Position numbers and translations under genes: made by a program. From a virus, in the UHGV virus genome UHGV-0054069: a DNA stretch of 64,000 bases. One strand, given 5' to 3'. Numbering within the stretch: position 1 is the stretch's first letter; every line of letters starts with the position of its first letter. The notes beneath the pieces are model-generated. The model did no database searches, was not told the origin of the DNA, and worked only from the letters and a program-made list of their open reading frames with translations. Shown here one piece after another: positions 1 through 64,000 of the stretch.

Positions 1-1349
1 ATGCTGACTTGGTGTTATATGGTGGTGCTGCTGGTGCTGGTAAGACTGCTGCCCTTTTAATGGACTCTTTGAGATTCATTGATGACCCTAACTATAACGC
101 TGTATATTTCCGTCGAAATACTACACAGTTACAAGGTGGTTTATGGCCAGCAGCTAAAAAGCTATTTGGTAAGTTTGGTGGAATCCCACACGAACAGAAA
201 ATGACTATTACGTTCCCTTCAGGAGCGACTATTAAGTTTACTTATTTGGAACTTGAAAAACACTCAGAAGGTCACCAAGGTATCGAATACTCAGCTATTT
301 ACTTCGACGAAGGTACACACTTCTCGGCTTCACAGATTTCATATCTTCAGACACGTTTACGTTCTGGTGCTGAAGGTGACTCATATATGAAGATTTCCAT
401 GAACCCAGATAGAGACCACTTTATTTACGATTGGGTAGAACCATTCCTAGATGAAGAAGGTTATCCAGACCCGTCTAAATGCGGTAGGATTCGTTGGTAT
501 GTTATGAGTGATGGTGTAATGGTTTCTGATTGGGACAAGAATAAGATTCTTGAAATGTTCCCTCTAGAGATTCCTCAAACATATACCTTTATTTCTGGTA
601 CGATTGATGACAACCCAATTCTTGATTTCTTAGAACCTAAGTATCGTGGTAAATTGGAAAACAATACACCAGTTAACGTTGCTCGTCTTCGTTTTGGTAA
701 CTGGAAAGCTCGTGCAGAAGGTTCAAACTATTGGCAAAGACAATGGTGTGAGATTGTTGATAGTGTTCCAGCAGACGTATTTGATGTTCGTGCTTGGGAC
801 TTAGCAGCAACATTACCCTCAGAAGTTAACCCTAATCCTGACTGGACAGCAGGTGTGAAAATGGGTAAATCTAAAAAAGATGGTTGCTATTATGTAATTA
901 ACGTAGTAAGATTTAGAGATAGACCTTCTGGAGTTGAAACACAAATTAATATGACTGCTGAAGGTGATGGTAAACGTACTGGTATTTTTATCCCACAAGA
1001 CCCAGGCGCTGCTGGTAAATCCTACGCAACATCTCTTATTAGAAAACTTGCTGAGAAAGGCTATAGAGCAAGAGCTAAACCTACCAATAAAGATAAAGTT
1101 ACCCGTTTTGCGGGTTTCTCTGCTGCTTCAGAAGCTGGTCTTGTTAAAATTGTTAGAGGCTCTTGGAATGAAGCTTATTTCCAAGAACTAGAAGGTTTTT
1201 GTGGTGATGGTCGTACTAAGGATGACCAAGTGGATGCTACCAGTGATGCTTTCAACAGTCTTAATGAAGTTAAACTATTCAAGCCACCTTCAATGGGTAC
1301 TCATACAGATATTGTAAGAAGTAATCCATACGAAGGGCTGAGATTCTAA
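1..1349 (+). CDS. terminase large subunit (5' partial; frame runs off window start)
   Basis: Walker A-like GGAAGAGKT near visible N-terminus, Walker B-like IYFDEG, acidic C-terminal nuclease-like region; immediately upstream of portal gene. Confidence 0.8.
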   Translation, partial: ADLVLYGGAAGAGKTAALLMDSLRFIDDPNYNAVYFRRNTTQLQGGLWPAAKKLFGKFGGIPHEQKMTITFPSGATIKFTYLELEKHSEGHQGIEYSAIYFDEGTHFSASQISYLQTRLRSGAEGDSYMKISMNPDRDHFIYDWVEPFLDEEGYPDPSKCGRIRWYVMSDGVMVSDWDKNKILEMFPLEIPQTYTFISGTIDDNPILDFLEPKYRGKLENNTPVNVARLRFGNWKARAEGSNYWQRQWCEIVDSVPADVFDVRAWDLAATLPSEVNPNPDWTAGVKMGKSKKDGCYYVINVVRFRDRPSGVETQINMTAEGDGKRTGIFIPQDPGAAGKSYATSLIRKLAEKGYRARAKPTNKDKVTRFAGFSAASEAGLVKIVRGSWNEAYFQELEGFCGDGRTKDDQVDATSDAFNSLNEVKLFKPPSMGTHTDIVRSNPYEGLRF

Positions 1350-1361
1350 TAGGTAGAAAGA

Positions 1362-2828
1362 ATGGCAGATATCACAGAAACACAAGAAAGCCTTCCTCCA
1401 TTCAGAATGGGTGAGGTTGGGAGTCTTGGCCTTAAAGTTCGTTCAGGAAGAATCTATGAAGAACCTAGACAGGCTTTAAGATTCCCAGAAAGTATTAAGA
1501 CTTTCCAACTTATGATGCGAGACCCAGCAGTAGCTGCATCTGTGAACATTATTAAAATGTTTGTCAGAAAGGTTAACTGGAGATTCGTACCACCGAAGGG
1601 TAAAGAGAAAGATGCGAAGCTAATTGAAAGAGCAGAGTTCTTCAACTCATTAATGAATGACATGGAGCATGATTGGGCTGACTTTATTAACTCTGTTATG
1701 TCATTCTGTACTTATGGCTTCTGCGTAAATGAAAAGGTTTATAAGAAACGTCAAGGTAAGAAAGGTAAATATCCTTCCAAGTACAATGATGGTTTAATTG
1801 GTTGGGCTAAGTTACCAATCAGAAATCAGTCAACACTGGATAAGTGGTATTTTGACGCTGACTACAGAAAAGTTACTGGAGTTAGACAGAACCTGAGAAA
1901 TGTCTCTTATATTACTGGTGCAATTAATCTTGCAGAACAACCATTGACAAGAAAACTCCCTAGAAGTAAATTCTTGCTATTCAAGTACGATGATGAATAT
2001 GGAAACCCAGAGGGACGTTCACCACTCCTTAATGCTTATGTACCTTGGAAATATAAGGTTCAGATTGAAGAGTATGAAGCAGTTGGTGTATCAAGAGACT
2101 TAGTGGGTATGCCTAAGATTGGTCTTCCACCAGATTATCTGGATGAGAATGCAGAACCTGAAAAGAAAGCTTTCGTGAAGTATTGCAAAGATATCGTGAA
2201 TGATTTAATTGCAAATGATAGAGCAGGTATTATCTGGCCTAGATTTATCGACCCAGAAACTAAAGAAGATATCTTTGAGTTCTCATTAGTTTCTAGACAG
2301 GGTGCTAAGGCTTATGATACAGGTTCAATCATTGACAGATATTCTAAGCAGATTATGATGGCCTTTATGTCAGATGTTCTTGCTATGGGACAATCAAAAT
2401 ATGGTTCATTCTCTTTGGCAGACTCTAAGACAAGCTTGTTAGCAATGTCTGTAGATATTCTTCTGAAGCAAATCAAGAACGTTATTAACCGTGACCTAGT
2501 AGCACAGACTTACGCTCTGAATATGTGGGATGACGAAGAACACGTTGAGATTGTTTATGATGATATTGAAACTCCAGACCTAGAAGCTATTGGTGCTTAT
2601 ATTCAGAAGACCGTTGCAGTTGGGGCTATGGAAGTTGATAAGCCATTGTCTGATAAGTTAAGAGAACATATTGGTTTACCACCTGCTGATTCATCTAAAC
2701 CTGTATCTGAAGAATTATCTCCTAACACTCAAAGTCGTTCTGGAGATGGTTATAAGACTGCTGGAGAGGGAACTGCTAAGACTCCTTCAGCAAAAGACCC
2801 AAGTACAGCTAACAAGGCAAACAAATAA
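1362..2828 (+). CDS. portal protein
   Basis: 488 aa ORF directly after terminase, size and position typical of portal; no diagnostic motif checked. Confidence 0.6.
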   Translation: MADITETQESLPPFRMGEVGSLGLKVRSGRIYEEPRQALRFPESIKTFQLMMRDPAVAASVNIIKMFVRKVNWRFVPPKGKEKDAKLIERAEFFNSLMNDMEHDWADFINSVMSFCTYGFCVNEKVYKKRQGKKGKYPSKYNDGLIGWAKLPIRNQSTLDKWYFDADYRKVTGVRQNLRNVSYITGAINLAEQPLTRKLPRSKFLLFKYDDEYGNPEGRSPLLNAYVPWKYKVQIEEYEAVGVSRDLVGMPKIGLPPDYLDENAEPEKKAFVKYCKDIVNDLIANDRAGIIWPRFIDPETKEDIFEFSLVSRQGAKAYDTGSIIDRYSKQIMMAFMSDVLAMGQSKYGSFSLADSKTSLLAMSVDILLKQIKNVINRDLVAQTYALNMWDDEEHVEIVYDDIETPDLEAIGAYIQKTVAVGAMEVDKPLSDKLREHIGLPPADSSKPVSEELSPNTQSRSGDGYKTAGEGTAKTPSAKDPSTANKANK

Positions 2829-3328
2829 TGGCAGAAGTTATCTCTATTTCAAATGCTACTAGAGTGCATTCCTATAGAGGTGTCTTAATTATCACTGATG
2901 ATTTAACTATAGAGGCTGGCTCAAGAGTCAGCCTATCAGGGTATATTAGTGGTGGTGGAACCTCTGACGTTTTCACTATTTGCAGGTTACTTGATGCTCC
3001 AATGAACGGAAATCCGTTTATTTCAAACAATTGTAGCGAAATTGTTAAAATTCCATTTGACAGTTCATGCCTTTTGGGTGTAAAGTTATATAACTGTGAG
3101 AATAAACGTGTTAACGTTAATAGTGTTGAAGCTGCTTTCATTACCATTGATACAGCATTTCAATCTCCAATGACAGTAAACAAGTCTACTAACAGACTTG
3201 AATACATTTTTTCACAAAATGATTACAAAGTACTTGTCAAAGGTAAAGTTTATGATATGATTGTAAATGTGGTGGATGAATCTGGTAACCATTCAACAGT
3301 CCTTAAACAAAAAGTAAGGTTTAATTAA
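2828..3328 (+). CDS. hypothetical protein
   Basis: 166 aa ORF, start overlaps portal stop (ATGA-type coupling). Confidence 0.45.
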   Translation: MAEVISISNATRVHSYRGVLIITDDLTIEAGSRVSLSGYISGGGTSDVFTICRLLDAPMNGNPFISNNCSEIVKIPFDSSCLLGVKLYNCENKRVNVNSVEAAFITIDTAFQSPMTVNKSTNRLEYIFSQNDYKVLVKGKVYDMIVNVVDESGNHSTVLKQKVRFN

Positions 3329-3660
3329 TGGGAACATTAACTATTGATGGTAAGAATAAAATCCTAGCCACACTAACCCCGACGACTATTGTATTACACA
3401 ATGTAGACCCAACGGCAGACCCTACAGCAAATAAGGTTACTCAGCCAGTGGCTATCTTCTTTTCGGAACCTGATAACGGTCTAATTGCCTCAGAAGATAC
3501 GGTAAACATTACTGTTCCGGCTTCTGCAACGGTTTCACATTATAGCCTATGGGATGAGAATATCAAGTGCGTGGCAACAGGTGCTTTGAGTAAACCTCAG
3601 TTCTTTGCTGAAGAAGGTATCTATGTTATCTCTTCAGTGTCCGTTGACTTAAACAAATAG
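3328..3660 (+). CDS. hypothetical protein
   Basis: 110 aa ORF, start overlaps upstream stop. Confidence 0.45.
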   Translation: MGTLTIDGKNKILATLTPTTIVLHNVDPTADPTANKVTQPVAIFFSEPDNGLIASEDTVNITVPASATVSHYSLWDENIKCVATGALSKPQFFAEEGIYVISSVSVDLNK

Positions 3661-3671
3661 GGTGAGTAATA

Positions 3672-5012
3672 ATGAGTTCGAATATCTTCAGACTTGCTGA
3701 TAGATTATTCAACCAACCTTTACTAGCCACTGAATCATTAGCTCACTCAGCAGCGACTTATGTAAATAACCGCTTGCTAGGTGAAGTACAAGCAGCAGTA
3801 AACTTCGACAAACCTAAAGGTGAAGCAAGAAGTCTTTTAAAAGTTCAAGACGATATTGCTATCATCCCTATTATGGGTGGCCTAACACATCGTATGACAT
3901 TTATGGATGCTATGTGTACTGGTGGTCTGAGTTCTTATGAAGGTTTACGCAGAGGCTTCGATGAAGCTTTAGCAGATGAATCTATTAAGACTATCGTACT
4001 GCATGTTGATTCAGGTGGTGGTGAAGCGTCAGGTTGCTTTGAGTTGGCACGTCACATCATGGCTTCAAGAGGCCAAAAGAAAATTATCGCTTATGTAGAT
4101 GAGTTCGCTTGTTCCGCTGCATATGCTCTTGCATCTTCTGCTGAAGAAATTATTGCTTCACCAGATGCAGACGTTGGTTCAATCGGTGTAATTATGGTTC
4201 ACCAAGAATTGACAAGGGCTTTTGAAAAGAATGGCGTTACAATTAACGTTATTAAAGCTGGTGAGTTTAAAGGTATGGGTTCTCCCTTCCAAGCACTTTC
4301 AGAAGAAAGCAAAGAAAGACTTCAAAAGAGAATTAATGACACCTATTCAACCTTTACAGGTTTTGTAGCTGAGTCCCGTAGTATCTCTGAAGAAGCTGTA
4401 AAGAATACTGAGGCGAATGTTTATTCTGCTCAGGAAGCTCTTGAACTTGGTTTAATCAATTCAATCATGTCTCAAGATGATTTCTTAAATTACTTACAAG
4501 GTTCTGAAGAGGCTCCTGTAAGTTTAAACGTTAACAATTCAGGTGAAGAAATGACTGAACAAGAAAAGCAAGAACTAGAGGCTTTGCGTCTTCAGGTTGC
4601 TCAAATGAAAGCTAAAGAACAGGAAGCTACTCTGTCAGATTTAACTGGCAAGATTTCTGCTTCTGCTGAAGCTTTTGGGTTTGATGCAAAAGAAGCTGCA
4701 ACAGCTATTTTAGGTGCTGGTCTTGATAACCCTCTGAGTGTTCTGTTTATGAATGCTATGGAAGGTGCTAACCAGAAACTTAATGAAACTATCGCGTCCC
4801 ATGCTTCCGCAATGTCTGAGAAGGACTCAGAAATCACTAAGCTGAAAGAAACTGCTGGTGCTGTTCTGGAACACTCTACCGCAATGGAAGAAATCGGAAA
4901 TGACGGTGAAGCAGATTTGGAAGAAGAAGTAGAAGCTCCAAATGCTGATGCAAACACCGACCAACGCAAACTGGCTCTCCAGAATGCTTTGCAATCTCTT
5001 ATCAAGAAATAA
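3672..5012 (+). CDS. prohead protease / scaffold fusion (S49 SppA-ClpP-like, lambda gpC-like)
   Basis: S49-like core (VDSGGGEASG ... GSIGVIM) followed by long acidic coiled-coil C-terminal half; sits between portal and capsid genes. Confidence 0.7.
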   Translation: MSSNIFRLADRLFNQPLLATESLAHSAATYVNNRLLGEVQAAVNFDKPKGEARSLLKVQDDIAIIPIMGGLTHRMTFMDAMCTGGLSSYEGLRRGFDEALADESIKTIVLHVDSGGGEASGCFELARHIMASRGQKKIIAYVDEFACSAAYALASSAEEIIASPDADVGSIGVIMVHQELTRAFEKNGVTINVIKAGEFKGMGSPFQALSEESKERLQKRINDTYSTFTGFVAESRSISEEAVKNTEANVYSAQEALELGLINSIMSQDDFLNYLQGSEEAPVSLNVNNSGEEMTEQEKQELEALRLQVAQMKAKEQEATLSDLTGKISASAEAFGFDAKEAATAILGAGLDNPLSVLFMNAMEGANQKLNETIASHASAMSEKDSEITKLKETAGAVLEHSTAMEEIGNDGEADLEEEVEAPNADANTDQRKLALQNALQSLIKK

Positions 5013-5024
5013 GGAACACAAATA

Positions 5025-5402
5025 ATGGCATATCCAGGTTTTACTAAATTAGGTGAAAGAGAACCTCTGAATGATATCATTCTATGGGAACAGATTACAC
5101 CAACTGGTCACTCTCGTAAAGAGTACGCTCCAGTAGCCAGCACAGAATACCGTGTAGGTGAAGTTCTGAAAGCTGACGGCTCTAAAGTAGCTGCTGGTCA
5201 AGAAGCTCAGGCTGACTCTGTTTGTATCGTAAACTTCTATGCAGACCTGCAACTGTCTTACCACGGTCAGTTGAAAGTTGTTGGTATCTACCGTGACGCT
5301 GAACTTAAGGACTTACTGACATTAGCAGATGGTGTTGATGCTGCTGCTGTTAAGTCTGCCCTGAAAGCAAAAGGTATTGATTTCGTACCAACTGGCCTGT
5401 AA
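5025..5402 (+). CDS. head decoration protein (lambda gpD-like)
   Basis: 125 aa ORF immediately upstream of major capsid gene; size and position match gpD-like decoration proteins. Confidence 0.5.
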   Translation: MAYPGFTKLGEREPLNDIILWEQITPTGHSRKEYAPVASTEYRVGEVLKADGSKVAAGQEAQADSVCIVNFYADLQLSYHGQLKVVGIYRDAELKDLLTLADGVDAAAVKSALKAKGIDFVPTGL

Positions 5403-5433
5403 TTAATAATAAGACATTCTGGAGAATTTTATA

Positions 5434-6540
5434 ATGGCATTAACTAATTCTGAAAAAAGCAGATTTTTCCTTGCTGACCTGACTGGTGAAGTCCAGTCTA
5501 TCCCAAATACTTACGGTTATATTTCCGGTTTGGGACTGTTCCGTTCTGCTCCACAGACTCAAACTACTTTCCTGATGGACTTGACAGATTGGGATATCAG
5601 CTTGCTTGATGCTGTAGACCGCACTAGTCGTAAAGCTGAAACAAGTGCGCCTGAACGTGTTAAGCAGATTAGCTTCCCAATGATGTACTTCAAGGAAGTT
5701 GAAAGCATCACTCCTGATGAAATTCAGGGTGTACGTCAGCCAGGCACTGCAAATGAACTGACTACTGAAGCAGTTGTACGTGCTAAGAAGCTGATGAAGA
5801 TTCGTACCAAGTTCGATATTACTCGTGAGTTCTTGTTCATGCAAGCCCTGAAGGGTAAAGTAATTGACGCTAACGGTGTTCTGTACGCAGACCTGTACAA
5901 GCAGTTCGATGTAACTAAGAAGACTATCTACTTCGACCTTGACAACCCGAACTCTGATATCGATGCGCACATTGAAGACCTGCGTATGCACATGGAAGAC
6001 GAAGCTAAGACAGGTACTGTAATTAACGGTGAAGAAATTAACATCGTTGTTGACAGAACTTTCTTCAGCAAACTTACCAAGCATCCGAAGATTCGTGACG
6101 CATACCTTGCACAGCAGACTCCTCTGGCTTGGCAGCAGATTACTGGTTCTCTAAGAACTGGTGGTTCTGATGGTGTTCAGGCTCATATGAACACATTCTA
6201 CTACGGTGGTGTTAAGTTTGTCCAGTACAACGGTAAGTTCAAAGACAAGCGTAACAAGACTCACACTCTGGTGAGCATTGACGGTGTGTCTGATGTTAAT
6301 ATTGGTGTAGGTCACGCTTTCCCTAACGTTGCAATGCTGGGTGAAGCAAACAACATCTTTGAAGTGGCTTATGCGCCATGTCCTAAGATGGGTTACGCAA
6401 ATACTCTTGGTCAGGAACTGTACGTATTCGAATATGAAAAAGACCGTGACGAAGGTATTGACTTCGAAGCTCACTCTTACATGCTTCCATACTGCACACG
6501 TCCTCAGTTACTGGTTGACGTTCGTTCAGACGCTGCTTAA
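5434..6540 (+). CDS. major capsid protein (lambda gpE-like)
   Basis: 368 aa ORF after protease and decoration genes; strong codon usage (many highly expressed-type codons); lambda-like head gene order. Confidence 0.65.
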   Translation: MALTNSEKSRFFLADLTGEVQSIPNTYGYISGLGLFRSAPQTQTTFLMDLTDWDISLLDAVDRTSRKAETSAPERVKQISFPMMYFKEVESITPDEIQGVRQPGTANELTTEAVVRAKKLMKIRTKFDITREFLFMQALKGKVIDANGVLYADLYKQFDVTKKTIYFDLDNPNSDIDAHIEDLRMHMEDEAKTGTVINGEEINIVVDRTFFSKLTKHPKIRDAYLAQQTPLAWQQITGSLRTGGSDGVQAHMNTFYYGGVKFVQYNGKFKDKRNKTHTLVSIDGVSDVNIGVGHAFPNVAMLGEANNIFEVAYAPCPKMGYANTLGQELYVFEYEKDRDEGIDFEAHSYMLPYCTRPQLLVDVRSDAA

Positions 6541-6561
6541 TACAGATAAGGAGGGTTATTA

Positions 6562-7011
6562 ATGTGTTACACAGGCGACCCAGCCAATAACCCTCTTGAT
6601 AGAGTTAGAATCCTCTGCACCGATACTGACAATAATGAATTACTTATTGAACAGTCGGTGCTTGAGTGGTTCTACCAAGAATCTGGAAAGGATGAAAAGA
6701 AAGCAGCCATCAAAGCTCTTAAATATTTACTCTTTCAAGTAGCCAAGATGGGAGATGAGAAAGTTGGTGGTGTTTATTTACGTAACTCTTCCAGATTCAA
6801 ATCTCTAAAAGCTGCATATGACGACCTAGTTAAAAGCTCTGTTAATGGTATCCCTTATGCGGGAGGTATTAATCAGTGTGACATTGATATGCGTCGTCAA
6901 AATCCTTGCTCTGTCAAGAAATATACTGAATACGGTGATGCTGCACGTTATGATGGTAGAGATTACTGCGAACGTGTGAATGGTGTATTTGTTATCGAGC
7001 GAGATGAATAA
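6562..7011 (+). CDS. hypothetical head/neck protein
   Basis: 149 aa ORF with RBS (aaggaggg) after capsid gene. Confidence 0.45.
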   Translation: MCYTGDPANNPLDRVRILCTDTDNNELLIEQSVLEWFYQESGKDEKKAAIKALKYLLFQVAKMGDEKVGGVYLRNSSRFKSLKAAYDDLVKSSVNGIPYAGGINQCDIDMRRQNPCSVKKYTEYGDAARYDGRDYCERVNGVFVIERDE

Positions 7012-7493
7012 TGGTTAAAAGGGTTATTCACCCCGCTAGAGCTAAATTAGTCGGGGCTATGAAGAACTTGCATACGGCTAATGCTCAAGTTGGGTATTTT
7101 CAAGAACAAGGTCAACATAGCTCTGGTTTTTCTTATCCTGCTTTAATGTATTTACACGAAGTTATTGGGGTTCCCTCTGCTTCTGGTAAAGTTTATCGTA
7201 GGCTGTTTGAAATTACTATGATGTTATCTCGACAGACCTTGTTAGAGCAGACTAAGAAGAATCTCTATAAGCAATTAAACAGTCTTAATACTGACCCCTC
7301 AGATACTTTAGAAGCATTTGCAAAGAGTGCTCAGAAAGCAATTAAAAGAGGTTTTGGTAATACGGCTATATTACCTCCTAATGCTCCATCTACAGTTAAA
7401 AAGAAAGGCTTTAATGCCCCTCTTGTGGAAACTGGAGATTTACGAGATAACCTTGCTTATAAAATCTCTACAAAGAAAGGTATTAAGAAATGA
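7011..7493 (+). CDS. putative head-tail connector / neck protein
   Basis: 160 aa ORF, start overlaps upstream stop; position between head and tail genes. Confidence 0.4.
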   Translation: MVKRVIHPARAKLVGAMKNLHTANAQVGYFQEQGQHSSGFSYPALMYLHEVIGVPSASGKVYRRLFEITMMLSRQTLLEQTKKNLYKQLNSLNTDPSDTLEAFAKSAQKAIKRGFGNTAILPPNAPSTVKKKGFNAPLVETGDLRDNLAYKISTKKGIKK

Positions 7494-7891
7494 GGCTCTT
7501 GAACAGACACAGCTTTGTAGTTAAACGTAAGGTCTCTGAAGATGGTTATTACAATAACGATGGTGATTGGGTAGCTTCTCAGGATATTATAGCAATTAAC
7601 TGCAAAGGTAATATCCAACCTTATATCAAGGGTTCTGTAAAGAATGGTACTCAGATTGTTTTACCTGAAGGTATCAGATTAACAGATACAAGAATCCTTT
7701 TCACTGTAGCTAAATTAAGGACGTCTGATGACGTTGATTGGACTGAAGCTGATATTGTTATGATTGATGGACACGAATACGAAGTCTTCATGATGATGGA
7801 TTGGTCTGAACAATTAGCTCACACATCCCATTATGAATATATCATCATTAGAAGGGATAAGATGAATGCAGTTAGAAACAGCAGAACTTGA
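7490..7891 (+). CDS. hypothetical neck/tail completion protein
   Basis: 133 aa ORF, overlapping start. Confidence 0.4.
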   Translation: MRLLNRHSFVVKRKVSEDGYYNNDGDWVASQDIIAINCKGNIQPYIKGSVKNGTQIVLPEGIRLTDTRILFTVAKLRTSDDVDWTEADIVMIDGHEYEVFMMMDWSEQLAHTSHYEYIIIRRDKMNAVRNSRT

Positions 7892-8465
7892 AAAGGGGAT
7901 TGTTAGAACTTTGGTAGATGTTATCGGTCACCGTTTAGCAAGAGATAAGAATAACAGACCAAACGTTATTAGGGCTTACCCTTCTGACAATTCTAATGAC
8001 AAAGGTTTAAAACCTGACCAGCCATTTATTACGGTTTATTGTCAAGATGCTACCACTCCTTATGGATGGGTTCTTGATAAGTTTGTGGAAGACGATGTAG
8101 TTTGTTACAGAATTGCTTTTCAGATTCCAGTATTAATTACCGTAAATGGTAAAGGTGCTCACAGTATTATGCTGGAGCTAAAACAAAGATTAGAGATGAG
8201 TACGACAAGAGATTTATTAGCTCAAGAGACAGGTGCTTCAGTACTTGACACAGGGGCTATCCCAAATGACTACACTTATCTCAACACAGACTTTGAAAAT
8301 TCTGCACCTCTTGTTGTAACCCTTGTAAAAAATTCAGTATTAAAAGATGAACATGGGAGTATTATTGAACATGTCATTGTGGATGGTGAATTGGTTTACG
8401 AGGAAGGACAGGAGCCACCAGAATATACTATCCATCTAGATGTAGACTCCAAAGGGGTAAAATAA
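7866..8465 (+). CDS. hypothetical tail completion protein
   Basis: 199 aa ORF preceding putative sheath gene. Confidence 0.4.
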   Translation: MQLETAELEKGIVRTLVDVIGHRLARDKNNRPNVIRAYPSDNSNDKGLKPDQPFITVYCQDATTPYGWVLDKFVEDDVVCYRIAFQIPVLITVNGKGAHSIMLELKQRLEMSTTRDLLAQETGASVLDTGAIPNDYTYLNTDFENSAPLVVTLVKNSVLKDEHGSIIEHVIVDGELVYEEGQEPPEYTIHLDVDSKGVK

Positions 8466-9818
8466 ATGTGGAATCCAATTGTTAATGTAGATATTACATT
8501 GAACACAGCAGGGACTACAAGAGAAGGTTTTGGTTTACCATTATTCCTTGCTTCAACAGATAACTTTGAAGAAAGAATCCGTGGTTATACTTCATTAACA
8601 GAAGTGGCTGAAGACTTTGATGAAAGTACCGCTGCATATAAAGCTGCAAAACAGCTATGGAGCCAAACTCCAAAAGTAACTCAACTGTATATTGGTAGAA
8701 GAACTATGCAATATACCGTTTCTATTCCTGACACAGTTGCTGAAGGAAGTGAATATTCATTAACAGTTGCTATTGGTGGTGGTGTTTCTCAGCCATTCCA
8801 ATACACTGCAAAAGAAAGTGACACAGCACTTATTGTCTTGAGTGAGTTTAAATCACAGATTGAAGCAAGCCCAACAATTAAAGATGGTGTGAATGTTAGT
8901 GTAACAGGTACTGGTGCTTCTGCGACGATGATTATTACTAAAGCTGGTGATAATGATTTCGTAAAAGTAACATCTATCACGGCTACAACATCTATTGCAG
9001 CTACAACTGCTGACACAGCTTCCGCTGCTCTGGCATCCATCGAAACTTATTCAACAGACTGGTACTTCATCTCAGCAGAAGACAGAACTCAACAGTTTGT
9101 CTTGGCAATGGCTTCAGAGATTCAGGCTCGTAAGAAGATTTTCTTTACAGCTAATGCTGACGTTAAAGCTTTGCAAGGAACTGAATTAGCCTCTGCAACC
9201 GATGTTCCGGCACAGTTAGCTAAAAATAAGTACACTCGTACAGTTTGCTTGTGGCATCACACATCTGAGTATGACTACCCAGAAATGGCTTACATCGCAT
9301 ATGGAGCACCTTATGATGCAGGTTCAATTGCTTGGGGTAATGCTCAATTAACTGGTGTTGCAGCATCTCTACAACCTGCTAATCAGAGACCTCTGACAAG
9401 TATTCAGAAGTCAGCTTTAGATGCACGTCACTGTAACTTTATTGACCTTGATGGTGGTGTTCCAGTGGTTCGTAGAGGGATTACTTCTGGTGGGGAATGG
9501 ATTGATATCATCCGTGGTGTTGACTGGTTAGAATCAGACCTGAAAACTTCTCTGAGAGACTTGCTAATTAACCAGAAGGGTGGTAAGATTACTTATGATG
9601 ATACTGGTATTACCCGTATTCGTCAAGTCATTGAAACCTCTCTACAAAGAGCAGTCAACAGAAACTTCCTGTCATCTTACACAGTTAATGTTCCTAAAGC
9701 CTCTCAAGTTGCTTTAGCAGACAAGAAAGCACGTATCCTGAAAGATGTTACCTTCGCAGGTATCTTAGCAGGGGCTATCTTGGATGTTGACTTGAAAGGT
9801 ACAGTGGCTTACGAATAA
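8466..9818 (+). CDS. putative tail sheath protein
   Basis: 450 aa ORF followed by small tube-sized ORF, chaperone pair and tape measure: canonical contractile-tail order; assignment by position only. Confidence 0.5.
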   Translation: MWNPIVNVDITLNTAGTTREGFGLPLFLASTDNFEERIRGYTSLTEVAEDFDESTAAYKAAKQLWSQTPKVTQLYIGRRTMQYTVSIPDTVAEGSEYSLTVAIGGGVSQPFQYTAKESDTALIVLSEFKSQIEASPTIKDGVNVSVTGTGASATMIITKAGDNDFVKVTSITATTSIAATTADTASAALASIETYSTDWYFISAEDRTQQFVLAMASEIQARKKIFFTANADVKALQGTELASATDVPAQLAKNKYTRTVCLWHHTSEYDYPEMAYIAYGAPYDAGSIAWGNAQLTGVAASLQPANQRPLTSIQKSALDARHCNFIDLDGGVPVVRRGITSGGEWIDIIRGVDWLESDLKTSLRDLLINQKGGKITYDDTGITRIRQVIETSLQRAVNRNFLSSYTVNVPKASQVALADKKARILKDVTFAGILAGAILDVDLKGTVAYE

Positions 9819-9833
9819 TAGAGGTAAATTGGA

Positions 9834-10280
9834 ATGGCTATGTATCAGCAATATTCCCCTAAAGACGTTGTATGTAGCTGGAACGGCATTGCTATCGAAG
9901 GCTTTGCCCCAGACTCATTCTTGCGTCTACAGAGAACATCACCACTTGTTACACCAGTTGTAGGTGCAGGTGGTCAAGTAGCTCTGACAAGAAATGCAGA
10001 CAAGACAGGTACGATTGAGATTGAGCTAATGCAGACTTCTCTATCAAACCAGATGCTTTCTGCAATTCAAGCTAAACAAGATGACATGGAACTTGAAGAA
10101 GATATCTCATCTAACTTTGTAATTTACGACCCATCCGGTTCAGTTCTGGCAACAGGTATTAATGCTTGGTTGCAAGAGCTTCCACAGATTGAATTAGGTC
10201 GTGACCAGAACTCGAAAACTTGGATTTTCGGTTGTGAGAAGTTAGATTACACTTCAACAATCCCTGCATCAAGCGTTTAA
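9834..10280 (+). CDS. putative tail tube protein
   Basis: 148 aa ORF between sheath candidate and chaperone; followed by strong terminator. Confidence 0.5.
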   Translation: MAMYQQYSPKDVVCSWNGIAIEGFAPDSFLRLQRTSPLVTPVVGAGGQVALTRNADKTGTIEIELMQTSLSNQMLSAIQAKQDDMELEEDISSNFVIYDPSGSVLATGINAWLQELPQIELGRDQNSKTWIFGCEKLDYTSTIPASSV

Positions 10281-10293
10281 CAAATCCTAATAA

Positions 10294-10330
10294 GGGGGAG
10301 ACTGTAAAAGGTCTTCCCCTTTTGTGTTTT
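10294..10330 (+). terminator. rho-independent terminator
   Basis: GGGGAGAC-loop-GTCTTCCCC stem followed by TTTTGTGTTTT. Confidence 0.6.
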
Positions 10331-10356
10331 TATAGCATAACTTTTAAGGAATCACA

Positions 10357-10764
10357 ATGAAGACTGAAACAAAACATATTAATGGTAAGAAGGTGACAAT
10401 TGTCCTTCTTGGTGCAAGAGATGGTATCAAAATTTCTATGAAGCTTGGTAAGGTCGTTGTACCCACCTTTGCTCAGATGATTACTAGTCTTGCTGGTAAA
10501 GATGGGAATCCAGAAACTCCTAAAGTCCCTTTCAAAGAACTGGTAGAGGCTTGCTTTGACAGAATTGATGAGTTAGATATTGACTCAATGGCAGAATTAC
10601 TATTTCAGGGGGCAACTGTTAATGACTTCCCACTGAAAATTGATAGTTACTTCCAAGCAAACTACGGTGAATTTATTGACTTCTTAGCCTTTGCTTTGGA
10701 GGCAAACTTCGGAAGTTTTTTCGAGGCAAGCATTTTCAAAAGCCTAACTTCTCAGGAAGCTTAA
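10357..10764 (+). CDS. tail assembly chaperone (gpG-like)
   Basis: 135 aa acidic ORF immediately upstream of tape measure; contains in-register slippery heptamer T_TTT_TTC at 10716-10722. Confidence 0.55.
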   Translation: MKTETKHINGKKVTIVLLGARDGIKISMKLGKVVVPTFAQMITSLAGKDGNPETPKVPFKELVEACFDRIDELDIDSMAELLFQGATVNDFPLKIDSYFQANYGEFIDFLAFALEANFGSFFEASIFKSLTSQEA

Positions 10765-10772
10765 AGTATGTT

Positions 10773-11000
10773 ATGCAGACCCCGCTGACTGACGGGGCTG
10801 TAGAATCAACTTATGAAGAAGCAGATGAGATGAAATTTGTGCTTGCCATTTATGGAATGGAAGGGTGTAAAGAAACACTCGACCAACTTTTCTCAATGAC
10901 TTTCGTTGACCTATTATCTCTTCGTCAATATCTGGAAATCCAGAAGTCATATAAAGAAGAAATGGCCTATAACGAACTCAGAAAGGCAGGTAAAATTTAA
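10773..11000 (+). CDS. tail assembly chaperone frameshift extension (gpT-like; probably expressed as fusion 10357..11000 via -1 frameshift)
   Basis: -1 frame is open from 10680 and overlaps 3' end of upstream ORF; slippery site lies inside the overlap. Confidence 0.5.
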   Translation: MQTPLTDGAVESTYEEADEMKFVLAIYGMEGCKETLDQLFSMTFVDLLSLRQYLEIQKSYKEEMAYNELRKAGKI

Positions 11001-13231
11001 TGGCACAGTATACAGTTGATAGTTTTATTGTAGAACTTGGATTCAGTGAAAAGGTTGTAAAAGGTTTACAGAGAGTTGAAAAGATGGCTATGCAATCTGC
11101 TCAACGTATCGAGAAAAACATTAACAAAGCCTTTGACGTGAAGCCTAATAAAAGTTCTCAAGAAGCTCTAAACAGACTTGTTAAAAATGCTCAGACTGCT
11201 TCGGGCAGAATCAATAAATCCCTAAACAAATCTCTCAATTTAGATTCCCAAGGTGTTAAGTCTCTTCGTAAATTAGAGACACAGGGGAAGAAGACAGCCA
11301 AAGAAATTAATAAGGCTCTAAGACAGGCTATGAATGTTGATGGTAAAGTCAAGATTCGTGGTGTTGGTAGAGGCCGTGGTAATTCTAATCCTCCAATTGG
11401 TGGAGGTTCACCAAGAGTTAGACCTGATATTGCTCAGAGACAAATGGAAAGGATGTTTAATAACAACTTCTACTCTGGCCTTACTCGTCGTCTTGAAACT
11501 ATTGGTGGACAGGGTAACCAAATGGCTGCTTCTTTCAGAGGCAACTTGCAAGGAATCTATAACAAGTATAAAGGGAGTGGTAAGGTTGGTGAATATGAGA
11601 TGGAAGTTAAAAAACTCATTGACACAACCAAACGTTGGGTTATTGCAGAAAATGCTAGACTTAAGGCAGTCAGGGAGTCAGCTTGGCTACAGGATAGAGC
11701 AAACTCTTCACTAAGACAGTTAATTGGTGGTTTTGTTTCTGCCTATGCTTTGTTAGAATTAGCTCAGAAGACAATTGATGCAGGTGTTAAAAGACAGTCT
11801 GCACAGTTAGCCTCAACAGCTATCTTTGGAGCAGATACACAACAAGCTAGAATGTTCGCTGCTACGTTCGCTCACCAGATTGGTCAGAACTATACAGACA
11901 CTATGAAGCAGTACTCAAACTTCGCTGCTGGTGCTCAACCTGCACTTGGTTTTGAAGGTACTCAGGAGTTTTATAAGAATGCTGCAATGTTCTCTCGTAT
12001 TAGAGGGGCATCTGATGAAGACTTGAAAGGTATCATGGTTGCTTTCCAGCAAATGGCATCTAAGGGTAAAGTTCAGGCTGAAGAACTTCGTGGTCAGTTA
12101 GGTGACCGTTTGGCAGGTGCTGTTCAGTTGTTCTCTGATGCTATTGGTAAGACTCCACAAGAACTTGATAAATTGATGCAGGATGGTAAGCTACTTGCTA
12201 AAGACGTTCTTCCAAAAGTCTCTGAGAAGATGAGAGAATTGGTTGACGCAGCAGGTGGTATGAATGCTGTATCTAAGCAGACTGCTACATCAATGGGCCA
12301 AGCAAAAGCTATGTGGGATAACACCTTAGTGGCTCTCTTCAACAGCTCTAGTGAGGGTATCTCACAGTTGTCTAACTCCGTTGCAATGTTCTTGCAAGGT
12401 TCCCTTGGGGCTACTGAAGCTCTTGGGACTGGTATTGACTACCTGTTAAAAGGTGCTAGTAACCTTCTGGACTTCATCACAGATATTATGTATCGAATCT
12501 CTGGACTGTACTACCTAGCAATGGGATACTACAGTGATTTAGGTGCAAGTCAACAGAAACTTATCAAGGAATCTGCTGAGTTAGTTGCAACGTTTACTGC
12601 TATCGGTGTTGCAATTGCAGCTATCACGAAAGTTGCTAAAATCTTCGGTGGTACTGTAGCATTTGTCAAGAGTATTTTTGAAGAAGGTATTTTGGCTAAG
12701 ATTGCTCAAAAGCTTGGTCTGACAACCGCAGCAGAGACAGTAGCTACAACGGCTGGTGTAACAGGAACTAGAATGGCTCTTGGTGTAGGTGGTTCTGCAC
12801 TTATGATTTCAAGTTCGGCTGACCCAAATGCTGGGAAGAGATTTAGTGATGTTAATACACCAAACCCTTTCAACGAAGCTATTGCTGGGGTTACCAATGC
12901 TAAACGTCCGATGTTCTTTGACCAAAATGGACAGTTGAGGTTCGCACAATATACCACTGACACTTCTGGAAATATTCAGAGAGTGGATAATGGATTGTCA
13001 AATTGGGATATCATCATGAACAACCTGTCTGAGTCTTTAAACAACTTTGCAACTAAGTTTAACCAGACACCAATGATGATGAGTCCATCTGGATTCCCAT
13101 TACAAACTAAGCAGACGCTTAATGTTTCCTTTAATCTGGATGGTAAGCAGATTGCTAATAAAATGGTGGATATCACTAATAAGAGTCAGGAAGATATTCT
13201 GTTAAGTTCTAGCTACCCAGAGGATGAATAA
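11000..13231 (+). CDS. tail tape measure protein
   Basis: 743 aa, long alpha-helical/coiled-coil-type sequence, Gly-rich and hydrophobic C-terminal segments; follows chaperone pair. Confidence 0.75.
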
Positions 13232-14036
13232 TGTTATGGGATAACAACATGCAAATCAAGTATTCTGGAAAGGATGGTATTTATTTCCATCTGAGGGATA
13301 ATGTAGATGCTTTCCTTACACTATCTGCAACAGAAAACATGGAGTATGACTCACCTATGTTGGTGACAACTCAATCGGTTCAAAGTGGTCAAACAGTCAC
13401 AGATAACGTACAGCGTTCTCCAAAGACTATTTCCATTAGTGGTGTTGTTGTAGTGGGCTACGAAGGTAGCCTTCTATTAACTCGTCAAGGTCAACTTGTA
13501 GAGAACTTCATTAGCACAGTTGAAACGTGGAGAGACCAGAAACAGATTATTTCAATTGTCTGTAAAGATGGTATCAAGATTGATGATTCTATTATTACAC
13601 AGTTTAAAGCTTCGAAGGAACATACAATTGCTAATGGTCTTCGTATTCAGATGACCTTTCAAGAAATTAACTTTAAAGCTGTAGTTGGGACAACTGATGT
13701 TTCTGCTGCAACTGGTAAAACATCGACGACAAAAGATGATGGAGTTACTTCTAAGAAGAATACAGGTAACACTACAACATCTATTGGAAATGGTAAACTG
13801 AACTGTCAACTATTATATGACTTGCGAGCTAACGGAGTAAGACCACTTTCTAGTGCAGAACAGAAAGCTTTAGGTAATTGCGGTCTTTCTGCAAACACTA
13901 GTAAAGGTGTTACATCATTTAGTGATAAAGCTAACGCTGATGCTGCAAGTGCAATTAGGCAGTCTCAACTTACTGCTGGTGAAGGTAATGCACTTAAGAC
14001 TCATTCTGTAAACCCTAACAAAAAAGGAACTTACTA

Positions 14037-14037
<1 letters not shown>
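13231..14037 (+). CDS. tail/baseplate hub protein (hypothetical)
   Basis: 268 aa ORF coupled to tape measure stop. Confidence 0.45.
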
Positions 14038-15992
<1,955 letters not shown>

Positions 15993-15993
<1 letters not shown>

Positions 15994-16409
15994 TGAAGAC
16001 AGATTTTGCAATTAATCTTGGTGGAGACTACGTAGCGAAAATGGGTAATGACTCTGTATACGTAGCCCACGGAGATTTAAAAATTACGGGTAATCAAATT
16101 AGAATTATCCCAGAAGATGATAAAGCTACACAGGTAGCACAGAGATTACATATTAGGTGTCTTCTAAGGGCTGGAGAAGTGTTCTTTAATACCTCTGCTG
16201 GGTTCCCTTATTTGCAGCTTGCTAAGTTTAAACAGAAGACCTCTATTTTTGATAATTATATGAAAGGTTACCTTGTTGAAACGAGAGATGTAACAAACAT
16301 CTACAACTACTCTTCAACAATGGACAATGCAATGAGAAAAGTGTCAGTCAGATTTAATGCAACGACAACTGCTGACAATGTTGAAATTAATACAGAGGTA
16401 AACATTTAA
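15993..16409 (+). CDS. putative baseplate wedge protein (gpW/gp25-like)
   Basis: 138 aa ORF upstream of large J-like ORF; size and order typical. Confidence 0.4.
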
Positions 16410-17878
16410 TGGCTGGATTAACAAATACAGGTTTACAAACAAAAAGATATCAAGAAATCTTGGATGATGTTAAAGCAAGTCTGTATAGAGATATCTCACC
16501 AAACCTTGATGTTTCTGAAGATAGCGAACTTGGGTTATTCTTAGCTTCTGTTTGCCGAGGTCTTGCAGACGTTCATGAAATCTTGTCAGAAATCTATGAT
16601 GGTGGTACTATTGACAAAGCTGAAGGATTCAGTTTAGATGATGTAACAGCTTTGAATGCTGTATACAGATATGTGGCACAGGCTACAAGAGGTCAAGCTG
16701 AGTTCACTGGTAATTCTGGTGCTCCTGTACCAGCCACTACAAGATTAAGAAGCACAGCAGGTAACATCTTTTACCCTGTGTCAACTTTCACACTGACTCC
16801 ATCTTATTGTGTAGAGGCAAACTTAGAAGTTAACTCTTTACGAACAGATGCAAACTATGTCATTATCATTGACAACATTGAGTATTCATATCAGCCGACT
16901 AGCTCTGACACCATTACAACATTGCTACAGAAACTTGCAGACTCTATCAATGGTGGTATTGTTGCAAAGGCTGAAGTTATTAATGATGGTTCAGTGCTAA
17001 GAATTTATAAAGACACTGGAGATATCATTGCCAGAACTAACCCTATGGTTGTGACTGCAACGACATTCTTAACATTTACAAAGATTACCTCAATCAGTGA
17101 CGTTGTAGCAGATGAAACTGGAGCTATCCAGACTCTGGCAGGAACCTTGATTGAGATTGAAACAACTGTAGATGGTCTTGACAGTGTTTTCAACAGATAT
17201 GACTTGACAACTGGTCGTGATGAGGAAACTGACACAGAACTGAGACAACGTTACTTAGAATCTTTGGCTGTTACTGGTGTGGGTACTCTGGATGCTATTG
17301 TAGCTGCTGTAAAGAGAGTTCAAGGTGTGTCTGACGCTTCTGGTGTAGAGAATGACACTGAGACAACAAACTCTGATGGTCTTCCTCCGAAGTCTTTTAA
17401 GATTGTTGTAGTTGGTGGTCAGAATGATAATATTGCACAGGCAATCTGGGACACGAAACCTGCTGGTATTCGCCCATTTGGTTCAATCTTTGGGACTGCA
17501 TATGACTTAGGTTCTCTCCCTCATGATGTTTACTTTAGCAGACCAATGCCTAAATATGTTTTTGTCAAGGTTGCTTACTCTCTTTACGATGAAGAAACTC
17601 TTAACATCCCTGAACAGGATATTCACGACAGGATTGTTCAAGGCATTAATGCCTATGGTAGAACATTGAAAGTGGGTAATGATGTAATCCCTAATAGAAT
17701 CTATGGACATATCTATGATGTGATTCAAGGTATTGAAATTAATGAGATTAAGGTTGCACTCTCAAATAACCAAGCAATCCCACCTGCTGAGGGCCAGTAC
17801 ACTACTTCAAGAATCACTATTGATGGTGACCAGTACACTGTTTGGGAAAGCTCACAGTATACAATTGCCAAGGAGTAA
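16409..17878 (+). CDS. putative baseplate J-like protein
   Basis: 489 aa ORF in baseplate block. Confidence 0.45.
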
Positions 17879-17880
17879 CA

Positions 17881-18738
17881 ATGTTTAAAAAGATTGAAAA
17901 CTTTTATGAGAAAACATTGGACGAAAGAACTGTAACTCAATTCAAAGACAAGTTTATCTACACAAGCCTATTGAAATCTATCACAGATGAGTTACAATTA
18001 TTAGAGGATATTAGTAATCAGTTATATACTGAAAGGAATATTCGTGTAGGTGTTGGCACACAACTTGATAACATCGGGGCTTTAATTAAAGTCCCTAGAC
18101 CTATTGGTGCTGATGATGACACTTACAGAGCTATCCTCTACATTCAAATTTTCTTAAGACGTTCTGACACTACACCAAGCTTTTTACAAAAAGCTGTCAT
18201 GACTCTTTACGATGCCTCATTCAGCCAGATTTTTGAGCATATTACGCCAAATACTGGTGGGATTGTTGTCCGTGTAAACACTCGTAATAATGTGTTAGAT
18301 ACAGCATACACGCTTTCTAAGATTGCTGCAACAACTATTGGTTCAGCAGTTATCCTTAGAGATGTTACCTTAAATGGTACTGCTTGGACTCCTGTAGAGG
18401 TTGCTGATTCATCTCTGGCAATCACTGATGAGAGCAACAACTGGTTCGTAACCAACACTAACAAGGGTCTAATTACGAACAACACAGGTGGCTCCCTAGA
18501 AGCAAATAAATTAGGTAGTTTTGCAGATGCAGGTGTAAGAGATGGTTATGTCAGAGTTGATAAAACTGGTGGCAGTGCCAGTAAAGATTATTTAAAAGTC
18601 AGCAAAACAAACAATAGCAACGACTATTTTATTGCTGGTAAAGAAACAGTAGCGGGTGGTGATTATGGGGTTATGGCAGAAGTCGCCCAAATCGTCAAAG
18701 GCAGAAAAGATAAATCTCAACAAGAAGGAAGTTCATAA
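17881..18738 (+). CDS. putative baseplate/tail-fiber-associated protein
   Basis: ATG at 17881 (MFKKIEN) abuts upstream stop; track start 17842 overlaps upstream gene and is less likely. Confidence 0.4.
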
Positions 18739-19037
18739 TGTCTCTTTCATGGTCTACAGACACAGTGGATGCTGATGGTAACCAGCTTAAAGTTTTACCA
18801 CCTCCAGAAATTCAAGCCACTGGCCTATTAAGGGGTGAGCCTATGGGTCGTCAGTGGTTCAACTATATTATCAACTATTTGCTTAATAAAGTAAATGGTA
18901 CGGTTGGAGAGGTTCGTTCATTTGCTACGGAGCAACCTGATTTAGTTGCCAATGGTTGGGAATTAATTGACACAGTAACAGGGACTGCACACACCAGCAC
19001 TACTAACCTTTACACATATGAATATAAAGGGAGCTAA
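18738..19037 (+). CDS. hypothetical tail protein
   Basis: 99 aa ORF between baseplate and fiber genes. Confidence 0.4.
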
Positions 19038-19039
19038 TA

Positions 19040-20215
19040 ATGGCAGTCGGTGAAATTCAAATTAGTGCATTACCTCAAGCCTCATTACCTATTGATTTAA
19101 GTGATATCTTTCACCTTAAGCAAGGTATTGAGGATAGGCGATGCACACTTGAGCAATTACTTGCTCCACACGCATCTTTGAGAAATAACCCACACGGTGT
19201 TACAAAGGTTCACGTAGACCTTGGGAATGTTGTTAATGCACTCCAATTAGTGGCTGCTAATAACTTGTCAGATGTGGTCAGTGTTGAAGAGGCTAGACAG
19301 AATCTTAATATTCTATCAAGTGATGAAGTCAATACTCTTATCCAGAACCACATTAATGACAAGAATAATCCTCACAACACCAACAAGATTCAAGTAGGTT
19401 TGTCTAATATCCAAAACTGGACATATTCAAACTCTTATTCTGAAGATGCTGATAAGTATGCTACTGCAAAAGCTGTGAATGCTTTATATAGAGCTATTCA
19501 GGATAGCTATCCAATTGGTACTATTCATTTATCAGTTAACCCTGCGAACCCAACTACATATTTACTTTGTGGTGGTACTTGGGAGTTAGTTTCTAAAGGA
19601 AGGTCTCTTGTTGGTTATGACACAGATACAAGACCTGTAGAATCAGTATTTGGTTCTGCTACTGCAACACTTACACAAAATAACATTCCAAGTCACACAC
19701 ACTCTGTGTTGCTAACTGGTGGTGGGCACTCTCATAATGCAACAGTAGTAATTTCTAGCTTTGACTATGGGATTAAGAACACATCAAGTTTTGATTATGA
19801 TTCTAAGGCCACAAATGACTCTGGAAGCCACGCTCATAACGTTAATGGTTCTGTAAGCAGTGCTGGTAGCCACAGCCACAGGATTCCATTGAGGGGTTCT
19901 GACAGGGGTGGTGTGAACGCTATCACAGCATCGGCTGATGCAGGTATTGGTAATGCGTCATATACAGACTTTGATGGGGTTCATACACATACATTCAACG
20001 TTAACTCTTCAGTTGGTGGTAACCACTCTCACAGTGTGTATATTGGAGCACATGGACACAGTGTTGTAATTGGTTCGCATGGACACTCTGGTACTGTGAC
20101 AGTTCAATCTTCTGAACACACTCACTCAGGAACAACTGGTGCATTTGGTGCTGGACAAGCATTTAATATTGAGCAACCTTCTTATGTTGTATATGTTTGG
20201 AAGAGAACTGCGTAA
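19040..20215 (+). CDS. tail fiber protein (short) with His-rich C-terminal tip
   Basis: Repeated HxH motifs (HTHS, HSHN, HAHN, HSHR, HTHT, HSHS, HGHS) and C-terminus YVWKRTA shared with the downstream long fiber. Confidence 0.6.
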   Translation: MAVGEIQISALPQASLPIDLSDIFHLKQGIEDRRCTLEQLLAPHASLRNNPHGVTKVHVDLGNVVNALQLVAANNLSDVVSVEEARQNLNILSSDEVNTLIQNHINDKNNPHNTNKIQVGLSNIQNWTYSNSYSEDADKYATAKAVNALYRAIQDSYPIGTIHLSVNPANPTTYLLCGGTWELVSKGRSLVGYDTDTRPVESVFGSATATLTQNNIPSHTHSVLLTGGGHSHNATVVISSFDYGIKNTSSFDYDSKATNDSGSHAHNVNGSVSSAGSHSHRIPLRGSDRGGVNAITASADAGIGNASYTDFDGVHTHTFNVNSSVGGNHSHSVYIGAHGHSVVIGSHGHSGTVTVQSSEHTHSGTTGAFGAGQAFNIEQPSYVVYVWKRTA

Positions 20216-20260
20216 TTATTTTATAAGGGGCTACACAGCCCCTAGAAAGAGGATTTATAA

Positions 20261-22636
20261 ATGGCTGAATATAAGCTAAGTGAGCTAAACAGTATTGACA
20301 CAGTTCGCTCAGAAGATTTACTTCACCTAAGAATTATCAAAAGGTCTGATATGCTAGGTGATGAAGACCGTAAAATGACCTATGCAAATTTCCTTGCCTC
20401 TTTCAAACTAGAAAGATTCTTACAACTAACTGGTGGGGATATGACAGGGAATCTTGGCATCGTCAAATTAAGATACGGTGGAAAAGACTTATTAGACCCA
20501 ACAGGTTCTTCTGAGGTTATTCTCGGTGACACTGCCAAGACCTTTAGAATTAATGCGAGTGCTTTAAGATTAACTGTAAACGATGCCACAAGGTCTGCAA
20601 CAGTTTATCACACACTTAATAAACCATCTCCTAATGAATTAGGTATGAGAACTAATACTGAAAATGATGCAAGATATGCTATGAAGGAAACTGAAAATAC
20701 TTTCTTGGCAAGACAAATCATTAATATCAACGGTGTTGGTCTAACACTTAAAAGTATCTTACCAGATGGTGGAGCATATATTGAAGCAAGGGACTCAAAT
20801 AATGCTTTGAGATTCACAGTTGGTAACTTGACTTCTGGTACTGATGTTACATTAGTTAATAGTAAGGGTGCTACGTTGACTCTTGGCACAAACTCTGTTA
20901 GTGTTGATAAGAATTTTGAAATCAATGGACAGGTTCAGCCTAATAACTGGAATAACCTTGATGCAAGATTCTTTACACAAACTGCTGCTGACCAGAGATT
21001 TGCAAAACTTAATGCAAGTAATAACTTTGTTGGGGTTAACAACTTCAATGGTAAGACTTATGTTATTGCAGATAGTAATGCACTTAACTTAAGAGCGGTT
21101 ACAGAGAATGCTGCATTATTTATGCGTGGTTATAACAGTGCTGGGACAGGAACTTGGTATGTAGGTCAACCAGATGGTACGCAGTCTGAGATTGTTTTAG
21201 CAAACCAGATGACAAATGTTAACTTGAAAATTGCTACAGAGTTTTCATTTAACAAAGCTATCAATGTAGCTGGTCAGGTAAAACCAAGTGACTTTTCTAA
21301 CTTTGATACAAGATATGTTCCAAGCTCTTTGACGAACGTTCTTGCAAGAACTAATGCTGCAAACGTTTTTACTAGTCCACAGACTATCAATACTGACAGC
21401 GACAATCCTTTTAGACTACAGGCAACAGTACAAGACTCTGGAATCTACATGTCTGCACATAATGCTAATGGGGGCAGGAGATGGTGGTTGGGTATTGGTG
21501 ATGCTGGTCAAAACAATGTGGTACTTAACAATGATGTAACAGGAAAGGCAATCAATATTGGTACTGATTTAGATGTGAATACACATGTGAATATTGTTGG
21601 ACAAGTAAGACCAAGCGATTGGTCAAACTTTGACTCAAGATACTACACACAATCTGCTTCAAACTCAAGATATATGTTGTCTGGTGTATCTGGAACGGGA
21701 ACAGAAGTTGGTGATACAACAGGTATTGCTTGGAATTCAAAAACAGGTTTGTACAGTGTTACAAATTCAACTGGTGGGTCTACTCACTTAGTTTACCAAA
21801 TGTACCTTGGAGTTGGTGCATCTACACCGACTGCACAGTTTAAATTTAACTACAAGAATACTGGAATCTATTATAGAACAGCAAGGGATGGATTTGGTTT
21901 TGAAGAGGTTTGGGCTAAAATCTACACAGACCAAGACAAACCTACACCCTCTGAACTTGGTGCTTACACCAAGGCTGAAGTAGACCAACGTATTGCTTCC
22001 GCTGTAACTGATGCTACAGACCTTAAGAAAGTGTATCCAGTTGGTATTGTGACGTTCTTTGCTTCTAATGTCAACCCAAATACAGCTTTCCCAGGCACTA
22101 CTTGGACTTACTTAACTGAGGGTGCAAACAGAACTATTAGGATTGGTTCTGAAAATGGCTCTGATGTGAAAGGTCTTGGTGGTGCTGATACGGTTGCATT
22201 AAGTGTTGGTCACATCCCTGCACACACTCACGGCTTCTCTGGGACAACTTCTTGGTTTGACTATGGAACTAAGTACACAGATGGTCAGGGTGCTCACGAC
22301 CATGACAGAGGTAATATGGAAATCTCTGGTAACTTTGGATGGTTTAGAAGTGATAATAACTCGTTCTACGTTGCAGACGGTGCTTTTGCAATGAGTGGTA
22401 GCCAAGGTGGGCATAGCTGGACAGGTTCTAACTTCACTTATGGTGCGCCAGTTAACTTCTATGCTTCCAGAACTTGGACAGGTAGAACAAGTTGGGGAGG
22501 TGCTCATGCTCACGGTGTAGGCATTGGTGGACACAACCACACATTCAGTGGTGACACTGGTGCAACTGGTTCTGGTGCAGCATTCAGTGTTCTTAACACT
22601 TACATTAAACTAATGGCTTGGGTAAGAACTGCATAA
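20261..22636 (+). CDS. tail fiber protein (long)
   Basis: 791 aa, repetitive N/T/G-rich beta-type sequence, C-terminal HxH module (HTHG, HDHD, HAHG, HNHT) and terminal MAWVRTA. Confidence 0.65.
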   Translation: MAEYKLSELNSIDTVRSEDLLHLRIIKRSDMLGDEDRKMTYANFLASFKLERFLQLTGGDMTGNLGIVKLRYGGKDLLDPTGSSEVILGDTAKTFRINASALRLTVNDATRSATVYHTLNKPSPNELGMRTNTENDARYAMKETENTFLARQIININGVGLTLKSILPDGGAYIEARDSNNALRFTVGNLTSGTDVTLVNSKGATLTLGTNSVSVDKNFEINGQVQPNNWNNLDARFFTQTAADQRFAKLNASNNFVGVNNFNGKTYVIADSNALNLRAVTENAALFMRGYNSAGTGTWYVGQPDGTQSEIVLANQMTNVNLKIATEFSFNKAINVAGQVKPSDFSNFDTRYVPSSLTNVLARTNAANVFTSPQTINTDSDNPFRLQATVQDSGIYMSAHNANGGRRWWLGIGDAGQNNVVLNNDVTGKAINIGTDLDVNTHVNIVGQVRPSDWSNFDSRYYTQSASNSRYMLSGVSGTGTEVGDTTGIAWNSKTGLYSVTNSTGGSTHLVYQMYLGVGASTPTAQFKFNYKNTGIYYRTARDGFGFEEVWAKIYTDQDKPTPSELGAYTKAEVDQRIASAVTDATDLKKVYPVGIVTFFASNVNPNTAFPGTTWTYLTEGANRTIRIGSENGSDVKGLGGADTVALSVGHIPAHTHGFSGTTSWFDYGTKYTDGQGAHDHDRGNMEISGNFGWFRSDNNSFYVADGAFAMSGSQGGHSWTGSNFTYGAPVNFYASRTWTGRTSWGGAHAHGVGIGGHNHTFSGDTGATGSGAAFSVLNTYIKLMAWVRTA

Positions 22637-22644
22637 TTACCTTG

Positions 22645-22672
22645 TTGACTAACTGTCAAGATGGTGTTAATA
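22645..22672 (+). promoter_or_regulatory. candidate sigma70-type promoter with flanking 10-bp inverted repeat (22657-22666 / 22691-22700)
   Basis: TTGACT-N16-TTAATA; CAAGATGGTG ... CACCATCTTG perfect inverted repeat. Confidence 0.3.
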
Positions 22673-22722
22673 TTTCTTAGTAGGTATTCTCACCATCTTG
22701 GCTCAAGAAGTAAGGTGATTAA

Positions 22723-22917
22723 ATGCCAACCATTCTAGCAATCCTCTTGAAAAATCTTGGGGCATTCTTCTGGAAGCTTCTACTTTCTCTTCTTAGCGAA
22801 TACATGATTGAAAAAGTGTTCTTCAAGCTTGCAAGATACCTTGCGAGTAAAACAGACACACCTATTGATGATGAATTTGTAGATACCTTGGAAAAGGCTT
22901 TTAAGGGTGAAAAATAA
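22723..22917 (+). CDS. small membrane protein (holin candidate)
   Basis: 64 aa, single N-terminal hydrophobic segment, charged C-terminus. Confidence 0.35.
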   Translation: MPTILAILLKNLGAFFWKLLLSLLSEYMIEKVFFKLARYLASKTDTPIDDEFVDTLEKAFKGEK

Positions 22918-23291
22918 TGAAGTGGATTGAAGAGGCTTTTAAGAACAACATTGGTGCAATTGTTGTAGGTATTTTCAGTGTAATTGGTATGTACACTACG
23001 ATGCAGGTCTCTGATGGAAAGCAAGAAGTTTCTATCAACACAAAGTTACAACAGTTGGATGGTTACTCAAAAGGTAACTATTCAGCTATTCGTGATTTAC
23101 AGTCTGATATGAAACTCCTTCAGTTAGGGATGGAAAACCAGAAAGTGCAGTTAGAGAACGTTAAAGGTGAAAACGCTAAGTTGACCAAAACCCTTGATAA
23201 ATTCTCAGATAGTGTGAACAACTTAGCACAGTCTGTATCAGCTTTACAAGCAATTACCGAACAAAATACACAGAATGCTAAAAAGAAATAA
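22917..23291 (+). CDS. membrane-anchored coiled-coil protein
   Basis: 124 aa, N-terminal TM-like segment (IGAIVVGIFSVIGMY) then coiled-coil; followed by terminator. Confidence 0.35.
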   Translation: MKWIEEAFKNNIGAIVVGIFSVIGMYTTMQVSDGKQEVSINTKLQQLDGYSKGNYSAIRDLQSDMKLLQLGMENQKVQLENVKGENAKLTKTLDKFSDSVNNLAQSVSALQAITEQNTQNAKKK

Positions 23292-23295
23292 TGCT

Positions 23296-23324
23296 AAGGC
23301 TCCCGTAAAAAGGAGCCTTTTTTG
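23296..23324. terminator. bidirectional rho-independent terminator between convergent gene blocks
   Basis: GGCTCC-loop-GGAGCC stem followed by TTTTTTG on + strand, A-run upstream; separates + structural block from - thyA block. Confidence 0.55.
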
Positions 23325-23327
23325 TAT

Positions 23328-24227
23328 CTACTTACCTACTGACAAGGGAGCTTCAATCTTACCAGCATGTCGGTAATCTTTCAAGCCACCTATAAAGTCA
23401 CTTGCTGTTAAGTGTTTCAGGTCATCAATACTGTTTAACTCAACATCAATCTCAAATTTAGGTGCTGGGTAATCTTCGTTACCTAACAACTGATAAACTT
23501 GCTGCATATGGTTCAGGTAAATCTGGGTATCACCAAAAGTACCAACAAGATAACGTGGAGTTAAACCTGTCATCTTACAAAGCACATGTAGGATAAACCC
23601 ATAAGATGCAATGTTAAAGGGCAAACCTAAAAATGTGTCGCATGAACGCTGATACCATTTCAAGTCAACCTCTCCAGTATTCGAGATATAAATCTGGAAA
23701 AGTACATGACAAGGGGCTAATGCCATAGAGTTGCTTGAGATATCTGCTGCATTCCATGCGTTAACCAGCATGTAACGGTCTGTAGGAGACTTTTTCATCT
23801 TATCCACAAGATTACTCAACTGGTCAACGACAACCCCACCATGCCCCTCAAAAGCCCTCCATTGGACACCATAGATTCGTCCACCTGCATCTTCCAACCA
23901 ATCATTTTCAGTTGCATAGGTTGTCTTTAACCAACGTTCAAAATCATCTGTCCAGATAGTCCAACGCTCTCCATCGTTCTCTCCCCAAGTTCTGTAACGT
24001 AAATCACCCAACTTGTTTTCACCATTCAAAAACCACAATGCTTCACCGATAACTTGACGCATAAAGGTTTGCTTTGAAGTGATTAACGGGAAACCACTAC
24101 GCATATCAAAACGAAATTCTGGAGGTGCAAACGTTGTAACAACCTTTCCAGTTCTTGTTTTACGTTCTTCCCCAACAGAAAGAACATGGTTGAGAATCCC
24201 TTTGTAACTTATATCTGCTTGTGACAT
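23328..24227 (-). CDS. thyA: thymidylate synthase
   Basis: Active-site region LAPCHVLFQ, conserved folate-binding segments; 299 aa. Confidence 0.85.
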   Translation of the reverse strand: MSQADISYKGILNHVLSVGEERKTRTGKVVTTFAPPEFRFDMRSGFPLITSKQTFMRQVIGEALWFLNGENKLGDLRYRTWGENDGERWTIWTDDFERWLKTTYATENDWLEDAGGRIYGVQWRAFEGHGGVVVDQLSNLVDKMKKSPTDRYMLVNAWNAADISSNSMALAPCHVLFQIYISNTGEVDLKWYQRSCDTFLGLPFNIASYGFILHVLCKMTGLTPRYLVGTFGDTQIYLNHMQQVYQLLGNEDYPAPKFEIDVELNSIDDLKHLTASDFIGGLKDYRHAGKIEAPLSVGK

Positions 24228-24228
24228 A

Positions 24229-24774
24229 TTAGAAACGTCCTCTTACTTGTGGAACATAAATGTTGAATACAACGCTGTCATCTTTCGATGGTTTTGACTG
24301 TATTCTAGCAAAAGTTGACTCATCATACAAGTACTCAAAGAAACCCTTATAAGGCAGCTTCACAGTTGCTTCTTCAGTCACTTCACGGATATATGTTTGA
24401 CAAATTGCATCTGCATATGGTAAAGCTTTGATAAGAATACCTGCTCCACCAATTATACAAACATCTTGCTCAATACTACTATCCAGATGTTTTAAGAATG
24501 CCCCAAAAGCGTCTGGGTGAACCTTAGCAAACATTACATCTTCTCTACCAAAATCTATACCTTCATACGGTAATGAGTTTGTCAGAACAAGATTATCACG
24601 GTCTGGTAAAGGTTTACTTCCAAGACTCTTGAAAGTGTCATTACCCATAACTACCAATTGACCTGTAGTAATCTTCTTGAACTCTTGCATATCTTGCTTA
24701 TTACGAGGCCAAGGCATACCAGAGGGGCAACCAAACTCCCCGTTAAGACCGTTTGCAAAAACCAATTTAATCAT
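24229..24774 (-). CDS. dihydrofolate reductase
   Basis: N-terminal DHFR-like motif (KLVFANGLNGEFG...MPW), 181 aa, adjacent to thyA. Confidence 0.75.
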   Translation of the reverse strand: MIKLVFANGLNGEFGCPSGMPWPRNKQDMQEFKKITTGQLVVMGNDTFKSLGSKPLPDRDNLVLTNSLPYEGIDFGREDVMFAKVHPDAFGAFLKHLDSSIEQDVCIIGGAGILIKALPYADAICQTYIREVTEEATVKLPYKGFFEYLYDESTFARIQSKPSKDDSVVFNIYVPQVRGRF

Positions 24775-25043
24775 TGTGTGAACCCTTTTACAATAAACCA
24801 GTTAGCAATATTCTTCACAGTTTTTACTGGATGGAATACTAAGCGTGGTTGTGGTTGATAACTGCCATAAGCCCAGAAAGAGATGATGTTGTCACAATCA
24901 GTGCAACGTGTGTACTCTTCTGCTACGTTCCCTGCCACAATCTCTGTAATCTCACCTTGGAAATTTGTACCCCCACAATGGGGGCATTTTAGAGGTTCAC
25001 CATCTTGGTTGTAGCATTGCTCAAACTTCTCAAAAAGTTTCAT
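24771..25043 (-). CDS. zinc-ribbon protein (hypothetical)
   Basis: CPHCGG ... CTDCDN four-Cys arrangement; 90 aa. Confidence 0.45.
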   Translation of the reverse strand: MKLFEKFEQCYNQDGEPLKCPHCGGTNFQGEITEIVAGNVAEEYTRCTDCDNIISFWAYGSYQPQPRLVFHPVKTVKNIANWFIVKGFTQ

Positions 25044-25561
25044 TTTTTGTTTACCTTAAAAGTTTGCTGGATATCAACTACGAAGTCTAAATCATCACAC
25101 TCACTTGATAGGAAATCTTCAAAGTGTTTTGGTATAAAACTTAGGAAATCCATAGAACCCAAATCACCTACTAAGCGAATGTAATAATCGTTCTCGCAAG
25201 TTGCATTAACTACATGTCGGCCTATGTATGGCTTCACAACCTCTCTGATATCATCTATGAAGATGTTCAAAATAGCTTTGAAGGATTTAGGGTATTGAGT
25301 ACCTTCATACAAGTCAATGCTGGCTTCAGTCTTTACAGAGATTGATTTAGCATCTCTGAACTCGGTTGAGAAAAGATGAGTGGGGAGAATACAAAGTGAA
25401 TCTCCAGTATCTTCATCGACCAACTCAATAGTCCCTGCATCATAGCTAGTTTCAATCAGTATTTCACCCTCTTGTGACTTTTTGGTTTCAAGGTGAGTGG
25501 TGATAATACCTCTCAACATTGATGCTTCTGGGAGCAGTAAGTTGATTCCAATCTTTTGCAT
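25040..25561 (-). CDS. hypothetical protein
   Basis: 173 aa ORF, translationally coupled in - strand operon. Confidence 0.45.
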   Translation of the reverse strand: MQKIGINLLLPEASMLRGIITTHLETKKSQEGEILIETSYDAGTIELVDEDTGDSLCILPTHLFSTEFRDAKSISVKTEASIDLYEGTQYPKSFKAILNIFIDDIREVVKPYIGRHVVNATCENDYYIRLVGDLGSMDFLSFIPKHFEDFLSSECDDLDFVVDIQQTFKVNKK

Positions 25562-25562
25562 G

Positions 25563-26066
25563 TCATACCTCTACAAATGTTTGCTTCACGTTATCGTATG
25601 AGTAGAATTTTATACACTTTTGAGTATTCCAGTCAACCTTTTCTTTGTAAGAGATACCTTTTGAGATTCTCTTACCAAGAGTTTGATAGATGATATCTCG
25701 CAGCTTTCTGTACTCAGGTGCATCATCTAAAACTTTTGCATCTGTAGTTGCCTTGTAACCGTCTATGGAACGTTGATTCCAATCCTGCTGAGTTGGTGAC
25801 ATTGGCTTGTAAAGCTGTGGTAGATGATTGTAAAGCATGTTACCTTCTTCTAAAGCAAGCTTCAGTTGGTGAAGGTACTCATTCAAACGACCATCCTCTT
25901 CAAGCCACTCATACAGAGACTGTAAAGCCCCTAGATTGTTGTTGTAATGGGCAGCACGTTTTACAGAACCCTTGTCAGTACGATAAGGTGACTTTGGAAG
26001 ACTCAGTATCTGACCTTTCAAAACGTTGAATCCAAAGACCAAATCTATTTTCATGGGAAGAGACAT
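25563..26066 (-). CDS. hypothetical protein
   Basis: 167 aa ORF in - strand operon. Confidence 0.45.
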   Translation of the reverse strand: MSLPMKIDLVFGFNVLKGQILSLPKSPYRTDKGSVKRAAHYNNNLGALQSLYEWLEEDGRLNEYLHQLKLALEEGNMLYNHLPQLYKPMSPTQQDWNQRSIDGYKATTDAKVLDDAPEYRKLRDIIYQTLGKRISKGISYKEKVDWNTQKCIKFYSYDNVKQTFVEV

Positions 26067-26416
26067 TTGATATCCTCATTTTTAAAAGTGAATGTTGTGT
26101 AGTTAGTACCATCAACATTTAACCAGATAGCTTTCACAGAAACACCATCAAGGTTGTTGTACAGTTCTTTAACAAACGTATTTCGAACATCATGAGCACA
26201 GGTTGTCTCAAGTTTAATGTTAGAAATGGCTGAACCAATAGTCATGTAGCCAGCTACACGACTCTTCTCAGTATGCTTGATTCTTCCTTCTTGATACATC
26301 TGCTTCAGGACTCCCAAGAGTTCTTCACCAAATGACTTCTCAGCACTCGTCGGTTTCCCGTAGAAACCAAGTGCAAAGTTGTCGTTGAAAATTGCATTCT
26401 TACGTTTCATAATCAA
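26051..26416 (-). CDS. hypothetical protein
   Basis: 121 aa ORF in - strand operon. Confidence 0.45.
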   Translation of the reverse strand: MIMKRKNAIFNDNFALGFYGKPTSAEKSFGEELLGVLKQMYQEGRIKHTEKSRVAGYMTIGSAISNIKLETTCAHDVRNTFVKELYNNLDGVSVKAIWLNVDGTNYTTFTFKNEDIKCLFP

Positions 26417-26712
26417 TCTGCCTTACTTAAGTTGAAGTTTAAACCAAGTTTATCACAAACACTAATCATGTAGTCAAGAGAAACTTTACCGCTACCGTTT
26501 AAGATGTTTGAAACTCTTGCTTGAGAAATCTCACAAATCTTTGCTACCTGAACTTGTGATAGATTGTTTCTTTTCATGTGAATGTGTAGTTTCTCAGAGA
26601 TATAGAACTTCATCTCATCCACATCCATTCCAGCTATGTATGCTTCCATTTCAGACTCTCTATCAGCTTCCCAATCATCTTGGGGTGCATAAGGGTCGAA
26701 GACTTTATTCAT
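26413..26712 (-). CDS. XRE-family helix-turn-helix DNA-binding protein
   Basis: C-terminal HTH signature (LSQVQVAKICEISQARVSNILNG). Confidence 0.55.
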   Translation of the reverse strand: MNKVFDPYAPQDDWEADRESEMEAYIAGMDVDEMKFYISEKLHIHMKRNNLSQVQVAKICEISQARVSNILNGSGKVSLDYMISVCDKLGLNFNLSKAD

Positions 26713-26908
26713 CCTTCTTCCTCCGTTTACGCGAAGTGTCTATTAAGGAATCTATACTGGTTGCTCTTACATTCTCACGAGTCCCGTTGACGAAGTGGTC
26801 TAGAGCCTCTACAACTGTATTAAAATCCTTAGCCCAAACTCTGTAAATAACTACTCCATCGTCGTCAACAACTTCACCATAGTCGATTCTACAGATGTTC
26901 TTTTTCAT
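26705..26908 (-). CDS. hypothetical protein
   Basis: 67 aa ORF overlapping both neighbours. Confidence 0.4.
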   Translation of the reverse strand: MKKNICRIDYGEVVDDDGVVIYRVWAKDFNTVVEALDHFVNGTRENVRATSIDSLIDTSRKRRKKDE

Positions 26909-27285
26909 TGTGGCAGACCCATGCAGTGACGGTTGATGATAAAGTACTCAAACCCATCTAAAACAGACTGTGTAACACGTTCTTCTACAGCTTTAGTTTC
27001 AGAAATCTGTTCAGAACTTAGCACATCAATATTCTCAGAAACCATCATATCAGCCACATCGTTGTAGTAACCACCCATAGTGTGGTAGATGAGGTCAGTT
27101 GTACGGTCTGTCATTTCCTGAAAAGTTTCTTGAGTGATTGGTTTAGTTAACTCTCCAGACTTAGAAACAATCTTTTGAGAAAGCTCACAAGACTCCAGTT
27201 TAACTTTACCGTAGTCCACATTTGGCATTACTGCATAAGCATTGAAGCTTAGTGCTGCAAAGAGACATAGTGCAATCTTTTTCAT
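26905..27285 (-). CDS. secreted/periplasmic protein (signal peptide)
   Basis: Likely start MKKIALCLFAALSFNAYA (signal peptide, AYA cleavage-type site) with GGAGGT RBS; track start 27360 is probably too far upstream. Confidence 0.5.
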   Translation of the reverse strand: MKKIALCLFAALSFNAYAVMPNVDYGKVKLESCELSQKIVSKSGELTKPITQETFQEMTDRTTDLIYHTMGGYYNDVADMMVSENIDVLSSEQISETKAVEERVTQSVLDGFEYFIINRHCMGLPQ

Positions 27286-27337
27286 AATTACCTCCAAACT
27301 AACTAGTGGGTTCCTATATAATATCTTGTATATTGCT

Positions 27338-27365
27338 AGTATACCCACTAAGAATCTCATGTCAA
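27338..27365 (-). promoter_or_regulatory. sigma70-type promoter (minus strand) with overlapping 8-bp inverted repeat (27304-27311 / 27341-27348)
   Basis: Minus-strand TTGACA-N16-TATACT; inverted repeat TAGTGGGT/ACCCACTA spans the -10 and +1 region. Confidence 0.45.
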
Positions 27366-27442
27366 CAACTTTCTACATGTATAACCAAGAGAAAAATAAG
27401 ATACCGATAATCACTACTGCAATTGCAATCCCCATAGTGTAA

Positions 27443-28543
27443 TCACTCATAATCTCTAATAACAAGCCCAACAGGGAACTGTAAAGACCCCTTACGAGTC
27501 ATCTTCTGGAACTGAACCGTCAGAGGTTTACCGATAAACTCTTCAGGATGTTCAGCAAGATACTTCTTCTTCTCATGGGTAGTTTTCCATGAAACATCTA
27601 CAAAGATGTTAGGAAGAGTCTCTACAACGAACTTACCATGCCCCCGCTTATCAGTCTTCACACCAGTAACTTTAAACTCCTCTGTGTGCATCTTCTTGTG
27701 TTTAATCAGGAAGTATGAACGGTGACCACACTCATAGAAGGATTCTGGGGAGATTGAACGGTACATTGCCCCTTCAAACTTCAGCTTAACCCAATTATCA
27801 TGTGCTTTGTCGAACTCTTCCCAAGAATTAACACGGATAGTCTGTACAGGAACAACCCTGCAAGCTTCACCAAGTTCAACAAGAGGTGAATTGTCAATAA
27901 CTTCACGACGCTCAGGCCAAGACTTGGTATTATCACAGATATCATACCAGTAGAACTTAAGAAGGTGACGGTCTGGATTGTCAGTATTCTTAATCATGGA
28001 TACAATATCCTCTAAGTCCCAACCATGAGCGTAAATCTCACCATCAAAATCTTCAACTTGTGGGTGACACTTCAGCATTAGTAACAAATCTGGGATTAGC
28101 TCTGCTGGTACATTATAAACAGTGTTTTCACGAGAATAAGCCGTGAAGCTTACTGTATCAACATCTCTTGAAATCCTGCAACGAACACCATCAAGTTTAG
28201 GTTGAGCGTCAGCAGGGAAATTCAGGTATTTTGCGTGACTAATCTTTACAGCATCGTGAGCAAGCTGTACACCAACCTTTTCAACGTTCTCTGCTTCAGA
28301 CTTTGTGTAAGCATAACCTTTACGGTCTACTTGCTTCTTGTACTTTGCAGAAACTTCAAAGAGAGCTTGCTGTTCAGCGTTACGCTCATTCTTTTTACCG
28401 ATGTTCTTCGGTTCTGCTGTGTACTCTTCAAACATCATTTTGCCGTTCTCTTTACCGTAAGTGGTAACCACCTTGTCACCTACAGCAACACACGACCAAA
28501 CGTTAAAGGAACCATCTTTGTTTTGTTTGTACAGAATTGTCAT
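27443..28543 (-). CDS. ATP-dependent DNA ligase
   Basis: Adenylation motif KLDG (PKLDGVRC), 366 aa, T7-ligase-like size. Confidence 0.75.
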   Translation of the reverse strand: MTILYKQNKDGSFNVWSCVAVGDKVVTTYGKENGKMMFEEYTAEPKNIGKKNERNAEQQALFEVSAKYKKQVDRKGYAYTKSEAENVEKVGVQLAHDAVKISHAKYLNFPADAQPKLDGVRCRISRDVDTVSFTAYSRENTVYNVPAELIPDLLLMLKCHPQVEDFDGEIYAHGWDLEDIVSMIKNTDNPDRHLLKFYWYDICDNTKSWPERREVIDNSPLVELGEACRVVPVQTIRVNSWEEFDKAHDNWVKLKFEGAMYRSISPESFYECGHRSYFLIKHKKMHTEEFKVTGVKTDKRGHGKFVVETLPNIFVDVSWKTTHEKKKYLAEHPEEFIGKPLTVQFQKMTRKGSLQFPVGLVIRDYE

Positions 28544-29078
28544 TTGTCTTTCTCTCCCACACCTTTTTTAATTTTTCAACAGAAACAATGTTTCCAGATT
28601 GAGTCATCGCATTTCCAGACAAAGAGAAGAAACTCTCTGGGAATGGTAATTCTAACTTAGAATAAAAATCATAGTAAGAACCACCTGACTCTCTGTATGC
28701 AATCTTCAGACTACCATTATGTCTATACGAAAATAAGACAAGAGAACCGTCTGGGTATTTTAAGCATTTTCCAAATTGTTTCTTGTACAAGTAGTCAGCA
28801 AAATCAATGTATAAATCCTTTAAATACTCAGAGACATTCTCAACTTGTCTTACACCGAGATTTTTGCAAATATGTTCGTATTTTAGATAATCAAACCTAT
28901 ATGGTGTTGCTCCAGTTTCATGTAAGAATTTTAGTACAGCGAGTTTTACAGGTTGATACATTAATGGGTTTGAGTATTGCCTTTTCTTCTCTTGATACCA
29001 AGGTATTGAGTAGCTTTGATAGGCCATTCTCAGGTTACTGTAAGACTCTCTAAATCTATCCTCTTCACTCATTTTCAT
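28503..29078 (-). CDS. hypothetical protein
   Basis: 191 aa, Tyr-rich; RBS aaaggg upstream. Confidence 0.45.
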   Translation of the reverse strand: MKMSEEDRFRESYSNLRMAYQSYSIPWYQEKKRQYSNPLMYQPVKLAVLKFLHETGATPYRFDYLKYEHICKNLGVRQVENVSEYLKDLYIDFADYLYKKQFGKCLKYPDGSLVLFSYRHNGSLKIAYRESGGSYYDFYSKLELPFPESFFSLSGNAMTQSGNIVSVEKLKKVWERKTNDNSVQTKQRWFL

Positions 29079-29277
29079 TACCCTTTTAAGTAAACGCGTA
29101 CAACTTGTTTGTCGTTGTCAGTCTCAAACTTATGTGTGACTCTTTCGACTTCATAGCACCACCCATCAACCTCAACAGTCTCCTCCCTTTCGTGGGATAA
29201 CTGGATTACGTTGTGCTACGGTCTCATTTTGAAGGATGATTATGTGGTTGTGAATGAAATTTACCAGTACTCTTATT

Positions 29278-29523
29278 TCAATACCCTTCATCAATAACTG
29301 TTACACTTTGAGTGCTACTTCTACCAACTTTAGAGGTAGTTGTAGTTTGTGAATTTGGACAACGAACAACTACCAAGTCTCTATTAATCATGGAACCATT
29401 CAGACGATAGATTGAGCAATCCTTCATCTCTGGAGGAAGTGTGTAACTCCCTTCTTTGTTATCGTAGCTTGGGTTACAGCCAGTTATAAAGAGCACTCCA
29501 AGTGCAATGATTGTTTTCCACAT
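29278..29523 (-). CDS. lipoprotein (signal peptide + lipobox ITGC)
   Basis: MWKTIIALGVLFITGC: n-region, hydrophobic core, lipobox with Cys; Asn at +2; short mature domain with 2 further Cys. Confidence 0.55.
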   Translation of the reverse strand: MWKTIIALGVLFITGCNPSYDNKEGSYTLPPEMKDCSIYRLNGSMINRDLVVVRCPNSQTTTTSKVGRSSTQSVTVIDEGY

Positions 29524-29741
29524 AGTTGTTTTCCTTTTTCACAGTTTTCTTCGTAACCTTCTTGGACGGTCTTGTAAAGTTCATTGAAAGTTTCTTCTTT
29601 CACTGGCTTTACAGATTTTGTTTTACATAAGTCCAAGTACCATTGATAATCTAATCCACGACACCACGCTTCAGACACAAAAGAAATCTGAGGGTTTATG
29701 TGTCGGATTATTGATAAACCAGCCTCTTCTTTACTGCTCAT
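29484..29741 (-). CDS. hypothetical protein
   Basis: Start chosen at MSSKEE with GGAG RBS; Cys-rich. Confidence 0.4.
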   Translation of the reverse strand: MSSKEEAGLSIIRHINPQISFVSEAWCRGLDYQWYLDLCKTKSVKPVKEETFNELYKTVQEGYEENCEKGKQLCGKQSLHLECSL

Positions 29742-29946
29742 TTTGATTTCTCCAAAACTCAATGTCAATAAGTTCCTGTGCAATGCTTCTCATGTTACCT
29801 TTCAAGAAAACCTTTTCAGAGTTAGGTAGGCTTGCATTATCAATGAGTCTATTCATTCTGTCAAAAAGAGTTTTCTTCCGATTCTTGATAGTCTCTTTTG
29901 AAGCCCCTTGCATCATGGCGAGATGGGTTCTTCCACGGTGACTCAT
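29731..29946 (-). CDS. hypothetical protein
   Basis: 71 aa basic ORF. Confidence 0.4.
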   Translation of the reverse strand: MSHRGRTHLAMMQGASKETIKNRKKTLFDRMNRLIDNASLPNSEKVFLKGNMRSIAQELIDIEFWRNQNEQ

Positions 29947-30143
29947 AGATGCTCCCCTTTAAGGTAACCTGTTTTATCCTTGATAATCTTGCCTCCAGCA
30001 ATAAAAATATCAACCTTGTAAAGATTTTCATTAGAAATCTTGAGGTGTTTATGGCTACTACAAATAATGATGCACATGGACTCAATCTCACTTTGCGAGT
30101 ATCCAGCACATTGCAGTTGAACTTCAATTTCTGAAATAGTCAT
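29943..30143 (-). CDS. hypothetical protein
   Basis: 66 aa ORF with RBS (ggagac) and upstream promoter-like element. Confidence 0.4.
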   Translation of the reverse strand: MTISEIEVQLQCAGYSQSEIESMCIIICSSHKHLKISNENLYKVDIFIAGGKIIKDKTGYLKGEHL

Positions 30144-30170
30144 ATAAGTCTCCTATACAATATATAGTAT

Positions 30171-30199
30171 ATGGTACTCTTCCATGAGCACCTTGTCAA
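30171..30199 (-). promoter_or_regulatory. candidate sigma70-type promoter (minus strand)
   Basis: Minus-strand TTGACA-N17-TACCAT just downstream of DNA polymerase stop. Confidence 0.3.
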
Positions 30200-30204
30200 C
30201 ACTA

Positions 30205-32904
30205 TTAGTGGACTTCAAGCCACGATTTACCAACCTTACCAGTACCCGTTACCAAAGTATCCTTCTTCAGTCCCAAGTTTTTAGAAGCTTGACCATAATA
30301 CCAGTCAGTTACTGCCTTAACTTCTGCTGTCATGCTTTCTGGACATTCCCAGCTTGTTTCGTCGTGGTAAGCACAAAGTAAACGAGCACCGATAGCTGGC
30401 TTACGACCATTTAGTTTCATCAAACCTTCATCAATCATACGACGACAAGCAAGGTTTATTGCTTCATTCTGAACTTGTGCTTCTGAACCCATCAACAGAT
30501 AGTTCAAGAGTTTGTGTGGAGATTTACACCACAACCACGCCCCAGCAACCTGAACAAATCCACCTTTAGCAATTGCAGCAGTTTTACCAAAGACCTCTTC
30601 AAGAGCTTTCTTAGTTGCTTTAAAGTCAGCTTCTAAGTTATCAATCAGTTTCTTAATCTTCGGCAAACGAACAAAGTAAGTCTGCTTAGTCAATGCACCT
30701 TCTTGAGTAGTTGAAGCTTTGATGGTCTTAGCAAACTTCTCATCACCCGCACCGAACAGCAGTGCATAGATACCGTTTTTAGCTTTTTTACGACCCTTAC
30801 TAATCTCGTGAAGAAGATTCTCATCCTGAGTCATACGACAAGTCAAGATATCCTGCTCATCATTCAAGCTGAAGTAAATACTGTTCAGTGTGTGAGCATC
30901 AGTGCCTGAATAGACTACGTACAAGTCGTTTTCAGAGTCATAACGCAGATACTTGTCAACTTCTGGGTTAAGGTATTCGTCGAAGTGTTTGCAGTAATAA
31001 CGACCATCTTCTTGACGAATAAACTCAATTTCTTCCTTACCTTCTGTTACTGCTTTGGTGAACTCTTTATCACCCATAAAGTTACACAGTAACACAAGCT
31101 GTGCAGAGTTCATATCAACGGATACTACGTTGGTTCCTTCTTCACAAATCCAGACTGCCCTCATTGGTTCCCCGTAAACAGCAGCCCCAGAAGGTACGTT
31201 CACAATACCATACTGTGTCATACGACCAGTTGAAGTACCAAACACCATTGCACCAGCACTCAAGCGACCATCTGGACGAATCTGGTTTAACCAACCTTTC
31301 TCGTCATCTTTTGAGTTCTCAATAGTTCTACGTCGGTGCATCAAAGTATAGTACTTCGCAATCTTTTGTCCAAGTTCACCTTCAATGGTGTCATAAGAAG
31401 ATTCAGTAAGTTTAGGTGAAGTACGAATCAAGCAAGGCTCAAGCAAATCTGTGTACTTCCTAACAGACCAGTTATGCTCAATGTAATGAACCCCTTCATG
31501 CTCAATGTAGTTCAATCCACAACGTTCAACCATCTCATCCCACTTAGGATGTTTACGAATCATCTTCTTATTATCTTTGAAGCGACATACCTTGATTGGA
31601 CGGTTATCAGAATCCTTTTTGTAGTTCCAATCATCAGGAATCCAGCCAACAGATTTCAAGTATTCCTTCACCACTGCAACCTGAGTCATACGTGAAACTT
31701 CAAACTCAATTGGTGTATAAGGTGCATCAACAAGACCTGTGTAACGGCTTGACTCCATTTCAAAGTGATTTACTACGTGGTTATTGTAGTACTTCACAGT
31801 TTTAACTGTCTTAACTGGCTTCCAATCCTTACACTTCTTGCCAGCCTTAGCATTCAACTCATTGCAGATTGCACGAGCATCTTTCATTGCTACAAAACCT
31901 TCCCTGTACTCTTCACCAGTGACAGTGTTAGTTGGAGTGTAGCAATTACGTTTCTCAATGTTGAAAATCTTTGTAGTTGGTTTCCCATATGGCTTGATAG
32001 GGTACGTCTTCAGTTCCCCTTCACGCATCTGCTCACGATACTTTGTCTTTGGATACTTTGTGATACGTTTCAAACCATCTACATGACCAAATGTTTCAAC
32101 ATACTCATTCCATGCCTTGGCAAACTCTTCACCAGTTACTTTACCTTTCGTCTTAATAGTCGGAGGTAAGAACGGTTCAACTTCAGAGGCTAACTCAGAA
32201 GTCATCTTATCCAGTTCTTCTACACAGGACTTCATAAGGTCAATGTTAGCTTTCCAACCATTAATAGCTTGTTGACTCATCCAGAAAGAAGTCTCTTTAG
32301 CTCGCATGTAGGTTTCGTAAGTATCTACACCACACTTCTTAAGCTTAAGGTATTCATTATCCATAGCACGTTTTGCTTTGGCGTTGATTCGAATATCCTC
32401 AACAACACGGTTAAGAATATCAGCGTTCCACACACCCCACTCTTCAATCTCTGGTTTACGAACACCAACACGAGCACCCCATGCAGCCAAGCCATGAGCA
32501 CCTTTGTAACCTTTTGGTGTAGGTCTATCCATCCACTGCACACGAGATTGTATAAGTGAATCCTGAAAGAAGTCACTCCAAGGTTTACACTTAGGATTAT
32601 CAAAGTTCCACAGGTCAGGTGCAATATGGTTGAACACCCACCAGTCATAACCAAGACCATTGTGGATACAAAGGCGTTTGGCTTTCAATGCAAACTCCAC
32701 ACCTTCACGCAAACCACCTTTGATGTATTTTGTATACTTGTGACCAAGGATAGGCTCATCAGTGAAAACCCACACAGCAGGTTCATCACTATCATCTTTG
32801 TAATCTGCGAATGCCATAACGTGAGCTTTTGTAAACTCAAGCAGCAACCCGTCAGTTTCTGTATCACCAACCAAATGTAAGTTTTCAAAATCTACATTGT
32901 TCAT
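30205..32904 (-). CDS. DNA polymerase, family A, with 3'-5' exonuclease domain
   Basis: Exo I motif DTETDGL near N-terminus; pol motif B-like K..IYALLFGAG and motif C-like YHDE near C-terminus; 899 aa. Confidence 0.85.
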   Translation of the reverse strand: MNNVDFENLHLVGDTETDGLLLEFTKAHVMAFADYKDDSDEPAVWVFTDEPILGHKYTKYIKGGLREGVEFALKAKRLCIHNGLGYDWWVFNHIAPDLWNFDNPKCKPWSDFFQDSLIQSRVQWMDRPTPKGYKGAHGLAAWGARVGVRKPEIEEWGVWNADILNRVVEDIRINAKAKRAMDNEYLKLKKCGVDTYETYMRAKETSFWMSQQAINGWKANIDLMKSCVEELDKMTSELASEVEPFLPPTIKTKGKVTGEEFAKAWNEYVETFGHVDGLKRITKYPKTKYREQMREGELKTYPIKPYGKPTTKIFNIEKRNCYTPTNTVTGEEYREGFVAMKDARAICNELNAKAGKKCKDWKPVKTVKTVKYYNNHVVNHFEMESSRYTGLVDAPYTPIEFEVSRMTQVAVVKEYLKSVGWIPDDWNYKKDSDNRPIKVCRFKDNKKMIRKHPKWDEMVERCGLNYIEHEGVHYIEHNWSVRKYTDLLEPCLIRTSPKLTESSYDTIEGELGQKIAKYYTLMHRRRTIENSKDDEKGWLNQIRPDGRLSAGAMVFGTSTGRMTQYGIVNVPSGAAVYGEPMRAVWICEEGTNVVSVDMNSAQLVLLCNFMGDKEFTKAVTEGKEEIEFIRQEDGRYYCKHFDEYLNPEVDKYLRYDSENDLYVVYSGTDAHTLNSIYFSLNDEQDILTCRMTQDENLLHEISKGRKKAKNGIYALLFGAGDEKFAKTIKASTTQEGALTKQTYFVRLPKIKKLIDNLEADFKATKKALEEVFGKTAAIAKGGFVQVAGAWLWCKSPHKLLNYLLMGSEAQVQNEAINLACRRMIDEGLMKLNGRKPAIGARLLCAYHDETSWECPESMTAEVKAVTDWYYGQASKNLGLKKDTLVTGTGKVGKSWLEVH

Positions 32905-32965
32905 TTTAACTCCCTCTCAAATCATACTGCTTAACACCCTACTCCAATTTTTATGAAAAAGCAAG

Positions 32966-32994
32966 TTGACAAAGCACTTGACAAGGTGTTAATC
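32966..32994 (+). promoter_or_regulatory. candidate promoter in divergent control region (tandem TTGACA elements at 32966 and 32978)
   Basis: TTGACA-N17-TTAATC; second TTGACA 12 bp downstream; region lies between divergent pol gene and + strand early genes. Confidence 0.3.
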
Positions 32995-33163
32995 TTTGCG
33001 GAGTGGGTTTTATCTTAATAGACTCTCTTTACAGGTTAACTATACAGATTCTTTAAAACCCTTAAAAGATTTTTAATAGCCTTTTAAAAGCTTTAAAGTT
33101 ATACGTATAGAATACGTAAAGATAAGAGATTAAAATCTTTATAGAAACTTAGTAGAGGCAATT

Positions 33164-33586
33164 ATGCAGAGGATGTACATTCACCCAGATATACAAAACT
33201 TCATTGATGCTTTAGAGAAACTTGAAAGGCTTGACTTAGAAGCACAGAAGGAATATGCTTTCCATCATCGACGTATGGTTGATGTGCAGCATGAGATAGA
33301 GTTGTCAGAAGGGTACGACGATAAGATGAAGTGTTCAGTCTTTGAGCACATGAAAGAGATATCTTCAGAAAGACGTAAAGCAAAAGATACTATCTTTTTG
33401 ATAGATACCTTAAAAAATAAGTTGCAAAATGGAACGGATTTAGATAGTCTATCACAACTGCTTCAGGATGCAGAGAATACATGGGACAGGAATTACTTCC
33501 CAAGGTCTGAAAAAGGACTTGACTTCTCTTCACAAGAAAGCTTAAGATTATCACGACTAACTATTAACAAAATGAGAGAGAATTAA
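33164..33586 (+). CDS. hypothetical protein
   Basis: 140 aa ORF, first + strand gene after divergent region. Confidence 0.45.
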   Translation: MQRMYIHPDIQNFIDALEKLERLDLEAQKEYAFHHRRMVDVQHEIELSEGYDDKMKCSVFEHMKEISSERRKAKDTIFLIDTLKNKLQNGTDLDSLSQLLQDAENTWDRNYFPRSEKGLDFSSQESLRLSRLTINKMREN

Positions 33587-33587
33587 T

Positions 33588-34391
33588 ATGACTACTGTAA
33601 ATGAAATGCTGTCCTCAAAAGGTATTGATAGTAACTTTATGCTCAATACAATTGAAAGTCTTGCTATTGTAATGCGTAGCAACACATTCAGTTCCAAGGT
33701 AATGCCTGAATCATATCAGGTTAATGGAGATATCTCTGATGAGTCAGCGTTTCGCTCACAAGTTAAACTCCTTCTAAGTGACCGTAAACTCGCTCTGGCA
33801 TCTGTAGCGGTTGGTGTAGATGCCTTTGCTGGTTATATCTTTGATAACATGCAGACTGGTGACTTTAAAGTTCTTTCTGAGGAAGAGAAAGAAGGAATCC
33901 TTAACTTCTCTGAAGATGCTACCTTTGAGCTGATTATCAACTCAATTGCAAGTGTTATGGCTGTTCTTGAGAAGCGTGTTCAAGATAAACTTCCACGCTA
34001 TGAACAACTTGATTGGGGATTCGTAGATATCTTTGAACGAGTGCAGGAGATGGTGACCCTTACTAGTGAGCAACTTAAAGAGGTTGTTGAGCGTGAAGCT
34101 GAACATGGCATTGATGAGATTCAGGTTAAACTTACTGCATTGGTTCCATCAATCATCACTGTAATGGGTATCCACGCTCTGTTTGAAGTCGCTCAACTGA
34201 TTGATGCACCTATTGAGTTTGTTGAACAGATTGCTGGTGATGTAAGTGGTGAAGCACTACGTGAAGTCATTATGCAGACTGGTGCAGCAGTACTCCAAGA
34301 GAAAATTGCTATCCACTTCGGTGATGAGTTTGTTGAGACTCTTCAGGCTATCTCTGAAAAAGAAAAACTGGACTCTAACCAGATTCACTAA
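33588..34391 (+). CDS. hypothetical protein
   Basis: 267 aa acidic ORF. Confidence 0.45.
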   Translation: MTTVNEMLSSKGIDSNFMLNTIESLAIVMRSNTFSSKVMPESYQVNGDISDESAFRSQVKLLLSDRKLALASVAVGVDAFAGYIFDNMQTGDFKVLSEEEKEGILNFSEDATFELIINSIASVMAVLEKRVQDKLPRYEQLDWGFVDIFERVQEMVTLTSEQLKEVVEREAEHGIDEIQVKLTALVPSIITVMGIHALFEVAQLIDAPIEFVEQIAGDVSGEALREVIMQTGAAVLQEKIAIHFGDEFVETLQAISEKEKLDSNQIH

Positions 34392-34402
34392 TACAATTGT
34401 TT

Positions 34403-34434
34403 CCCCAAAGCCTCCTTAATTGGGGGCTTTTTAT
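34403..34434 (+). terminator. candidate rho-independent terminator
   Basis: CCCCAA ... TTGGGG stem followed by GCTTTTTATT. Confidence 0.35.
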
Positions 34435-34449
34435 TATGAGAGGTATATT

Positions 34450-35187
34450 ATGAAGAGTATTATTGCATTCACTGGTAAGGCACGTTCTGGTAAAGACACT
34501 TCCTGCACCATCGTTAAGAACCACTTGATTGAAGAAGGCTACGCTGTTAAAGTCTTTGCGTTCGCAGATAATCTTAAAGCAACTGCTGGAGATATCTTTG
34601 ACTTAGATTGGCAAGACTTGTATGGTGACACCAAAGAGAAACCTCAGAAATTTGACTTAACTTTCTCAAATGTGCATAGTAACGTTAAATATTCTTTCTT
34701 CAGACACTTGAAAGATAAAGGTATACATAATGATGAGAAACTTTGTGGTGAAATCACAGACAGACTTATCAAAGAACTGAAGAAGGTTGCTAAACCGACT
34801 CTCTTAACAAGGATGGGTTTCAGGAATGAATACATCTTCTCTTCACGACAAATCCAACAAGTTTGGGGTAGTGAGGTTATTCGTAAAATCCTTGGGGAGC
34901 GTTTCTGGATTATTGACCTTGCAGAAAGAATGGAAAAGTTTTATGGTGAAATAGAAAGAAAAGGCCACATTCCAGTAATCCTAATTTGTGATTTGAGGTT
35001 TGATATTGAAGCGGAATTTCTCAAGAGCTATAATAGTCAAATCATCGAAGTGACCAGAAATGGTATTGAGCAGGTTGCTTCACATCATTCTGAAAAAGGT
35101 ATCTCTCCACGATTCGAAAGAGATTTTATTCAGAATAACGGAACAATAGATGAGCTTGCAGATAAATTGAAAGTCATCATAAAATAG
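34450..35187 (+). CDS. deoxynucleoside monophosphate kinase (P-loop)
   Basis: N-terminal P-loop IAFTGKARSGKDT resembling phage dNMP kinases; start at MKSIIA with GAGAGG RBS. Confidence 0.6.
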   Translation: MKSIIAFTGKARSGKDTSCTIVKNHLIEEGYAVKVFAFADNLKATAGDIFDLDWQDLYGDTKEKPQKFDLTFSNVHSNVKYSFFRHLKDKGIHNDEKLCGEITDRLIKELKKVAKPTLLTRMGFRNEYIFSSRQIQQVWGSEVIRKILGERFWIIDLAERMEKFYGEIERKGHIPVILICDLRFDIEAEFLKSYNSQIIEVTRNGIEQVASHHSEKGISPRFERDFIQNNGTIDELADKLKVIIK

Positions 35188-35194
35188 AGAGATA

Positions 35195-35392
35195 TTGAAG
35201 ATGAGAGATAATAACTTGAAAGTTGTTGACCACCGTAGTGTAGCACTCTCATCTCTTTCTAAAGAAGTAATGATGGAGCGACTTGAAAGGGTCGCTTCTC
35301 GTCGGAAAGAGATTGCAGAAGAGATTCATGAATTAGATAAGATTGAAAACGGTCTTAAAGAAGAATTGCGTCGTAGAGGTGTCAATGGCTAA
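35195..35392 (+). CDS. hypothetical coiled-coil protein
   Basis: 65 aa ORF overlapping primase start. Confidence 0.4.
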   Translation: MKMRDNNLKVVDHRSVALSSLSKEVMMERLERVASRRKEIAEEIHELDKIENGLKEELRRRGVNG

Positions 35393-37373
35393 ACCAAGAA
35401 AATTAAAAGAAGCTGGTCAGTTTGTAGGTCACTGTGCTTGTCCAAAATGTGGTTCTTCAGATGCAGGTTCGATTTATCATCATGACGATGATTCATATTC
35501 AATGACTTGCTTTAGTTGTGGCAAGGGATTTCCAGAGTGGGATTTTGATAAAGGTCAAATTGTGAGCACTATGTCTACAGGTTCTGATAGTAAAAATCGT
35601 AAGTTTCGTGGTATGGATTTAGATGATGTTAAAGAAAACCTCGAAGCAATGGATTTAAAAGACAGGAAGATTCCTGCAAAGGTTTTAGAACGTCTTGGTA
35701 TTAAAGTTGACGTAGATGAGAATGGAGATATTGACGCTCATTTCTATCCAACTTATAAGAAAGATGAAGATGGGAAATTGAAGCATGTTGGTTATCGAGT
35801 TCGTCACAAATACCCTGATGACCACCCCAAAGAACAGCTTCGTGGTAAGTTAAAAGACTTCTCAGGTGGTGTAGGTGATATTAAAGGTGAACTGGCGATG
35901 TTCGGTTCATGGATTGCACCTGAAGGTGGTAATCGCTTATTCATCTGGGAAGGTGAGATGGAATGTGCTACAGCAGTCTATATGACTTCTTTGGCAATTA
36001 AGGATAAGTCACGTAGAAAGAACTACTGTCACGTATCTGTCCCATCTGGTGCAAACGTTAAGTCTATCAAGGAGAACTATCAGTACATCACATCCTTTGA
36101 TGAGATTTACCTTTGCTTCGACAACGATGAAGCAGGTGCCAAGGTAACTAAGGAAGCTGCTGGTATCCTTCCTATTGAAAAGGTTCGACTGTTCCAGTAC
36201 CCTGAAGGTGTCAAAGACCTTAGCGAGTGGTGGACTAAATTCTTTAAAGACAAAGATACAGTCTTAGAAGGGTTTAAGCAGAGAATCTATAATGCACCTC
36301 GTTACTGCCCTGCTGGTATTAAGAACTTTGCAGACGGTTTCGAAGCAATGAAGAATCGTGGTCAGATTCCTTTGATTCCTTTTCCAGAATCTTTCGGGGA
36401 TTTGAACAAGTTAACTTATGGTGGTTATGGGTTAGGCGAAATCACTACACTGGCTGCACCGTCATCTGTTGGTAAATCTGCCTATACTCGTGAAATGATT
36501 TATACAGCATGGAAAGATACTGAGTACAACATTGGTGTAATTCCAGTGGAGGACACTTATGAAGAACTTATGGAGATGCTCTGTGCAATCCACCTTAGTA
36601 AGCAGATTTCAGAGATTCCTTACGATGAACGTAATTGGGATGAATTGAAGGTAGCACACGCAGAACTGTCTAAAGGTCGCCGTATCCACATCGTAGACCA
36701 CCAAGGGGCAATTGACCAAGATAACCTGCTGGAGTTTGTTGACTACCTTGTTAACAGTTTAGACTGTAAGATTATTATTCTTGACCCTATTACGTTGGCT
36801 CTGTCACGTTCTGATACGGATGAAGAGGAAGTATTGTCTGAACTATTGCGTCGTTGCAAACGCTACCAGTATGCACAGGTAAACGTCTGTCACGTTCGTA
36901 AAAGTGCAGGTGGTCAGAAGGCTAACTCTGAAGGTGGTGATATCTCCGAAGAGGATATCAAAGGTTCTGGTGCATACTTCCAGATTTCCATGAACAATAT
37001 TTTGTTAATGCGTAACAAGGTTGACCCAGACCCTGTTAAGAAAAACTTAACAAAAATCAAGTTAACTAAATGTCGTCGTCATGGTAAATCCACTGGTATT
37101 GCTGGTCACACTTGGTATAACCCAGAGACAGGCCGTCTTATCAAGGCTGCTGGTTGTGGTGTTGATATTGATGGTGCAGCAGAGAATATCCGTCAGCAGT
37201 TTGGTATTGGTAATGCCGAAGACCATTATGATGACACTATGCCACACTATGAAGATGAAGTATTTGACCGTGACACTGGAGAGTTGTATACTCAAGAACA
37301 ACGTCAGAGTTCTACAATCCCTCCTGTAATCAATGAGGATGGTGATGATGACTGCCCGTTTGAAACTGACTGA
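35385..37373 (+). CDS. DNA primase-helicase (T7 gp4-like)
   Basis: N-terminal Cys4 zinc-binding motif (CPKCGSSD...CFSCGKGF), central primase region, DnaB-type Walker A AAPSSVGKSAYT; start at MAKPRK. Confidence 0.75.
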   Translation: MAKPRKLKEAGQFVGHCACPKCGSSDAGSIYHHDDDSYSMTCFSCGKGFPEWDFDKGQIVSTMSTGSDSKNRKFRGMDLDDVKENLEAMDLKDRKIPAKVLERLGIKVDVDENGDIDAHFYPTYKKDEDGKLKHVGYRVRHKYPDDHPKEQLRGKLKDFSGGVGDIKGELAMFGSWIAPEGGNRLFIWEGEMECATAVYMTSLAIKDKSRRKNYCHVSVPSGANVKSIKENYQYITSFDEIYLCFDNDEAGAKVTKEAAGILPIEKVRLFQYPEGVKDLSEWWTKFFKDKDTVLEGFKQRIYNAPRYCPAGIKNFADGFEAMKNRGQIPLIPFPESFGDLNKLTYGGYGLGEITTLAAPSSVGKSAYTREMIYTAWKDTEYNIGVIPVEDTYEELMEMLCAIHLSKQISEIPYDERNWDELKVAHAELSKGRRIHIVDHQGAIDQDNLLEFVDYLVNSLDCKIIILDPITLALSRSDTDEEEVLSELLRRCKRYQYAQVNVCHVRKSAGGQKANSEGGDISEEDIKGSGAYFQISMNNILLMRNKVDPDPVKKNLTKIKLTKCRRHGKSTGIAGHTWYNPETGRLIKAAGCGVDIDGAAENIRQQFGIGNAEDHYDDTMPHYEDEVFDRDTGELYTQEQRQSSTIPPVINEDGDDDCPFETD

Positions 37374-37626
37374 TAGTTATATTAAGGAGGGCTTCACGCC
37401 CTTCTATTCAGAGAGTAGTACTAAACATTTTGCAAAAGAATGCTTGACGAAGATTGAAGATTTCGCTAAAGTACTAATCAACAAGGGGCATGATGTTAAT
37501 TTTGAGCATCAAAGCCGTAAAGATAAAGATTTGTTTGCACTGTCAATTGACCATGCCGATACAATTTATCTTTTCACCTTGACTTTAAAAACATTTGAAT
37601 ATGAAATATATCGGAGCACAAAATGA
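37333..37626 (+). CDS. hypothetical protein
   Basis: 97 aa ORF overlapping primase-helicase 3' end. Confidence 0.4.
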   Translation: MRMVMMTARLKLTDSYIKEGFTPFYSESSTKHFAKECLTKIEDFAKVLINKGHDVNFEHQSRKDKDLFALSIDHADTIYLFTLTLKTFEYEIYRSTK

Positions 37627-37760
37627 AACACTCTAAAGCATTTGAAGCAGTATTTGGCGATTCCATGAAAGCAACTGCTGGTAAGTCTGCTGCACATTAC
37701 CAAATGAAGCGAGTTCGCAATGGTAAGACTGCTCGCAAAGCTGCTAAGAAAGCTGCTTAA
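37623..37760 (+). CDS. small basic protein (45 aa, hypothetical)
   Basis: ATGA overlap with upstream stop; Lys/Ala-rich; below ORF-track size cutoff. Confidence 0.3.
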   Translation: MKHSKAFEAVFGDSMKATAGKSAAHYQMKRVRNGKTARKAAKKAA

Positions 37761-37765
37761 AATGT

Positions 37766-37794
37766 TTGACAGGGGAGTATGAAGCATGTAATAT
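37766..37794 (+). promoter_or_regulatory. sigma70-type promoter with hairpin spanning spacer
   Basis: TTGACA-N17-TAATAT; inverted repeat GGGAGTA ... TACTCCC bracketing the -10. Confidence 0.45.
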
Positions 37795-37847
37795 TGTACT
37801 CCCAATAAGATTTGAATTGATAGTTAATTTGAGAAAGAGGTATTAAA

Positions 37848-38702
37848 ATGTCTAAAGTTGTTAAAATGAAATCTCCGGTAGAAAAATACAACGGTAAAGA
37901 ACTGGAAACTTATCGTTATCTGCTGAAAGATGTTTGGTTCTACTACCTAAATACTATTCCACGTCCTCAGAAGGGTAAGTCTGTAGACAAGCATTTCCCA
38001 GGCAAAGATTGCAACTACAGTGTTTCTATTCTTGCAAAAGACGGTAACAAACTCTTTAAAGAGTTCACCAAGTCTAAAAAGAATCCTGATGGTTGGGATA
38101 AGGTCACTACAGAGACTGTTGATGCAGATGACTTTGAAGAGAAGTTTGGTTGTGAGCCTCCATTCGAAGCTGACACTTATTACATTCTGAAGGTTAGCCG
38201 TTCAGCAGCTTATAAAGATGGTGCTGTATGGTCAGCAAAACAGAGTTTCCCTGTAATGCTTGTTGAAGAACTGAATGGTAAACGTGTTGCGGTTAAGCAG
38301 CCTATGAAGAAAATTAAGGCAGCAAAATCTGACAAGCATGACGATGACAAGACCTACGATGTAGTTTGTCCAGATATTGCAGTTGGTAACGGTTCTTTTG
38401 GTAGTGTGATTCTTTCGACTCACTTCTACACCTTTGAAGGTAACGTTCTGACTAAGCCAATTCAGGAGCAGTTTATCATTGATACTCTGGTTCCATACAC
38501 TGGTGGTACTGGTGGTGCAACCGAGACTGAACTTGATGAAGACGAACTGGCACTGCTTGGTCTCGCAGGTGTTGAAGATAACGGTGAAATCTCTGAAGAA
38601 GATGCAAAAGATTCTGATGAAGATAAAGGTAGCGATGACGATGATGACGATGACCTGCCAACACCGGATGATGACGAAGACGACTTTGATACTGAAGATT
38701 AA
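37848..38702 (+). CDS. single-stranded DNA-binding protein (putative)
   Basis: Extremely acidic C-terminal tail (DDDDDDDLPTPDDDEDDFDTED) with aromatic residue, located between primase-helicase and exonuclease. Confidence 0.45.
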   Translation: MSKVVKMKSPVEKYNGKELETYRYLLKDVWFYYLNTIPRPQKGKSVDKHFPGKDCNYSVSILAKDGNKLFKEFTKSKKNPDGWDKVTTETVDADDFEEKFGCEPPFEADTYYILKVSRSAAYKDGAVWSAKQSFPVMLVEELNGKRVAVKQPMKKIKAAKSDKHDDDKTYDVVCPDIAVGNGSFGSVILSTHFYTFEGNVLTKPIQEQFIIDTLVPYTGGTGGATETELDEDELALLGLAGVEDNGEISEEDAKDSDEDKGSDDDDDDDLPTPDDDEDDFDTED

Positions 38703-38720
38703 TTATCAGTAGTTACTACA

Positions 38721-38752
38721 AAGCCCTGTACAGAACGTATGGGGCTTTTTCG
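38721..38752 (+). terminator. candidate rho-independent terminator
   Basis: AAGCCCT ... GGGGCTT stem followed by TTTTT. Confidence 0.35.
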
Positions 38753-38765
38753 TATGGAGGGTACA

Positions 38766-39806
38766 ATGAATCAATATACACTTACAAAGCTCCCAGAAAG
38801 CGTTACACACGTCTTTATTGACGCAGACAGCATTGCTTACAAGGGTGCTTGTGTAGTTGAAAAAGCAAAGTACAAGTATGTGAATAGACTTACCGCTGAA
38901 GAGTCTGATGACTTTGATAGTGCTAAGTTAGCTTCACAATGGTTAGCTGACCAGAGAGTTCTTACAGAGGAACTTGGACTTGACTTTGATGAAGATGAAT
39001 GGGAAAGACAGACTTGGAAGGAAGCCAAGAGCGAAAAAGAAGCTATTATGGCGACTCAGCAGGTTCTTCAAGAATGGCTTAAAGTTGTCGGTAAAGAGCG
39101 TCAATGGATGGGTTACCTGACTGAGAAGGGTGTTCACAAACACAAAGACATTAAAGGTCTTGAACATCAATATCAAGGTAACAGGAAAGATGCGGTGACA
39201 CCTACGCACCTAGTTGCTTGTCGTGAGTATCTTCTGTCACGAACTGAGTTTAAGCTTCTCAAAGGTGGCTTTGAAGCTGACTCAATCGTTATTGCAAAAG
39301 CTGAAAAGATGGGTAAAAAAGCTGCTCTTATGAGTATTGATAAAGACCTTCGTCAAGCTGAAGGGACATATTGTATTGATATGACTTATGAGAAAGCACC
39401 ACTTATCTTTATTGCTGATAATAACGTTGGAGAGATTTGGGATTGCCCTATCAAATCCAAACCAAAAGCTAAGAAGACAGTCGGAGTAGGCTTCAAATTC
39501 CTCTGCTATCAAGCTGTAGCAGGTGATAATGCAGATAACTACTTTGGCCTTAAGGGTGCTGGTAAAGTTGCTGTAATGAACGCTCTGGAAGGTAAAACAA
39601 CCTACAGAGAATGTTTAGATGCTGTTTATGAGTTGTATGCAAAGAAAGACTCTTACACCTATGTGTCGTGGGACGGTCAAACAATTACCAGAACACCTTT
39701 AGAGTTAATGCACCAGCACTTCTGGATTGCATACCAAGAGCGAAATCCAAAGGATGATTTCACGTTTGAAAAATATGGATGGGAGCCTACTATGAATGAA
39801 GATTAA
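38766..39806 (+). CDS. 5'-3' exonuclease / flap endonuclease (FEN family)
   Basis: N-terminal acidic cluster FIDADSIAYKG and H3TH-like motif AGDNADNYFGLKGAGKVAV; start at MNQYTL with GGAGGG RBS. Confidence 0.6.
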   Translation: MNQYTLTKLPESVTHVFIDADSIAYKGACVVEKAKYKYVNRLTAEESDDFDSAKLASQWLADQRVLTEELGLDFDEDEWERQTWKEAKSEKEAIMATQQVLQEWLKVVGKERQWMGYLTEKGVHKHKDIKGLEHQYQGNRKDAVTPTHLVACREYLLSRTEFKLLKGGFEADSIVIAKAEKMGKKAALMSIDKDLRQAEGTYCIDMTYEKAPLIFIADNNVGEIWDCPIKSKPKAKKTVGVGFKFLCYQAVAGDNADNYFGLKGAGKVAVMNALEGKTTYRECLDAVYELYAKKDSYTYVSWDGQTITRTPLELMHQHFWIAYQERNPKDDFTFEKYGWEPTMNED

Positions 39807-40296
39807 AGGTTTCGGTAATTGCCCTGTTTATGGTCATTGGGTATCTTTATGCGGGGAAGTTGACCCAGCTAAACTGTTCGGGTTTGTCTACCTAGTCTAT
39901 TGTAAGAAAACTGGACAGTATTACATTGGTAAAAAGCAGTTCAATAGTATCACTAAGAAGAAGGTTGCTGGAAAGACCAGACGTAAGGTTGTCACCAAAG
40001 AGAGTGACTGGATGGTTTACCAGACTTCTTCTGAGTACATTAAGAAAGATATTGAAGCTTTTGGTATGAAAGAGTTTGACTTCTACATTGTGCAAACCTA
40101 TTATACACGAGGTGGGTTAGTCTATGGAGAAGCAAATCTCCAACATAAGTTCGATGTTATGACAAAAAGGATTGACTCGAAACTCAGACTCTTCTACAAT
40201 GCCAATATTGCAGCTATCAAGTTCCTTACAAAAGAAACTTATGAAGAAGCTGAGAAACGTATTAACAAAATCATGAAACTTAATGAGAGAGAATAA
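39796..40296 (+). CDS. GIY-YIG nuclease family protein (homing endonuclease-like)
   Basis: VYLVY ... YYIGKK motif pair with correct spacing; overlaps exonuclease stop. Confidence 0.5.
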   Translation: MKIKGFGNCPVYGHWVSLCGEVDPAKLFGFVYLVYCKKTGQYYIGKKQFNSITKKKVAGKTRRKVVTKESDWMVYQTSSEYIKKDIEAFGMKEFDFYIVQTYYTRGGLVYGEANLQHKFDVMTKRIDSKLRLFYNANIAAIKFLTKETYEEAEKRINKIMKLNERE

Positions 40297-40510
40297 GATT
40301 ATGTTTAACAAACTTAAGAATGACCACGTAGCTAAAATTGACAGCCATATTGCAGCACTGAAAGATGCAATCGTCAAAGCTAAAGCAGCTACGGAGTCCG
40401 AAATGGAGGCTCTTGAGTCCCAGATTCAGCAACTGATTAACAAACGTGTTGAACTGAAAGGCCGACTGGATTATATTGAGTCTCAGCAGAAACTATTTCA
40501 GGAGGTTTAA
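40283..40510 (+). CDS. hypothetical coiled-coil protein
   Basis: 75 aa ORF. Confidence 0.4.
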   Translation: MRENKIMFNKLKNDHVAKIDSHIAALKDAIVKAKAATESEMEALESQIQQLINKRVELKGRLDYIESQQKLFQEV

Positions 40511-41265
40511 TGTTTAATTCCAGAGAATCCGTTTTAACTTGGAATCAGCGTTGTGGTAATACCCCGTTGACTCCTTATACACATGATTACTGGTCTTCAA
40601 TGCGTAGTCAAGCACTTTGCATGTTAGAAGAAGCCAAAGAGCTTTTGAAAGCGGTTGATGAAAAAGACCCTATTGAGGCTCTTGATGCTCAGGCAGATTT
40701 ACAGTATGTTCTTGATGGACTGATTTACCTTTCACAGCATGACCATGACGGAGCTATGAAAGCAGTCTGTGAGAATAACAACCTGAAGTATACTGATAAC
40801 TACGAAGAAGCTTTGAAGCGTCTTGCAGATATCGAGAAACGTACTGGTGATGAATGTCGTGTACGTGCTTCAATGATTGACGGAAAAGAATGGTACGCCA
40901 TTGTCCGTGAATCTGATAAGAAGATTATGAAGCAGTCTAATCTTCCTAAAGTACAGCTTGCAGAGTTCATCGCGGAACTTGAAAGCAAAGAATTGTTCGT
41001 GGTAACATCTGACACATGCGTTATCTGTAAAGGTCTTGTAGGAAGCTTAAAAGACCTTGGATTGAGTGACTTCACTGAAGTTCGACCAATCAGTTCAAAA
41101 GCAGACAAAGACTTCTGCAAAGAAAACGGATTATGGCTTGCAGATATTGTTTACTATGACGGTGAGAAGTTCCATGTGACCTCATACCCGAAACTGAACT
41201 ATGATGCAAATAACCTGAAGAATTGGTTAAAAGGGGTTGGTTATAATGGATTCACAGAACATTAA
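40510..41265 (+). CDS. hypothetical protein; N-terminal MazG-like all-alpha NTP pyrophosphohydrolase-like region (tentative)
   Basis: N-terminal helical segment with EE..E..D / EALDAQADLQYVLDGL pattern; C-terminal half unknown with CVIC motif. Confidence 0.35.
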   Translation: MFNSRESVLTWNQRCGNTPLTPYTHDYWSSMRSQALCMLEEAKELLKAVDEKDPIEALDAQADLQYVLDGLIYLSQHDHDGAMKAVCENNNLKYTDNYEEALKRLADIEKRTGDECRVRASMIDGKEWYAIVRESDKKIMKQSNLPKVQLAEFIAELESKELFVVTSDTCVICKGLVGSLKDLGLSDFTEVRPISSKADKDFCKENGLWLADIVYYDGEKFHVTSYPKLNYDANNLKNWLKGVGYNGFTEH

Positions 41266-41569
41266 TATTGAAGAGGTGGCTCCAAAGAGCCATTTCTCAA
41301 ACTACAATCTCTCTATGACAGTGTTTATGAAGGATTCACTGTTAGCAAAATATGGAGAGACACCAGAAACTTTACTGGATAATGAGCAAGTTTTAAAGGC
41401 TGTACTTTTTAAGTTTGGGTTGAACATCGACAAACCATATTCTTATGAGATTTGTCAGCACCGTAATACATTCGGTAAAGTTGTGACTGCTCCACTGTTC
41501 ATGGGTGTTGAACGCACTGATGATGGTTGGATTTACCTAAAACGAAACTTGGATAAATACCATGTCTAA
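41237..41569 (+). CDS. hypothetical protein
   Basis: 110 aa ORF. Confidence 0.4.
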   Translation: MVIMDSQNINIEEVAPKSHFSNYNLSMTVFMKDSLLAKYGETPETLLDNEQVLKAVLFKFGLNIDKPYSYEICQHRNTFGKVVTAPLFMGVERTDDGWIYLKRNLDKYHV

Positions 41570-41897
41570 AGCAAAGAAGCTTACAATTGAAGATGTAAAA
41601 GCTGGCGTTGAACTTGGAGTTGATAAGTTTGACAAACCTTTACGATTCGGTGACATAGTGATGTACACAGAAGATTGTAAAGGGCGAAGTGATATAAAGT
41701 TTGGTCGTGTTACTGGTAAGAAGCGTGGTAACTTTGTTATTTCACGAATGGAAGACAACCTGCACGAAAACCTTGAAAAACTGTTCGATGAAACTAAACG
41801 TTGGTGGTACTGCAACGCAATGTCGAAAGCTTCACTGACTAAGGTTTCTAACAAGTTCTATGAACTTTGGCAAAATAAACAAATATTTAGCATTTAA
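41562..41897 (+). CDS. hypothetical protein
   Basis: 111 aa ORF followed by terminator. Confidence 0.4.
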   Translation: MSKAKKLTIEDVKAGVELGVDKFDKPLRFGDIVMYTEDCKGRSDIKFGRVTGKKRGNFVISRMEDNLHENLEKLFDETKRWWYCNAMSKASLTKVSNKFYELWQNKQIFSI

Positions 41898-41904
41898 TCT
41901 CTAA

Positions 41905-41929
41905 GGGGTCTCTTCGGAGACCCTTTTTC
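41905..41929 (+). terminator. rho-independent terminator
   Basis: GGGGTCTC-TTCG-GAGACCC followed by TTTTT. Confidence 0.65.
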
Positions 41930-41947
41930 ACCTGTAGGATTCAAACA

Positions 41948-44182
41948 ATGATTAAAACTATTCGCAAATCTAACGGAAACGTTGTAACATTCGAACCTGA
42001 ACGTTTGAATAAGTGGGCTTCATGGGCTGATAAACGAGGTATTATCTGGTCAGAAGTTACAATGGAAGCTATGAAACGTGTCTATGAAGGTTGCACCACT
42101 AAAGAGATGCACCAAGCTATGATTGACGTTTGTATTGATAAGCAAAGTCAAGAATACTCTGACATGGCTGGACGACTTCTGTTAGGTATTATCTATAAAG
42201 AAGCTTTTGGTGGATTCACTAAAGTTCCAAATCTTTACGTATTTGTTAAGAATATGGAAGAGTCAGGTTTATGGGAGAAGATGGATTACTCACGAGAAGA
42301 GTTAGAATACCTTCAAGGCTTCATCGTTCACTCAAAAGATATCTCATACGGTTATGCAGTGCTGAAACAGTTCCGTGACAAGTATGGAATCCGTGATATT
42401 AAAACTGGTCAACTCTTTGAGTCACCTCAGTTTATGTTTATGGGTATGGCTATGAAAGCCTTTGAGAGACAGCCTAAGCACCGTCGCTTAGAGGATGTTA
42501 TCAAGCTGTATACTTATCTGTCAGACTTGAAAATTAATGCTCCAACTCCTTACCTGAATGGTTTGAGAGCTACTAAGTCAGGTTATGCTTCATGCTGCTT
42601 GATTAAAGCTAACGATACCGCTGAATCACTTGGTATTGCTACAAAGGTAGCTTATGATATGACTACAAAGCAAGCTGGTATTGGTATGCTTATGGAGACC
42701 AGAACGATTGGTGACGGGATTCGTCAGAATACTATTGAGCATATGGGGAAACTCCCTTATTATAAGCTTGTACGTGCTGCTGTAGAGGCTAATAAACAAA
42801 AGAGTCGAGGTGGTTCAGCGAACAACTTCTACACTGCTCTTGACCCTCAGATTGAAGATTTACTTCGTCTGAAGCACCCTACAACGGTTACTTCAAAGCG
42901 TATTAATGAGATGGATTACTCATTTGGAACAAACGATTACTTCTGGCAATGTGTGCAGTACGATACAGATTGGCTACTGTTCTCTTACAAGGACGCTCCA
43001 AAACTGTATGATATGTTTTACACGGCAAGTTCAGACGAGTTTGCTATGGCTGTTGGACATGCGGTTCACACTGGTGTTAAACATAAGCGAGTAAAAGCTC
43101 GTGAGATTGCTAAGTTGTTTATCCAGCAACGTTATGCAACTGGTCGTGTTTATCCGTTCTTTACGAACAACGCAAACACACATACGCCGTTCAAAGAACC
43201 GTTGAAAATGTCTAACCTGTGTATGGAGATTGTATTACCAGTTTATGGATTTGAGAAAGAGACAGACCTTTACAGCTACAATGCTGCTAAAGAAGACGGT
43301 GAAGTAGCTCTTTGTTTCCTAGCTAGTCTGGTTGCAGGGAGAATCGAAGAGGATGAATACGCTGACGTTGCTTATTATGCTCTTGCAATGGTTGACTCCG
43401 TTATTGACCTTATGGATTATCCGTATCCGTCAATGCGTAACCATGTTCAGAAACGTCGCTCTGTTGGGATTGGCCTTACAAATGTGGCTCATTACCTTGC
43501 AAAGAACTACGTGAACTACTCTTCAAGGGCTGGTAAAACGAAGCTACATGAACTTGCTGAAATGCACTCTTACTACTTACACGAAGCTTCTTTAAGACTT
43601 GCTAAAGAACGTGGTGTACCTGAGTATATGCAGTTCACTAAATACCCTGAAGGTTGGGTTCCTCCGAAGACAGCTAACAGGAAGATTGATGATAAGCATG
43701 ATGCAAAACTTCGTTATGATTGGGATGACTTAGCACAACGTATTAAAGAGAATGGTGGAATCCGTAACTCTGTATTAGAAGCTTACATGCCTAATGAGAG
43801 TTCTTCACTGGCAACTAATACGACAAATGGCTTGTACCCAATCCGTGACTTTATTTTAACTAAAAAGTCTGCAACTGGTAACGTACTGTTTATCGTACCA
43901 GACTACGAAGAGTTGAAGTATGTCTATGAAATTGCTTGGGATATTGACACATTTGATATGATTGATTGCTATGCAATTGTTCAAAAATTCACTGGTCAAG
44001 CTATCTCTTCAGATTTCTATGTTGACTACTCGAAGTCTAAGAAGGTATCATTAGAGCAAGCTCTGAAGTACATGATTTATGCTAACTCAGTTGGTATGAA
44101 AACCATGTATTATCTGAACAGTCGTATTGGTGTTGGTAAGTCAGCACTACAAGATGCTTACTGTGAAGGTTGCGGTGTTTAG
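41948..44182 (+). CDS. nrdA: ribonucleotide reductase class Ia large subunit
   Basis: N-terminal ATP-cone, active-site SNLCMEI, C-terminal Cys pair (CEGCG); 744 aa. Confidence 0.85.
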   Translation: MIKTIRKSNGNVVTFEPERLNKWASWADKRGIIWSEVTMEAMKRVYEGCTTKEMHQAMIDVCIDKQSQEYSDMAGRLLLGIIYKEAFGGFTKVPNLYVFVKNMEESGLWEKMDYSREELEYLQGFIVHSKDISYGYAVLKQFRDKYGIRDIKTGQLFESPQFMFMGMAMKAFERQPKHRRLEDVIKLYTYLSDLKINAPTPYLNGLRATKSGYASCCLIKANDTAESLGIATKVAYDMTTKQAGIGMLMETRTIGDGIRQNTIEHMGKLPYYKLVRAAVEANKQKSRGGSANNFYTALDPQIEDLLRLKHPTTVTSKRINEMDYSFGTNDYFWQCVQYDTDWLLFSYKDAPKLYDMFYTASSDEFAMAVGHAVHTGVKHKRVKAREIAKLFIQQRYATGRVYPFFTNNANTHTPFKEPLKMSNLCMEIVLPVYGFEKETDLYSYNAAKEDGEVALCFLASLVAGRIEEDEYADVAYYALAMVDSVIDLMDYPYPSMRNHVQKRRSVGIGLTNVAHYLAKNYVNYSSRAGKTKLHELAEMHSYYLHEASLRLAKERGVPEYMQFTKYPEGWVPPKTANRKIDDKHDAKLRYDWDDLAQRIKENGGIRNSVLEAYMPNESSSLATNTTNGLYPIRDFILTKKSATGNVLFIVPDYEELKYVYEIAWDIDTFDMIDCYAIVQKFTGQAISSDFYVDYSKSKKVSLEQALKYMIYANSVGMKTMYYLNSRIGVGKSALQDAYCEGCGV

Positions 44183-44237
44183 TTTTAATAACTATGAGGG
44201 TCATAAAAGACCCTCTAAAAATAACTTTGGAGAGTAT

Positions 44238-44513
44238 ATGCTAGAACTTATTAAATCTGCAAGGCTGAGAAGTAAAGACAGCTCATTGTATTTGTATTAT
44301 GCCCCAAGGAAGTCACTGTACTATATTGCAGAGTTAGACTTGAAAGTGAAGATGCCAGATGGTTCTTGGAAAGAGCATGTACGCTACACTGACTGCTTCA
44401 ATCCTAAACAAACATATGCAAGGCCACTTGACATGTTTAAAACAGAACGTTGGGTTGTAATGACAACACCTGAAGCCAGAGAATTTCTTAATACAGGAAA
44501 ATTACCAGAATGA
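44238..44513 (+). CDS. hypothetical protein
   Basis: Start at MLELIK with GGAGAG RBS; lies between nrdA and nrdB. Confidence 0.4.
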   Translation: MLELIKSARLRSKDSSLYLYYAPRKSLYYIAELDLKVKMPDGSWKEHVRYTDCFNPKQTYARPLDMFKTERWVVMTTPEAREFLNTGKLPE

Positions 44514-45583
44514 TTAATCCACATCCAATATTCTTAGGTGAAGAACGTAAGACTTTTGATTCACTTAATAAACACTATCCAAAAATCTTTGAACTGTATA
44601 AGCAGCAGAAAGCTCAAGACTGGTCTGAAGAGGAATTTCCATTTGAGCAATCACGCTTAGACTTTGAGAGTGTCCCTCAGTCAATGTCTGGGGTTATGCT
44701 TGAAATTCTTAAATGGCAATGGGAAGCAGATACCCAAGTTGCCAAGAGTTTAGCATTTGCTTTTGCACCGTTCATCTCTGATGACATTTATGCAACTGCA
44801 ATCATGAAGCAATCTGAAATTGAGAACCTTCATGCTTTAACTTATTCTGAGATTGTTCGTCAGTGTATCAAGAATCCTGAAACAATCCTTGATGAGATTA
44901 ACAATAACGTTGCTGTTCAAGACCGTCTGAAGACAGTGAACAGAACTTTACAAGAACTACTTGACGAAGGTATCAACTATCGTTTAAGTTACGTTCGTCA
45001 GGAACTAACAGATAAAGACCCTTTGCATTTCCATAAGGCAATCTTAAAGGCTCTCTTTGCAGTGACTGCTTTGGAAGGTATTTCCTTCATGGCATCTTTT
45101 GCATGTACTTTTGCACTGGATGCACAAGATAAGTTCCAAGGTATTGCACAAGCTGTTCAAAAGATTATGCTTGATGAAATTATTCACACCAAAATTGATA
45201 TTGAAGCATTGAAAGAAACTCTGAAGGATGAAGACTGGCAGGAAGCATTCAGACAGATTCTACCAGAGATTAAAGTTATTCTGGATGAGGTTGTTGAGTG
45301 TGAAGAGAAGTGGTCTTACTATATCTTCTCTGAAGGTCGAGCAGTTGTAGGTTTAAACACAAAACTTCTTCACGAATGGGTTTACTATAACGCTGCACCG
45401 CTGTATGATATGTTTGGAATCCCAAGAGATTTCGTAGCTCCTAAAGAAGCTCCACTTGCTTACATGATTAAGAAGATGGAAATCGACAAAGAGCAGAACG
45501 CAAACCAAGAACAGCAAAACGGTGCATACCTTCTGAACACGGTTGTAGATGATTTAAACTCAGGATTTTTAGAGGTTCCTTAA
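44510..45583 (+). CDS. nrdB: ribonucleotide reductase class Ia small subunit
   Basis: Di-iron ligand motif DEIIHT, 357 aa, downstream of nrdA. Confidence 0.8.
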   Translation: MINPHPIFLGEERKTFDSLNKHYPKIFELYKQQKAQDWSEEEFPFEQSRLDFESVPQSMSGVMLEILKWQWEADTQVAKSLAFAFAPFISDDIYATAIMKQSEIENLHALTYSEIVRQCIKNPETILDEINNNVAVQDRLKTVNRTLQELLDEGINYRLSYVRQELTDKDPLHFHKAILKALFAVTALEGISFMASFACTFALDAQDKFQGIAQAVQKIMLDEIIHTKIDIEALKETLKDEDWQEAFRQILPEIKVILDEVVECEEKWSYYIFSEGRAVVGLNTKLLHEWVYYNAAPLYDMFGIPRDFVAPKEAPLAYMIKKMEIDKEQNANQEQQNGAYLLNTVVDDLNSGFLEVP

Positions 45584-45828
45584 TGACTTATGTAATTTAC
45601 TCAAAAGATGGTTGCCCTCAGTGTGTAACCGCAAAGAATTTTGCTCAAGCTCGTGGGATTGACCACATTGTAAGAATGCTTGGCAAAGACTATGAACTCC
45701 AAGATTTGATGGACATTGCAAAAATGCCAGTTCGTCAAATGCCGTTCATCATGAAAACGGAAGATACAGTTTTAACTCCTGTAGGTACTTTACAAAACTT
45801 CATGGCAGAGGTGAATAATGCTGGATAA
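45583..45828 (+). CDS. glutaredoxin-like protein (NrdH-like)
   Basis: CPQC active-site motif near N-terminus; 81 aa; coupled to nrdB. Confidence 0.6.
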   Translation: MTYVIYSKDGCPQCVTAKNFAQARGIDHIVRMLGKDYELQDLMDIAKMPVRQMPFIMKTEDTVLTPVGTLQNFMAEVNNAG

Positions 45829-46024
45829 AATCTTTAAAGGCTTCAAAGAAGATGCTCCTATGCTTCTCTGGGTAATTTTCTTGCTGAACATGTTCATTGA
45901 CTTTAAACAAGGTTTAATGTTCGGGTTTATGCTAGTATGGCTAATCATTGAGATTCTAGACATTCAGTTTGGATGGAGTACCAAGGTTAAAAACTTCCTT
46001 GATAATCTCTTAAACAAAAATTAA
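45818..46024 (+). CDS. small membrane protein
   Basis: 68 aa with two hydrophobic segments. Confidence 0.4.
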   Translation: MLDKIFKGFKEDAPMLLWVIFLLNMFIDFKQGLMFGFMLVWLIIEILDIQFGWSTKVKNFLDNLLNKN

Positions 46025-46027
46025 AAT

Positions 46028-46052
46028 AAGGGTCTCTTCGGAGACCTTTTTC
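46028..46052 (+). terminator. rho-independent terminator
   Basis: GGGTCTC-TTCG-GAGACC followed by TTTTT; near-identical to terminator at 41905. Confidence 0.65.
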
Positions 46053-46067
46053 ATATCAGGAGTTAGA

Positions 46068-48212
46068 ATGGTTAAAGTACAAATTATCAAAAAGAACGGC
46101 TCACTTGAAAAACCAGATATTAACAAAATCTTGACAGCCGTTGAGAAGTCAGCTAATCGTGTTGGCTACAAAGAACTTCCACTAGAAGTTATCCATGCTT
46201 TAGAAGCAGCTTTCAAGAGGATTCTTGCAAAGGCATCTAATCAGAATGCTTTACTAATCTCTGTAGATGACATTCACAGTATTGTAGAAGGTGCTCTGGC
46301 TGTCACTAACCATGAGATTTATGAGTCATACTCAACGTATCGTAACTACCGTAAAGAGGTGGCACAGAATTGGGATTATCTGTATCAGAAGACTAAAGAC
46401 ACTCTCTTCTTAGGTGACCGTGAGAATGCTAACTTTGACAGTAGCTTAATCTCTACAAAGGGTTCTATTATTCGTGGATACCTGACAAAAGAAATCTTTA
46501 AACAGTATCACTTAACACCAGAAGAAATAAGAGCTATTGAAGATGGATTTATCTACATTCACGACCTAAGAGACTTGGTATTTGGTGGAATCAACTGTTG
46601 CTTATTTGATATTGGCAAAGTCTTGGAAGGTGGCTTTGAAATGTCTGGTATTGAATACTGTGAACCAAAGTCTGTTCTGTCAGCTTTACAGGTTATCGGT
46701 GACGTTGTTCTATCAGCAACTGCACAGCAATTTGGTGGATTCACTATCCCAGAGATTGATAAGATTTTAGTACCATATGCTAAGAAGTCTCAGAAGTATC
46801 ATGAGGAAATGGCTATTGCTTATGGAATCCCTCAAGACAAGATTTACCACTATGTCAAGAACCAGTTACAAATTGAGTTAACTCAGGGCTTTCAATCCCT
46901 TGAGATGAAACTTAACACTGTCCCTTGCAGTCGTGGTGACTTTGCTTTTACAACTTTAACATTTGGATTACTTGAACCAGATATGTCAAACCGTGATAAC
47001 CGTCTGCAATACATGATTGCTAAGACTATCTTGGATGTTCGTATGAATGGTCAAGGTAAAGCCAAGAAACCAGTAGTATTCCCTAAACTGGTATATATCT
47101 ATGATGAGAAAAGACACTCTCTGGATATCTGGCAAGGTCAACTTTATGGAAAAGCTATTGAGTGTTGCTCTAAAGCAATGTACCCAGACTTCCTGAGTGT
47201 ATCTGGTCATGGTGCTGTAGCAGATGCTTTTAAACGCTCGGGTAAAGTGATTTCACCGATGGGTTGCAGGGCTTATCTGTCACCATACCTTGATGAAGAT
47301 GGTGAAGAGTTCTATGTAGGACGTGCTAACATTGGTGCTGTCTCACTGAACTTGCCAATGATTTATCAGTATGCTAAGGAGAATCAACTTGGCTTCTTTG
47401 AAGAGATTGACAAGTACCTTGAAATGATTCGAGCATTCCACCAGAAGCGTTATGAAATGATTGCTAACATGCCAGCAAGTTCTAACCCTCTGGCGTTTAC
47501 TCAAGGTGGACTGTACAAAGGTCATAAGAAACCAACTGACAAGATTGGTTGGGATACTGTGAAATCCTTCACAGCTTCTTTTGGTGTTACCGCACTAGAT
47601 GAGCTTTCTGTTTTGGCTGGAGAAGGTAGACTTCATGAGTCATCTTCAGAAGGTATTGCACATCAAGTTATGGAGCACCTAAACGCCAAGCTGGAGCAGT
47701 TTAAGCAAGAAGATGGATTCTTATATGCCCTTTATGGTACACCTGCTGAGAGCCTTTGTGGTACGCAATTGAAGCAGTTTCGTCACATGTTTGGAGTTAT
47801 TAAAGGTGTCTCCGATAAAGAGTACTTTACAAATAGCTTCCACATGAACGTAGCAGCAGATATTACACCATTTGAGAAGCAAGACTTAGAAGAACCTTTC
47901 TTCCATTCCTGCAATGGAGGGCATATTCAATATGTTCGTATTGCTAACCCAGAGAATCATAAAGCTATTGAAGCATGTGTTACAAGGGGTATGGGTAAGG
48001 GCTTCTATCAAGGTGTTAACTTTGACTTAGCAATCTGTGAAAATTGTGGTCACCGTCCAAGTGCAGATGTTGAAGAATGTCCTAAGTGTCACTCACATGA
48101 TATCTCTGTTATTAACCGTGTTTGTGGATATCTTGGTTGGACTAAAATCAAGGGAACCTCAAGAATGAACGATGCAAAAATTGCAGAGATTAAAGACAGA
48201 AAATCTATGTAA
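46068..48212 (+). CDS. nrdD: anaerobic ribonucleoside-triphosphate reductase (class III)
   Basis: C-terminal glycyl-radical motif RVCGYLG and Cys4 zinc site (CENCGH...CPKCH); 714 aa. Confidence 0.85.
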   Translation: MVKVQIIKKNGSLEKPDINKILTAVEKSANRVGYKELPLEVIHALEAAFKRILAKASNQNALLISVDDIHSIVEGALAVTNHEIYESYSTYRNYRKEVAQNWDYLYQKTKDTLFLGDRENANFDSSLISTKGSIIRGYLTKEIFKQYHLTPEEIRAIEDGFIYIHDLRDLVFGGINCCLFDIGKVLEGGFEMSGIEYCEPKSVLSALQVIGDVVLSATAQQFGGFTIPEIDKILVPYAKKSQKYHEEMAIAYGIPQDKIYHYVKNQLQIELTQGFQSLEMKLNTVPCSRGDFAFTTLTFGLLEPDMSNRDNRLQYMIAKTILDVRMNGQGKAKKPVVFPKLVYIYDEKRHSLDIWQGQLYGKAIECCSKAMYPDFLSVSGHGAVADAFKRSGKVISPMGCRAYLSPYLDEDGEEFYVGRANIGAVSLNLPMIYQYAKENQLGFFEEIDKYLEMIRAFHQKRYEMIANMPASSNPLAFTQGGLYKGHKKPTDKIGWDTVKSFTASFGVTALDELSVLAGEGRLHESSSEGIAHQVMEHLNAKLEQFKQEDGFLYALYGTPAESLCGTQLKQFRHMFGVIKGVSDKEYFTNSFHMNVAADITPFEKQDLEEPFFHSCNGGHIQYVRIANPENHKAIEACVTRGMGKGFYQGVNFDLAICENCGHRPSADVEECPKCHSHDISVINRVCGYLGWTKIKGTSRMNDAKIAEIKDRKSM

Positions 48213-48221
48213 GTAATTGAC

Positions 48222-48262
48222 AAGGTAGTGTAGGTCTTGATAGGCTTGCACTACCTTTTTTA
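48222..48262 (+). terminator. rho-independent terminator
   Basis: AAGGTAGTG ... CACTACCTT stem followed by TTTTTT. Confidence 0.5.
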
Positions 48263-48276
48263 TTGGAGAGAATAAA

Positions 48277-48459
48277 ATGTTGGAAGTTGGGAAAGTCTAC
48301 CTGTTTGTTGGTAAAGTTGGTGGCACAACTCTTGAAGCAAAACTGAAATACATTCTTGACAATGGCTATGTAGTCTCTTGGCAGACTTCAAATGGCACTT
48401 GGTACGATGAGAAGTTAACAGGTGAGTTCTGGAAAGTCTATCAAGAGGTAACACCATGA
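48277..48459 (+). CDS. hypothetical protein
   Basis: 60 aa ORF with GGAGAG RBS. Confidence 0.4.
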   Translation: MLEVGKVYLFVGKVGGTTLEAKLKYILDNGYVVSWQTSNGTWYDEKLTGEFWKVYQEVTP

Positions 48460-48713
48460 GTTATGACTTCTGGCCTAACTTTTGGATGTGGGTTATTGGC
48501 ATTCTCTTAGCAGCTATGATAGGTTATGCTGCATATTATGCTTATCACACTTCTATCTGGATGGAGGCAAACCACTGTCAACAAACTTCACAGAGTAGAG
48601 AGTACACTTATTATGTGTCAGTTCAGGCAGGGAATACAACAATCCTAGTCCCACAAACTGGTACAGAGTACTTGTATACTTGTGATAACAATCAGTCAAT
48701 ATGGTGGTACTAA
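48456..48713 (+). CDS. small membrane protein
   Basis: 85 aa, N-terminal TM segment (WMWVIGILLAAMIGYAAYYAY). Confidence 0.4.
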   Translation: MSYDFWPNFWMWVIGILLAAMIGYAAYYAYHTSIWMEANHCQQTSQSREYTYYVSVQAGNTTILVPQTGTEYLYTCDNNQSIWWY

Positions 48714-48807
48714 ATGATAAAAGAATTTTTATTGATAACACTAATAGGTTCGACTACACTAGGATTCTGTTTAGGATTACTTTACACACACTTTGCAGGA
48801 AATAAAA

Positions 48808-49200
48808 ATGATAAAACTAACTAAAGATATGAAAGAGTTCTTAGTAGAGTATGCTCTTGAGTTTGGGAGTTCTTCTAAAGAACATCGTCGTGGAAGCACT
48901 TTCTACATCTCAGCAGAATGCTTGATTACTTCAGAGGTCTTTGCAGATGCTATTGATTCCAATCTACAACTTCCTCAAGAACTTGACGGGCTAGTTGTAG
49001 TCCTTCACGGTACTTGGTCTGATGACGATGGTACAGATGTAGGTTGTTTCGAGATTCACAGCCACCAGCAAATCATGAATCCCAAATACGTAGCTTTGAT
49101 GACAAGAGCACAGGAAGATGAGTTACTCACAGGCTTCATCAAAAAGCACTGTGAAGAATATGTTGTTAAATCTGAGAAGGCAGTCTTTGAGGTGATTTAA
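48808..49200 (+). CDS. hypothetical protein
   Basis: ATG at 48808 (MIKLTKD); track start 48793 is TTG. Confidence 0.4.
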   Translation: MIKLTKDMKEFLVEYALEFGSSSKEHRRGSTFYISAECLITSEVFADAIDSNLQLPQELDGLVVVLHGTWSDDDGTDVGCFEIHSHQQIMNPKYVALMTRAQEDELLTGFIKKHCEEYVVKSEKAVFEVI

Positions 49201-49685
49201 TGAATTACATGGAAATACGAAAATTTGATACAGCGAACGGTGAAGGTGCTCGTGTCAGTCTTTTTGTAGCTGGCTGTCGTCACCATTGTGAAGGTTGCTT
49301 TAACAGGGAATCTTGGAAGTTTAATGCAGGAAAAGAGTTTACTTACGCAAACCTTTATGGCATTATGCAGCTAATGAATGATAATGCTATTAGTGGGCTG
49401 TCAATACTTGGTGGAGAACCTCTGGATGATAGAAACATTCAAGAAGTCACCAACATATGCAAACGTATTAAAACTGTTTACCCAGAAAAGTCTATATGGC
49501 TTTGGACAGGATTTCAGCTTCATGAAAAAATTAATAAAGAAGTGATGAAATATGTTGACGTGGTAATTGATGGTAAGTATGATGCTTCTAAACCAACGAA
49601 CAAGCCGTATCGTGGTTCAGACAACCAAAACTTGTGGAGAAAAGAATATGGCTGGCAAGGCGACTGTCAATGGAGAGCAGAGTAG
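49200..49685 (+). CDS. nrdG: anaerobic ribonucleotide reductase activating protein (radical SAM)
   Basis: CxxxCxxC radical-SAM motif (CRHHCEGC); 161 aa. Confidence 0.75.
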   Translation: MNYMEIRKFDTANGEGARVSLFVAGCRHHCEGCFNRESWKFNAGKEFTYANLYGIMQLMNDNAISGLSILGGEPLDDRNIQEVTNICKRIKTVYPEKSIWLWTGFQLHEKINKEVMKYVDVVIDGKYDASKPTNKPYRGSDNQNLWRKEYGWQGDCQWRAE

Positions 49686-49926
49686 CTACTCCGGTAAGTG
49701 GACTTATAACATTAACTCACTCGATGAGTGGATTGTAAAGACCAATGAGAAGTTTGGGGAAAGAGGGTTAGTAGCTCTAGCAGAGATTGTTAAATGTGTT
49801 ACTTTCCACGTTGATTCAGAAAGCACATTTAATGATGGACAGATGCTTTTTACTGATGTAAGATACGGGCTTGTTCGAGTTGGTATCGAAAAAGAAGAAC
49901 TAGACCAGTTCTGTATTAAACTTTAA
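49648..49926 (+). CDS. hypothetical protein
   Basis: Start at MAGKAT overlapping nrdG 3' end; track start 49567 lies deep inside nrdG. Confidence 0.35.
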   Translation: MAGKATVNGEQSSYSGKWTYNINSLDEWIVKTNEKFGERGLVALAEIVKCVTFHVDSESTFNDGQMLFTDVRYGLVRVGIEKEELDQFCIKL

Positions 49927-50199
49927 ATGAGAGAGATTAAAATGGGAATTTTTGGTGATATGAAAGCTAGTTTCTTAGCGGCACTTGCAAAAGCAGCAGC
50001 AATTGTCTCTATGACAGGTAAGCAGGTTGGTGTAGATGCTTCAGCAGTTGCACAGGTTCTTGCAAGCCAGATTGAACAGCAACCTTACATTCACGTTGGA
50101 CGTGGTAAAGGTGGTAAGAAACAAGCTCACCGTCAGTCTGGTGCAGCAGCAATTAAACGTGCAGCTAAAAAAGCCCGTAACCGTAAACGTAGCAAATAA
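49927..50199 (+). CDS. hypothetical basic protein
   Basis: 90 aa, Lys/Arg-rich C-terminus. Confidence 0.4.
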   Translation: MREIKMGIFGDMKASFLAALAKAAAIVSMTGKQVGVDASAVAQVLASQIEQQPYIHVGRGKGGKKQAHRQSGAAAIKRAAKKARNRKRSK

Positions 50200-50211
50200 G
50201 GGATAGCCAAC

Positions 50212-50523
50212 ATGGAAAAGATTTATAACACTCGTAAGATTCAGATTGCAGTTCTGTGTCAGTTTATGGTTGAGCAACATAACGCACATTATTGTGGTAC
50301 GGGATTTCTAGCTTTTGGTGGTGAATACATCCCATTTAAGAAAGCTGTAAAGATGTACAATGAGTCACTTGCTAGTGACAAAGAGATAAAACAACTTAAG
50401 CTGACTTATGACAAGAAAGCTAAGAAGATTGTATGTCTGAACTATTCAATCAAACCTACAGATTACGTTACAAGCAACATCGGTGAAGAAGGCTTCTTCA
50501 AAGTGTTGAAAGTTACACAGTAA
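50212..50523 (+). CDS. hypothetical protein
   Basis: 103 aa ORF followed by terminator. Confidence 0.4.
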   Translation: MEKIYNTRKIQIAVLCQFMVEQHNAHYCGTGFLAFGGEYIPFKKAVKMYNESLASDKEIKQLKLTYDKKAKKIVCLNYSIKPTDYVTSNIGEEGFFKVLKVTQ

Positions 50524-50535
50524 GAGTGTATGATT

Positions 50536-50565
50536 AGGGAACTGTAAAAGGTTCCCTTTTTATTT
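50536..50565 (+). terminator. rho-independent terminator
   Basis: GGGAAC-loop-GTTCCC stem followed by TTTTTATTTT. Confidence 0.55.
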
Positions 50566-50575
50566 TGGAGAAATC

Positions 50576-51091
50576 ATGTACTACGCAAACCTTAAGCGTG
50601 CTGCTGCAATGTCTGTTTTACGTCTTGATTTTGATGAACGTCAAGAGTTCATTGAATCTCACCAATATGACCCTTCAAACTCTAATCACATGGTTCTTTG
50701 GAATCGTGGAAAGTACCGTGATAGCTCCCTCTTTGCATATTATCCTCACTACACTATTGATAACCTTTATGAGTACTGTGTTGTAAAGAACACTATAACA
50801 ACTCTTAACAAGCTTTGCCGTTACTCTGGTAAGCAATCTTTCACATTAGGCCACCATAAGCCCGTTACAAAGGGTGGGGAGCACCATTGCTCTAACTGGT
50901 TTATCCAGACTCAACTTGATAACCAGAAGCAAGGAGAGAAGCTTCTAGAAGCCCCTAAGATGACCTATGCAGAACAAAAAGAATATATTAAAAATAATAT
51001 GCCACCAATGCTTGACAAGGAATATGCAGTTCTGGCAATATCTCTCTTGTTGAAGTTCGAGACTGTTTATGAGGCGACTTATAATGGCTAG
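50576..51091 (+). CDS. HNH endonuclease-like protein
   Basis: HNH-type core LGHHKPVTKGGEHHCSNWFIQTQLDNQKQGEK (HH...GG...N...N). Confidence 0.5.
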   Translation: MYYANLKRAAAMSVLRLDFDERQEFIESHQYDPSNSNHMVLWNRGKYRDSSLFAYYPHYTIDNLYEYCVVKNTITTLNKLCRYSGKQSFTLGHHKPVTKGGEHHCSNWFIQTQLDNQKQGEKLLEAPKMTYAEQKEYIKNNMPPMLDKEYAVLAISLLLKFETVYEATYNG

Positions 51092-51362
51092 AGAACAATG
51101 GGAAATCAAAGAACTTATTAGTGAAGGTGGTAACGGTTGTGAAATGTACATGATACGTGGTCACGTTCCAGATGCCCTTGCACTTGAGATGGTAGACCAT
51201 CAATCTAATGGCTACTACAAAGAGTTTGGAGAGCCAAACATTGAACGCACTTGGACAAAACCAGTTCCAGACGGTACAGGTAACTGTTTAGTGATTTATC
51301 ATACTGTAGACCCAAAGAAATGCAAAACAGCTATGGCTGTAACCTTCGTAACTTTTGATTGA
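51069..51362 (+). CDS. hypothetical protein
   Basis: 97 aa ORF; alternative start at 51084. Confidence 0.4.
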   Translation: MRRLIMAREQWEIKELISEGGNGCEMYMIRGHVPDALALEMVDHQSNGYYKEFGEPNIERTWTKPVPDGTGNCLVIYHTVDPKKCKTAMAVTFVTFD

Positions 51363-51372
51363 GAGAAATATT

Positions 51373-52254
51373 ATGAAAACTATTATTAGTGTACTATTAC
51401 ACTCACGTAAAAAAGGTGCTCACCAAGAAGAGTTCAACATTATCCAGTTTCCGTCTGGAGAAATTGGTGGTAACTTCTCAGAAGACCTAGTAGCCTATGC
51501 TGAACAGAATGCTTCCCAGATTGAGAATGTAATCCTCACTGTACAGGGTTACGACAAAGATACTCTGTTTGCTTTAGCTCTGGCGAAAGAAGCTATTGAC
51601 AAACTAATTCCTCAGAAATCAACTATGAAGACTGCTGTATTTGGCTTCTTACCAAATGCTCGTTATGACCGTCACATGTTTAAAGGTGATGCAGCAGCAT
51701 TGAAAGTCTTTGCAAATCTGGTAAATGCTATGGAGTTTGATGCAGTATGTGCTTTAGATACCCACAGCAACGTAGCAGAGAACTTGTTTAAGTGCTTCCA
51801 TAACCTGCCTCAGAAAGAAGCAGCAGTACACTTTGCAAGTGACCCACGTATTGATTTCTTAGTGGCTCCAGATGCAGGTGCAGCCAAGAAGACTGAAGAG
51901 GCTGCTAAAGAGGTTGATAAGCCATATATCACAATGGCTAAGATTCGTAATCTGAAAACTGGTGAAATCACTGGTATGCGAATCCTTGATGATGTAGACT
52001 TAACTGGTAAAGCTGTCATGATTCTCGATGATATCTGTGATGGTGGTCGTACCTTTGTAGAAGCTGCAAAACATCTTCGTGAAGCTGGTGCAAGCCGTGT
52101 AGAACTTTATGTAACTCATGGGATTTTCTCAAAAGGTGTTGAAAATCTTCTTGACAATGGCATTGACCATATCTACACTACAAACTCGCTAGGGGATGCT
52201 GAAGACCGTGGTCTGAATCAGTTCTCACAAGTAACTGTAGCAAACATTGAGTAA
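51373..52254 (+). CDS. prs: ribose-phosphate pyrophosphokinase (PRPP synthetase)
   Basis: PRPP-binding PRTase motif ILDDICDGGRT; about 294 aa; start at MKTIIS. Confidence 0.7.
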   Translation: MKTIISVLLHSRKKGAHQEEFNIIQFPSGEIGGNFSEDLVAYAEQNASQIENVILTVQGYDKDTLFALALAKEAIDKLIPQKSTMKTAVFGFLPNARYDRHMFKGDAAALKVFANLVNAMEFDAVCALDTHSNVAENLFKCFHNLPQKEAAVHFASDPRIDFLVAPDAGAAKKTEEAAKEVDKPYITMAKIRNLKTGEITGMRILDDVDLTGKAVMILDDICDGGRTFVEAAKHLREAGASRVELYVTHGIFSKGVENLLDNGIDHIYTTNSLGDAEDRGLNQFSQVTVANIE

Positions 52255-52302
52255 TAAACTTTGAAGGGGCTGAAAAGCCCCACTATTGAGAGAGATAAAA
52301 TT

Positions 52303-54129
52303 ATGTCTAAATCAGTTTATGCAGTACCAGCAGGTCTTAATGCGGATGCTTACAAAGCTGGCCATATCTACCAGTACCCAAGTGCTACACAGTATCTGAT
52401 GCTAAATCTTACACCTCGTGGTGATAAGTGGTTTAACACTCCACTTGATATTGACGGTGTAGTTGCTTTTGGTATTCAACGTTTCGTTAAAGATTACTTA
52501 GTAGACCACTGGAATGCTACCTTCTTTGAACGAGATAAGAAAGAAGTTGTTGACGAAATCTTAGAAATCATGAACGGTGTTCTCGGTGCAGATGCGATTG
52601 GTCGTGAGCATTGGGAAGAACTTCACGATTTAGGCTATCTGCCAGTCGAAGTCTACTCTGTAGAAGAGGGTACAGTGGTTCCAATGCGTGTTCCAATGAT
52701 TATCTTCAAGAATACTGTAGAGGGCTTCCATTGGGTAGCTGGATATCTGGAAGATGCTTTCTCTGCTGAAATTTGGAAAGCTTCTACGATTGCCACTATT
52801 GCATTACACTACAAACGTATCTGTAAGCAATGGGCTGATGTAACCTGTGATAATGACTTCCATTTACCTTGGCAGTGTCATGATTTTGCAATGCGTGGTA
52901 TGTCAGGCTTTACAGATGATGCTTTTAACGCTGTAGGTCACCTGACAAGCTTTAAAGGTACTGACAGCTTCCCTGCTGTCTACACTGCTAAACGTGCTTA
53001 TGGTCAGTTTATGGAAGTAAGTGATATCGGCAACTCTGTACCAGCTACTGAACACTCTGTGATGTGCGCAAACATTTCATGGAATATGAAAGACTTGTCA
53101 GAGGAAGATATTCATTCACAGTACATCATGCAGTCTGATAGCTTGCTGGATGCAAAACGTTGGCGTGGTGAGGTTAAAACCTTTGAGCATTTACTGGTAG
53201 ACGTATATCCAACTGGTATTGCAAGTGTTGTTTCAGATACTTACAACTTCTGGCGTACTATTACAGAGATTCTCCCAGAACTCCGTGAAGTTATCCTGAA
53301 GCGTGAAGGTAAACTGGTAATACGTCCAGACTCTGGAGACCCCATTCACATTGTTGCTGGTTATCGTGCTGTTGAGTGGGAAAATGCCAAGAGTATGTTC
53401 TACAAACATATGAAAGAAATTGCACCGAACAATGATAAACTCCTGAATCTTATTCAGTATTGTGAGTTGCAGGATATGGGTTATGGGTTTGCTGCATGGC
53501 TTATCTCTGAAGGTTATGAGTTAGTTGTTGATAAAGAAGATTTTGAAACTGCTGAAACAGTTAACTTGAAAGATTTTAATAAGACCGGAAATATTGTTGT
53601 TAAGCGTATGCTGACAGCAGAGATTGATGGGGCTATCCCAACTCTCTACAACATCTTTGGTGGTCGTGTGAACAGTAAAGGTTACAAAGTACTGGATGAG
53701 CACATCGGTTTAATCTATGGTGATTCTATCACCCTTGAGCGAGCTAATGAGATTCTTGGTCGTCTTGCTGACAAAGGTTTTGCAAGCTCTAACGTGGTCT
53801 TTGGTGTTGGCTCATACACTTACCAGTACCTGACTCGTGATACCTTTGCATTTGCTGTCAAGGCTACTCTTGCTCAGATGGACGGTGAAGAAATCATGCT
53901 GGCAAAAGACCCTAAAACTGACAGTGGTCTTAAGAAGTCTGCTTTTGGTGGTGTAGTTCCTATGTGTGACGGTGATAAACTGGAAGCTGTAGACGGCTTT
54001 GGCTTTGCAGAGTTTGAAGGTGTACTGGATAATCCAGAATGTGCTTTGAAGTTGGTGTTTAGCAACTCTCAACCATATGGTTATGTAAACCTTTGTGATG
54101 TTCGAAATAACATTGACAAACAACTCTAA
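52303..54129 (+). CDS. nadV: nicotinamide phosphoribosyltransferase (NadV/NAMPT-like)
   Basis: NAMPT-type motifs IRPDSGDP and LIYGDSI; start at MSKSVYA (track start 52261 is TTG inside a hairpin). Confidence 0.8.
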   Translation: MSKSVYAVPAGLNADAYKAGHIYQYPSATQYLMLNLTPRGDKWFNTPLDIDGVVAFGIQRFVKDYLVDHWNATFFERDKKEVVDEILEIMNGVLGADAIGREHWEELHDLGYLPVEVYSVEEGTVVPMRVPMIIFKNTVEGFHWVAGYLEDAFSAEIWKASTIATIALHYKRICKQWADVTCDNDFHLPWQCHDFAMRGMSGFTDDAFNAVGHLTSFKGTDSFPAVYTAKRAYGQFMEVSDIGNSVPATEHSVMCANISWNMKDLSEEDIHSQYIMQSDSLLDAKRWRGEVKTFEHLLVDVYPTGIASVVSDTYNFWRTITEILPELREVILKREGKLVIRPDSGDPIHIVAGYRAVEWENAKSMFYKHMKEIAPNNDKLLNLIQYCELQDMGYGFAAWLISEGYELVVDKEDFETAETVNLKDFNKTGNIVVKRMLTAEIDGAIPTLYNIFGGRVNSKGYKVLDEHIGLIYGDSITLERANEILGRLADKGFASSNVVFGVGSYTYQYLTRDTFAFAVKATLAQMDGEEIMLAKDPKTDSGLKKSAFGGVVPMCDGDKLEAVDGFGFAEFEGVLDNPECALKLVFSNSQPYGYVNLCDVRNNIDKQL

Positions 54130-54141
54130 CTGAGTATTATA

Positions 54142-54166
54142 AGAGGCTCCTACGGGAGCCTTTTTA
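54142..54166 (+). terminator. rho-independent terminator
   Basis: GAGGCTCC-TACG-GGAGCC followed by TTTTT. Confidence 0.65.
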
Positions 54167-54182
54167 ATTTCTGGAGAATGCT

Positions 54183-54518
54183 ATGAAAATTAAGCAGATG
54201 AATATCAACCTTATCTTAGAAGAACGTTGGGAAAACATCAAATGTACTGAAGATGGTTATAAGTTTGTTAACAAGATTATGCAGGAAGCTCAGACTCAAC
54301 TTGCTTCTGAGATTCATACAACGATTACTTTGAAGGTTTACATCAAAGGTCTTCCACAAAATCACCAAGAAGCCCTTGACCTGTTCTGTGAACACTTCTA
54401 TAATCCGAACAAAAGAATCCTTGAAGATAATTTTGCAGTCTCTTCAAGCATCGTTCATGACAGAAGCTTTATCCTGTTCAAAACTGTAGGAGAGAATGTA
54501 TGCAAGGTTATTGGTTAG
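54183..54518 (+). CDS. hypothetical protein
   Basis: 111 aa ORF. Confidence 0.4.
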   Translation: MKIKQMNINLILEERWENIKCTEDGYKFVNKIMQEAQTQLASEIHTTITLKVYIKGLPQNHQEALDLFCEHFYNPNKRILEDNFAVSSSIVHDRSFILFKTVGENVCKVIG

Positions 54519-54679
54519 AGATTATCTTATCACTTGGTTGTATTGTTGCTATTGCAGTATTGCTTTGCAAGTACTTTGCAGAGACTGAACCATGTAATGA
54601 GTGTGAAGGTTCTGGAATAGCTGGTATTGGGCATTGTTGCCCTTACTGTAACGGAACTGGAAAGAAATTTAAAAAGTAA
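54500..54679 (+). CDS. small membrane protein with Cys-rich zinc-ribbon-like tail (59 aa)
   Basis: N-terminal hydrophobic segment then CNECEGSG...CCPYCNGTG; GGAGAGAA RBS; below track size cutoff. Confidence 0.3.
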   Translation: MQGYWLEIILSLGCIVAIAVLLCKYFAETEPCNECEGSGIAGIGHCCPYCNGTGKKFKK

Positions 54680-54680
54680 C

Positions 54681-54710
54681 TTGACAGAGGTATCTATAAA
54701 AGAATATAGT
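54681..54710 (+). promoter_or_regulatory. sigma70-type promoter
   Basis: TTGACA-N18-TATAGT upstream of rIIA-like gene. Confidence 0.4.
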
Positions 54711-54742
54711 TACCTCACCAAACAACAAAGAGGAATCCTGTT

Positions 54743-57112
54743 ATGCGTATGGTAAATGACCACGCAGAGATTATCAAAAGTTCAGACACTTTAGAAACTT
54801 CTCAAGCTCAGATTAAGATGACACCTGAAATGTTTAGTCTTCTGAGTTCTGGTGTATACACCTACAAAGAACGTGCTGTAATTCGTGAGTTATCCTGTAA
54901 CGCAGTAGATGCTCACATTGATTCAGGTAATAGTGATAAACCTTTCTTGGTTCACTTACCAACTCGTTTTGAGCCGTACTTTGAAGTTCGAGACTTTGGT
55001 ACTGGATTGACCCATGATAAAGTAATGAAACTTTACATGACCTACGGAGAGTCAACAAAGAATGACTCAAATGACTACATCGGTGCTATGGGTATCGGTT
55101 CAAAGTCACCGTTTGCAATTGCTCAATCATTCACTGTATCAAGCTACGTTGATGGTATTGTTAACAAGTACTCTGTATATCTTGAGAATGGTATTCCTCA
55201 AGTTACTAAACTGACTACTAACCCAACAACTGAACCAAATGGTTTAGCAGTTCGAGTAGCAGTCTCTGAGAGTCGCATTTCTAAGTTCCAAGAAGAAGCA
55301 AGTAATGTGTTCTCATACTTTAAAGTTAAACCAGATTGCAACATTGAGTTCTTCGATATTCTTGCAGCAATGACTTCAATCTCTCGTGAAGATGGTGTTT
55401 ATGATGCAATGAAATACAAAGAGGGTTGGCGCTCAAACAATAACAGTGTTCACTTCAACGTTGTAATGGGGAATATTGCATACCCTGTTGAAATGGGTGA
55501 ATTACTTGGTTCAGAATTTACAACGGTTCTGCCTCAGTTCTTCCGTAGTTCTGTAGACCTTGTAAACATCTACATGCCGATTGGTTCAGTGGCTATTGCT
55601 GCATCTCGTGAAGCATTGCAGATGAACGACACTACCAAAAACAAAATTGTTGAAGCAGTTAAAAAGATTACTTCGACTATTGTTGAGGATGTTATTAAAG
55701 AGGTTGCAGACAAACCCACGTTGATTGACGCTGCACAAGCTTATGATGATATGAGGAAGAATGCTCGTGAAATATTCTATCACGTTAATGATAAGTTAGA
55801 GTGGCAAGGTCAGAACTTAGCAGACCTTGAACGTAAACTTTTGGGTATTCGCCGTGGTCAATTGACTGAGGCTGATGGTTCACCATCCTTCTTAAAAGAT
55901 GAGAATGGTAACTTCCGTCTTGACAAAGATGGTAATCAGGTTCCTAATATCGGTAACTTGTATGAACCTGTTGCATACTACAAATACAGCAGTCTTGAGA
56001 ATCGTATTCGTGCAACTTCAGCCACGCATACACAAGACTCTGCAATGTTCAGTATCTTTGGTGCAATGAGTAAAGATAAGTTGAGTAATTACCTGTTCCT
56101 TATCAATGACCGTCGAAACAAGAATGGTACTGAAAAGACAACTGGCAAGAATCAGATTATCCGTGGTGCTTGCCGTGACCGCGAGCAGGAAGACTCAAAC
56201 TTCCGTCGCTACAATGGTATTGCATTCCTATTTAATAGTCAGGAACAATTTGATGAATTTGTAACGCTACACATGCTTGACAAGAGCCTGTTAAGTGTTC
56301 ACAACATGTCATCTAAAGAACACCACTACGAGAAACGTACAATTACTCGTGGAGTTGTTAAGCTCTACAAAGCTTTTGTCTTCAACGATGACCGAGTAGG
56401 TTACTCAGAAGTCAAAGAGAACTTTGATGAGATTGAGGAACCACAACTTTACATCAAAGCACAAAGTGATGAGGTAATTGGTGGACTGTTCTCATGTTCT
56501 CCAGAGACTGCTGCTAAACTCGTGACAGAGTTAACTGGACAGTCTGTGTATGTCTTCCGTAAAGCAAACTGGAAGAAAGTACCGGAAGACTGGATTGAAG
56601 TAACTGAACAAGTCTTCAAAGACTATGTTGACAGTTCTCATTGGGTAGATTATCATCGTCACATGATTTATCAATGGACTGCAAACAAGTGTGACCTGAC
56701 TGATAAACATATTATTTCTCGTGAATTTACGTTTAATAATAAGAAGAAGTCTAAAGGTTATGTTTACTCCAAGGATATCAAATTTACGATGTTCTTAGAG
56801 GGTAACGAAGACGCTGTAGAAGCAATGTTTGGACGTTTGGCTTACTCTGCTGGGACTATTGCTTATGAGGGTACTGTCAGTGTTCTGGAGTCATTACGTA
56901 AAGCAATGCGACCTAAGACTAAGATGAGACAGTCTCTTGATAAAGCTAAGAGCCGTCTTAAAAGGAAAATTGAGAAGTATTTTGAGCATCGTCGCAAAGA
57001 AAACTTCTTGCTTTCTAACTTAGATTGGAATAAAGTATCACCTGTTGAGGTTGGTAAGTTCTTAGGGTTTGATGTTAAGCACATCCCAGAAGATACTAAT
57101 TCTTGGTCTTAA
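54743..57112 (+). CDS. rIIA: rIIA-like protein (GHKL ATPase N-terminal domain)
   Basis: GHKL N-box ELSCNAVDA, G1 box DFGTGL, G2 box GAMGIGSKS; 789 aa; followed by rIIB-sized gene. Confidence 0.6.
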   Translation: MRMVNDHAEIIKSSDTLETSQAQIKMTPEMFSLLSSGVYTYKERAVIRELSCNAVDAHIDSGNSDKPFLVHLPTRFEPYFEVRDFGTGLTHDKVMKLYMTYGESTKNDSNDYIGAMGIGSKSPFAIAQSFTVSSYVDGIVNKYSVYLENGIPQVTKLTTNPTTEPNGLAVRVAVSESRISKFQEEASNVFSYFKVKPDCNIEFFDILAAMTSISREDGVYDAMKYKEGWRSNNNSVHFNVVMGNIAYPVEMGELLGSEFTTVLPQFFRSSVDLVNIYMPIGSVAIAASREALQMNDTTKNKIVEAVKKITSTIVEDVIKEVADKPTLIDAAQAYDDMRKNAREIFYHVNDKLEWQGQNLADLERKLLGIRRGQLTEADGSPSFLKDENGNFRLDKDGNQVPNIGNLYEPVAYYKYSSLENRIRATSATHTQDSAMFSIFGAMSKDKLSNYLFLINDRRNKNGTEKTTGKNQIIRGACRDREQEDSNFRRYNGIAFLFNSQEQFDEFVTLHMLDKSLLSVHNMSSKEHHYEKRTITRGVVKLYKAFVFNDDRVGYSEVKENFDEIEEPQLYIKAQSDEVIGGLFSCSPETAAKLVTELTGQSVYVFRKANWKKVPEDWIEVTEQVFKDYVDSSHWVDYHRHMIYQWTANKCDLTDKHIISREFTFNNKKKSKGYVYSKDIKFTMFLEGNEDAVEAMFGRLAYSAGTIAYEGTVSVLESLRKAMRPKTKMRQSLDKAKSRLKRKIEKYFEHRRKENFLLSNLDWNKVSPVEVGKFLGFDVKHIPEDTNSWS

Positions 57113-57118
57113 AAGAGT

Positions 57119-57147
57119 TTGACAGGGGCTGAAAAGCCCCTTAAAAT
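57119..57147 (+). promoter_or_regulatory. sigma70-type promoter with perfect hairpin in spacer
   Basis: TTGACA-N17-TAAAAT; spacer is GGGGCTGAAAAGCCCC hairpin (same 16-mer also at 52266-52281). Confidence 0.45.
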
Positions 57148-57182
57148 ACGAAACTGTTAATTAACTAAAGAGAGATATTAAG

Positions 57183-58304
57183 ATGACTACTAAAACTAAA
57201 GCACAAATCGACGCAGAAATCTATGCACTGGTAATGGAAGGTAAACTGACCAAGACTGCCATTGCAAATCGTTACAATACTTCAACACGCTCTGTTGGTC
57301 GTGCTGTAGAACGTCACCAAGCAACTCTGGTTAAGGCTCCAGCTAAACCAGCCAAAACTCTGAAGTCTATTGCAAAAGCTGCTAAGACTTCTAAGAAAGC
57401 AACTACTAAGACTACAGTTGCAAAAGCTGTTAAGAAAGCTGTTAAGAAAGAAGAAGCCAAAGCCGAACCAGTAAATGCTCTACATGATGCAATGCAAAGT
57501 AACAGCAAGATTGAGTACATGATTACTGGTGATTCTGTTATCATGACTTTCGGTGCAGAGTCTGAGATTGTTGAGTCAACTCATGTAAACTTTGAAGAGA
57601 TTAAACTCGCAGTCGCAGCAGGTCAGTACAAGAAAGCATTTGACCTGATGAATATCCGTAAGTCTATTGAGAACTTCACTCAGGGAGCTATCACTATCAA
57701 GGGTGATAACCTGTACTACGGTGCTGTTCAGATGCGTTCAACTCTGGTAGACCGTATCCTGACCATGATGAAGAATGGTGATGAAGGATTTACCCATCTA
57801 TTAGCGTTCTTCGAGAAGCTGATGGAAAACCCATCCAAAGATTCTGTAGAACAACTTTGGGGATTCGTATCACATCTTGACGTTGAGATTGACGAAGAAG
57901 GTTACATTATTGGTTGGAAGAAAGTAACTAGCCGTGGTGGTAAACTGTTTGACTCTCGTACTTGCAAGGTTCCTAATGATTTGGGTAACATTGTAGAGAT
58001 GCCACGTTGGATGGTTGATAATAACCGTAACGTAACTTGCTCTCAGGGTCTTCATGTTGGTGCTTGGGATTATGTAACAAGCTTCTCTGGAGATACCATC
58101 CTGAAAGTTCGTGTACACCCACGAGATGTTGTATCAGTACCAACTGATTACCAAGATATGAAAATGCGAGCTTCCCGTTATGAAGTAGCAGCAATCGTGA
58201 ATGGCCGTCGTGAAGTTGTTAAAGAGTGGGATGGTTCAGAAGCACTACACGTAGTTGTAGGTACTGCTGGTGAACTGATTTCTCAGCGTAAACGTGAAGT
58301 TTAA
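57183..58304 (+). CDS. rIIB: rIIB-like protein (tentative)
   Basis: 373 aa ORF directly downstream of rIIA-like gene; assignment by synteny and size only. Confidence 0.4.
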   Translation: MTTKTKAQIDAEIYALVMEGKLTKTAIANRYNTSTRSVGRAVERHQATLVKAPAKPAKTLKSIAKAAKTSKKATTKTTVAKAVKKAVKKEEAKAEPVNALHDAMQSNSKIEYMITGDSVIMTFGAESEIVESTHVNFEEIKLAVAAGQYKKAFDLMNIRKSIENFTQGAITIKGDNLYYGAVQMRSTLVDRILTMMKNGDEGFTHLLAFFEKLMENPSKDSVEQLWGFVSHLDVEIDEEGYIIGWKKVTSRGGKLFDSRTCKVPNDLGNIVEMPRWMVDNNRNVTCSQGLHVGAWDYVTSFSGDTILKVRVHPRDVVSVPTDYQDMKMRASRYEVAAIVNGRREVVKEWDGSEALHVVVGTAGELISQRKREV

Positions 58305-58319
58305 TTAGTAAGAATCCTA

Positions 58320-58346
58320 AAGGGCTGCTTCGGCAGCCTTTTTTAT
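58320..58346 (+). terminator. rho-independent terminator
   Basis: GGGCTGC-TTCG-GCAGCC followed by TTTTTTATTT. Confidence 0.65.
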
Positions 58347-58374
58347 TTGAAAAATGTGTAGGATGGTGTATAAT
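58347..58374 (+). promoter_or_regulatory. sigma70-type promoter
   Basis: TTGAAA-N16-TATAAT immediately after terminator. Confidence 0.5.
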
Positions 58375-58405
58375 TGTCTGCATGTTTAACAAAATAGGAG
58401 ACCCA

Positions 58406-58954
58406 ATGAAGAAATTCATTTTAGGTTTGTGCTTATTATTAACAGCACAGGTTGCTACAGCGTCAGATTGTCCAGAACTAACAATTAGCCAGAAAGTTAA
58501 CATGTTAAAGGCTTACAATTATGGCGAGAAAGAGATGGGACAAGGTTGGGGAATCCCATTAGCAGCTATAGCCTTACAAGAGTCACAATTAGGTGTCAAG
58601 GTTGTTAATAAAAAGACTCACGATTATGGAGTGTTCCAGAATCATTTGAAGACTGTTGTAAAGCGTAACAAGATTTCACCTAACGTTGCAAAGAGAAAGC
58701 TTATCAGTGATTTCCATTACTCAGCTAAAGAGGCTCACAAGGAACTTCTTTTCTGGGCTAAGGTTCATGGTCACCCAAATGGAAAGTATTCTATGAAGCG
58801 TGTCTTAGCATCTTATAATGCTGGTTACAAATATAAGATTCCAAAGGCTAGACAATACTCTCAAGACGTGTACAATAACATGCAACTGCTTGCTCAATGT
58901 GAGTTTGCAACAAACATTAAAAAGGTAAAATATGAGCGAATCAAAACAATTTGA
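58406..58954 (+). CDS. lytic transglycosylase (SLT domain) with signal peptide; endolysin candidate
   Basis: Signal peptide MKKFILGLCLLLTAQVATA; SLT catalytic ALQESQLG and AGY-type motif ASYNAGYKY. Confidence 0.6.
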   Translation: MKKFILGLCLLLTAQVATASDCPELTISQKVNMLKAYNYGEKEMGQGWGIPLAAIALQESQLGVKVVNKKTHDYGVFQNHLKTVVKRNKISPNVAKRKLISDFHYSAKEAHKELLFWAKVHGHPNGKYSMKRVLASYNAGYKYKIPKARQYSQDVYNNMQLLAQCEFATNIKKVKYERIKTI

Positions 58955-59627
58955 TAAGGTTCTGTGTCATGCTTATGATATCAAACCTTTGGATTTAGAT
59001 ATCAGTTCTGCAAGTTGGTCAGAAACTGCTAAAGCTGACTTTGCAGATACAGCAAGATATGTTGTGTGTTGCTTTGAAGACTTTCACTCAACGATGACAA
59101 AGATTCCTTGTCAAGATTTGCTAACTGGTAAGACTGTGTATGTAAATCGTAATAGCCTCATCTTAGTTGCAAAAGACTTAGAAGCAAAACGTAAAATGGT
59201 TCTGGCAGATATTGACGGAGTTCTTACAAGCTTTGACAAAAGTCTTAATGCAACCTTGTTAGATGATGGTACTTACTCACAGTACACAAACTTGGTAGAC
59301 TCTCACAGGGCTAAACCAACTTATGTTTTTAACATCCTATGTGGAATCTCACAGAATGCTGATATAGGATTCTTGACTGCTCGTGGTGAATCACAAAGAG
59401 TGGTTACACATCTCTTCCTGAATGAGAACACAGACAGTGACTTCTTACTATTTATGCGTGGATTCGGTGACAATGAGATTAGTGCAGAAAGTTTGAAAGT
59501 TCGTATGCTTCAGTCTTGCATTCTACCTTACTATGATGTAGTATGTTTTATAGAAGATACAGTAAAGAACGTGGCAAAGGTTGAAAGAATCCTCCCACAC
59601 ATTAAAACAATGTTAGTTAAAAACTGA
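58932..59627 (+). CDS. HAD-superfamily hydrolase-like protein
   Basis: HAD motif I LADIDGVLT; 231 aa. Confidence 0.45.
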   Translation: MSESKQFDKVLCHAYDIKPLDLDISSASWSETAKADFADTARYVVCCFEDFHSTMTKIPCQDLLTGKTVYVNRNSLILVAKDLEAKRKMVLADIDGVLTSFDKSLNATLLDDGTYSQYTNLVDSHRAKPTYVFNILCGISQNADIGFLTARGESQRVVTHLFLNENTDSDFLLFMRGFGDNEISAESLKVRMLQSCILPYYDVVCFIEDTVKNVAKVERILPHIKTMLVKN

Positions 59628-59638
59628 GAGAGAAAACC

Positions 59639-60103
59639 ATGCAAAATATTATCACAGTAGCTATCGATGCAACCGGAAACAAATCTGAAGTTGTTCGTAA
59701 TATCATCAAAGACAAATTTGAAGGTAAAATCTTCCGAGCAGTAAACGTTAAAGCTGACGGAGAGATTCGTGAGTATCGTGCTCTACTGAATGTTTCTAAA
59801 CACGTTAAAGGTGTTGGTTCTACAACTGCTCACAAAGAAAACCTGATGACTATCTATGATATGGGTATGGCTTCAGAACTTGGTTCAGCAGGGATTGTAA
59901 AACAGGGAGCACCATACCGTTCCTTCAATCTGGAAACTACTCTTATGCTTTCCTTCACAAGTGGTGAAAAGACTACCACTTATCTGTTTACTGATGCTGC
60001 AACGGTATCAGCTATCAAGGACAGCACCATTAAAGCTGGGGTTAACGCTGCTGCTAAAGCCTCAACAATGGCTGCAAATGTGCTTGCTAAAGTTCTAGGT
60101 TAA
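59639..60103 (+). CDS. hypothetical protein
   Basis: 154 aa ORF followed by terminator. Confidence 0.45.
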   Translation: MQNIITVAIDATGNKSEVVRNIIKDKFEGKIFRAVNVKADGEIREYRALLNVSKHVKGVGSTTAHKENLMTIYDMGMASELGSAGIVKQGAPYRSFNLETTLMLSFTSGEKTTTYLFTDAATVSAIKDSTIKAGVNAAAKASTMAANVLAKVLG

Positions 60104-60111
60104 GGTTAATA

Positions 60112-60137
60112 TAGAGGCTCCTTCGGGAGCCTTTTTC
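60112..60137 (+). terminator. rho-independent terminator
   Basis: GAGGCTCC-TTCG-GGAGCC followed by TTTTTC. Confidence 0.65.
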
Positions 60138-60155
60138 ATTTCTAGGAGAAGTTAA

Positions 60156-60503
60156 ATGACATTTAAAGAATTTTGTCAAGCTGCTTTTGTAATCATGTTT
60201 CTGTTAGGTGTTGGTGCTTGGGGAGGTTATACTTACAAGACCAGCCAAGTTAACGAGAAAGAGTTGACTAATCAGAGATTGGTTAGTGTTGCTAAGGATG
60301 CTTACCAAGAAGGTTTAGCAAACCTTAGCGCTAATTACAAAAACGATTTGAAAGATGTGCTTGCTAAAAACAAACACACAAAAGAGGTATTAACTTATGA
60401 AAAAACTAAGACAGAGTTTCTTAATATTTGTGCTACTGAGTCTTATGTCAGGGTGTTCAATGAACAAGGTGAACAGTACCTTCAAAAACTCCCAAGTAAG
60501 TGA
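60156..60503 (+). CDS. i-spanin candidate (Rz-like)
   Basis: N-terminal TM segment then coiled-coil periplasmic domain; 3' end overlaps lipoprotein gene in another frame. Confidence 0.45.
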   Translation: MTFKEFCQAAFVIMFLLGVGAWGGYTYKTSQVNEKELTNQRLVSVAKDAYQEGLANLSANYKNDLKDVLAKNKHTKEVLTYEKTKTEFLNICATESYVRVFNEQGEQYLQKLPSK

Positions 60504-60666
60504 GAGTGACAAGTACACTCAGGAAGAAACTAGGTACACTGTCAAAGGTACTAAGGGTGAAGACCTTGCTAGTGCTATGGAGTTTTATCGTGATGGATTC
60601 TATGAATGTGCTATCAAGGCAAACAATTTGATTGATATGATTTTGTTAGGGAATAAGCAGCAATGA
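60397..60666 (+). CDS. o-spanin candidate (Rz1-like outer-membrane lipoprotein)
   Basis: Signal peptide with lipobox-like LMSGC; gene starts inside 3' part of i-spanin candidate (overlapped architecture). Confidence 0.45.
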   Translation: MKKLRQSFLIFVLLSLMSGCSMNKVNSTFKNSQVSESDKYTQEETRYTVKGTKGEDLASAMEFYRDGFYECAIKANNLIDMILLGNKQQ

Positions 60667-60932
60667 CAGAGAAGAATGAAACGTTCTATGTAGAAGGTTA
60701 TCTACTACTCCCAAGACCAAGCAACACTTACATGAGAATTGACTTCTTACCAACAATCATGGATGATATCATGTGTCACCTATTCATACAGGGAATCACG
60801 GCACAGTTAAAACATGTTGGAAGAGAATGTAAGATTCGTGTTGACAACCATCCTGAAATCAAAGAGAATCACTATATCTGGTTCGGTGAAGATTCCAAAG
60901 AAATCTACGCAACGTTAAAAACGAGGGAATGA
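60663..60932 (+). CDS. hypothetical protein
   Basis: 89 aa ORF, overlapping start. Confidence 0.4.
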   Translation: MTEKNETFYVEGYLLLPRPSNTYMRIDFLPTIMDDIMCHLFIQGITAQLKHVGRECKIRVDNHPEIKENHYIWFGEDSKEIYATLKTRE

Positions 60933-61099
60933 TTGTGGACAAACAGAAGCTTCTTAACTTGATTGAAGAGTATGGTGATACCCGTTTTAATATTGGTATT
61001 GCACAGGTTAAAGATTCAATTGAAAACTCTACCTTATGGGAAGAAGCTTCAGAAGCAATCTTACAACAAATTAAAGAGGTAATCTCTAATGGAACTTAA
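60929..61099 (+). CDS. small hypothetical protein (56 aa)
   Basis: ATGA overlap with upstream stop, fills gap between ORFs; below track size cutoff. Confidence 0.3.
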   Translation: MIVDKQKLLNLIEEYGDTRFNIGIAQVKDSIENSTLWEEASEAILQQIKEVISNGT

Positions 61100-61415
61100 T
61101 GGTAAAACCATTGTAGCCGTATTCTCAGATAATGAGAAAGATATTGGTGTAGCCCAAGTGACATATGGCAATGGTGAGTTTCTATATGGTGTAATCGCCA
61201 TGATTGGTACAAGAGGTGATACCCCAACATTCCAAGATTGTGTACATAAGCTTGAAGAGTCTGTTAGAAATCATTGGTGTCTCGTTTGGATGAACGATAA
61301 TGATATCAAAGAGCGTTACGCTAAAATTGGTATTGACATTGTTGGAATTGAACATGTAGACTTGTATCAACTAACTGAAAAGGTGATGTATGAAAGTTCT
61401 AATCGTCAGAAATAA
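61089..61415 (+). CDS. hypothetical protein
   Basis: 108 aa ORF. Confidence 0.4.
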   Translation: MELNGKTIVAVFSDNEKDIGVAQVTYGNGEFLYGVIAMIGTRGDTPTFQDCVHKLEESVRNHWCLVWMNDNDIKERYAKIGIDIVGIEHVDLYQLTEKVMYESSNRQK

Positions 61416-61611
61416 AAAGACACGACAAATTATAGCATCTGGTATCTATGTAGGGAGAAGTGAAGTAATCCCGTTTACAGAGGTTTTCTCACATAAAGAA
61501 ACCTTCAAATATTATTTGGATGAATGCTTCTTACGTTCAAACGTTGAAAGTTTTAAACGGACTTTCACCAGTAATCGTACAGTCACTCAAGAGGTAATCT
61601 TAAATGGCTGA
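61390..61611 (+). CDS. hypothetical protein
   Basis: 73 aa ORF. Confidence 0.4.
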   Translation: MKVLIVRNKKTRQIIASGIYVGRSEVIPFTEVFSHKETFKYYLDECFLRSNVESFKRTFTSNRTVTQEVILNG

Positions 61612-61804
61612 TTTCTGCAAGAGTTGTTCTATTGAAATGTTTGGACGTGATACAGGAGACTTGAAAGGTCTTATCACTGAAGATGATTTCAAAGCTGGTT
61701 ATGCTATGCCAACACTCTGTGAAGGTTGTGGTGGAATCTGGGTAGACCATGAAGGGCAACGTGTAAAACCTTCTGAAGATAAAGAATCATGGGAGAAATG
61801 GTAA
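61604..61804 (+). CDS. zinc-ribbon protein
   Basis: CKSC ... CEGCGG Cys4 arrangement; 66 aa; stop abuts macrodomain gene start. Confidence 0.45.
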   Translation: MADFCKSCSIEMFGRDTGDLKGLITEDDFKAGYAMPTLCEGCGGIWVDHEGQRVKPSEDKESWEKW

Positions 61805-61805
61805 C

Positions 61806-62600
61806 ATGGGCATTGTAAAAATCATTAAAGGTGATATCTTTGAAGCCTTTGATAACCAGAAGTTTGATATCATTGGTCACGGATGCAACTGCATGAACTT
61901 GATGGGTGCAGGGATTGCAGCGACGATTGCAAAACGTTATCCAAAAGCTTATGAGACTGACGCTGAAGTTTATGAGACAGTTGGTGGTGAGAACCATAAA
62001 CCTGTACATCTTATGCTTGGCAATATCTCTGTAGCACGTTTCAAGCAGGGTCGAATTGCTAACCTATACACTCAGGTTATCACTGGTAAAGATGCACGTT
62101 ACAATGCCTTAGAAGCAGCTTTGCAGCGTCTTAATAACTACTGCAAAGTAAACCAGCTTAAGAAGGTTGGTCTTCCAATGATTTGTGCAGGGATTGGTGG
62201 TTTGGATATCTTTGCAGTTACTTCAATCATTAACCAGACAATGAAAGATGTAGACGTTTACCTTTATGTCTATGAAGAAACAATGCACAGACGACTAACC
62301 AATAACATAGTTGGTTGGAACAACTACAGTGAACCTCAACACTTTGATGGTGTCGCAGTTGTGAAGGATAATCAAGTTACACTACGGGTAAAACGGAAGG
62401 GTAAGGTGCATAAAAGTAACCCTCCGGTTGAGAAGTACTCTCTGAGTAACGCTCAAGTTACCCACCCGTTACACGACCACTGCTTGAGAGCAGTAACATT
62501 TGGGGACAATGCAAGTGTTTACCTTCTTGCACAAGACCATGAAGAAGCTGATAAGATTATCTCTGATAAACGTTTTAGCTTTGTTGAAGCACGTAACTAA
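61806..62600 (+). CDS. macrodomain protein (TARG1/DarG-like ADP-ribose hydrolase fold) with unknown C-terminal domain
   Basis: KGDIF, HGCNCMNLMGAGIA, catalytic-position Lys (RFKQG) and Asp in PMICAGIGGLD align with the TARG1 macrodomain pattern; 264 aa. Confidence 0.7.
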   Translation: MGIVKIIKGDIFEAFDNQKFDIIGHGCNCMNLMGAGIAATIAKRYPKAYETDAEVYETVGGENHKPVHLMLGNISVARFKQGRIANLYTQVITGKDARYNALEAALQRLNNYCKVNQLKKVGLPMICAGIGGLDIFAVTSIINQTMKDVDVYLYVYEETMHRRLTNNIVGWNNYSEPQHFDGVAVVKDNQVTLRVKRKGKVHKSNPPVEKYSLSNAQVTHPLHDHCLRAVTFGDNASVYLLAQDHEEADKIISDKRFSFVEARN

Positions 62601-62666
62601 GTAACTTTGTAAAGTATTCACAATAGAGTAAGCCTTTCTTGTTCTTGCAAACACAAGGTAAGGAGG

Positions 62667-62854
62667 GCTTTTTCATTTCAAAATCGTGCAGATAAAGGTC
62701 TATAAAGAAATCTGTAGAGTGAAATCAAAGTCAACTCCAAAGGGAAAATTCATTTTCAATTTGTGCAGGTGAACTCCAAAGAGCTTTTTCATTTCAAAAT
62801 TGTGCAGAGAAAAATCAGGTCGGGCAAGAAAATTCATTTTCAATTTGTGCAGGT
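62667..62854. repeat. array of four direct repeats of two alternating types in noncoding DNA
   Basis: Type A 26-mers at 62667-62692 and 62783-62808 (1 mismatch); type B identical 27-mers at 62744-62770 and 62828-62854; AACTCCAAAG at 62733 and 62772. Confidence 0.7.
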
Positions 62855-62870
62855 AGCCAGATATAGCCAG

Positions 62871-62906
62871 CCATCCCCACCACCCCCTCTTACTCCCCTT
62901 CCTCCC
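62871..62906 (+). repeat. G-free polypyrimidine (C-rich) tract
   Basis: 36 nt with no G on + strand, about two-thirds C, in an AT-rich genome. Confidence 0.6.
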
Positions 62907-63027
62907 AAAAGTCAAGAGAAAAATTTGTAGCGGATTAAAAAATAATTCTTGACTAGTTTTCTGTTTAGTGCTATGTGTACGCGCCCGTTTCATTCACAAC
63001 ATGCCAAAAATATTTTTAAAAATTTGC

Positions 63028-63056
63028 TTGACTCTAAAAAACCAGTCTTATAGTAT
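63028..63056 (+). promoter_or_regulatory. sigma70-type promoter
   Basis: TTGACT-N17-TAGTAT upstream of small-ORF cassette. Confidence 0.4.
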
Positions 63057-63080
63057 TTGCATCAACGGGAAGCAATCCCA

Positions 63081-63101
63081 ACAATCCTAAACTGGAGATT
63101 C
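63081..63101 (+). repeat. repeated 21-bp translation-initiation leader (second copy 63552-63572)
   Basis: ACAATCCTAAACTGGAGATTC identical at both sites, each just upstream of an ATG (63107, 63577). Confidence 0.6.
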
Positions 63102-63106
63102 AAAAA

Positions 63107-63313
63107 ATGTTATATCAACGGGAATTAATGATTGTCGATAATAACAAAACTAAAAAACGTCGCTTCTTTATGTTAATCTGTGACGTGTGGCAAAGAATAT
63201 CTGAAAAGGATTATGACAAGTATGTTGATACATCAATCAGGTCGGATTGTTATTTGACAAATCACACAAGACAGTTTACAAGACATACAGCAGTTTACTA
63301 CTATGACGTTTAA
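63107..63313 (+). CDS. hypothetical protein
   Basis: 68 aa ORF downstream of repeated leader. Confidence 0.4.
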   Translation: MLYQRELMIVDNNKTKKRRFFMLICDVWQRISEKDYDKYVDTSIRSDCYLTNHTRQFTRHTAVYYYDV

Positions 63314-63325
63314 AAGGGCTTGACA

Positions 63326-63487
63326 ATGATTAAAGAAGGCAATGTAATAAGCTACAAAGATTTAGACGGATACCCAAAAATTGGGAAAGTTTTCTACCTT
63401 TACAAGTCAGTGATGGATAATGACTGCATAGCCCTAACAAATGGCGACAAGATAACCATGAAAGATTTTATAAAAATTATTTCATAA
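63326..63487 (+). CDS. small hypothetical protein (53 aa)
   Basis: ATG at 63326 with upstream AAGGG; ends at repeated 3' element; below track size cutoff. Confidence 0.3.
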   Translation: MIKEGNVISYKDLDGYPKIGKVFYLYKSVMDNDCIALTNGDKITMKDFIKIIS

Positions 63488-63507
63488 AGTGCTTTACATG
63501 GGGTTTA
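63485..63507 (+). repeat. repeated 23-bp 3' element (second copy 63961-63983)
   Basis: TAAAGTGCTTTACATGGGGTTTA identical at both sites, each overlapping or abutting a stop codon. Confidence 0.6.
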
Positions 63508-63576
63508 AAAAGGTAGTATCTTAAGCCCCAGATAAAGAGCTTTACCACTAAACAATCCTAAACTGGAGATTCTAAA

Positions 63577-63960
63577 ATGAAAAAATATTATATGCCAAAA
63601 TTCATCAAGAAAGAAAACTTTCGTGATGCTCTGGAAAAATACATGAATGAGCAGTTCAAAGGTAAATTAATTGTTGTCCACGCATACAATTTTAAGTATG
63701 ATGTAAATGGAAACAAGACAAATCACTATACCGCTACGATGCTGGATGGTACACTCTCAGGTGAAAAAGCCATTATCAATGCACTGGCTGGACGTGGTAA
63801 AACGTTGATACGTTGTGATAAACGCCGATATCAGGGCAGTTCTTATGGTTATGAGGATGCAGTCTATCACCTTGATAACATGGGTTACAATGTCGAAAAA
63901 GCTGGCGTGTCTCAAATGATTGGTAGTGATGGATATGTGACAATTTTTAAAATTAACTAA
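63577..63960 (+). CDS. hypothetical protein
   Basis: 127 aa ORF flanked by repeated leader and repeated 3' element. Confidence 0.45.
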   Translation: MKKYYMPKFIKKENFRDALEKYMNEQFKGKLIVVHAYNFKYDVNGNKTNHYTATMLDGTLSGEKAIINALAGRGKTLIRCDKRRYQGSSYGYEDAVYHLDNMGYNVEKAGVSQMIGSDGYVTIFKIN

Positions 63961-64000
63961 TAAAGTGCTTTACATGGGGTTTATAGTTCAATAAGATAAG

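Follow-up and report, generated by a model that had tools for sequence, protein, structure and literature searches.

Our analysis of a Felix O1-like phage genome points to a promoter cassette in the intergenic segment between the gene for an ATP-dependent DNA ligase and a gene for a putatively exported protein, in which an internal sigma-70 promoter is spanned by a hairpin that would have an insulating role, with three accessory genes behind it; we put the probability of this reading at about 55%. The window, i.e. the whole stretch of 64,000 nucleotides that was analysed (UHGV virus genome UHGV-0054069), belongs to a Mooglevirus (Ounavirinae, Felix O1-like) with about 97-99% identity to Shigella phages ESh21 and ESh22, and the features described below lie on its minus strand unless stated otherwise. 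Each sequence feature listed in the original prediction was recovered at the coordinates given there.

A conserved promoter inside a long transcription unit

The promoter was originally predicted as TTGACA-N16-TATACT, and this holds: the -35 hexamer TTGACA (27360-27365), directly preceded by a conserved AAAGTTG, is separated by a 16-nt spacer from the -10 hexamer TATACT (27338-27343), and both hexamers and their spacing are invariant in ten diverged relatives. The site scores 11 out of 12 and is the joint best promoter-like site within 20-34 kb. The hexamers and the 16-nt spacing are also invariant in P1 of the Felix O1 type, whereas the sequence of the spacer varies among relatives, a pattern suggesting that purifying selection acts on the hexamers and their spacing and not on the spacer, as would be expected of a sigma-70 promoter. 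Transcription is predicted to start at about 27331, judging from the usual distance of 7 nt, and a conserved ribosome-binding site, GGAGG (27291-27295), stands before the gene for the exported, signal-peptide-bearing protein. The promoter list of the Felix O1 genome paper has no counterpart of the TTGACA-N16-TATACT site.

Upstream of the promoter-hairpin cassette lies the ligase gene (27443-28543), whose stop codon is overlapped by the ATG of a hydrophobic 25-aa mini-ORF, MSDYTMGIAIAVVIIGILFFSWLYM (27373-27450), that ends 7 nt ahead of the -35 hexamer; the mini-ORF is annotated in ESh21, and different inserts occupy the same place in other lineages. Downstream, nine tightly packed minus-strand genes follow the promoter, from the exported-protein gene to those for DHFR and thymidylate synthase (ThyA). 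The first three of them had been described as a self-contained operon, a description that does not stand, because a terminator scan of the minus strand between 27365 and 23319 returned no terminator-like site and six more genes (23328-26410) form one unit with the third, which encodes a helix-turn-helix (HTH) protein. These six encode proteins of 119, 167 and 173 aa, a 90-aa zinc ribbon, DHFR and thymidylate synthase; the first begins 2 nt beyond the stop codon of the HTH gene, and neighbouring genes overlap or are 1-2 nt apart, with no gap above 2 nt. The sole terminator-like site is a bidirectional terminator, AAGGCTCC-N8-GGAGCCTT (23296-23319), at the end of the unit, which matches the Felix O1 terminators t79 and t80 (PMC3185647, Table 2). 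The promoter is internal to a long unit of replication and nucleotide-metabolism genes on the minus strand, which extends from the gene for DNA polymerase, by way of ligase, to those for DHFR and ThyA. The early expression assigned to the three genes is doubtful, since in Felix O1, where the ligase is gp88, genes 83, 84, 87 and 88 peak at 25 min (PMC3185647); judged from gene order, gene 87 would be the counterpart of the signal-peptide gene.

A covarying stem that spans the promoter

The original prediction had also placed an operator-like inverted repeat over the promoter. A perfect 8-bp repeat is indeed present, TAGTGGGT (27350-27343) and ACCCACTA (27311-27304), with its arms 31 nt apart; taken alone it is within chance, and the operator role did not survive (see below). 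The 5' arm of the stem, (U)UAGUGGGU (27343-27351), occupies the promoter spacer and the first base of the -10 hexamer, upstream of the predicted start, and the 3' arm, ACCCACUA(G) (27303-27311), lies in the 5' UTR and ends 8 nt ahead of the ribosome-binding site. Between them, an AT-rich leader, ATACAAGATATTATATAGG (27313-27331), makes up the loop and an inner hairpin (27320-27334). The leader is conserved in sequence and kept in every promoter form among the relatives, has a weak second copy at 30152-30170, and may act as a sequence-specific site, be it as an operator or as an element of the RNA.

When the 87-nt intergenic segment was dinucleotide-shuffled 5000 times, 297 of the shuffles had a perfect repeat of at least 8 bp, as did 200 of 5000 pieces of this length drawn at random from the window, in which the repeat motif itself has 3 matches against 1.5 expected. 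The repeat is significant only through comparison with relatives. Among these, at least six sets of arm sequences occur, and every set is complementary: TAGTGGGT/ACCCACTA in the window; AAACATAGCAAGT/ACTTGCTATGTTT in Sf13; ACCTAGTAGGT/ACTTACTAGGT, with an internal G.U, in L120; [C/T]CTGACGGGT/ACCCGTCAG[G/A] in the group of Sf15, Michonne and HP1; TCCGGTAGT/ACTACCGGA in mistaenkt; and TGGTGAGTA/TACTCACCA in Felix O1. Over ten distinct sequences, 83% of the cells are paired and eight of the ten pairs show two-sided changes. None of 500 shuffles matched the observed percentage paired or the covariation score, and sliding the partner by 1-3 columns left 30-53% paired. RNAalifold independently gave the same stem with 7 compensated pairs, and within one lineage (Michonne, Sf15, HP1, L126) the outermost pair passes stepwise from C-G through C.A to T-A. 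Compensatory changes keep the pairing across homologues, i.e. the stem is a conserved base-paired structure. At a second promoter-spanning stem (22645+), the comparison showed one and the same sequence throughout the subfamily, which leaves covariation uninformative there. A pattern scan of IMG/VR for the arm variants found mostly unrelated phages that share the strong-promoter consensus, together with Felix O1-type copies, all of which carry one arm sequence.

The window hairpin has a predicted energy of -15 kcal/mol (z = -2.6). Every variant has the stem in its minimum-energy fold, and all of them are predicted to form a composite hairpin in which an internal loop separates the outer stem (8-14 bp) from the inner one (5-8 bp). 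The aligned stem includes two G.U pairs and, in terminal position, two C.A mismatches, and the wobble pairs fit sense RNA, antisense RNA and single-stranded DNA alike. The stem matches no described RNA family in Rfam at E values up to 1, and a search for an alternative (riboswitch-like) pairing of the 3' arm in RNA started at the promoter gave no consistent partner. Nor does it look like an intrinsic terminator, with its loop of 31 nt, an interrupted tail (GUUAGUUU) and no report in the terminator scan; only about half of the lineages have a U-rich tail behind the stem, namely the types of the window, Sf13 and L120, and those of Sf15 and mistaenkt have none.

How the hairpin may act

In the reading that we prefer, transcripts of the ligase gene would run into the promoter-hairpin cassette, and the repeat would be the stem of a promoter-spanning hairpin and not a protein operator. 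Because the 5' arm lies upstream of the predicted start, which is inside the hairpin, the stem would fold in RNA that comes in from the ligase gene and in no other, RNA started at the cassette's own promoter being unable to form it. The hairpin may then insulate the two transcripts, by attenuating read-through, by marking a processing site or by stabilizing the 3' end of the upstream mRNA, while the promoter would re-initiate transcription of the nine packed genes, from the exported protein to ThyA, and set their expression independently of the ligase transcript. The layout recurs in the window, where 9 of the 11 intergenic promoter regions have a hairpin with the predicted start inside or past its 5' arm; the remaining cassettes of this kind in the genome have the appearance of ordinary terminators. 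The site of the cassette is also a hotspot of insertion and deletion among the relatives, with upstream inserts adjoining it (mini-ORFs, a 205-aa ORF, a 260-nt segment) and, downstream, an insert made of a GGT array and a second promoter. A wider and distinctly more tentative proposal is that the stem is a device that tells transcripts apart by their origin, upstream RNA folding and being terminated, cleaved or stabilized and promoter-started RNA escaping, and that this layout is used at most intergenic promoters of the Ounavirinae and marks points of cassette exchange.

It is rather unlikely, in our judgment, that the stem and the inner hairpin together form a site for RNase III, or for another double-strand-specific enzyme, that cuts the ligase read-through RNA and is not an attenuator. 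Such a site would agree with the outer stem, internal loop and inner stem found in all variants and with the half of the lineages that lack a U-tract, and its intergenic position resembles that of the RNase III sites of T7; on the other hand, the coaxial helix of the window phage is short and interrupted (8-9 + 3 + 5 bp), and the terminator-like appearance of the other cassettes in the genome also speaks against cleavage.

We consider it improbable that the pairing operates at the level of DNA, as a single-stranded or cruciform structure for recombination or for the initiation of replication. A strong promoter next to an AT-rich unwinding element is the layout of T7 or T4 origins, the loop here is AT-rich, and in relatives of the Felix O1 type an iteron-like, GGT-rich array stands beside the same promoter, but the window phage has no GGT array, and a cruciform with 31 nt in its loop would be very hard to extrude. 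The insertion/deletion hotspot would also suit a role in DNA, as would the proposal that promoter-early stem-loops (PeSLs), the related cassettes compared at the end, are recombination sites. A replication origin at the cassette was rejected for want of a GC-skew signal: the cumulative GC skew has no inflection near 27.3 kb and turns only at the switches of gene orientation at about 23.3 and 33 kb.

The HTH protein and the inverted repeat

The third gene behind the promoter (26413-26712) encodes a 99-aa protein of the XRE/Cro-C1 type (phrog_1373) with an acidic N-terminal extension. Its identification as an XRE-type HTH regulator is borne out by scores above the Pfam cut-offs for HTH_3 (34.6 bits, cut-off 23) and HTH_37 (30.6 bits, cut-off 27). 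Matches to HipB, HigA and control-protein models reflect generic HTH similarity and lie below the family cut-offs, and a type II antitoxin (HipB, HigA, PezA) was rejected, the NCBIfam models giving 19-28 bits where their cut-offs ask for 48-290. A toxin-antitoxin pair with the neighbouring 67-aa protein was likewise set aside, that protein matching no toxin family or fold.

The original prediction saw the repeat as the operator of this protein, which would autoregulate a three-gene early operon from downstream. Dimeric HTH proteins commonly bind inverted repeats, the HTH gene does lie behind the promoter, and the repeat overlaps the spacer and the -10 hexamer. However, the recognition helix ISQ[A/S]RVSNI is almost invariant in phages whose arms differ almost completely, so that at least six arm sets face what is nearly a single helix, and it is very unlikely that the protein which these phages share has its operator in the repeat. 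The HTH protein is even identical in Sf15 and Sf17 and near-identical in the window phage and pEC-M719, pairs within which the arms are unlike each other or the arm in the 5' UTR is lacking; the 31 nt between the arms are far for one dimer, and the unit is larger than three genes. If the HTH protein acts at this promoter, the conserved AT-rich leader would be a better candidate site than the repeat.

Most improbable of all is a functionless repeat, i.e. a chance 8-bp repeat in an AT-rich spacer whose covariation came from recombination of whole cassettes, because, although such repeats arise in 4-6% of such segments and cassettes do appear to have been exchanged, six independent arm sets are complementary in the same register relative to the -10 hexamer and the leader, one lineage carries the stepwise change of the outermost pair, and no shuffle of the 500 reached the observed pairing.

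The putative exported protein and its 67-aa neighbour

The first gene (26905-27285, its ATG behind the GGAGG ribosome-binding site) encodes a protein of 126 aa (phrog_4332) with a putative signal peptide, MKKIALCLFAALSFNAYA. The marks sought for export by Sec and signal peptidase I, namely a basic N-terminus, a 10-15-residue hydrophobic core and small -3 and -1 residues, are all present on inspection, as MKK, IALCLFAALSF and NAYA|V. A Lys-rich N-terminus, a hydrophobic core and small -3/-1 residues are found in all homologues, including the remote P0041 and P0044, and the mature protein has two invariant cysteines, Cys33 and Cys121; these features are conserved in 258 phage records. The earlier suggestion of a secreted protein therefore appears credible from the pattern that all homologues share. 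A lipoprotein processed by signal peptidase II was rejected, as I-A-L-C has L at -1 when compared with the lipobox pattern [LVI][ASTVI][GAS]C and the cysteine is absent from most homologues. The AlphaFold model is a three-helix bundle (pLDDT 89), which found only generic helical bundles in the PDB and only its own family in BFVD. Searches of Pfam, NCBIfam and PADLOC gave nothing, the match in PHROGs is to a family without annotated function, and word-index searches together with a profile search of 1.84 billion representatives returned only Ounavirinae-type relatives. The protein would be a periplasmic, probably disulfide-bonded three-helix bundle, its periplasmic place being favoured indirectly by the two invariant cysteines. 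With low confidence, we suggest that it most likely acts on an envelope target or in superinfection exclusion. The view that an exported protein made early is unusual does not hold, since virulent phages have exported proteins made before lysis, e.g. Imm and Sp of T4 and Llp of T5.

The second gene (26705-26908) overlaps the signal-peptide gene by 4 nt, as had been predicted, and encodes a 67-aa protein (phrog_4473) with a beta-hairpin, a helix and an invariant basic tail, IDSLIDTSRKRRKKDE. It has no match among curated families, its sole family match being the function-unannotated phrog_4473 of PHROGs; its PDB sequence matches proved spurious, and a likeness to the N-terminal domain of HicB, suspected by eye, found no support. 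The SUSP1 homologues of all three genes were scored 'Not Fit' in a knock-down screen (PMC11879866, supplements). The three are conserved, dispensable accessory genes of the Ounavirinae, their dispensability being taken from the SUSP1 homologues. The roles suggested here for the three proteins are put forward without homology to any characterized protein.

Implications and comparison with known systems

To our knowledge, Felix O1-like phages encode neither an RNA polymerase nor any known sigma modifier. That the timing and partitioning of their transcription are unexplained is stated explicitly in the genome paper of Felix O1. A covarying hairpin around an internal host-type promoter offers a concrete element by which long transcription units could be subdivided. 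Our data also suggest that promoter-plus-hairpin cassettes, so far described from T4-like phages, exist in another subfamily; if this is true, PeSL-like cassettes would be a general solution among virulent phages and not specific to T4, and the long-loop form found here would enclose a conserved leader, possibly bound by a phage HTH protein. From a practical point of view, the cassette may serve in the engineering of these phages, which are in use against Salmonella, E. coli and Shigella, as a natural insertion point and a portable promoter-insulator unit. Overall, the genes are ordinary and the regulatory element is modestly new, the exported three-helix-bundle protein being a reasonable candidate for an envelope-directed function and nothing exceptional.

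Autoregulation by Cro/C1 (XRE) proteins and the C-protein circuits of restriction-modification systems also involve a small HTH_3 protein encoded behind a promoter with an inverted repeat, but here the sequence of the repeat is unconserved though the protein is conserved, and the arms are too far apart. The exported protein resembles T4 Imm and Sp and T5 Llp in being small, carrying an N-terminal export signal and being encoded by a pre-late gene that is non-essential in the laboratory, whereas it has neither sequence nor fold similarity to them and no lipobox. The RNase III hairpins of T7 early and late mRNA are likewise composite intergenic hairpins in a polycistronic phage transcript that need no U-tract; in contrast, the helix here is shorter and interleaved with a host-type promoter.

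A further likeness is to the PeSLs described from T4-like phages (Arbiol et al. 2010, PMC2839356; Comeau et al. 2014, PMC4122927). Their stem-loops lie between the -35 and -10 hexamers or overlap the -10, show terminator or attenuator activity and have been proposed as recombination sites (PMC2839356). Both systems combine an intergenic sigma-70-type promoter with a stem-loop at -35/-10 and a ribosome-binding site and start codon at the 3' end, both are proposed to stop or attenuate upstream transcription with a restart, and both are associated with hotspots of insertion and deletion. The cassette described here differs in belonging to another subfamily, the Ounavirinae, and in its arms, which are 31 nt apart and enclose the -10 hexamer, the predicted start site and the conserved AT-rich leader, whereas the PeSL has a compact G/C stem. 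PeSLs are also a repeated sequence of about 100 bp, whereas the cassettes of the window share their layout and differ in sequence, and where the PeSLs were studied with reporter assays, the evidence for the Ounavirinae cassette comes from covariation between genomes.

Organization of the promoter locus

The 2.6 kb around the promoter under study (26000-28600) share ~97% identity with Shigella phages ESh21 and ESh22 (Mooglevirus, Ounavirinae), rising to 99% in a 601-nt core (26880-27480), and 81-85% with other Mooglevirus and Suspvirus phages; 259 phage records match this stretch in total. The locus lies on the minus strand within a long co-oriented gene block, which runs from DNA polymerase (30205-32904) through several small ORFs to DNA ligase (27443-28543), whose stop codon is overlapped by the ATG of a hydrophobic 25-aa mini-ORF (MSDYTMGIAIAVVIIGILFFSWLYM; 27373-27450). 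The promoter comes next and, as originally predicted, consists of TTGACA-N16-TATACT (27365-27338) with a perfect 8-bp inverted repeat, TAGTGGGT (27350-27343) and ACCCACTA (27311-27304). Directly after it are the three genes that had been described: a 126-aa signal-peptide ORF starting at 27285 behind a GGAGG site, a 67-aa ORF overlapping it by 4 nt, and a 99-aa XRE-type helix-turn-helix (HTH) ORF, which overlaps the 67-aa ORF by 8 nt and exceeds the Pfam cut-offs of both HTH_3 and HTH_37. These observations are accurate, but the description of the unit as "self-contained" and of the repeat as "operator-like" is not. The minus strand shows no terminator-like site from the promoter to 23319, the gene after the HTH gene starts 2 nt past its stop, and the nine genes from the 126-aa gene through ThyA have only overlaps or gaps of ≤2 nt between them. 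Four small genes precede DHFR (24229-24774, minus) and thymidylate synthase (ThyA; 23328-24227, minus), after which the block ends at a bidirectional terminator (23296-23319). Its counterpart in Felix O1 is the "genes 96-80" transcription unit, which ends at terminator t80 (PMC3185647). Felix O1 genes 83, 84, 87, and 88 (the ligase) peak at 25 min and belong to the "middle" class (PMC3185647); gene order suggests that gene 87 is the homolog of the 126-aa gene, in which case the term "early" was overstated.

The three proteins

The three genes, labeled hypothetical proteins and "transcriptional regulator" in public records, belong to the ordinary, conserved accessory gene set of Felix O1-like phages. 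The 126-aa protein (phrog_4332) occurs in 258 phage records, covering essentially all Ounavirinae genomes, Felix O1 included. Its homologs, including two remote ones from a full profile search, all share a Lys-rich N-terminal region, a hydrophobic core, small -3/-1 residues, and two invariant cysteines (Cys33 and Cys121); a lipobox is absent. AlphaFold models the protein confidently as a three-helix bundle (pLDDT 89; helices 25-42, 52-83, and 91-118), for which structural searches returned no informative neighbor. An envelope-directed accessory role of this predicted exported protein, such as excluding superinfecting phages or interfering with a host function in the periplasm, is plausible but only a guess. 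The 67-aa protein (phrog_4473), modeled as a β-hairpin plus helix, gave no similar protein in searches. Its tail, IDSLIDTSRKRRKKDE, is invariant, the last 15-19 residues (26705-26761, minus) being unchanged even in homologs with only 67% overall identity. The last codons also supply the HTH gene with its ribosome-binding site and start, which accounts for only part of this conservation. The 99-aa protein carries an acidic N-terminal extension, and its similarity to HipB, HigA, and control proteins is generic, below family cut-offs. In a genome-wide CRISPRi-ART screen of SUSP1, the homologs agp037, agp036, and agp035 were all "Not Fit" (PMC11879866 supplements) and are dispensable on a laboratory host.

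Conservation of the promoter and its surroundings

Ten distinct relatives, drawn from public phages and from Logan and ENA contigs via homologs of the exported protein, were aligned over the interval between the ligase stop and the start codon. Little or no variation is seen in the two hexamers, their 16-nt spacing, an AAAGTTG motif immediately 5' of them, or the ribosome-binding site, and the spacer is highly variable. This pattern of conservation indicates that the promoter is real and conserved. Felix O1-type phages have the same promoter (P1), also immediately 3' of the ligase, and there 200-400 nt of inserted non-coding sequence and then a second promoter (P2) separate it from the exported-protein gene. 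An AT-rich leader lying within the loop of the repeat, ATACAAGATATTATATAGG (27313-27331, minus), is conserved in sequence and follows the promoter, in P1 or P2 form, in all relatives.

The surroundings of P1 differ among relatives. Directly upstream, Sf13 and mistaenkt have nothing inserted; elsewhere this position holds a 25-aa or ~49-aa hydrophobic mini-ORF, a 260-nt segment, or a 205-aa ORF. The ~49-aa ORF, found in Sf15, Michonne, HP1, and L127, differs from the 25-aa mini-ORF whose position it occupies (window 27373-27450). The 260-nt segment, between ligase and promoter, is mutually conserved among metagenomic loci (L120, at 1233-1500, L125, L126, L130, and L131) and holds a small hairpin, tccggggagatgctgtcccgga; L124 has the 205-aa ORF in its place. 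In Felix O1-type phages, P1 is directly followed by a GGT-rich array and P2. Their non-coding insert, 200-550 nt between the ligase and exported-protein genes and absent from the window phage, was seen in Felix O1 (L016:1215-1520), wV8 (L017:1105-1520), L018, L005, L009, L010, L013-L015, and L127-L129. It runs from P1 with its TGGTGAGTA/TACTCACCA stem to a palindrome, CATCACTTAAGAG...TTTAAGTGATG, then degenerate, GGT-rich tandem repeats (DR_4 in the wV8 annotation, and duplicated in some phages), and ends in a highly conserved block that holds the second promoter, with ATAAGCTAT/ATAGCTTAT flanking its -35. The insert may represent an iteron-like region or encode a non-coding RNA. In IMG/VR, the exact pattern AAGTTGTTGACA-N16-TATRCT also occurs in unrelated phage contigs (L020, L021, L023, L028, and many others) with long conserved upstream blocks, e.g. 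tagggaaagtacctagaaaataatttga... and aaaagtctaaaaatctttcaaaa..., which look like strong-promoter cassettes repeated in other groups of phages.

A covarying stem across the promoter

The repeat alone is within chance, being found in 5.9% of intergenic-segment shuffles and 4% of random genomic segments. Among lineages, the arms differ at nearly every position while complementarity is kept, in constant register to the -10 and leader. The 5' and 3' arms are, respectively, TAGTGGGT and ACCCACTA in the window and ESh21, AAACATAGCAAGT and ACTTGCTATGTTT in Sf13, ACCTAGTAGGT and ACTTACTAGGT in L120 and L124 (with an internal G.U), CCTGACGGGT and ACCCGTCAGG in Michonne, TCTGACGGGT and ACCCGTCAGA in HP1 and L126, TCCGGTAGT and ACTACCGGA in mistaenkt and EcSzw, and TGGTGAGTA and TACTCACCA in Felix O1-type P1; Sf15 combines CCTGACGGGT with ACCCGTCAGA, an intermediate form with a terminal C.A. 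Across ten distinct sequences, 83% of stem cells hold standard pairs and 8 of the 10 stem pairs show changes on both sides; none of 500 shuffles gave as high a percentage paired or covariation score, and sliding the partner by 1-3 columns lowered pairing to 30-53%. RNAalifold returned the identical stem with seven compensated pairs, the minimum-energy fold includes it in every variant, and the window hairpin reaches -15 kcal/mol (z = -2.6). Comparative evidence thus identifies the repeat as a covarying, promoter-spanning stem and not an operator. Its wobble pairs fit either strand, as RNA or DNA; the stem region has no Rfam match, and GC skew gave no sign of a replication origin at the cassette.

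The 5' arm covers the last eight spacer bases and the first -10 base. Because the predicted start, ~7 nt past the -10 and near 27331, lies after this arm, RNA begun at the promoter would lack it, and both arms would occur together only in RNA coming from the ligase gene. We infer that the hairpin acts on this read-through RNA, where it may serve in attenuation, as an RNase III-type cut mark, or in 3'-end stabilization. A switch within promoter-initiated RNA is unlikely, since folding gave the 3' arm no consistent alternative partner. The original prediction was that the HTH protein could autoregulate through the repeat. The HTH segment, VAKICEISQARVSNI or close variants, is kept in all these phages while the arms change; the proteins of Sf15 and Sf17 are identical and those of the window and pEC-M719 nearly so, yet the arms do not match within either pair, or the UTR arm ahead of the 126-aa gene is missing. 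A sequence-specific operator would not vary in this way under a constant HTH protein, and this model is rejected as stated; for any action of the HTH protein at this promoter, the leader would be a better candidate site than the repeat. Classical intrinsic termination is ruled out as the conserved function because only about half of the lineages have a U-rich tail after the stem.

Similar layouts in the genome and in other phages

The promoter-spanning stem at 27303-27351 is one case of a genome-wide layout: in 9 of the 11 intergenic promoter-like regions of the window, the predicted start lies within or beyond the 5' arm of a hairpin. Stems cross the spacer or -10 at 27365 (-), 30199 (-; region 30144-30205), 22645 (+; 22645-22722), 37766 (+; 37766-37845), and 54681 (+; 54681-54750); the hairpin lies within the spacer at 57119 (+; 57119-57190), and terminator-like hairpins begin 2-4 nt past the -10 at 45999 (+; 45999-46075), 50506 (+; 50506-50580), and 54113 (+; 54113-54185). 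Fold z-scores of the regions other than 27365 range from -1.7 to -4.4. Between the tail-fiber gene and a 64-aa membrane protein gene, a 12-bp stem across the -10 (22655-22700, +; GUCAAGAUGGUG/CACCAUCUUGGC) is almost invariant subfamily-wide, unlike the covarying stem; the sole difference seen is C in the window and HP1 and T, giving a U.G pair, in three other fetched relatives. The promoter at 30144-30205 (-) adjoins the DNA polymerase stop, has a 7-bp spacer hairpin (GGUGCUC-N6-GAGUACC), and is kept in ESh21 and in Sf13, the latter with an HNH endonuclease gene inserted immediately 5' of it. The leader of this promoter, ATACTATATATTGTATAGGAG, is similar to the conserved one, of which 30152-30170 is a weak second copy (11 of 100 shuffles).

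The searchable Ounavirinae literature yielded no description of a promoter-spanning covarying stem, and the repeat in this role is the part worth keeping. The layout resembles the promoter-early stem-loop (PeSL) cassettes of T4-like phages, strong sigma-70 promoters with stem-loops between -35 and -10 or over the -10, which have been shown to attenuate upstream transcription and for which cassette shuffling has been proposed (PMC2839356, PMC4122927). The promoter-plus-hairpin arrangement of the window phage follows the same logic, and the cassette position in Ounavirinae is an insertion/deletion hotspot, consistent with such shuffling; in contrast to PeSLs, this stem has a long loop that encloses a conserved leader and lacks repeated sequence.

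Follow-up and report, generated by a model that had tools for sequence, protein, structure and literature searches.

A predicted early lipoprotein of a Felix O1-like phage, member of the phage-borne DUF4884 family

The lipoprotein gene and its surroundings

The window, that is, the whole stretch of DNA that was analysed (64,000 nucleotides, UHGV virus genome UHGV-0054069), comes from a Felix O1-like, Mooglevirus-like myovirus (Ounavirinae subfamily). The 6 kb around the gene under study matched 294 phage records and were 98% identical to the Shigella phages ESh21 and ESh22 (genus Mooglevirus). The gene, its signal and its upstream elements are located as follows.

29278..29523, minus strand: lipoprotein precursor gene, DUF4884 / phrog_902 member, 81 codons plus TGA (from the ORF list and the sequence)
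29479..29523, minus strand: signal peptide, residues 1-15 (MWKTIIALGVLFITG), with a predicted signal peptidase II cut before Cys16 (read from the sequence)
29476-29487, minus strand: lipobox I-T-G-C, residues 13-16 (read from the sequence)
29476..29478, minus strand: Cys16 codon, predicted diacylglyceryl/acyl acceptor and residue 1 after cleavage, with Asn (+2) and Pro (+3) next in line; invariant in an alignment of 124 sequences
29532..29536, minus strand: AAGGA, a ribosome-binding-like (Shine-Dalgarno-like) motif 8 nt before the lipoprotein ATG (read from the sequence)
29484..29741, minus strand: small upstream ORF, cytoplasmic, 85 aa from the ATG at 29741, phrog_9065 (E=8e-37)
29836..29864, minus strand: best sigma-70-like promoter match of the region, TTGACA-17-GATAAT, 11/12 positions, a candidate only

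The lipoprotein ORF starts with an ATG at 29523-29521 and stops with a TGA at 29280-29278 on the minus strand. Its 81-aa product is MWKTIIALGVLFITGCNPSYDNKEGSYTLPPEMKDCSIYRLNGSMINRDLVVVRCPNSQTTTTSKVGRSSTQSVTVIDEGY, in which the N-terminus reads MWKTIIALGVLFITGC up to the cleavage point and continues with NPSY…. The candidate promoter (29864-29836) is found upstream of a two-gene stretch running from 29741 to 29278; sigma-70-like matches showed no enrichment over a shuffled background (30 vs 26±5.6). The first gene of this stretch, the phrog_9065 ORF, overlaps the start of the lipoprotein gene by 40 nt and is devoid of a transmembrane segment by hydropathy. It accompanies the lipoprotein allele in the comparison with Salmonella phage S.Kent 1-2-1 and was present at 4 of 20 Ounavirinae loci. 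Since most relatives lack it, this ORF is probably not a functional partner of the lipoprotein.

The sequence-only reading had placed the gene among early/replication genes, and this was borne out by the gene order. On the minus strand, the DNA polymerase gene (30205-32904) is followed by small ORFs, the lipoprotein gene, the gene of an ATP-dependent DNA ligase (27443-28543) and those of DHFR and thymidylate synthase (ThyA), the replication string stopping at a bidirectional terminator (23296-23319). The structural genes are located upstream on the plus strand and include two tail-fibre genes (19040-20215 and 20261-22636), which lie about 6.6 kb from the lipoprotein gene and on the opposite strand. 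Judged by position alone, the lipoprotein gene is presumably transcribed in the early or middle period of infection.

Predicted export, mature domain and family of the protein

As a putative lipoprotein precursor of the bacterial type (substrate of Lgt, LspA and Lnt), the protein was analysed for an N-terminal positive residue, a hydrophobic core and a lipobox of the form [LVI][ASTVI][GAS]C, the latter among its ~25 initial residues. It contains Lys3, the core IIALGVLF and the lipobox ITG-C at residues 13-16. A lipobox was seen in essentially all family members, and 24 of the 124 aligned members matched LPAM_1, the Pfam model of the lipid attachment site. The 'textbook lipoprotein signal' with Asn at +2 that had been reported for this gene is therefore canonical, is present in the 29278-29523 ORF and contains a Cys that is invariant in the 124 sequences. 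From these sequence features, we infer lipidation and membrane localisation of the window protein.

In E. coli, sorting of lipoproteins obeys the established '+2 rule', by which Asn or Lys at +2 leads to the outer membrane and Asp to retention on the inner membrane. Because the +2 residue of the window protein is Asn, the predicted membrane is the outer one, in its inner leaflet; the 'outer-membrane-type' assigned by the sequence-only reading thus stands as a prediction made by the +2 rule only. Over the family, the +2 residue is variable (n=153: S22, D21, N20, E19, T17, A13, G12 and others). It is Asn or Lys in the Ounavirinae alleles, and it is Asp in homologues from enterobacterial Vequintavirinae and jumbo phages, such as CR3 (…LAGC-DAS), fEgEco12 (…LTAC-DAS) and a 354-kb phage (…LSGC-DGK). 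These Asp-+2 homologues are predicted to be retained on the inner membrane, which suggests that the anchoring membrane is not conserved across the family. As a tether of about 10 residues is too short to bring an inner-membrane protein to the periplasmic side of a barrel in the outer membrane, the target common to the family would not be an outer-membrane receptor. Such a target is more likely to be found in the periplasm or to cross it, and different targets in the different lineages are also possible. A non-conserved anchoring membrane fits a soluble or trans-periplasmic target, and it is also compatible with several unrelated functions.

The features of the mature part are the following.

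29281..29475, minus strand: mature periplasmic part, a polar linker of ~10 residues followed by a small all-beta domain with the motifs LPPEM.DC and VVRCPNSQT (AlphaFold models)
29416..29418, minus strand: Cys36 codon, first half of a predicted intradomain disulfide; invariant in 124 sequences
29359..29361, minus strand: Cys55 codon (in VVRCPNS), second half of the predicted intradomain disulfide; invariant in 124 sequences

In the alignment of 124 diverse members, only three columns, those of Cys16, Cys36 and Cys55, were invariant; Pro30, Pro56, Thr60, Gly67 and Lys68 were nearly so. The spacing between the second and the third cysteine had a median of 19 residues. The family consensus consists of the lipobox cysteine, about 10 polar residues, the motif Y.LP.EL.DCK.Y.L, a loop of 7-10 residues, the motif VVRCPNS.T.T.Y..GK and a last strand. 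Since the pair is invariant in an exported protein, Cys36 and Cys55 are likely to form an intradomain disulfide. The conserved motifs may be purely structural, and a conserved binding partner is putative.

AlphaFold modelled the protein as a five-stranded antiparallel beta domain with only moderate confidence (mean pLDDT of 70 when modelled in full and 64 when reduced to the mature part). For phage lipoproteins from the Yersinia jumbo phage fHe-Yen9-03 and from two T4-like Aeromonas phages, Aeh1 and phiAS5, independent models exist in BFVD, and these were superposed on it with TM values of 0.77-0.79. These superpositions support the modelled all-beta fold, and all the matched proteins are uncharacterised. 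Searches of the PDB with the protein sequence and with the family profile returned no matches, and fold searches gave non-specific matches only, with no link to a characterised exclusion protein.

The window protein matched phrog_902 ('unknown function') with E=2.5e-15 when complete and 6.2e-10 when deprived of its signal peptide, and an in-house family profile with E=5.9e-29. It agrees with DUF4884/phrog_902 in length, lipobox, cysteine pair and the motifs LP.E..DC and VVRCPNS.T. Eleven close homologues listed carry the precomputed tag PF16225, labelled DUF4884; in the Pfam-A search, PF16225 was returned for 0 of the 124 members, the model being apparently missing from the copy searched. For the window protein, neither Pfam nor NCBIfam gave an informative match.

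A profile built from Ounavirinae sequences retrieved 665 clusters (50% identity) at E≤0.001 among 1.84 billion representatives, and all the clusters listed were 61-137 aa long. By tblastn, relatives were detected in 589 phage records, which include Felixounavirus, Mooglevirus, Vequintavirinae (Cronobacter CR3), jumbo phages (PBECO4-like, Erwinia, Yersinia), Acinetobacter phages, among them the T4-like Acj61, together with some 290 Vibrio phages (~114 kb) whose replication module is T5-like; the T4-like Aeromonas phages also fall within the span of the family. With the peptide VVRCPNS[STQ]T as a probe, 185,579 species genomes of bacteria and archaea yielded one relative, in Hylemonella gracilis, and IMG/VR yielded 35 loci; these counts are lower bounds given the narrowness of this probe. 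The family is clearly a phage family, borne almost wholly by phages, mostly virulent ones.

At all loci examined, the gene was located among short co-directional genes of unassigned function, in early or replication regions. Neighbour clustering within ±2.5 kb at 22 diverse loci showed no gene travelling with the lipoprotein gene, which argues that the lipoprotein acts alone. No publication addressing what DUF4884 does was found, and the name occurs solely in genome tables; a T1-like case of DUF4884 is mentioned in PMC12210894. The window protein is 95-96% identical to database entries and belongs to a catalogued DUF, whose function is still uncharacterised, and the presence of an early phage lipoprotein would not surprise a specialist.

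Allele variation and the question of the phage receptor

Within allele classes, the median dN/dS of the lipoprotein was 0.068 over 141 pairs (0.10 for the ligase), and the comparison of the window and S.Kent lipoproteins gave a dN of 0.013, a dS of 0.308 and a dN/dS of 0.04. Purifying selection is therefore strong within classes, and, given the low dN/dS, the idea of positive or diversifying selection at the locus was rejected. The 24 Ounavirinae sequences correspond to 22 distinct alleles, which are grouped in classes. Conservation is good within the mainstream Felixounavirus class, from which the proteins of the window and S.Kent stand apart as an outlier class, chiefly by the loop that follows Cys36 and by the C-terminal hairpin. 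The window allele is shared at 95-96% identity with Salmonella phage S.Kent 1-2-1 and one 'Citrobacter freundii' record, and is ~59% identical to the mainstream Felixounavirus allele. Over 20 loci, the lipoprotein was less similar to that of the window (median protein identity of 59%) than were the ligase (90%) and the polymerase (95%). Synonymous sites are saturated between the allele classes. The apparent 'hot spot' at this locus is thus an old polymorphism spread by recombination and not the result of rapid adaptive change.

Because the family probe itself served to retrieve the Ounavirinae loci, the presence of the gene at 20 of 20 of them is circular. Organism-name counts alone gave a rough estimate free of this circularity, namely about 196 records with the lipoprotein and about 251 with an Ounavirinae tail fibre. 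SUSP1 (Suspvirus), which belongs to the same subfamily and has the same synteny from polymerase to ligase, contains no family member anywhere in its genome, and the lipoprotein gene can therefore be considered as accessory. For the same reason, the published CRISPRi-ART knock-down screen of SUSP1 (PMC11879866) is uninformative on the lipoprotein. The HIDEN-SEQ preprint mentions neither Felixounavirus nor Bas63.

To our knowledge, the characterised exclusion lipoproteins of virulent coliphages (Llp, Cor, Rtp45) all lock the protein receptor of their own phage, and each is encoded beside the receptor-binding gene. By analogy with Llp and Cor, the sequence-only reading had proposed that the window protein may block the phage's own receptor. 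A factor of this type would bind to the periplasmic face of its own outer-membrane receptor and would allosterically block the adsorption of sister phages as well as the loss of progeny on cell debris. The format of the protein speaks for such a role: like Llp and Rtp45, it is a lipoprotein of ~6-7 kDa with one conserved cysteine pair and Asn at +2, encoded outside the late genes. In addition, the local cassette is the most divergent island of otherwise near-identical genomes, which superficially resembles specificity switching.

The analogy did not extend to sequence, profile or structure. BLASTP of the window protein against T5 Llp gave no alignment, hhalign of the family profile against T5 Llp gave a probability of 0.7%, and no similarity to any PDB chain nor specific fold similarity to Llp was detected. 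In the PHROG search, the window protein had no match to phrog_1119 ('Cor superinfection exclusion protein'), which is the PHROG of Llp, and the full T5 genome contains no DUF4884 member. The sole 'Llp' annotation in the family, the label 'lytic conversion lipoprotein' given to one jumbo-phage relative, was rejected as a signal-peptide artefact: its phrog_1119 match (E≈1e-3) covers residues 1-49 only and disappears without the signal peptide, whereas mature Llp retains its match at 1.4e-11.

The genetic layout also differs. In T5, llp adjoins oad/pb5, unlike the window gene, which is not beside the tail-fibre genes. Trees of Llp broadly follow the receptor-binding protein or receptor groups (PMC12980165). 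In the window phage and its relatives, the lipoprotein allele did not follow the tail-fibre allele in either direction. The tail-fibre DNA of ESh22, ESh21 and ESh19 is 98.1%, 97.7% and 96.9% identical to that of the window (98.2% for the long-fibre protein of ESh19), and the lipoproteins of ESh21 and ESh19 are just 59% identical to the window protein despite these near-identical fibres. On the other side, the S.Kent 1-2-1 lipoprotein is 96.3% identical to the window protein, and S.Kent is absent from the best 40 of 51 tail-fibre DNA matches. At the DNA level, S.Kent and the window are 91% identical in the block 29250-29741, as against 78-88% in its flanks. For phage Moogle, the identity to the window was 46% for the fibre and 68% for the lipoprotein. 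ESh21 is 96.8% identical to the window over 98.6% of the window positions, the most divergent island being 28401-29800, and no structural gene was found inside any divergence island of this pair. Thus, in the window-ESh21 pair, the lipoprotein allele co-varies neither with the fibres nor with any other virion component.

Furthermore, Felix O1-like phages are reported to target LPS and not a protein receptor, none being known for them (PMC8594841), and a periplasm-facing lipoprotein cannot mask LPS directly. Relatives of the protein are present in phages with very different receptor types and hosts, and the homologues with Asp at +2 are predicted to remain on the inner membrane. The ancient divergence of the classes and the purifying selection within them do not suggest a rapid evolution of specificity. 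A mask of the phage's own receptor of the Llp/Cor/Rtp45 type is consequently disfavoured and appears very unlikely to us.

Proposed role in the infected cell

Taken together, these results firmly support a real, constrained, stand-alone and accessory gene, whose product is predicted to be a lipid-anchored, disulfide-containing periplasmic beta domain of a large phage-specific family. As its role, we tentatively favour that of an early, accessory envelope effector, tethered by its lipid in the periplasm and independent of the receptor specificity of its own phage, which would take part either in the exclusion of later phages or in a counter-response linked to the envelope.

According to this proposal, the gene would be expressed from the string of replication genes in early or middle infection. 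The precursor would be exported by Sec and lipid-modified, the cut would occur before Cys16 and the acylated N-terminus would anchor the protein to a periplasm-facing membrane, which for the window allele, with Asn at +2, would be the outer membrane in its inner leaflet. The polar linker of ~10 residues would then position the disulfide-stabilised all-beta domain of ~55 residues in the periplasm. There, the domain would bind to a constituent of the cell envelope or of the route of transit through the periplasm, whatever the receptor specificity of the phage, and the envelope of the infected cell would be altered during the latent period. The most likely pay-off would be the exclusion of later phages after their adsorption, in the manner of T4 Spackle or of plasmid entry exclusion rather than of Llp; protection from an envelope-linked host response would be a closely related option. 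A superinfection-exclusion role in the broad sense would be possible; the particular target and phenotype of the lipoprotein are speculative.

Small periplasmic lipoproteins with a single disulfide are a proven format of phage exclusion, as illustrated by Llp and Rtp45 (PMC9586334, PMC12685063), although the exclusion proteins already characterised have no homology or fold link to the window protein. With T5 Llp (phrog_1119), it shares a small size (mature part of ~6-7 kDa), a lipobox signal, conserved cysteines, exposure to the periplasm and an origin in a virulent phage before lysis. However, Llp is encoded beside oad/pb5 and targets FhuA, while the window gene belongs to a replication cluster of an LPS-dependent phage. 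Rtp45 of phage Rtp is also a periplasmic lipoprotein of ~6 kDa with one disulfide. It is a superinfection-exclusion lipoprotein that binds LptDE, an LPS-related machine and not a TonB-dependent transporter (PMC12685063). Rtp45 comes from small siphophages whose receptor-binding protein binds LptD, whereas no such dependence is known for the window phage. The sequence and profile searches of the PDB gave no match, in a copy that may not contain the Rtp45 entry 9RPS. It is conceivable, as pure conjecture, that LptDE would be the target in the LPS-dependent window phage.

T4 Spackle (Sp, gp61.3) resembles the window protein in being early, periplasmic and accessory in a virulent myovirus, and it blocks superinfection after adsorption, leaving the receptor untouched. 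It is soluble and helical, has a conventional signal peptide and inhibits the gp5 tail lysozyme, whereas the window protein is predicted to be lipid-anchored, is modelled as all-beta and has no virion gene that co-varies with it. The PHROG 'spackle periplasmic' had no match to the window protein at E≤1. The plasmid entry-exclusion lipoproteins TrbK and EexN are likewise small lipoproteins that block incoming DNA at the envelope; with the NCBIfam models of entry-exclusion lipoproteins, two relatives gave sub-threshold matches at the level of the N-terminus or signal peptide, and the window protein gave none.

DUF4884 is far more widespread than Llp, Cor and Rtp45, is unlinked to receptor-binding genes and also occurs in phages that use LPS. 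If it acts in exclusion, a different principle would be at work, since the family is carried by LPS users and is not linked to receptor-binding protein genes. In a broader version of the proposal, which seems to us possible though rather doubtful, DUF4884 would represent a new receptor-independent class of envelope effectors in many unrelated virulent phages (Felix O1-like, rV5-like, jumbo, T4-like and T5-like Vibrio phages). As a periplasmic domain on a lipid tether, fixed to the outer or the inner membrane according to the lineage, it would block the DNA entry or periplasmic transit of competing phages, or disable an envelope response of the host, by binding to a conserved constituent of the envelope, for instance LptDE, BAM, Tol-Pal or a peptidoglycan enzyme. 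Experimental study of the family would be reasonable in view of its breadth, its independence from receptor-binding genes and its occurrence in phages that depend on LPS. The identity of its partner would reveal a conserved step at the envelope that large virulent phages manipulate early, and cross-exclusion among Felix O1-like, rV5-like and jumbo phages would be of relevance to the design of phage cocktails. Even without an exclusion phenotype, the family would offer a clean entry to the periplasmic 'dark matter' of phage proteins.

Other roles have to be weighed against that of an early envelope effector. The protein might serve in counter-defence or host takeover by neutralising a host function associated with the envelope, for instance a sensor of envelope stress, a protease or hydrolase of the periplasm or an abortive-infection system linked to the membrane, and would thereby keep the infection from being disturbed. 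On one metagenomic phage contig (L051), a family member immediately follows a Gad1 gene, and on another (L050), a member is grouped with genes for an Acb2/Tad1-hairpin protein, MazG and Fic, surroundings that correspond to an accessory-island context. The gene is accessory and patchy even within the Ounavirinae, it is independent of virion genes, and the family is virtually confined to virulent phages, all of which would suit such an effector. This remains guilt by association from two loci, however, and the window gene's own neighbours have no defence-related matches. We know of no anti-defence protein that is a periplasmic lipoprotein, and we regard this role as unlikely. A regulator of lysis timing or envelope integrity, which would follow the logic of RI or an antiholin to delay or coordinate lysis, or would stabilise the envelope until assembly is done, has an even slimmer chance and is not indicated by any result. 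T4 RI is likewise small, early and exposed to the periplasm, and its gene is remote from those of lysis; the window phage has homologues of rIIA/rIIB (at 54743-58304, as placed by alignment to the annotation of ESh21), and the family is enriched in large virulent phages. Against this, the protein has no similarity to a lysis-related PHROG, the gene is unlinked to holin, endolysin and spanin genes at all loci examined, and SUSP1 possesses a complete lysis set without the lipoprotein.

A small lipoprotein bearing periplasmic cysteines could also be thought of as the outer-membrane subunit of an Rz1-type spanin. A regex scan of the six frames of the whole 64-kb window detected two ORFs with a lipobox, namely 29278-29523 and 60397-60666. 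The second overlaps an Rz-like i-spanin ORF at 60156-60503 (115 aa, phrog_1152, E=4.8e-36) and is by these sequence features the true o-spanin, about 31 kb away from the lipoprotein gene. The four ORFs flanking the lipoprotein gene have no membrane segment, their maximal 19-residue hydropathy being ≤0.78 as against 1.72 for the true Rz, and Pro accounts for just 4 of the 66 mature residues. These data agree with the earlier statements that the gene is far from the lysis genes and has no adjacent i-spanin partner, and they show that it is not the o-spanin gene, the genuine overlapped Rz/Rz1 pair being located at 60156-60666. A chance ORF was ruled out by the phrog_902 match, the 665 clusters, the family-wide invariance of the lipobox Cys and the dN/dS of ~0.07. 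Both of these readings, spanin and chance ORF, are already refuted by the present tests, and their probability is negligible. In SUSP1, the equivalent pair of genes is annotated as Rz-like spanin and putative o-spanin.

Probable insertion, frameshifted gene copy and islands of divergence from ESh21

Downstream of the lipoprotein gene (29278-29523, minus strand), towards the ATP-dependent DNA ligase gene, lie two features:

29079-29300, minus strand: frameshifted gene copy, directly downstream of the lipoprotein gene
28503-29078, minus strand: 191-aa ORF, preceded by the lipoprotein cassette and followed by the ligase gene

The 191-aa ORF overlaps the start of the ligase gene by 41 nt. The Shigella phage ESh21, which is 98% identical in this region, does not contain it and has only about 90 bp at that place. 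No match for this ORF was obtained in Pfam or PHROG, and a weak homologue was detected in only one or two of 20 related loci. The ORF has the appearance of an accessory or mobile gene that was inserted here.

ESh21 (85 aa) and the Suspvirus phage SUSP1 (agp042) each carry an intact counterpart of the frameshifted gene. In the window, frames -2 and -3 each match one half of the intact gene, with the break at about 29184; this copy could be a pseudogene, the result of a sequencing error or a case of programmed frameshifting.

Further islands of low identity (72-79%) or of insertion/deletion relative to ESh21 were located at 25601-26200, 40201-41200, 41401-41800 and 44201-44600, with indels near 49601-50000 and 61401-61600. 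All of them lie in small non-structural ORFs; the window is otherwise 96.8% identical to ESh21.

Exported products and terminator of the gene string

The minus-strand gene string of the lipoprotein gene also encodes other envelope-directed products, and a terminator separates this nucleotide-metabolism/replication string from the convergent structural one:

26905-27360, minus strand: phrog_4332 protein with a classical Sec signal peptide from an internal start, MKKIALCLFAALSFNAYA, followed by V after cleavage
27373-27471, minus strand: 32-aa single-TM peptide
23296-23319: intrinsic terminator, perfect and bidirectional, AAGGCTCCC…GGGAGCCTT; each strand carries a T-run

Because of this signal peptide and the single-TM peptide, the operon of the lipoprotein is predicted to export several small proteins.

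The spanin pair

The true spanin pair of the window is encoded by two genes in an overlapped architecture:

60156-60503, plus strand: Rz-like i-spanin, phrog_1152
60397-60666, plus strand: o-spanin, 89-aa lipoprotein, phrog_4180

The phrog_4180 lipoprotein is evidently the o-spanin, despite the label "unknown function" that this family carries in PHROGs.

DUF4884 genes in other genomes and records

In one metagenomic phage contig (L051, 429-1692), a Gad1 (anti-Gabija) gene lies directly upstream of the DUF4884 gene, and in another (L050, 6261-10261) an Acb2/Tad1-hairpin gene, MazG and Fic are found within a few kb of it. These neighbours suggest that the gene resides in accessory or counter-defence islands. 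The sole chromosomal bacterial copy found, that of Hylemonella gracilis ATCC 19624 (L012, 5956-6234; 92 aa, Asp at +2), is accompanied by an XRE-type regulator, a second lipoprotein and large ATPase-like ORFs, and is possibly part of a defence or mobile island.

The lipoprotein gene is unannotated in several Felixounavirus records, among them Escherichia phage warpig (L007, 2501-2743), where an overlapping 303-bp CDS is annotated instead; the DUF4884 family is therefore under-counted in annotations. Finally, MG065668.1 and MG065664.1 ("Campylobacter phage A126/A132"; 43 and 70 kb) contain a Felixounavirus-type lipoprotein (60.5% identity) together with a tail fibre. Both records have the appearance of Felix O1-like sequence that was mis-assigned or came in as contamination, and not of Campylobacter phages.

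Follow-up and report, generated by a model that had tools for sequence, protein, structure and literature searches.

The window, i.e. the complete 64,000-nucleotide stretch of viral DNA analysed here, belongs to an Ounavirinae (Felix O1-like) phage with 99.7% identity to Shigella phage ESh22. Two of its adjacent genes very probably constitute NARP1 (NAD+ reconstitution pathway 1), being close orthologues of a characterised system. This reading follows from orthology, synteny and the conserved residues that define both enzymes, and the predicted chemistry and counter-defence role are carried over from published work on Bas63, SPbetaL1 and ICP1. The system is already known and nothing changes for NARP1 itself. 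An earlier note on this DNA had described neighbouring prs-like and NAMPT-like genes that might counter NAD+-depleting immunity: both open reading frames are present, Pfam, TIGR01251, NF006629 and PHROG profiles support their families, and, judging from the Bas63 orthologues, restoration of NAD+ against such defences is the most likely role. The proposed route through PRPP, with NMN made from nicotinamide, does not hold up, as the orthologous Bas63 pair produces ADPR-pyrophosphate (ADPR-PP) and from it NAD+ directly.

NARP1 was defined through deletion of genes 79-80 of Bas63 (Escherichia phage JohannRWettstein) and through the metabolites of infected cells (bioRxiv 10.1101/2024.02.11.579819). 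The same study, in which the Bas63 pair is the founding example, reports that the deletion sensitises the phage to SIR2-HerA, that ADPR-PP is found in infected cells only when a defence system is present, and that the counter-defence works in a host without pncC and nadR. The 'Prs' of this pathway (Adps) converts ADP-ribose and ATP to ADPR-PP, not PRPP, and its 'NAMPT' (Namat) converts ADPR-PP and nicotinamide to NAD+, not NMN (bioRxiv 10.1101/2024.02.11.579819). Because the Bas63 protein purifies poorly, the enzymes studied in purified form were those of SPbetaL1 and ICP1, which are more distantly related; for ICP1 Adps both activity and structure have been published.

Applied to the window phage, the pathway would start when a host defence (SIR2-HerA, DSR1/2, type I Thoeris or SEFIR) splits NAD+ into ADP-ribose and nicotinamide. 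Adps would then move the beta-gamma pyrophosphate of ATP to the distal ribose of ADP-ribose, and Namat, reading the adenine of the resulting ADPR-PP with a clamp at its entrance, would exchange the pyrophosphate for nicotinamide and so yield NAD+ in one step. Such a route would need neither an NMN intermediate nor an NMN adenylyltransferase (NMNAT). Given that NAD+ would be formed directly from ADPR-PP and nicotinamide, the absence of an NMNAT leaves no gap and the pathway would be complete. Namat enzymes retain some activity from PRPP to NMN in vitro, and a minor NMN route alongside NARP1 is possible in this phage.

Coordinates are collected in Table 1. Both genes (ORF A, Prs-like, and ORF B, NAMPT-like) run from ATG to stop, are co-oriented with a gap of 48 nt, and have a Shine-Dalgarno sequence of the GAGAG type before their ATGs; a TTG at 51355, 5' of the ATG of ORF A, is a less likely start. 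A second terminator-like site lies upstream of the pair at 50536-50557. Given this site and the one behind namat, the unit 50576-54129 looks, from its sequence, like a single transcript of four genes. The pair is located in a nucleotide-metabolism block (NrdA, NrdB, NrdD, NrdG, thymidylate synthase, DHFR and dNMP kinase), with the order NrdD, NrdG, several small ORFs, Adps, Namat, two small ORFs, rIIA, rIIB. In Bas63, a member of the same subfamily, bas63_0079 and bas63_0080 are found in the same gene order, but with three small ORFs between Namat and rIIA, and NrdD is split there by a homing-endonuclease element whereas it is uninterrupted in the window. Bas63 is a Felixounavirus, whereas the window carries a relative of the Mooglevirus type (ESh22).

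Table 1. Features of the gene pair and its surroundings, with positions counted from the first nucleotide of the window.
Feature	Position	Strand	Basis or remarks
adps, ADP-ribose pyrophosphate synthetase (Prs-like), 293 aa	51373..52254	+	PF14572/PF00156, TIGR01251, identity to bas63_0079
Adps Lys190, equivalent of ICP1 Lys185	51940..51942	+	Alignment, residue mapping
Adps PP loop, aa 222-227, CDGGRT	52036..52053	+	Alignment; CDGAAS in ICP1, similar but not identical
GC-rich hairpin GGGGCT-GAAA-AGCCCC, adps/namat intergenic	52266..52281	+	Read from sequence; no T-run after it
namat, nicotinamide ADP-ribose transferase (NAMPT-like), 608 aa	52303..54129	+	Sequence and fold matches to SPbetaL1 Namat
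Namat selectivity-clamp loop (SCL), aa 37-52, TPRGDKWFNTPLDIDG, Lys42-Trp43 stacking pair (predicted)	52411..52458	+	Mapping; K-W arrangement as in Bas63
Namat catalytic His251 in ATEHSVM (SPbetaL1 His245)	53053..53055	+	Residue mapping
Namat insertion 1, aa 258-289, 32 aa	53074..53169	+	18 aa in Bas63, 3 aa in SPbetaL1; modelled helical, pLDDT 72-82
Namat insertion 2, aa 355-442, 88 aa	53365..53628	+	Compact alpha/beta subdomain in the model
Namat selectivity-clamp helix (SCH) motif, aa 503-513, GSYTYQYLTRD (adenine clamp)	53809..53841	+	
Putative intrinsic-terminator-like hairpin, 10 pairs and T-run	54141..54164	+	12 nt 3' of the namat stop
Poa1p-like Macro-domain protein, 264 aa, candidate ADPR-1''-phosphate phosphatase (Adpp-like)	61806..62600	+	PF01661, phrog_335, Poa1p

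The family assignments of both proteins are far beyond chance. Adps matches PF14572 (1.1e-10), PF00156 (1.5e-10), TIGR01251 (4.7e-37, 127 bits) and phrog_619 (7e-98), and fails all Prs equivalog HMMs by far (50-106 bits against cut-offs of 296-536). It aligns with bas63_0079 over all 293 aa without gaps at 82% identity, and is closer to ICP1 Adps (30%) than to E. coli Prs (23%). Residues were mapped by alignment with the ICP1 sequence: R87, H121, D161, D212, D213 and D216 correspond to R97, H131, D167, D219, D220 and D223 and are conserved, and there is also an equivalent of Lys185, which is catalytic in ICP1 Adps (PMC13586617). Among the contacts of ICP1 Adps, F221 is retained (F228), whereas F92 and F223 are replaced (M102 and E230). 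The C-terminal alpha11-alpha12 module of Prs is absent, the protein being too short to reach the segment RRISNEESISAMFEH of E. coli Prs, and this module is likewise missing from ICP1 and other Adps proteins.

For Namat, profile matches comprise PF04095 (1.8e-29), PF18127 (1.4e-5), NF006629 (6e-138) and phrog_448 (1e-194), and identity to bas63_0080 is 74% over the full length. The top match among solved structures is SPbetaL1 Namat (9W5W/9W5X) both by sequence (4e-126, with true NAMPTs at 1e-39 to 1e-49) and by fold (TMt 0.94 for an AF2 model with a pLDDT of 91.6); identity to this protein is approximately 47% over 472 aligned residues. The catalytic core is intact: SPbetaL1 D13, Y15, F189, R192, D215, H245, R306 and D308 are all identical at the mapped positions. 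All NAD+-contact residues can be mapped as well, namely D15, Y17, F195, R198, D221, H251, R341, D343, G473, D474, G503, S504, Y505, Y509, T511, R512 and D513, together with K42-W43 of the clamp loop. According to the published rule for this loop, either an Arg stacks on the adenine or a Lys/Tyr precedes the residue that does so (PMC12774641). K42-W43 is expected to stack on the adenine in the window Namat, whereas SPbetaL1 Namat uses Arg40. Bas63 Namat carries the same clamp residues as the window (loop K-W, helix GSYTYQY-x-TRD), and the helix aromatics are lacking in two true NAMPT controls (Xcc, GGALLQKVDRD; H. ducreyi NadV, GAQTYQRNTRD). Overall, SPbetaL1 Namat and the Adps of Vibrio phage ICP1 share the folds of the window proteins, and catalytic and NAD+/ADPR contacts are conserved or conservatively replaced, except for the two Adps phenylalanines mentioned above.

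The earlier note had also remarked on the length of the NAMPT-like protein and suggested an extra domain. The length is real (608 aa against 477-503 aa for solved NAMPT/Namat chains), but it stems from stretches of 32 and 88 aa inserted within the protein, not from a terminal domain. Both are common to all Felix O1-like Namats, Bas63 included, and are missing from SPbetaL1 Namat (491 aa). A search with the modelled subdomain of insertion 2 detected no recognisable structural relative, and its identity to the Bas63 counterpart is only 42%. Instead of being a neutral decoration, this fast-evolving insertion may serve a lineage-specific role in interaction or regulation.

The family names given to both proteins by Pfam and NCBIfam suggest a classical salvage route, in which Prs supplies PRPP, NAMPT makes NMN, and NAD+ is finished by NadR/PncC of the host or by an unseen phage NMNAT. 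This would resemble NARP2 (NadV/NAMPT plus the NMNAT-Nudix protein NatV, e.g. in Vibrio phage KVP40) with the last step outsourced; NARP2 and cellular Prs plus NAMPT rely on enzymes of homologous fold and likewise arrive at NAD+, but take the route over PRPP and NMN and need an NMNAT. We consider such a route very unlikely here. The Bas63 orthologues require neither pncC nor nadR and their intermediate is ADPR-PP, not NMN; SPbetaL1 Adps yields no product with ribose-5-phosphate; and Namat offered PRPP and ADPR-PP together makes only NAD+. In the window itself, ORF A stays below every Prs equivalog cut-off and lacks the C-terminal regulatory module, and ORF B has the aromatic adenine-clamp motif that is absent from true NAMPTs. 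Neither an NMNAT (CTP_transf_like) nor a Nudix gene was found by a Pfam scan of the non-structural ORFs at 23.3-64 kb of the window (selected ORFs joined into pseudo-proteins, with the virion module at 1-23.3 kb set aside). Neither gene turned up among the ten longest ORFs in that portion of the ESh22 genome which the window does not cover; a search of the remaining genome had been suggested by the earlier note. That note was right that no NMNAT is recognisable, yet its conclusion that the pathway is incomplete, or has a partner elsewhere or in the host, is not borne out: NARP1 needs no NMNAT, and Bas63 works without the host genes. Pfam matches to PnuC and NadR were absent at 23.3-64 kb too, and thus no sign of NARP3, which consists of a PnuC-like transporter and a NadR-like enzyme (PMC13464706), was seen there.

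Still less probable is a housekeeping role independent of immunity, with the Prs-like enzyme raising PRPP for phage nucleotides and the NAMPT-like enzyme topping up NAD+ for phage enzymes. The position of the pair inside a nucleotide-metabolism block fits this explanation. However, the biochemical objections raised against classical salvage apply equally, ADPR-PP is seen in Bas63 infection only with a defence system, and the host on which the deletion mutant was reported to show its phenotype carried the defence.

Some relatives of NARP1 carry an additional gene: in NARP1-AP (Adps-Adpp-Namat; Vibrio phages Gary and AG74, Pseudomonas phage B55) a Macro gene is part of the operon. The window encodes a homologous Poa1p-like Macro protein as well, though its gene lies 7.7 kb and approximately 15 genes downstream of the pair. 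The protein matches PF01661 (28.5 bits, cut-off 22) and phrog_335 ('phosphatase', 5e-96), and its best solved matches are Poa1p structures (6LFQ/6LFU, 7e-5). Identity is 27% (E 2e-15) to the Macro protein of the AG74 Adps-Macro-Namat operon and 32.7% to that of B55, with a common motif H-x-C-N-C ... G-x-G-I-A; relative to the operon proteins, the window protein is longer by a C-terminal segment of some 100 aa. Its orthologue in Bas63 is bas63_0095 (65% identity). Macro homologues are also found in T4-like phages without known NARP1. Within two genes of Adps and Namat there is no Macro (PF01661, PF14519, PF20016) or Adpp gene, the distal gene being the only Macro gene, and since the published census was limited to two genes around NARP1, a gene of this type would have been missed. 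The protein may have a functional connection to NARP1. Somewhat doubtful, though worth considering, is the idea that Felix O1-like phages run an unlinked NARP1-AP, with the Macro protein turning ADPR-1''-phosphate into ADP-ribose for Adps and Namat, or else that the 88-aa insertion of Namat is a lineage-specific module.

The small ORFs flanking the pair match neither Macro/Adpp nor RyR/RyDEP, which are known accessories of NARP1; their only assignments are to PHROGs of unknown function. Two of them were considered as accessories and rejected: the 171-aa ORF (50576-51091, weak HNH similarity) is also found in Stephanstirmvirinae, but beside a helicase there, not beside NARP1, and the 97-aa ORF (51084-51362) is restricted to the Felix O1-like group.

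The assignment corrects a common mis-annotation: in database records such genes carry the names 'ribose-phosphate pyrophosphokinase' and 'nicotinamide phosphoribosyltransferase', which makes the pathway seem incomplete. As NARP1, the pair would be a self-contained two-enzyme system for rebuilding NAD+ and a known anti-defence determinant. For aRES (RES-domain) defence, resistance would be expected only if the missing phosphatase step is provided by the distal Macro protein; if the unlinked NARP1-AP is true, these phages would also overcome aRES, which plain NARP1 is unable to do. For phage therapy and the host range of Felix O1-like phages of Shigella and E. coli, the pair predicts resistance to NAD+ depletion of the SIR2, TIR, DSR and SEFIR type.

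Both open reading frames of the earlier note were recovered exactly at the place it gives, on the plus strand, and a GAGAG-type ribosome-binding site lies 5' of each ATG. Profile searches support the family assignments: ORF A matches Prs models (PF14572, PF00156, TIGR01251 at 4.7e-37, phrog_619 at 7e-98) and ORF B matches NAMPT models (PF04095, PF18127, NF006629 at 6e-138, phrog_448 at 1e-194). Phage relatives were collected with a 3.5-kb query around the gene pair. Identity to this query is 99.7% for Shigella phage ESh22 and 99.5% for ESh21. It falls to 81-88% in a large number of further phages of Shigella, Escherichia and Citrobacter, and to 60-80% in the rest, which are chiefly Felix O1-like phages of Escherichia and Salmonella. 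Given the 99.7% identity to ESh22, which is classified in the Ounavirinae, genus Mooglevirus, the window can be assigned to a Felix O1-like lytic phage.

The two-gene arrangement is already characterised, as NARP1. Work on this system began with genes 79-80 of BASEL phage Bas63 (JohannRWettstein, Felixounavirus), which carry Prs and NAMPT annotations; their loss renders the phage sensitive to SIR2-HerA, an effect that does not depend on PncC and NadR, through which the host converts NMN to NAD+, and ADPR-pyrophosphate (ADPR-PP) builds up in infected cells (Osterman et al., bioRxiv 10.1101/2024.02.11.579819). In the same study, purified SPbetaL1 Adps ('Prs') pyrophosphorylated ADP-ribose (ADPR) and gave no product with ribose-5-phosphate, and SPbetaL1 Namat ('NAMPT') formed NAD+ from ADPR-PP and nicotinamide. 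Compared directly with the Bas63 genome (MZ501086), ORF A shares 82% identity with bas63_0079 in a gapless alignment of all 293 residues, and ORF B shares 74% with bas63_0080. Gene order is shared as well (NrdD, NrdG, several small ORFs, Adps, Namat, small ORFs, rIIA, rIIB); two small ORFs separate Namat from rIIA in the window and three in Bas63. The window's nrdD (46068-48212, plus strand) is one unbroken ORF of 714 aa, whereas the Bas63 annotation (L006:11631-14517) joins two segments that enclose a homing-endonuclease gene.

These observations bear on the chemistry. The earlier note had proposed that PRPP is used to make NMN and that, with no NMN adenylyltransferase (NMNAT) recognisable in the window, the pathway is incomplete there or its partner lies elsewhere or comes from the host. 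An NMNAT/Nudix gene was indeed found neither among the window's non-structural ORFs (23.3-64 kb) nor among the ten largest ESh22 ORFs outside the window. However, the chemistry supported by the orthologous system runs via ADPR-PP instead, and since NARP1 produces NAD+ directly, the absent NMNAT leaves no gap. The NARP3 components PnuC and NadR were not found in the window's 23.3-64 kb ORFs. In the unrelated Klebsiella phage KP13-26, nadR and pnuC lie close together (L013:781-2973), which is the NARP3 layout.

ORF A can be compared with ICP1 Adps, for which activity and structures have been described (PMC13586617). Acceptor-site and catalytic residues are kept (R97, H131, D167, K190, D219, D220 and D223) and the PP loop resembles that of ICP1 (CDGGRT in ORF A, CDGAAS in ICP1), whereas two aromatic contacts are altered (F92 to M102 and F223 to E230). 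ORF A ends ahead of the alpha11-alpha12 module of Prs, a truncation described as an Adps family signature, and it scores far under the cut-off in all NCBIfam Prs equivalog models.

For ORF B, the nearest solved structures by sequence are 9W5W/9W5X (4e-126, against 1e-39 to 1e-49 for true NAMPTs), the crystal structures of SPbetaL1 Namat (PMC12774641). A fold search with its AlphaFold2 model (pLDDT 91.6) likewise places Namat structures on top (TMt 0.94), ahead of H. ducreyi NadV and, after it, mammalian NAMPT. In the alignment all NAD+-contact residues of SPbetaL1 Namat correspond to identical or conservative residues, including the catalytic His H251, D221 and R341, the equivalent of SPbetaL1 R306, mutation of which abolishes activity. 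The clamp motif is of the Namat type (GSYTYQYLTRD, against GGALLQKVDRD in Xcc NAMPT and GAQTYQRNTRD in HdNadV), and Lys42-Trp43 in the clamp loop is the Bas63-type arrangement set out in PMC12774641. ORF B is, as had been noted, longer than typical NAMPTs, but the extra length is no terminal domain: it lies in three internal additions relative to SPbetaL1 Namat, one of them of 4 residues within the clamp loop. For the largest, no structural relative was detected; at non-synonymous sites its rate of change is about four times that of the enzyme core, yet dN/dS is ~0.2. Chromosomal ORF B homologues of 495-497 aa (P0066-P0117; 44-47% identity) occur in Klebsiella, Phytobacter, Kosakonia, Kluyvera and Erwinia; a motif of Namat type, GS[YF]TYQYNTRD, is present in all four that were aligned, and judged by sequence these proteins may belong to bacterial copies of NARP1 and not be NAMPTs.

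Features in and around the NARP1 unit, in window coordinates unless stated as residues (aa)
Feature	Position	Strand	Basis or remark
SegE-type GIY-YIG homing-endonuclease-like ORF	39796-40296	+	PF19835, 7e-26
MazG/PRA-PH-like pyrophosphohydrolase ORF	40510-41265	+	PF01503, 6e-6
Terminator-like hairpin, upstream bracket of unit	50536-50557		
Two small ORFs (171 aa; 97 aa), apparently co-transcribed with adps and namat	50576-51362	+	
ORF A (adps), Prs-like, 293 aa	51373-52254	+	ORF reading; ATG at 51373
GC-rich hairpin GGGGCT-GAAA-AGCCCC in 48-nt adps-namat gap	52266-52281	+	without T-run
ORF B (namat), NAMPT-like, 608 aa	52303-54129	+	ORF reading; ATG at 52303
Namat insertion, 32 aa	aa 258-289		alignment with SPbetaL1 Namat
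Namat insertion, 88 aa, alpha/beta subdomain	53365-53628 (aa 355-442)	+	alignment with SPbetaL1 Namat
Near-consensus sigma-70-like promoter (TTGACA, 16 nt, TATTAT) and hairpin	54113-54164	+	
Terminator-like hairpin, downstream bracket of unit	54141-54164		
Poa1p-like Macro-domain protein, 264 aa	61806-62600	+	PF01661, phrog_335, Poa1p match

Between the two terminator-like hairpins four genes are tightly packed: the 171-aa and 97-aa ORFs, adps and namat. The two small ORFs are apparently not NARP1 accessories: the 97-aa ORF is confined to Felix O1-like phages, and the 171-aa ORF, which has weak HNH-like similarity, also occurs in Stephanstirmvirinae, adjoining a helicase and not NARP1. The hairpin in the adps-namat gap might serve to stabilise or process the RNA. 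The sigma-70-like promoter shares namat's last codons and is immediately followed by the strong downstream hairpin, with the next gene at 54183. The SegE-type and MazG/PRA-PH-like ORFs both lie inside the replication and nucleotide-metabolism block.

The aRES defence converts NAD+ to ADPR-1''-phosphate, which NARP1 cannot use, and some phages carry NARP1-AP, an operon with an added Poa1p-like Macro-domain phosphatase, Adpp; the census of these operons spanned only two genes on each side of NARP1 (2026 preprint, 10.64898/2026.01.28.702374). In the window no Macro gene adjoins NARP1; a homologous one lies 7.7 kb downstream, about 15 genes off, rather than within the operon. Its product exceeds the PF01661 cut-off, matches phrog_335 ('phosphatase'), has Poa1p as its top solved match and bears a C-terminal extension of ~100 aa; bas63_0095 is 65% identical. 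Because it is Poa1p-like and homologous to operon-borne Macro proteins (27% identity, E 2e-15, in the Adps-Macro-Namat operon of Vibrio phage AG74; 32.7% for the gene after Namat in Pseudomonas phage B55), an unlinked Adpp acting on ADPR-1''-phosphate is conceivable, though we consider it less likely than not. Against it counts the presence of the same family in 2,855 phage records, T4-like phages included; NARP1 is not known from T4-like phages. Other roles, such as removal of ADP-ribosylation from proteins or nucleic acids, O-acetyl-ADPR hydrolysis or a part in RNA repair, are as plausible.

Overall, the pair very likely works as NARP1. It belongs to a system already known and characterised by experiment, with the founding NARP1 example as its nearest characterised relative, and orthology to the Bas63 genes bears out the counter-defence role that had been suggested for it, a role that would here too concern defences such as SIR2-HerA.

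What the first reader, a model, noticed from the sequence alone, without database searches (positions are those of the whole stretch)
61604..62600. Zn-ribbon + TARG1/DarG-type macrodomain pair: candidate enzymatic eraser of ADP-ribosylation
The 264-aa product of 61806-62600 carries an N-terminal macrodomain whose motifs (KGDIF; HGCNCMNLMGAGIA; Lys in RFKQG; Asp in PMICAGIGGLD) match the TARG1/DarG-like clade, including the Lys/Asp positions used for catalysis in that clade. It has an extra ~110-aa C-terminal domain of unknown function and is translationally coupled to a small Cys4 zinc-ribbon protein. In a virulent phage this is most simply an anti-defense enzyme that removes ADP-ribose from DNA or protein (for example against DarT-type or other ADP-ribosyltransferase immunity). 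No such two-gene module is described to my knowledge, but I cannot search.
Basis: partly seen in the sequence, partly recalled or inferred. Interest (0 to 1): 0.75.

Follow-up and report, generated by a model that had tools for sequence, protein, structure and literature searches.

The report
Phage macrodomain, T4 AdfM-like, extra domain

Summary
Both ORFs exist as described. The window comes from a FelixO1-like myovirus (Mooglevirus). Residues 1-155 of the 264-aa protein form a genuine macrodomain: Pfam scores above threshold, the AF2 model has pLDDT 91, and the nearest solved folds are TARG1, DarG and Poa1p.

It is a clear homolog of T4 Tk.4/AdfM (34% identity; hhalign 99.9%). A 2025 preprint showed genetically that T4 needs AdfM to resist DarTG2. 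The anti-DarT idea is therefore supported, but it is not new.

- TARG1 K84 and the DarG catalytic Lys align to an invariant Gln90 (140 of 140 family members).
- TARG1 D125 aligns to Gly131.
- K80 is not conserved.
- The Gln matches SCO6735, a characterised Gln-type thymidine-ADP-ribose DNA hydrolase.

The Zn-ribbon gene is not a dedicated partner. It also occurs in T5-like, rV5-like, Pseudomonas and Stenotrophomonas phages with no adjacent macrodomain gene, and the macrodomain family occurs widely without it.

Residues 156-264 form an orphan, fast-evolving, mostly-β domain found only in FelixO1-like phages, with no fold or sequence match. This phage clade also carries Cys127 in place of an otherwise invariant phosphate-loop glycine.

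Verdict: a new variant of a known kind, of modest interest.

The parts
61806..62600 (+). 264-aa two-domain macrodomain protein (ortholog of Moogle gp116 'phosphatase, contains Macro domain'; PHROG 335)
   Evidence: ORF. PHROG 335 E=5e-96 over the full length. Moogle annotation. AF2 model has pLDDT 91.2 and pTM 0.88.
61806..62270 (+). Macrodomain (aa 1-155), TARG1/DarG/ALC1-like class, Tk.4/AdfM-like family, Gln-type
   Evidence: Pfam Macro 30.5 bits. PDB profile hits: TARG1 5e-16, Poa1p 1.5e-14, DarG 1e-12, SCO6735 8e-12. Foldseek TM 0.83-0.87. T4 Tk.4 34% identity, E=1e-19. PADLOC and NCBIfam DarG models about 50 bits, macro part only.
62073..62075 (+). Codon CAG = Gln90, at the position of the catalytic Lys of TARG1 (K84), DarG and PhiKZ AdfM; equivalent to Gln85 of SCO6735
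   Evidence: Alignments. Gln in 140 of 140 family members versus Lys in all four reference enzymes. Direct alignment of family member P0020 to 5e3b. SCO6735 Q85A is inactive (PMC9411070).
61887..61889 (+). Codon AAC = Asn28 of the HGCNC motif, equivalent to PhiKZ AdfM N23 and the DarG Asn
   Evidence: Asn in 139 of 140 family members, and Asn in both DarGs and PhiKZ AdfM. The N23A mutation reduces PhiKZ AdfM activity (PMC13309987).
62184..62186 (+). Codon TGT = Cys127, replacing a Gly that is invariant in 140 of 140 relatives and in TARG1, both DarGs and PhiKZ AdfM (P-x-I-G-x-G phosphate loop)
   Evidence: The same TGT codon is in phages ESh21 and ESh22; Moogle has GGT.
62271..62597 (+). Orphan C-terminal domain (aa 156-264): helix, about six beta-strands, then a helix; restricted to FelixO1-like phages
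61604..61804 (+). 66-aa acidic Cys4 (CxxC...CxxC) zinc-ribbon-like protein (PHROG 2210); an independent, widely distributed small phage gene
   Evidence: Found in 836 phage records. Cys residues conserved. T5.062 is 66% identical. pI 4.5.
61791..61795 (+). GGGAG Shine-Dalgarno for the macro gene, inside the 3' end of the Zn-ribbon ORF, 10 nt before the ATG at 61806
   Evidence: Read directly from the sequence.
62626..62684 (+). Terminator-like hairpin with a U-rich tail immediately after the macro gene, ending the transcription unit
   Evidence: RNA fold gives -20.7 kcal/mol, z = -3.2, with 0 of 200 shuffles folding as well.

Best explanation
The 264-aa protein is the FelixO1-group version of the widespread phage Tk.4/AdfM macrodomain family.

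What the N-terminal domain does: it binds ADP-ribose. Most likely it hydrolyses ADP-ribose attached to thymidine in single-stranded phage DNA by DarT2-type toxins, and so reverses the DarTG2 replication block.

How it does it: it uses the Gln-type chemistry described for SCO6735, not the Lys chemistry of TARG1 and DarG. In that mechanism the Gln positions the distal ribose and an activated water attacks. Direct binding and inhibition of DarT, as shown for SCO6735, may add to the effect.

Expression: it is the last gene of a tightly packed operon that lies in the rIIA/rIIB region of the genome and ends at a hairpin terminator.

C-terminal domain: the ~109-aa domain is lineage-specific and fast-evolving, and the model predicts it packs rigidly on the macrodomain. 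I infer it is an accessory specificity or partner-binding domain; its function is unknown.

Zn-ribbon gene: the upstream gene is a separate, broadly distributed small phage gene and not a functional partner.

Shown here: the fold, the homology, the residue equivalences, the distribution and the architecture. Inferred: the substrate, the in vivo role and the C-domain function.
For: - Macro fold and class.
- Homology to T4 Tk.4: 34% identity and E=1e-19; hhalign probability 99.9%, E=6e-36.
- T4 tk.4 was the single significant hit of a transposon screen on DarTG2 hosts, and a clean knockout sensitised T4 (bioRxiv 10.1101/2025.11.20.689424).
- The only PADLOC match and the only significant NCBIfam match are DarG models (E about 1e-13).
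- ADP-ribose-binding motifs are conserved: G9-D10, G34-x-G36, P124..G129, N28.
- Gln90 is invariant and equivalent to SCO6735 Gln85.
- SCO6735 cleaves thymidine-linked ADP-ribose on DNA, protects against DarT, and Q85A is inactive (PMC9411070).
- Thymidine-ADP-ribose hydrolysis is a property of this macrodomain class (PMC12879935).
- PhiKZ AdfM removes DarT2 marks in vitro (PMC13309987).
Against: - No experiment exists on any FelixO1-like ortholog.
- T4 AdfM's biochemistry is itself inferred; the preprint gives genetics only.
- The protein scores about 50 bits against a 250-bit DarG equivalog cut-off and lacks the DarG Lys and the DarG C-terminal domain.
- This clade has Cys at the otherwise invariant Gly127 of the phosphate loop, which could weaken binding or catalysis.
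- CDD-derived annotations in GenBank place it in the 'Poa1p-like' group, whose founding member acts on a small molecule.
- Iyer et al. 2022 argue that phage macrodomains mainly target soluble ADP-ribose derivatives (PMC9503650).
Confidence: 0.6

Rival explanations
1. The protein processes small molecules. It hydrolyses soluble ADP-ribose derivatives such as ADP-ribose-1''-phosphate (as Poa1p does), O-acetyl-ADP-ribose, or ADP-ribose-derived immune signals or toxins. It would not act on DNA adducts.
For: Poa1p is a top sequence hit (E=7e-5 with the single sequence, 1.5e-14 with the profile) and shares the H-x-C-N-C motif. GenBank annotations read 'phosphatase', 'O-acetyl-ADP-ribose deacetylase' and 'Poa1p_like family'. 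Iyer et al. predict that phage macrodomains mainly target low-molecular-weight ADP-ribose derivatives (PMC9503650). The phage also encodes NAD+ salvage enzymes, NAMPT and PRPP synthetase.
Against: The closest tested relative, T4 Tk.4, has a DarTG2-specific phenotype. The Poa1p residues studied by mutation, S30 and F152, align to Leu32 and Gly131. The Gln-type relative SCO6735 acts on DNA thymidine adducts. No KptA/Tpt1 or 2H gene is annotated in the parts of the Moogle genome read.
Confidence: 0.18
2. The protein erases ADP-ribose from proteins or RNA. It would counter other ADP-ribosyltransferase toxins, for example mRNA-modifying CmdT-type or protein-modifying ARTs.
For: TARG1 and SCO6735 also act on protein substrates, and TARG1 acts on RNA phosphate ends (PMC11833690). 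CmdTAC shows that RNA ADP-ribosylation is an anti-phage mechanism.
Against: There is no direct evidence. T4 encodes Tk.4 yet is strongly restricted by CmdTAC. SCO6735 was reported inactive on 2'-OH RNA ADP-ribosylation.
Confidence: 0.1
3. The Zn-ribbon protein and the macrodomain protein form an obligate, translationally coupled two-component anti-defence module.
For: The genes are separated by 1 nt, and the macro gene's Shine-Dalgarno lies inside the Zn-ribbon ORF. The adjacency is kept in Moogle and in a lineage where the macro protein is only 42% identical (L008).
Against: The Zn-ribbon gene is found in 836 phage records. In T5-like, rV5-like, Pseudomonas and Stenotrophomonas phages no macrodomain gene lies next to it. 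T5 has the Zn-ribbon gene yet is DarTG2-sensitive. Two-domain macro genes in the P0010 lineage and T4 tk.4 have no Zn-ribbon gene next to them. The two genes evolve at very different rates, 92% versus 42% identity in L008. The whole operon is equally tightly packed.
Confidence: 0.07
4. In this particular clade (the window phage, ESh21 and ESh22), the G127C change in the phosphate-binding loop has weakened or abolished catalysis. The protein would then act mainly as an ADP-ribose or DarT binder, or be decaying.
For: Gly127 is invariant in 140 of 140 relatives and in TARG1, both DarGs and PhiKZ AdfM. Cys is present in three independent records. SCO6735, DarG and TARG1 catalytic mutants still inhibit DarT by binding.
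Against: The ORF is intact, and every other conserved residue is retained. The effect of Gly to Cys at this position is untested.
Confidence: 0.15

Closest known systems
T4 Tk.4 / AdfM (anti-DarT factor Macrodomain; bioRxiv 10.1101/2025.11.20.689424)
   Same: Same macrodomain family: 34% identity over 160 aa, with shared IKGD, HGCNC, MGxGxA, NLYTQ and P-x-IGAGIG motifs, including Gln at the Lys position. Both are orphan phage genes with no linked toxin.
   Different: T4 Tk.4 is a standalone 155-aa domain. The window protein adds a ~109-aa orphan C-terminal domain and has Cys127 instead of Gly. The genomic neighbourhood also differs: vs and tk.3 in T4, versus the Zn-ribbon gene and a terminator here. 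It has not been tested experimentally.
Streptomyces coelicolor SCO6735 (PDB 5e3b), a Gln-type ALC1/TARG1-class hydrolase
   Same: Gln sits at the position of TARG1 K84 and DarG K80, and the H-x-C-N motif and the P-x-IG-x-G loop are shared. SCO6735 cleaves thymidine-linked ADP-ribose on DNA and protects against DarT (PMC9411070).
   Different: It is a bacterial, DNA-damage-induced, single-domain protein with a longer basic mobile loop. Sequence similarity is only remote (profile E=8e-12).
DarG antitoxin of DarTG2 (T. aquaticus and M. tuberculosis; PDB 5m31, 5m3i) and PhiKZ AdfM (gp104)
   Same: Same fold (TM 0.83). The conserved Asn (N28 here, N23 in PhiKZ) and the GGLD loop are shared. The PADLOC and NCBIfam DarG models are the best family hits.
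   Different: DarG and PhiKZ AdfM have the catalytic Lys (FPTK); this family has Gln. The window protein scores 50 bits against the 250-bit DarG equivalog cut-off, while PhiKZ AdfM scores 133 bits on the PADLOC model. The DarG C-terminal DarT-binding domain is absent, since profile positions 154-338 are unmatched. There is no linked darT.
Human TARG1/OARD1 (PDB 4j5r)
   Same: It is the best PDB match by sequence profile (E=5e-16) and by structure (TM 0.86). The adenine-binding Asp and the GxG loop are conserved.
   Different: The catalytic dyad K84/D125 is replaced by Gln90 and Gly131.
Yeast Poa1p (PDB 6lfq), ADP-ribose-1''-phosphate phosphatase
   Same: The H-x-C-N-C-x-x-x-x-G-x-G-I-A motif is shared, with His25 equivalent to H23. 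Database annotations read 'Poa1p-like' or 'phosphatase'.
   Different: Poa1p S30 and F152 align to Leu32 and Gly131. Poa1p has a long insertion. Its substrate is a small molecule.

Membership tests
Macro domain superfamily (Pfam PF01661) | Profile score above the curated gathering threshold | tested here: met
   30.5 bits against a threshold of 22, aa 25-141.
Macro domain superfamily (Pfam PF01661) | Macrodomain fold | tested here: met
   AF2 pLDDT 91.2. Foldseek: TARG1 TM 0.86-0.87, DarG 0.83, Poa1p 0.78; 239 PDB hits with E at or below 1e-3.
Macro domain superfamily (Pfam PF01661) | ADP-ribose-binding loops: GxG diphosphate loop, second P-x-x-G-x-G loop, N-terminal adenine-binding Asp | tested here: inconclusive
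   G34-A-G36, P124..G129 and D10 (aligned to TARG1 D20) are present. However, Gly127 of loop 2, invariant elsewhere, is Cys in this phage.
TARG1/OARD1-type hydrolase | Catalytic Lys84/Asp125 dyad | tested here: not met
   K84 aligns to Gln90 and D125 aligns to Gly131, in HMMER and MAFFT alignments.
DarG antitoxin (NCBIfam NF048014 equivalog; PADLOC PDLC02990) | Score at or above the curated equivalog cut-off | tested here: not met
   50.4 bits against a 250-bit cut-off. PADLOC 49.6 bits, compared with 132.9 for PhiKZ AdfM.
DarG antitoxin (NCBIfam NF048014 equivalog; PADLOC PDLC02990) | Catalytic Lys (K80, in the FPTK motif) | tested here: not met
   Gln90 occupies that column; Gln in 140 of 140 family members.
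DarG antitoxin (NCBIfam NF048014 equivalog; PADLOC PDLC02990) | C-terminal DarT-binding domain | tested here: not met
DarG antitoxin (NCBIfam NF048014 equivalog; PADLOC PDLC02990) | Genetic linkage to a darT toxin gene | tested here: not met
   The neighbours are the Zn-ribbon ORF (no PADLOC hit) and a terminator. It is an orphan gene in a phage operon.
Tk.4/AdfM-like phage macrodomain family (PHROG 335) | Significant full-domain homology and shared signature motifs (HGCNC, NLYTQ, P-x-IGAGIG) | tested here: met
   PHROG 335 E=5e-96. T4 Tk.4 E=1e-19. hhalign probability 99.9%. Motif conservation of 90% or more across 140 members.
Tk.4/AdfM-like phage macrodomain family (PHROG 335) | Required for phage growth on DarTG2 hosts | not testable with these tools
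   Shown only for T4. HIDEN-SEQ covered T4, Bas37 and Bas54 and included no FelixO1-like phage.
Tk.4/AdfM-like phage macrodomain family (PHROG 335) | Standalone single-domain architecture of about 150-180 aa | tested here: not met
   The protein is 264 aa with an extra domain. 126 of the 140 sampled members are 140-199 aa, and 14 are 240-279 aa.
SCO6735-type (Gln) ALC1-like hydrolases | Gln at the position of TARG1 K84 and DarG K80 | tested here: met
   Gln90 is invariant. In a direct alignment of a family member to 5e3b, NLYTQ pairs with NMIGQ. Equivalence of Gln85 to K84/K80 is stated in PMC9411070.
SCO6735-type (Gln) ALC1-like hydrolases | Hydrolysis of thymidine-linked ADP-ribose on ssDNA | not testable with these tools
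   Requires a biochemical assay.
Poa1p-like ADP-ribose-1''-phosphate phosphatase | Residues probed by the deposited Poa1p mutants (H23, S30, F152) | tested here: inconclusive
   H23 aligns to His25, which is conserved. S30 aligns to Leu32 and F152 aligns to Gly131, which are not conserved (alignments; mutant names).

The most novel reading that the evidence does not exclude
The orphan C-terminal domain could be an independently evolved toxin-binding or target-recognition module. FelixO1-like phages would then carry a complete two-part antitoxin mimic, with a hydrolase plus a DarT-neutralising domain, functionally analogous to full-length DarG but built from an unrelated fold. Its rapid divergence (14-94% identity against 45-92% for the macrodomain) and its variable charge would reflect an arms race with diverse DarT toxins.
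Probability: 0.12. Interest if true: 0.6.

Novelty: new variant of a known kind. Interest (0 to 1): 0.3.

Why it matters
If confirmed, this would extend macrodomain-based anti-DarTG2 counter-defence from T4-like and jumbo phages to the FelixO1 group, which is widely used for Salmonella and E. coli typing and biocontrol.

It also makes a broader point. The abundant Tk.4-like phage family (2,791 of 50,697 phage records) uniformly has Gln instead of the DarG/TARG1 catalytic Lys. That ties these phage enzymes to the SCO6735-type water-mediated mechanism.

The lineage-restricted C-terminal domain and the natural G127C variant give ready-made handles for dissecting specificity.

It does not reveal a new kind of system.

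Tried and rejected
- Zn-ribbon and macrodomain as a module: rejected on distribution and context.
- PaMx43 ORF34, a 155-aa gene right after a Zn-ribbon homolog, suspected to be a hidden macrodomain: rejected (hhalign probability 0.5%, no Pfam hit).
- C-terminal domain as a conserved DNA binder (basic) or DNA mimic (acidic): not supported, because its pI ranges from 4.6 to 9.7 among orthologs.
- P0024, a 2851-aa protein with six matches to the C-domain profile: spurious. It is a concatenated eukaryotic copia-type retrotransposon polyprotein, and weak repeat hits were summed.
- P0022 and P0025 as 'standalone' C-domains: they are truncated gene calls of the same phage gene.
- I first mis-assigned T5.063 as the Zn-ribbon homolog. 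The alignment showed it is unrelated. T5.062 is the true homolog.
It is K80.
- The hhalign alignment to PhiKZ AdfM was shifted by one residue at the TQ/TK motif. MAFFT with several references resolved this.
- Literature search for DarTG tests on Felixounavirus found nothing relevant.
Full report
**What is there**

The window holds two abutting plus-strand ORFs. One runs 61604-61804 (66 aa) and the other 61806-62600 (264 aa). The first ends with TAA at 61802-61804, and the second starts at ATG 61806. A GGGAG Shine-Dalgarno lies at 61791-61795.

The window is from a FelixO1-like myovirus of the subfamily Ounavirinae, genus Mooglevirus. The stretch 61000-63200 is 98-99% identical to Shigella phages ESh21 and ESh22 and 88% identical to Citrobacter phage Moogle.

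The ortholog in Moogle is already annotated 'phosphatase; FelixO1-like, contains Macro domain'. Other records call it 'macro domain-containing protein', 'O-acetyl-ADP-ribose deacetylase' or 'Poa1p_like family'.

The two genes are the last in a tightly packed operon whose members all overlap or abut. A strong hairpin with a U-rich tail follows at 62626-62684 (-20.7 kcal/mol, z = -3.2).

**The macrodomain is real**

- Pfam Macro scores 30.5 bits against a threshold of 22.
- PHROG 335 matches the full length at E=5e-96.
- An AlphaFold2 model built on 21 homologs has mean pLDDT 91.2 and pTM 0.88.
- Its best PDB matches are TARG1 (TM 0.86-0.87), DarG (0.83) and Poa1p (0.78).
- A sequence profile gives the same ranking: TARG1 5e-16, Poa1p 1.5e-14, DarG 1e-12, SCO6735 8e-12.
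- The only PADLOC match and the only significant NCBIfam match are DarG models, at E about 1e-13.

**The catalytic-residue claim is wrong**

HMMER and MAFFT with TARG1, two DarGs and PhiKZ AdfM all align the invariant Thr89-Gln90 of 'NLYTQ' with the 'TK' of TARG1 (K84), DarG and PhiKZ AdfM.

I aligned 140 family members gathered with the window protein and T4 Tk.4 as queries. That position is Gln in 140 of 140.

TARG1 D125 aligns with Gly131.

This does not imply inactivity. SCO6735 is a characterised member of the same class with Gln85 at exactly this position. Its Q85A mutant is dead, and the enzyme cleaves thymidine-linked ADP-ribose on DNA, protects against DarT and also inhibits DarT by binding (PMC9411070). 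A direct alignment of a family member with SCO6735 pairs NLYTQ with NMIGQ and shows a shared H-x-C-N motif.

Asn28 is equivalent to N23 of PhiKZ AdfM, whose mutation reduces activity.

**Link to a tested phage protein**

Residues 3-160 are 34% identical to T4 Tk.4 (E=1e-19; hhalign probability 99.9%).

A 2025 preprint found tk.4 as the single significant hit when a T4 transposon library was grown on a DarTG2 host. A clean knockout sensitised T4, and the authors named the gene adfM.

A chimallivirus macrodomain, also named AdfM, removes DarT2 marks from DNA in vitro and rescues DarT2 toxicity (PMC13309987). That protein is of the Lys-containing DarG type. It is more distant from the window protein (hhalign 96.6%, 21% identity).

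So 'phage macrodomain that erases DarT2 ADP-ribosylation' is an established concept. The window protein is a member of the T4-type family.

That family is very common: tblastn with the N-terminal domain finds 2,791 of 50,697 phage records.

No FelixO1-like phage has been tested. HIDEN-SEQ covered T4, Bas37 and Bas54, and a literature search for DarTG with Felixounavirus found nothing relevant.

**The Zn-ribbon gene is not a partner**

The 66-aa protein is acidic (pI 4.5). Its CxxC...CxxC cysteines are conserved in homologs down to 38% identity.

It occurs in 836 phage records. Its neighbours in other phage groups are:
- T5-like phages: it sits among tRNA genes (Bas33; T5.062 is 66% identical).
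- rV5-like phages: it is the last gene before a tail-fibre gene.
- Pseudomonas phage PaMx43: it lies between an exonuclease-like gene and a 155-aa gene that is not a macrodomain.
- A Stenotrophomonas phage: it lies among small hypothetical genes.

T5 carries it and is nevertheless strongly restricted by DarTG2.

Conversely, T4 tk.4 has no Zn-ribbon neighbour. A two-domain lineage at 41% identity has a homing endonuclease or another gene upstream instead, and no Zn-ribbon gene in the 1.7-6.2 kb held around the gene.

Where the adjacency is kept at long range (L008), the Zn-ribbon protein is 92% identical while the macro protein is 42% identical. The adjacency is therefore inherited synteny within one phage subfamily.

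**The C-terminal domain**

Residues 156-264 are modelled with confidence in the full-length model (block means about 89-95 for most of the domain). Modelled alone, the mean pLDDT is 80. The topology is a helix, about six strands, then a helix.

It has no relatives by any method I could run:
- no Pfam family;
- no BFVD match other than its own ortholog;
- no relatives among 1.84 billion representative proteins beyond this gene family.

In phage genomes it is restricted to FelixO1-like phages and is always fused to this macrodomain (256 records).

It diverges much faster than the macrodomain, at 14-94% against 45-92% identity, and its net charge is not conserved (pI 4.6-9.7).

Bacterial DarG also has a second, DarT-binding domain (PMC11825919). 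DarG profiles do not extend into this region.

Its function is unknown. I infer an accessory specificity or partner-binding role.

**A caveat specific to this phage**

Codon 62184-62186 is TGT (Cys127). All 140 relatives and all four reference enzymes have Gly there, in the P-x-I-G-x-G phosphate loop. ESh21 and ESh22 share the TGT codon, while Moogle has GGT.

This is a real clade-specific change at a universally conserved position, and it may alter activity.

**Context**

The window also encodes NAMPT (52261-54129) and a PRPP synthetase (51355-52254). This matches the NAD+ salvage genes annotated in Moogle. No ADP-ribosyltransferase is annotated in the portions of Moogle that I read.

**Verdict**

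The two-gene module is not supported.

The finding is a new variant of a known kind. The new elements are the orphan C-terminal domain, the family-wide Gln, and the G127C variant. Interest is modest.

Noticed in passing
window 62664-62854: The intergenic region just downstream of the macro gene holds four direct copies of a 27-33-nt element, in two alternating variants (GCTTTTTCATTTCAAAATyGTGCAGA and GAAAATTCATTTTCAATTTGTGCAGGT), spaced 39-77 nt apart. They may be repeated promoter or regulator sites.
   Followed up: no
window 62184-62186 (Cys127 of the macro protein): A Gly-to-Cys change sits at a position that is Gly in 140 of 140 family members and in TARG1, both DarGs and PhiKZ AdfM. It is shared with phages ESh21 and ESh22 but not with Moogle.
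   Followed up: partly
window 61604-61804; L014:484-681 (T5.062); L003:2501-2698; L004:2501-2701: The 66-aa Cys4 protein is unusually well conserved, at 63-66% identity between FelixO1-like, rV5-like and T5-like phages. It is found in 836 phage records, and in T5-like phages it is embedded in the tRNA gene cluster. Its function is unknown.
   Followed up: partly
window 51355-54129: NAD+ salvage genes are present: a PRPP synthetase-like protein (299 aa) and a nicotinamide phosphoribosyltransferase (622 aa). They may be relevant to NAD+-consuming or NAD+-depleting host defences.
   Followed up: partly
window 39796-40296: This 166-aa ORF matches the SegE-type GIY-YIG homing endonuclease family (Pfam E=5.8e-27). 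Moogle annotates a 166-aa gene in a similar neighbourhood as 'NAD synthetase'. I did not test whether the two are orthologs or whether that annotation is wrong.
   Followed up: no
L005:2694-3023 and L007:286-615: In a distant two-domain lineage (41% identity), an HNH/AP2 homing-endonuclease gene is inserted immediately upstream of the macro gene and overlaps its start. A sibling contig (L006) lacks it.
   Followed up: no
window 62700-62993 (- strand): A 97-aa minus-strand ORF overlaps the repeat region, and Moogle annotates a small minus-strand gene at the equivalent place (gp115). Whether it is a real gene or an artefact of the repeats was not examined.
   Followed up: no
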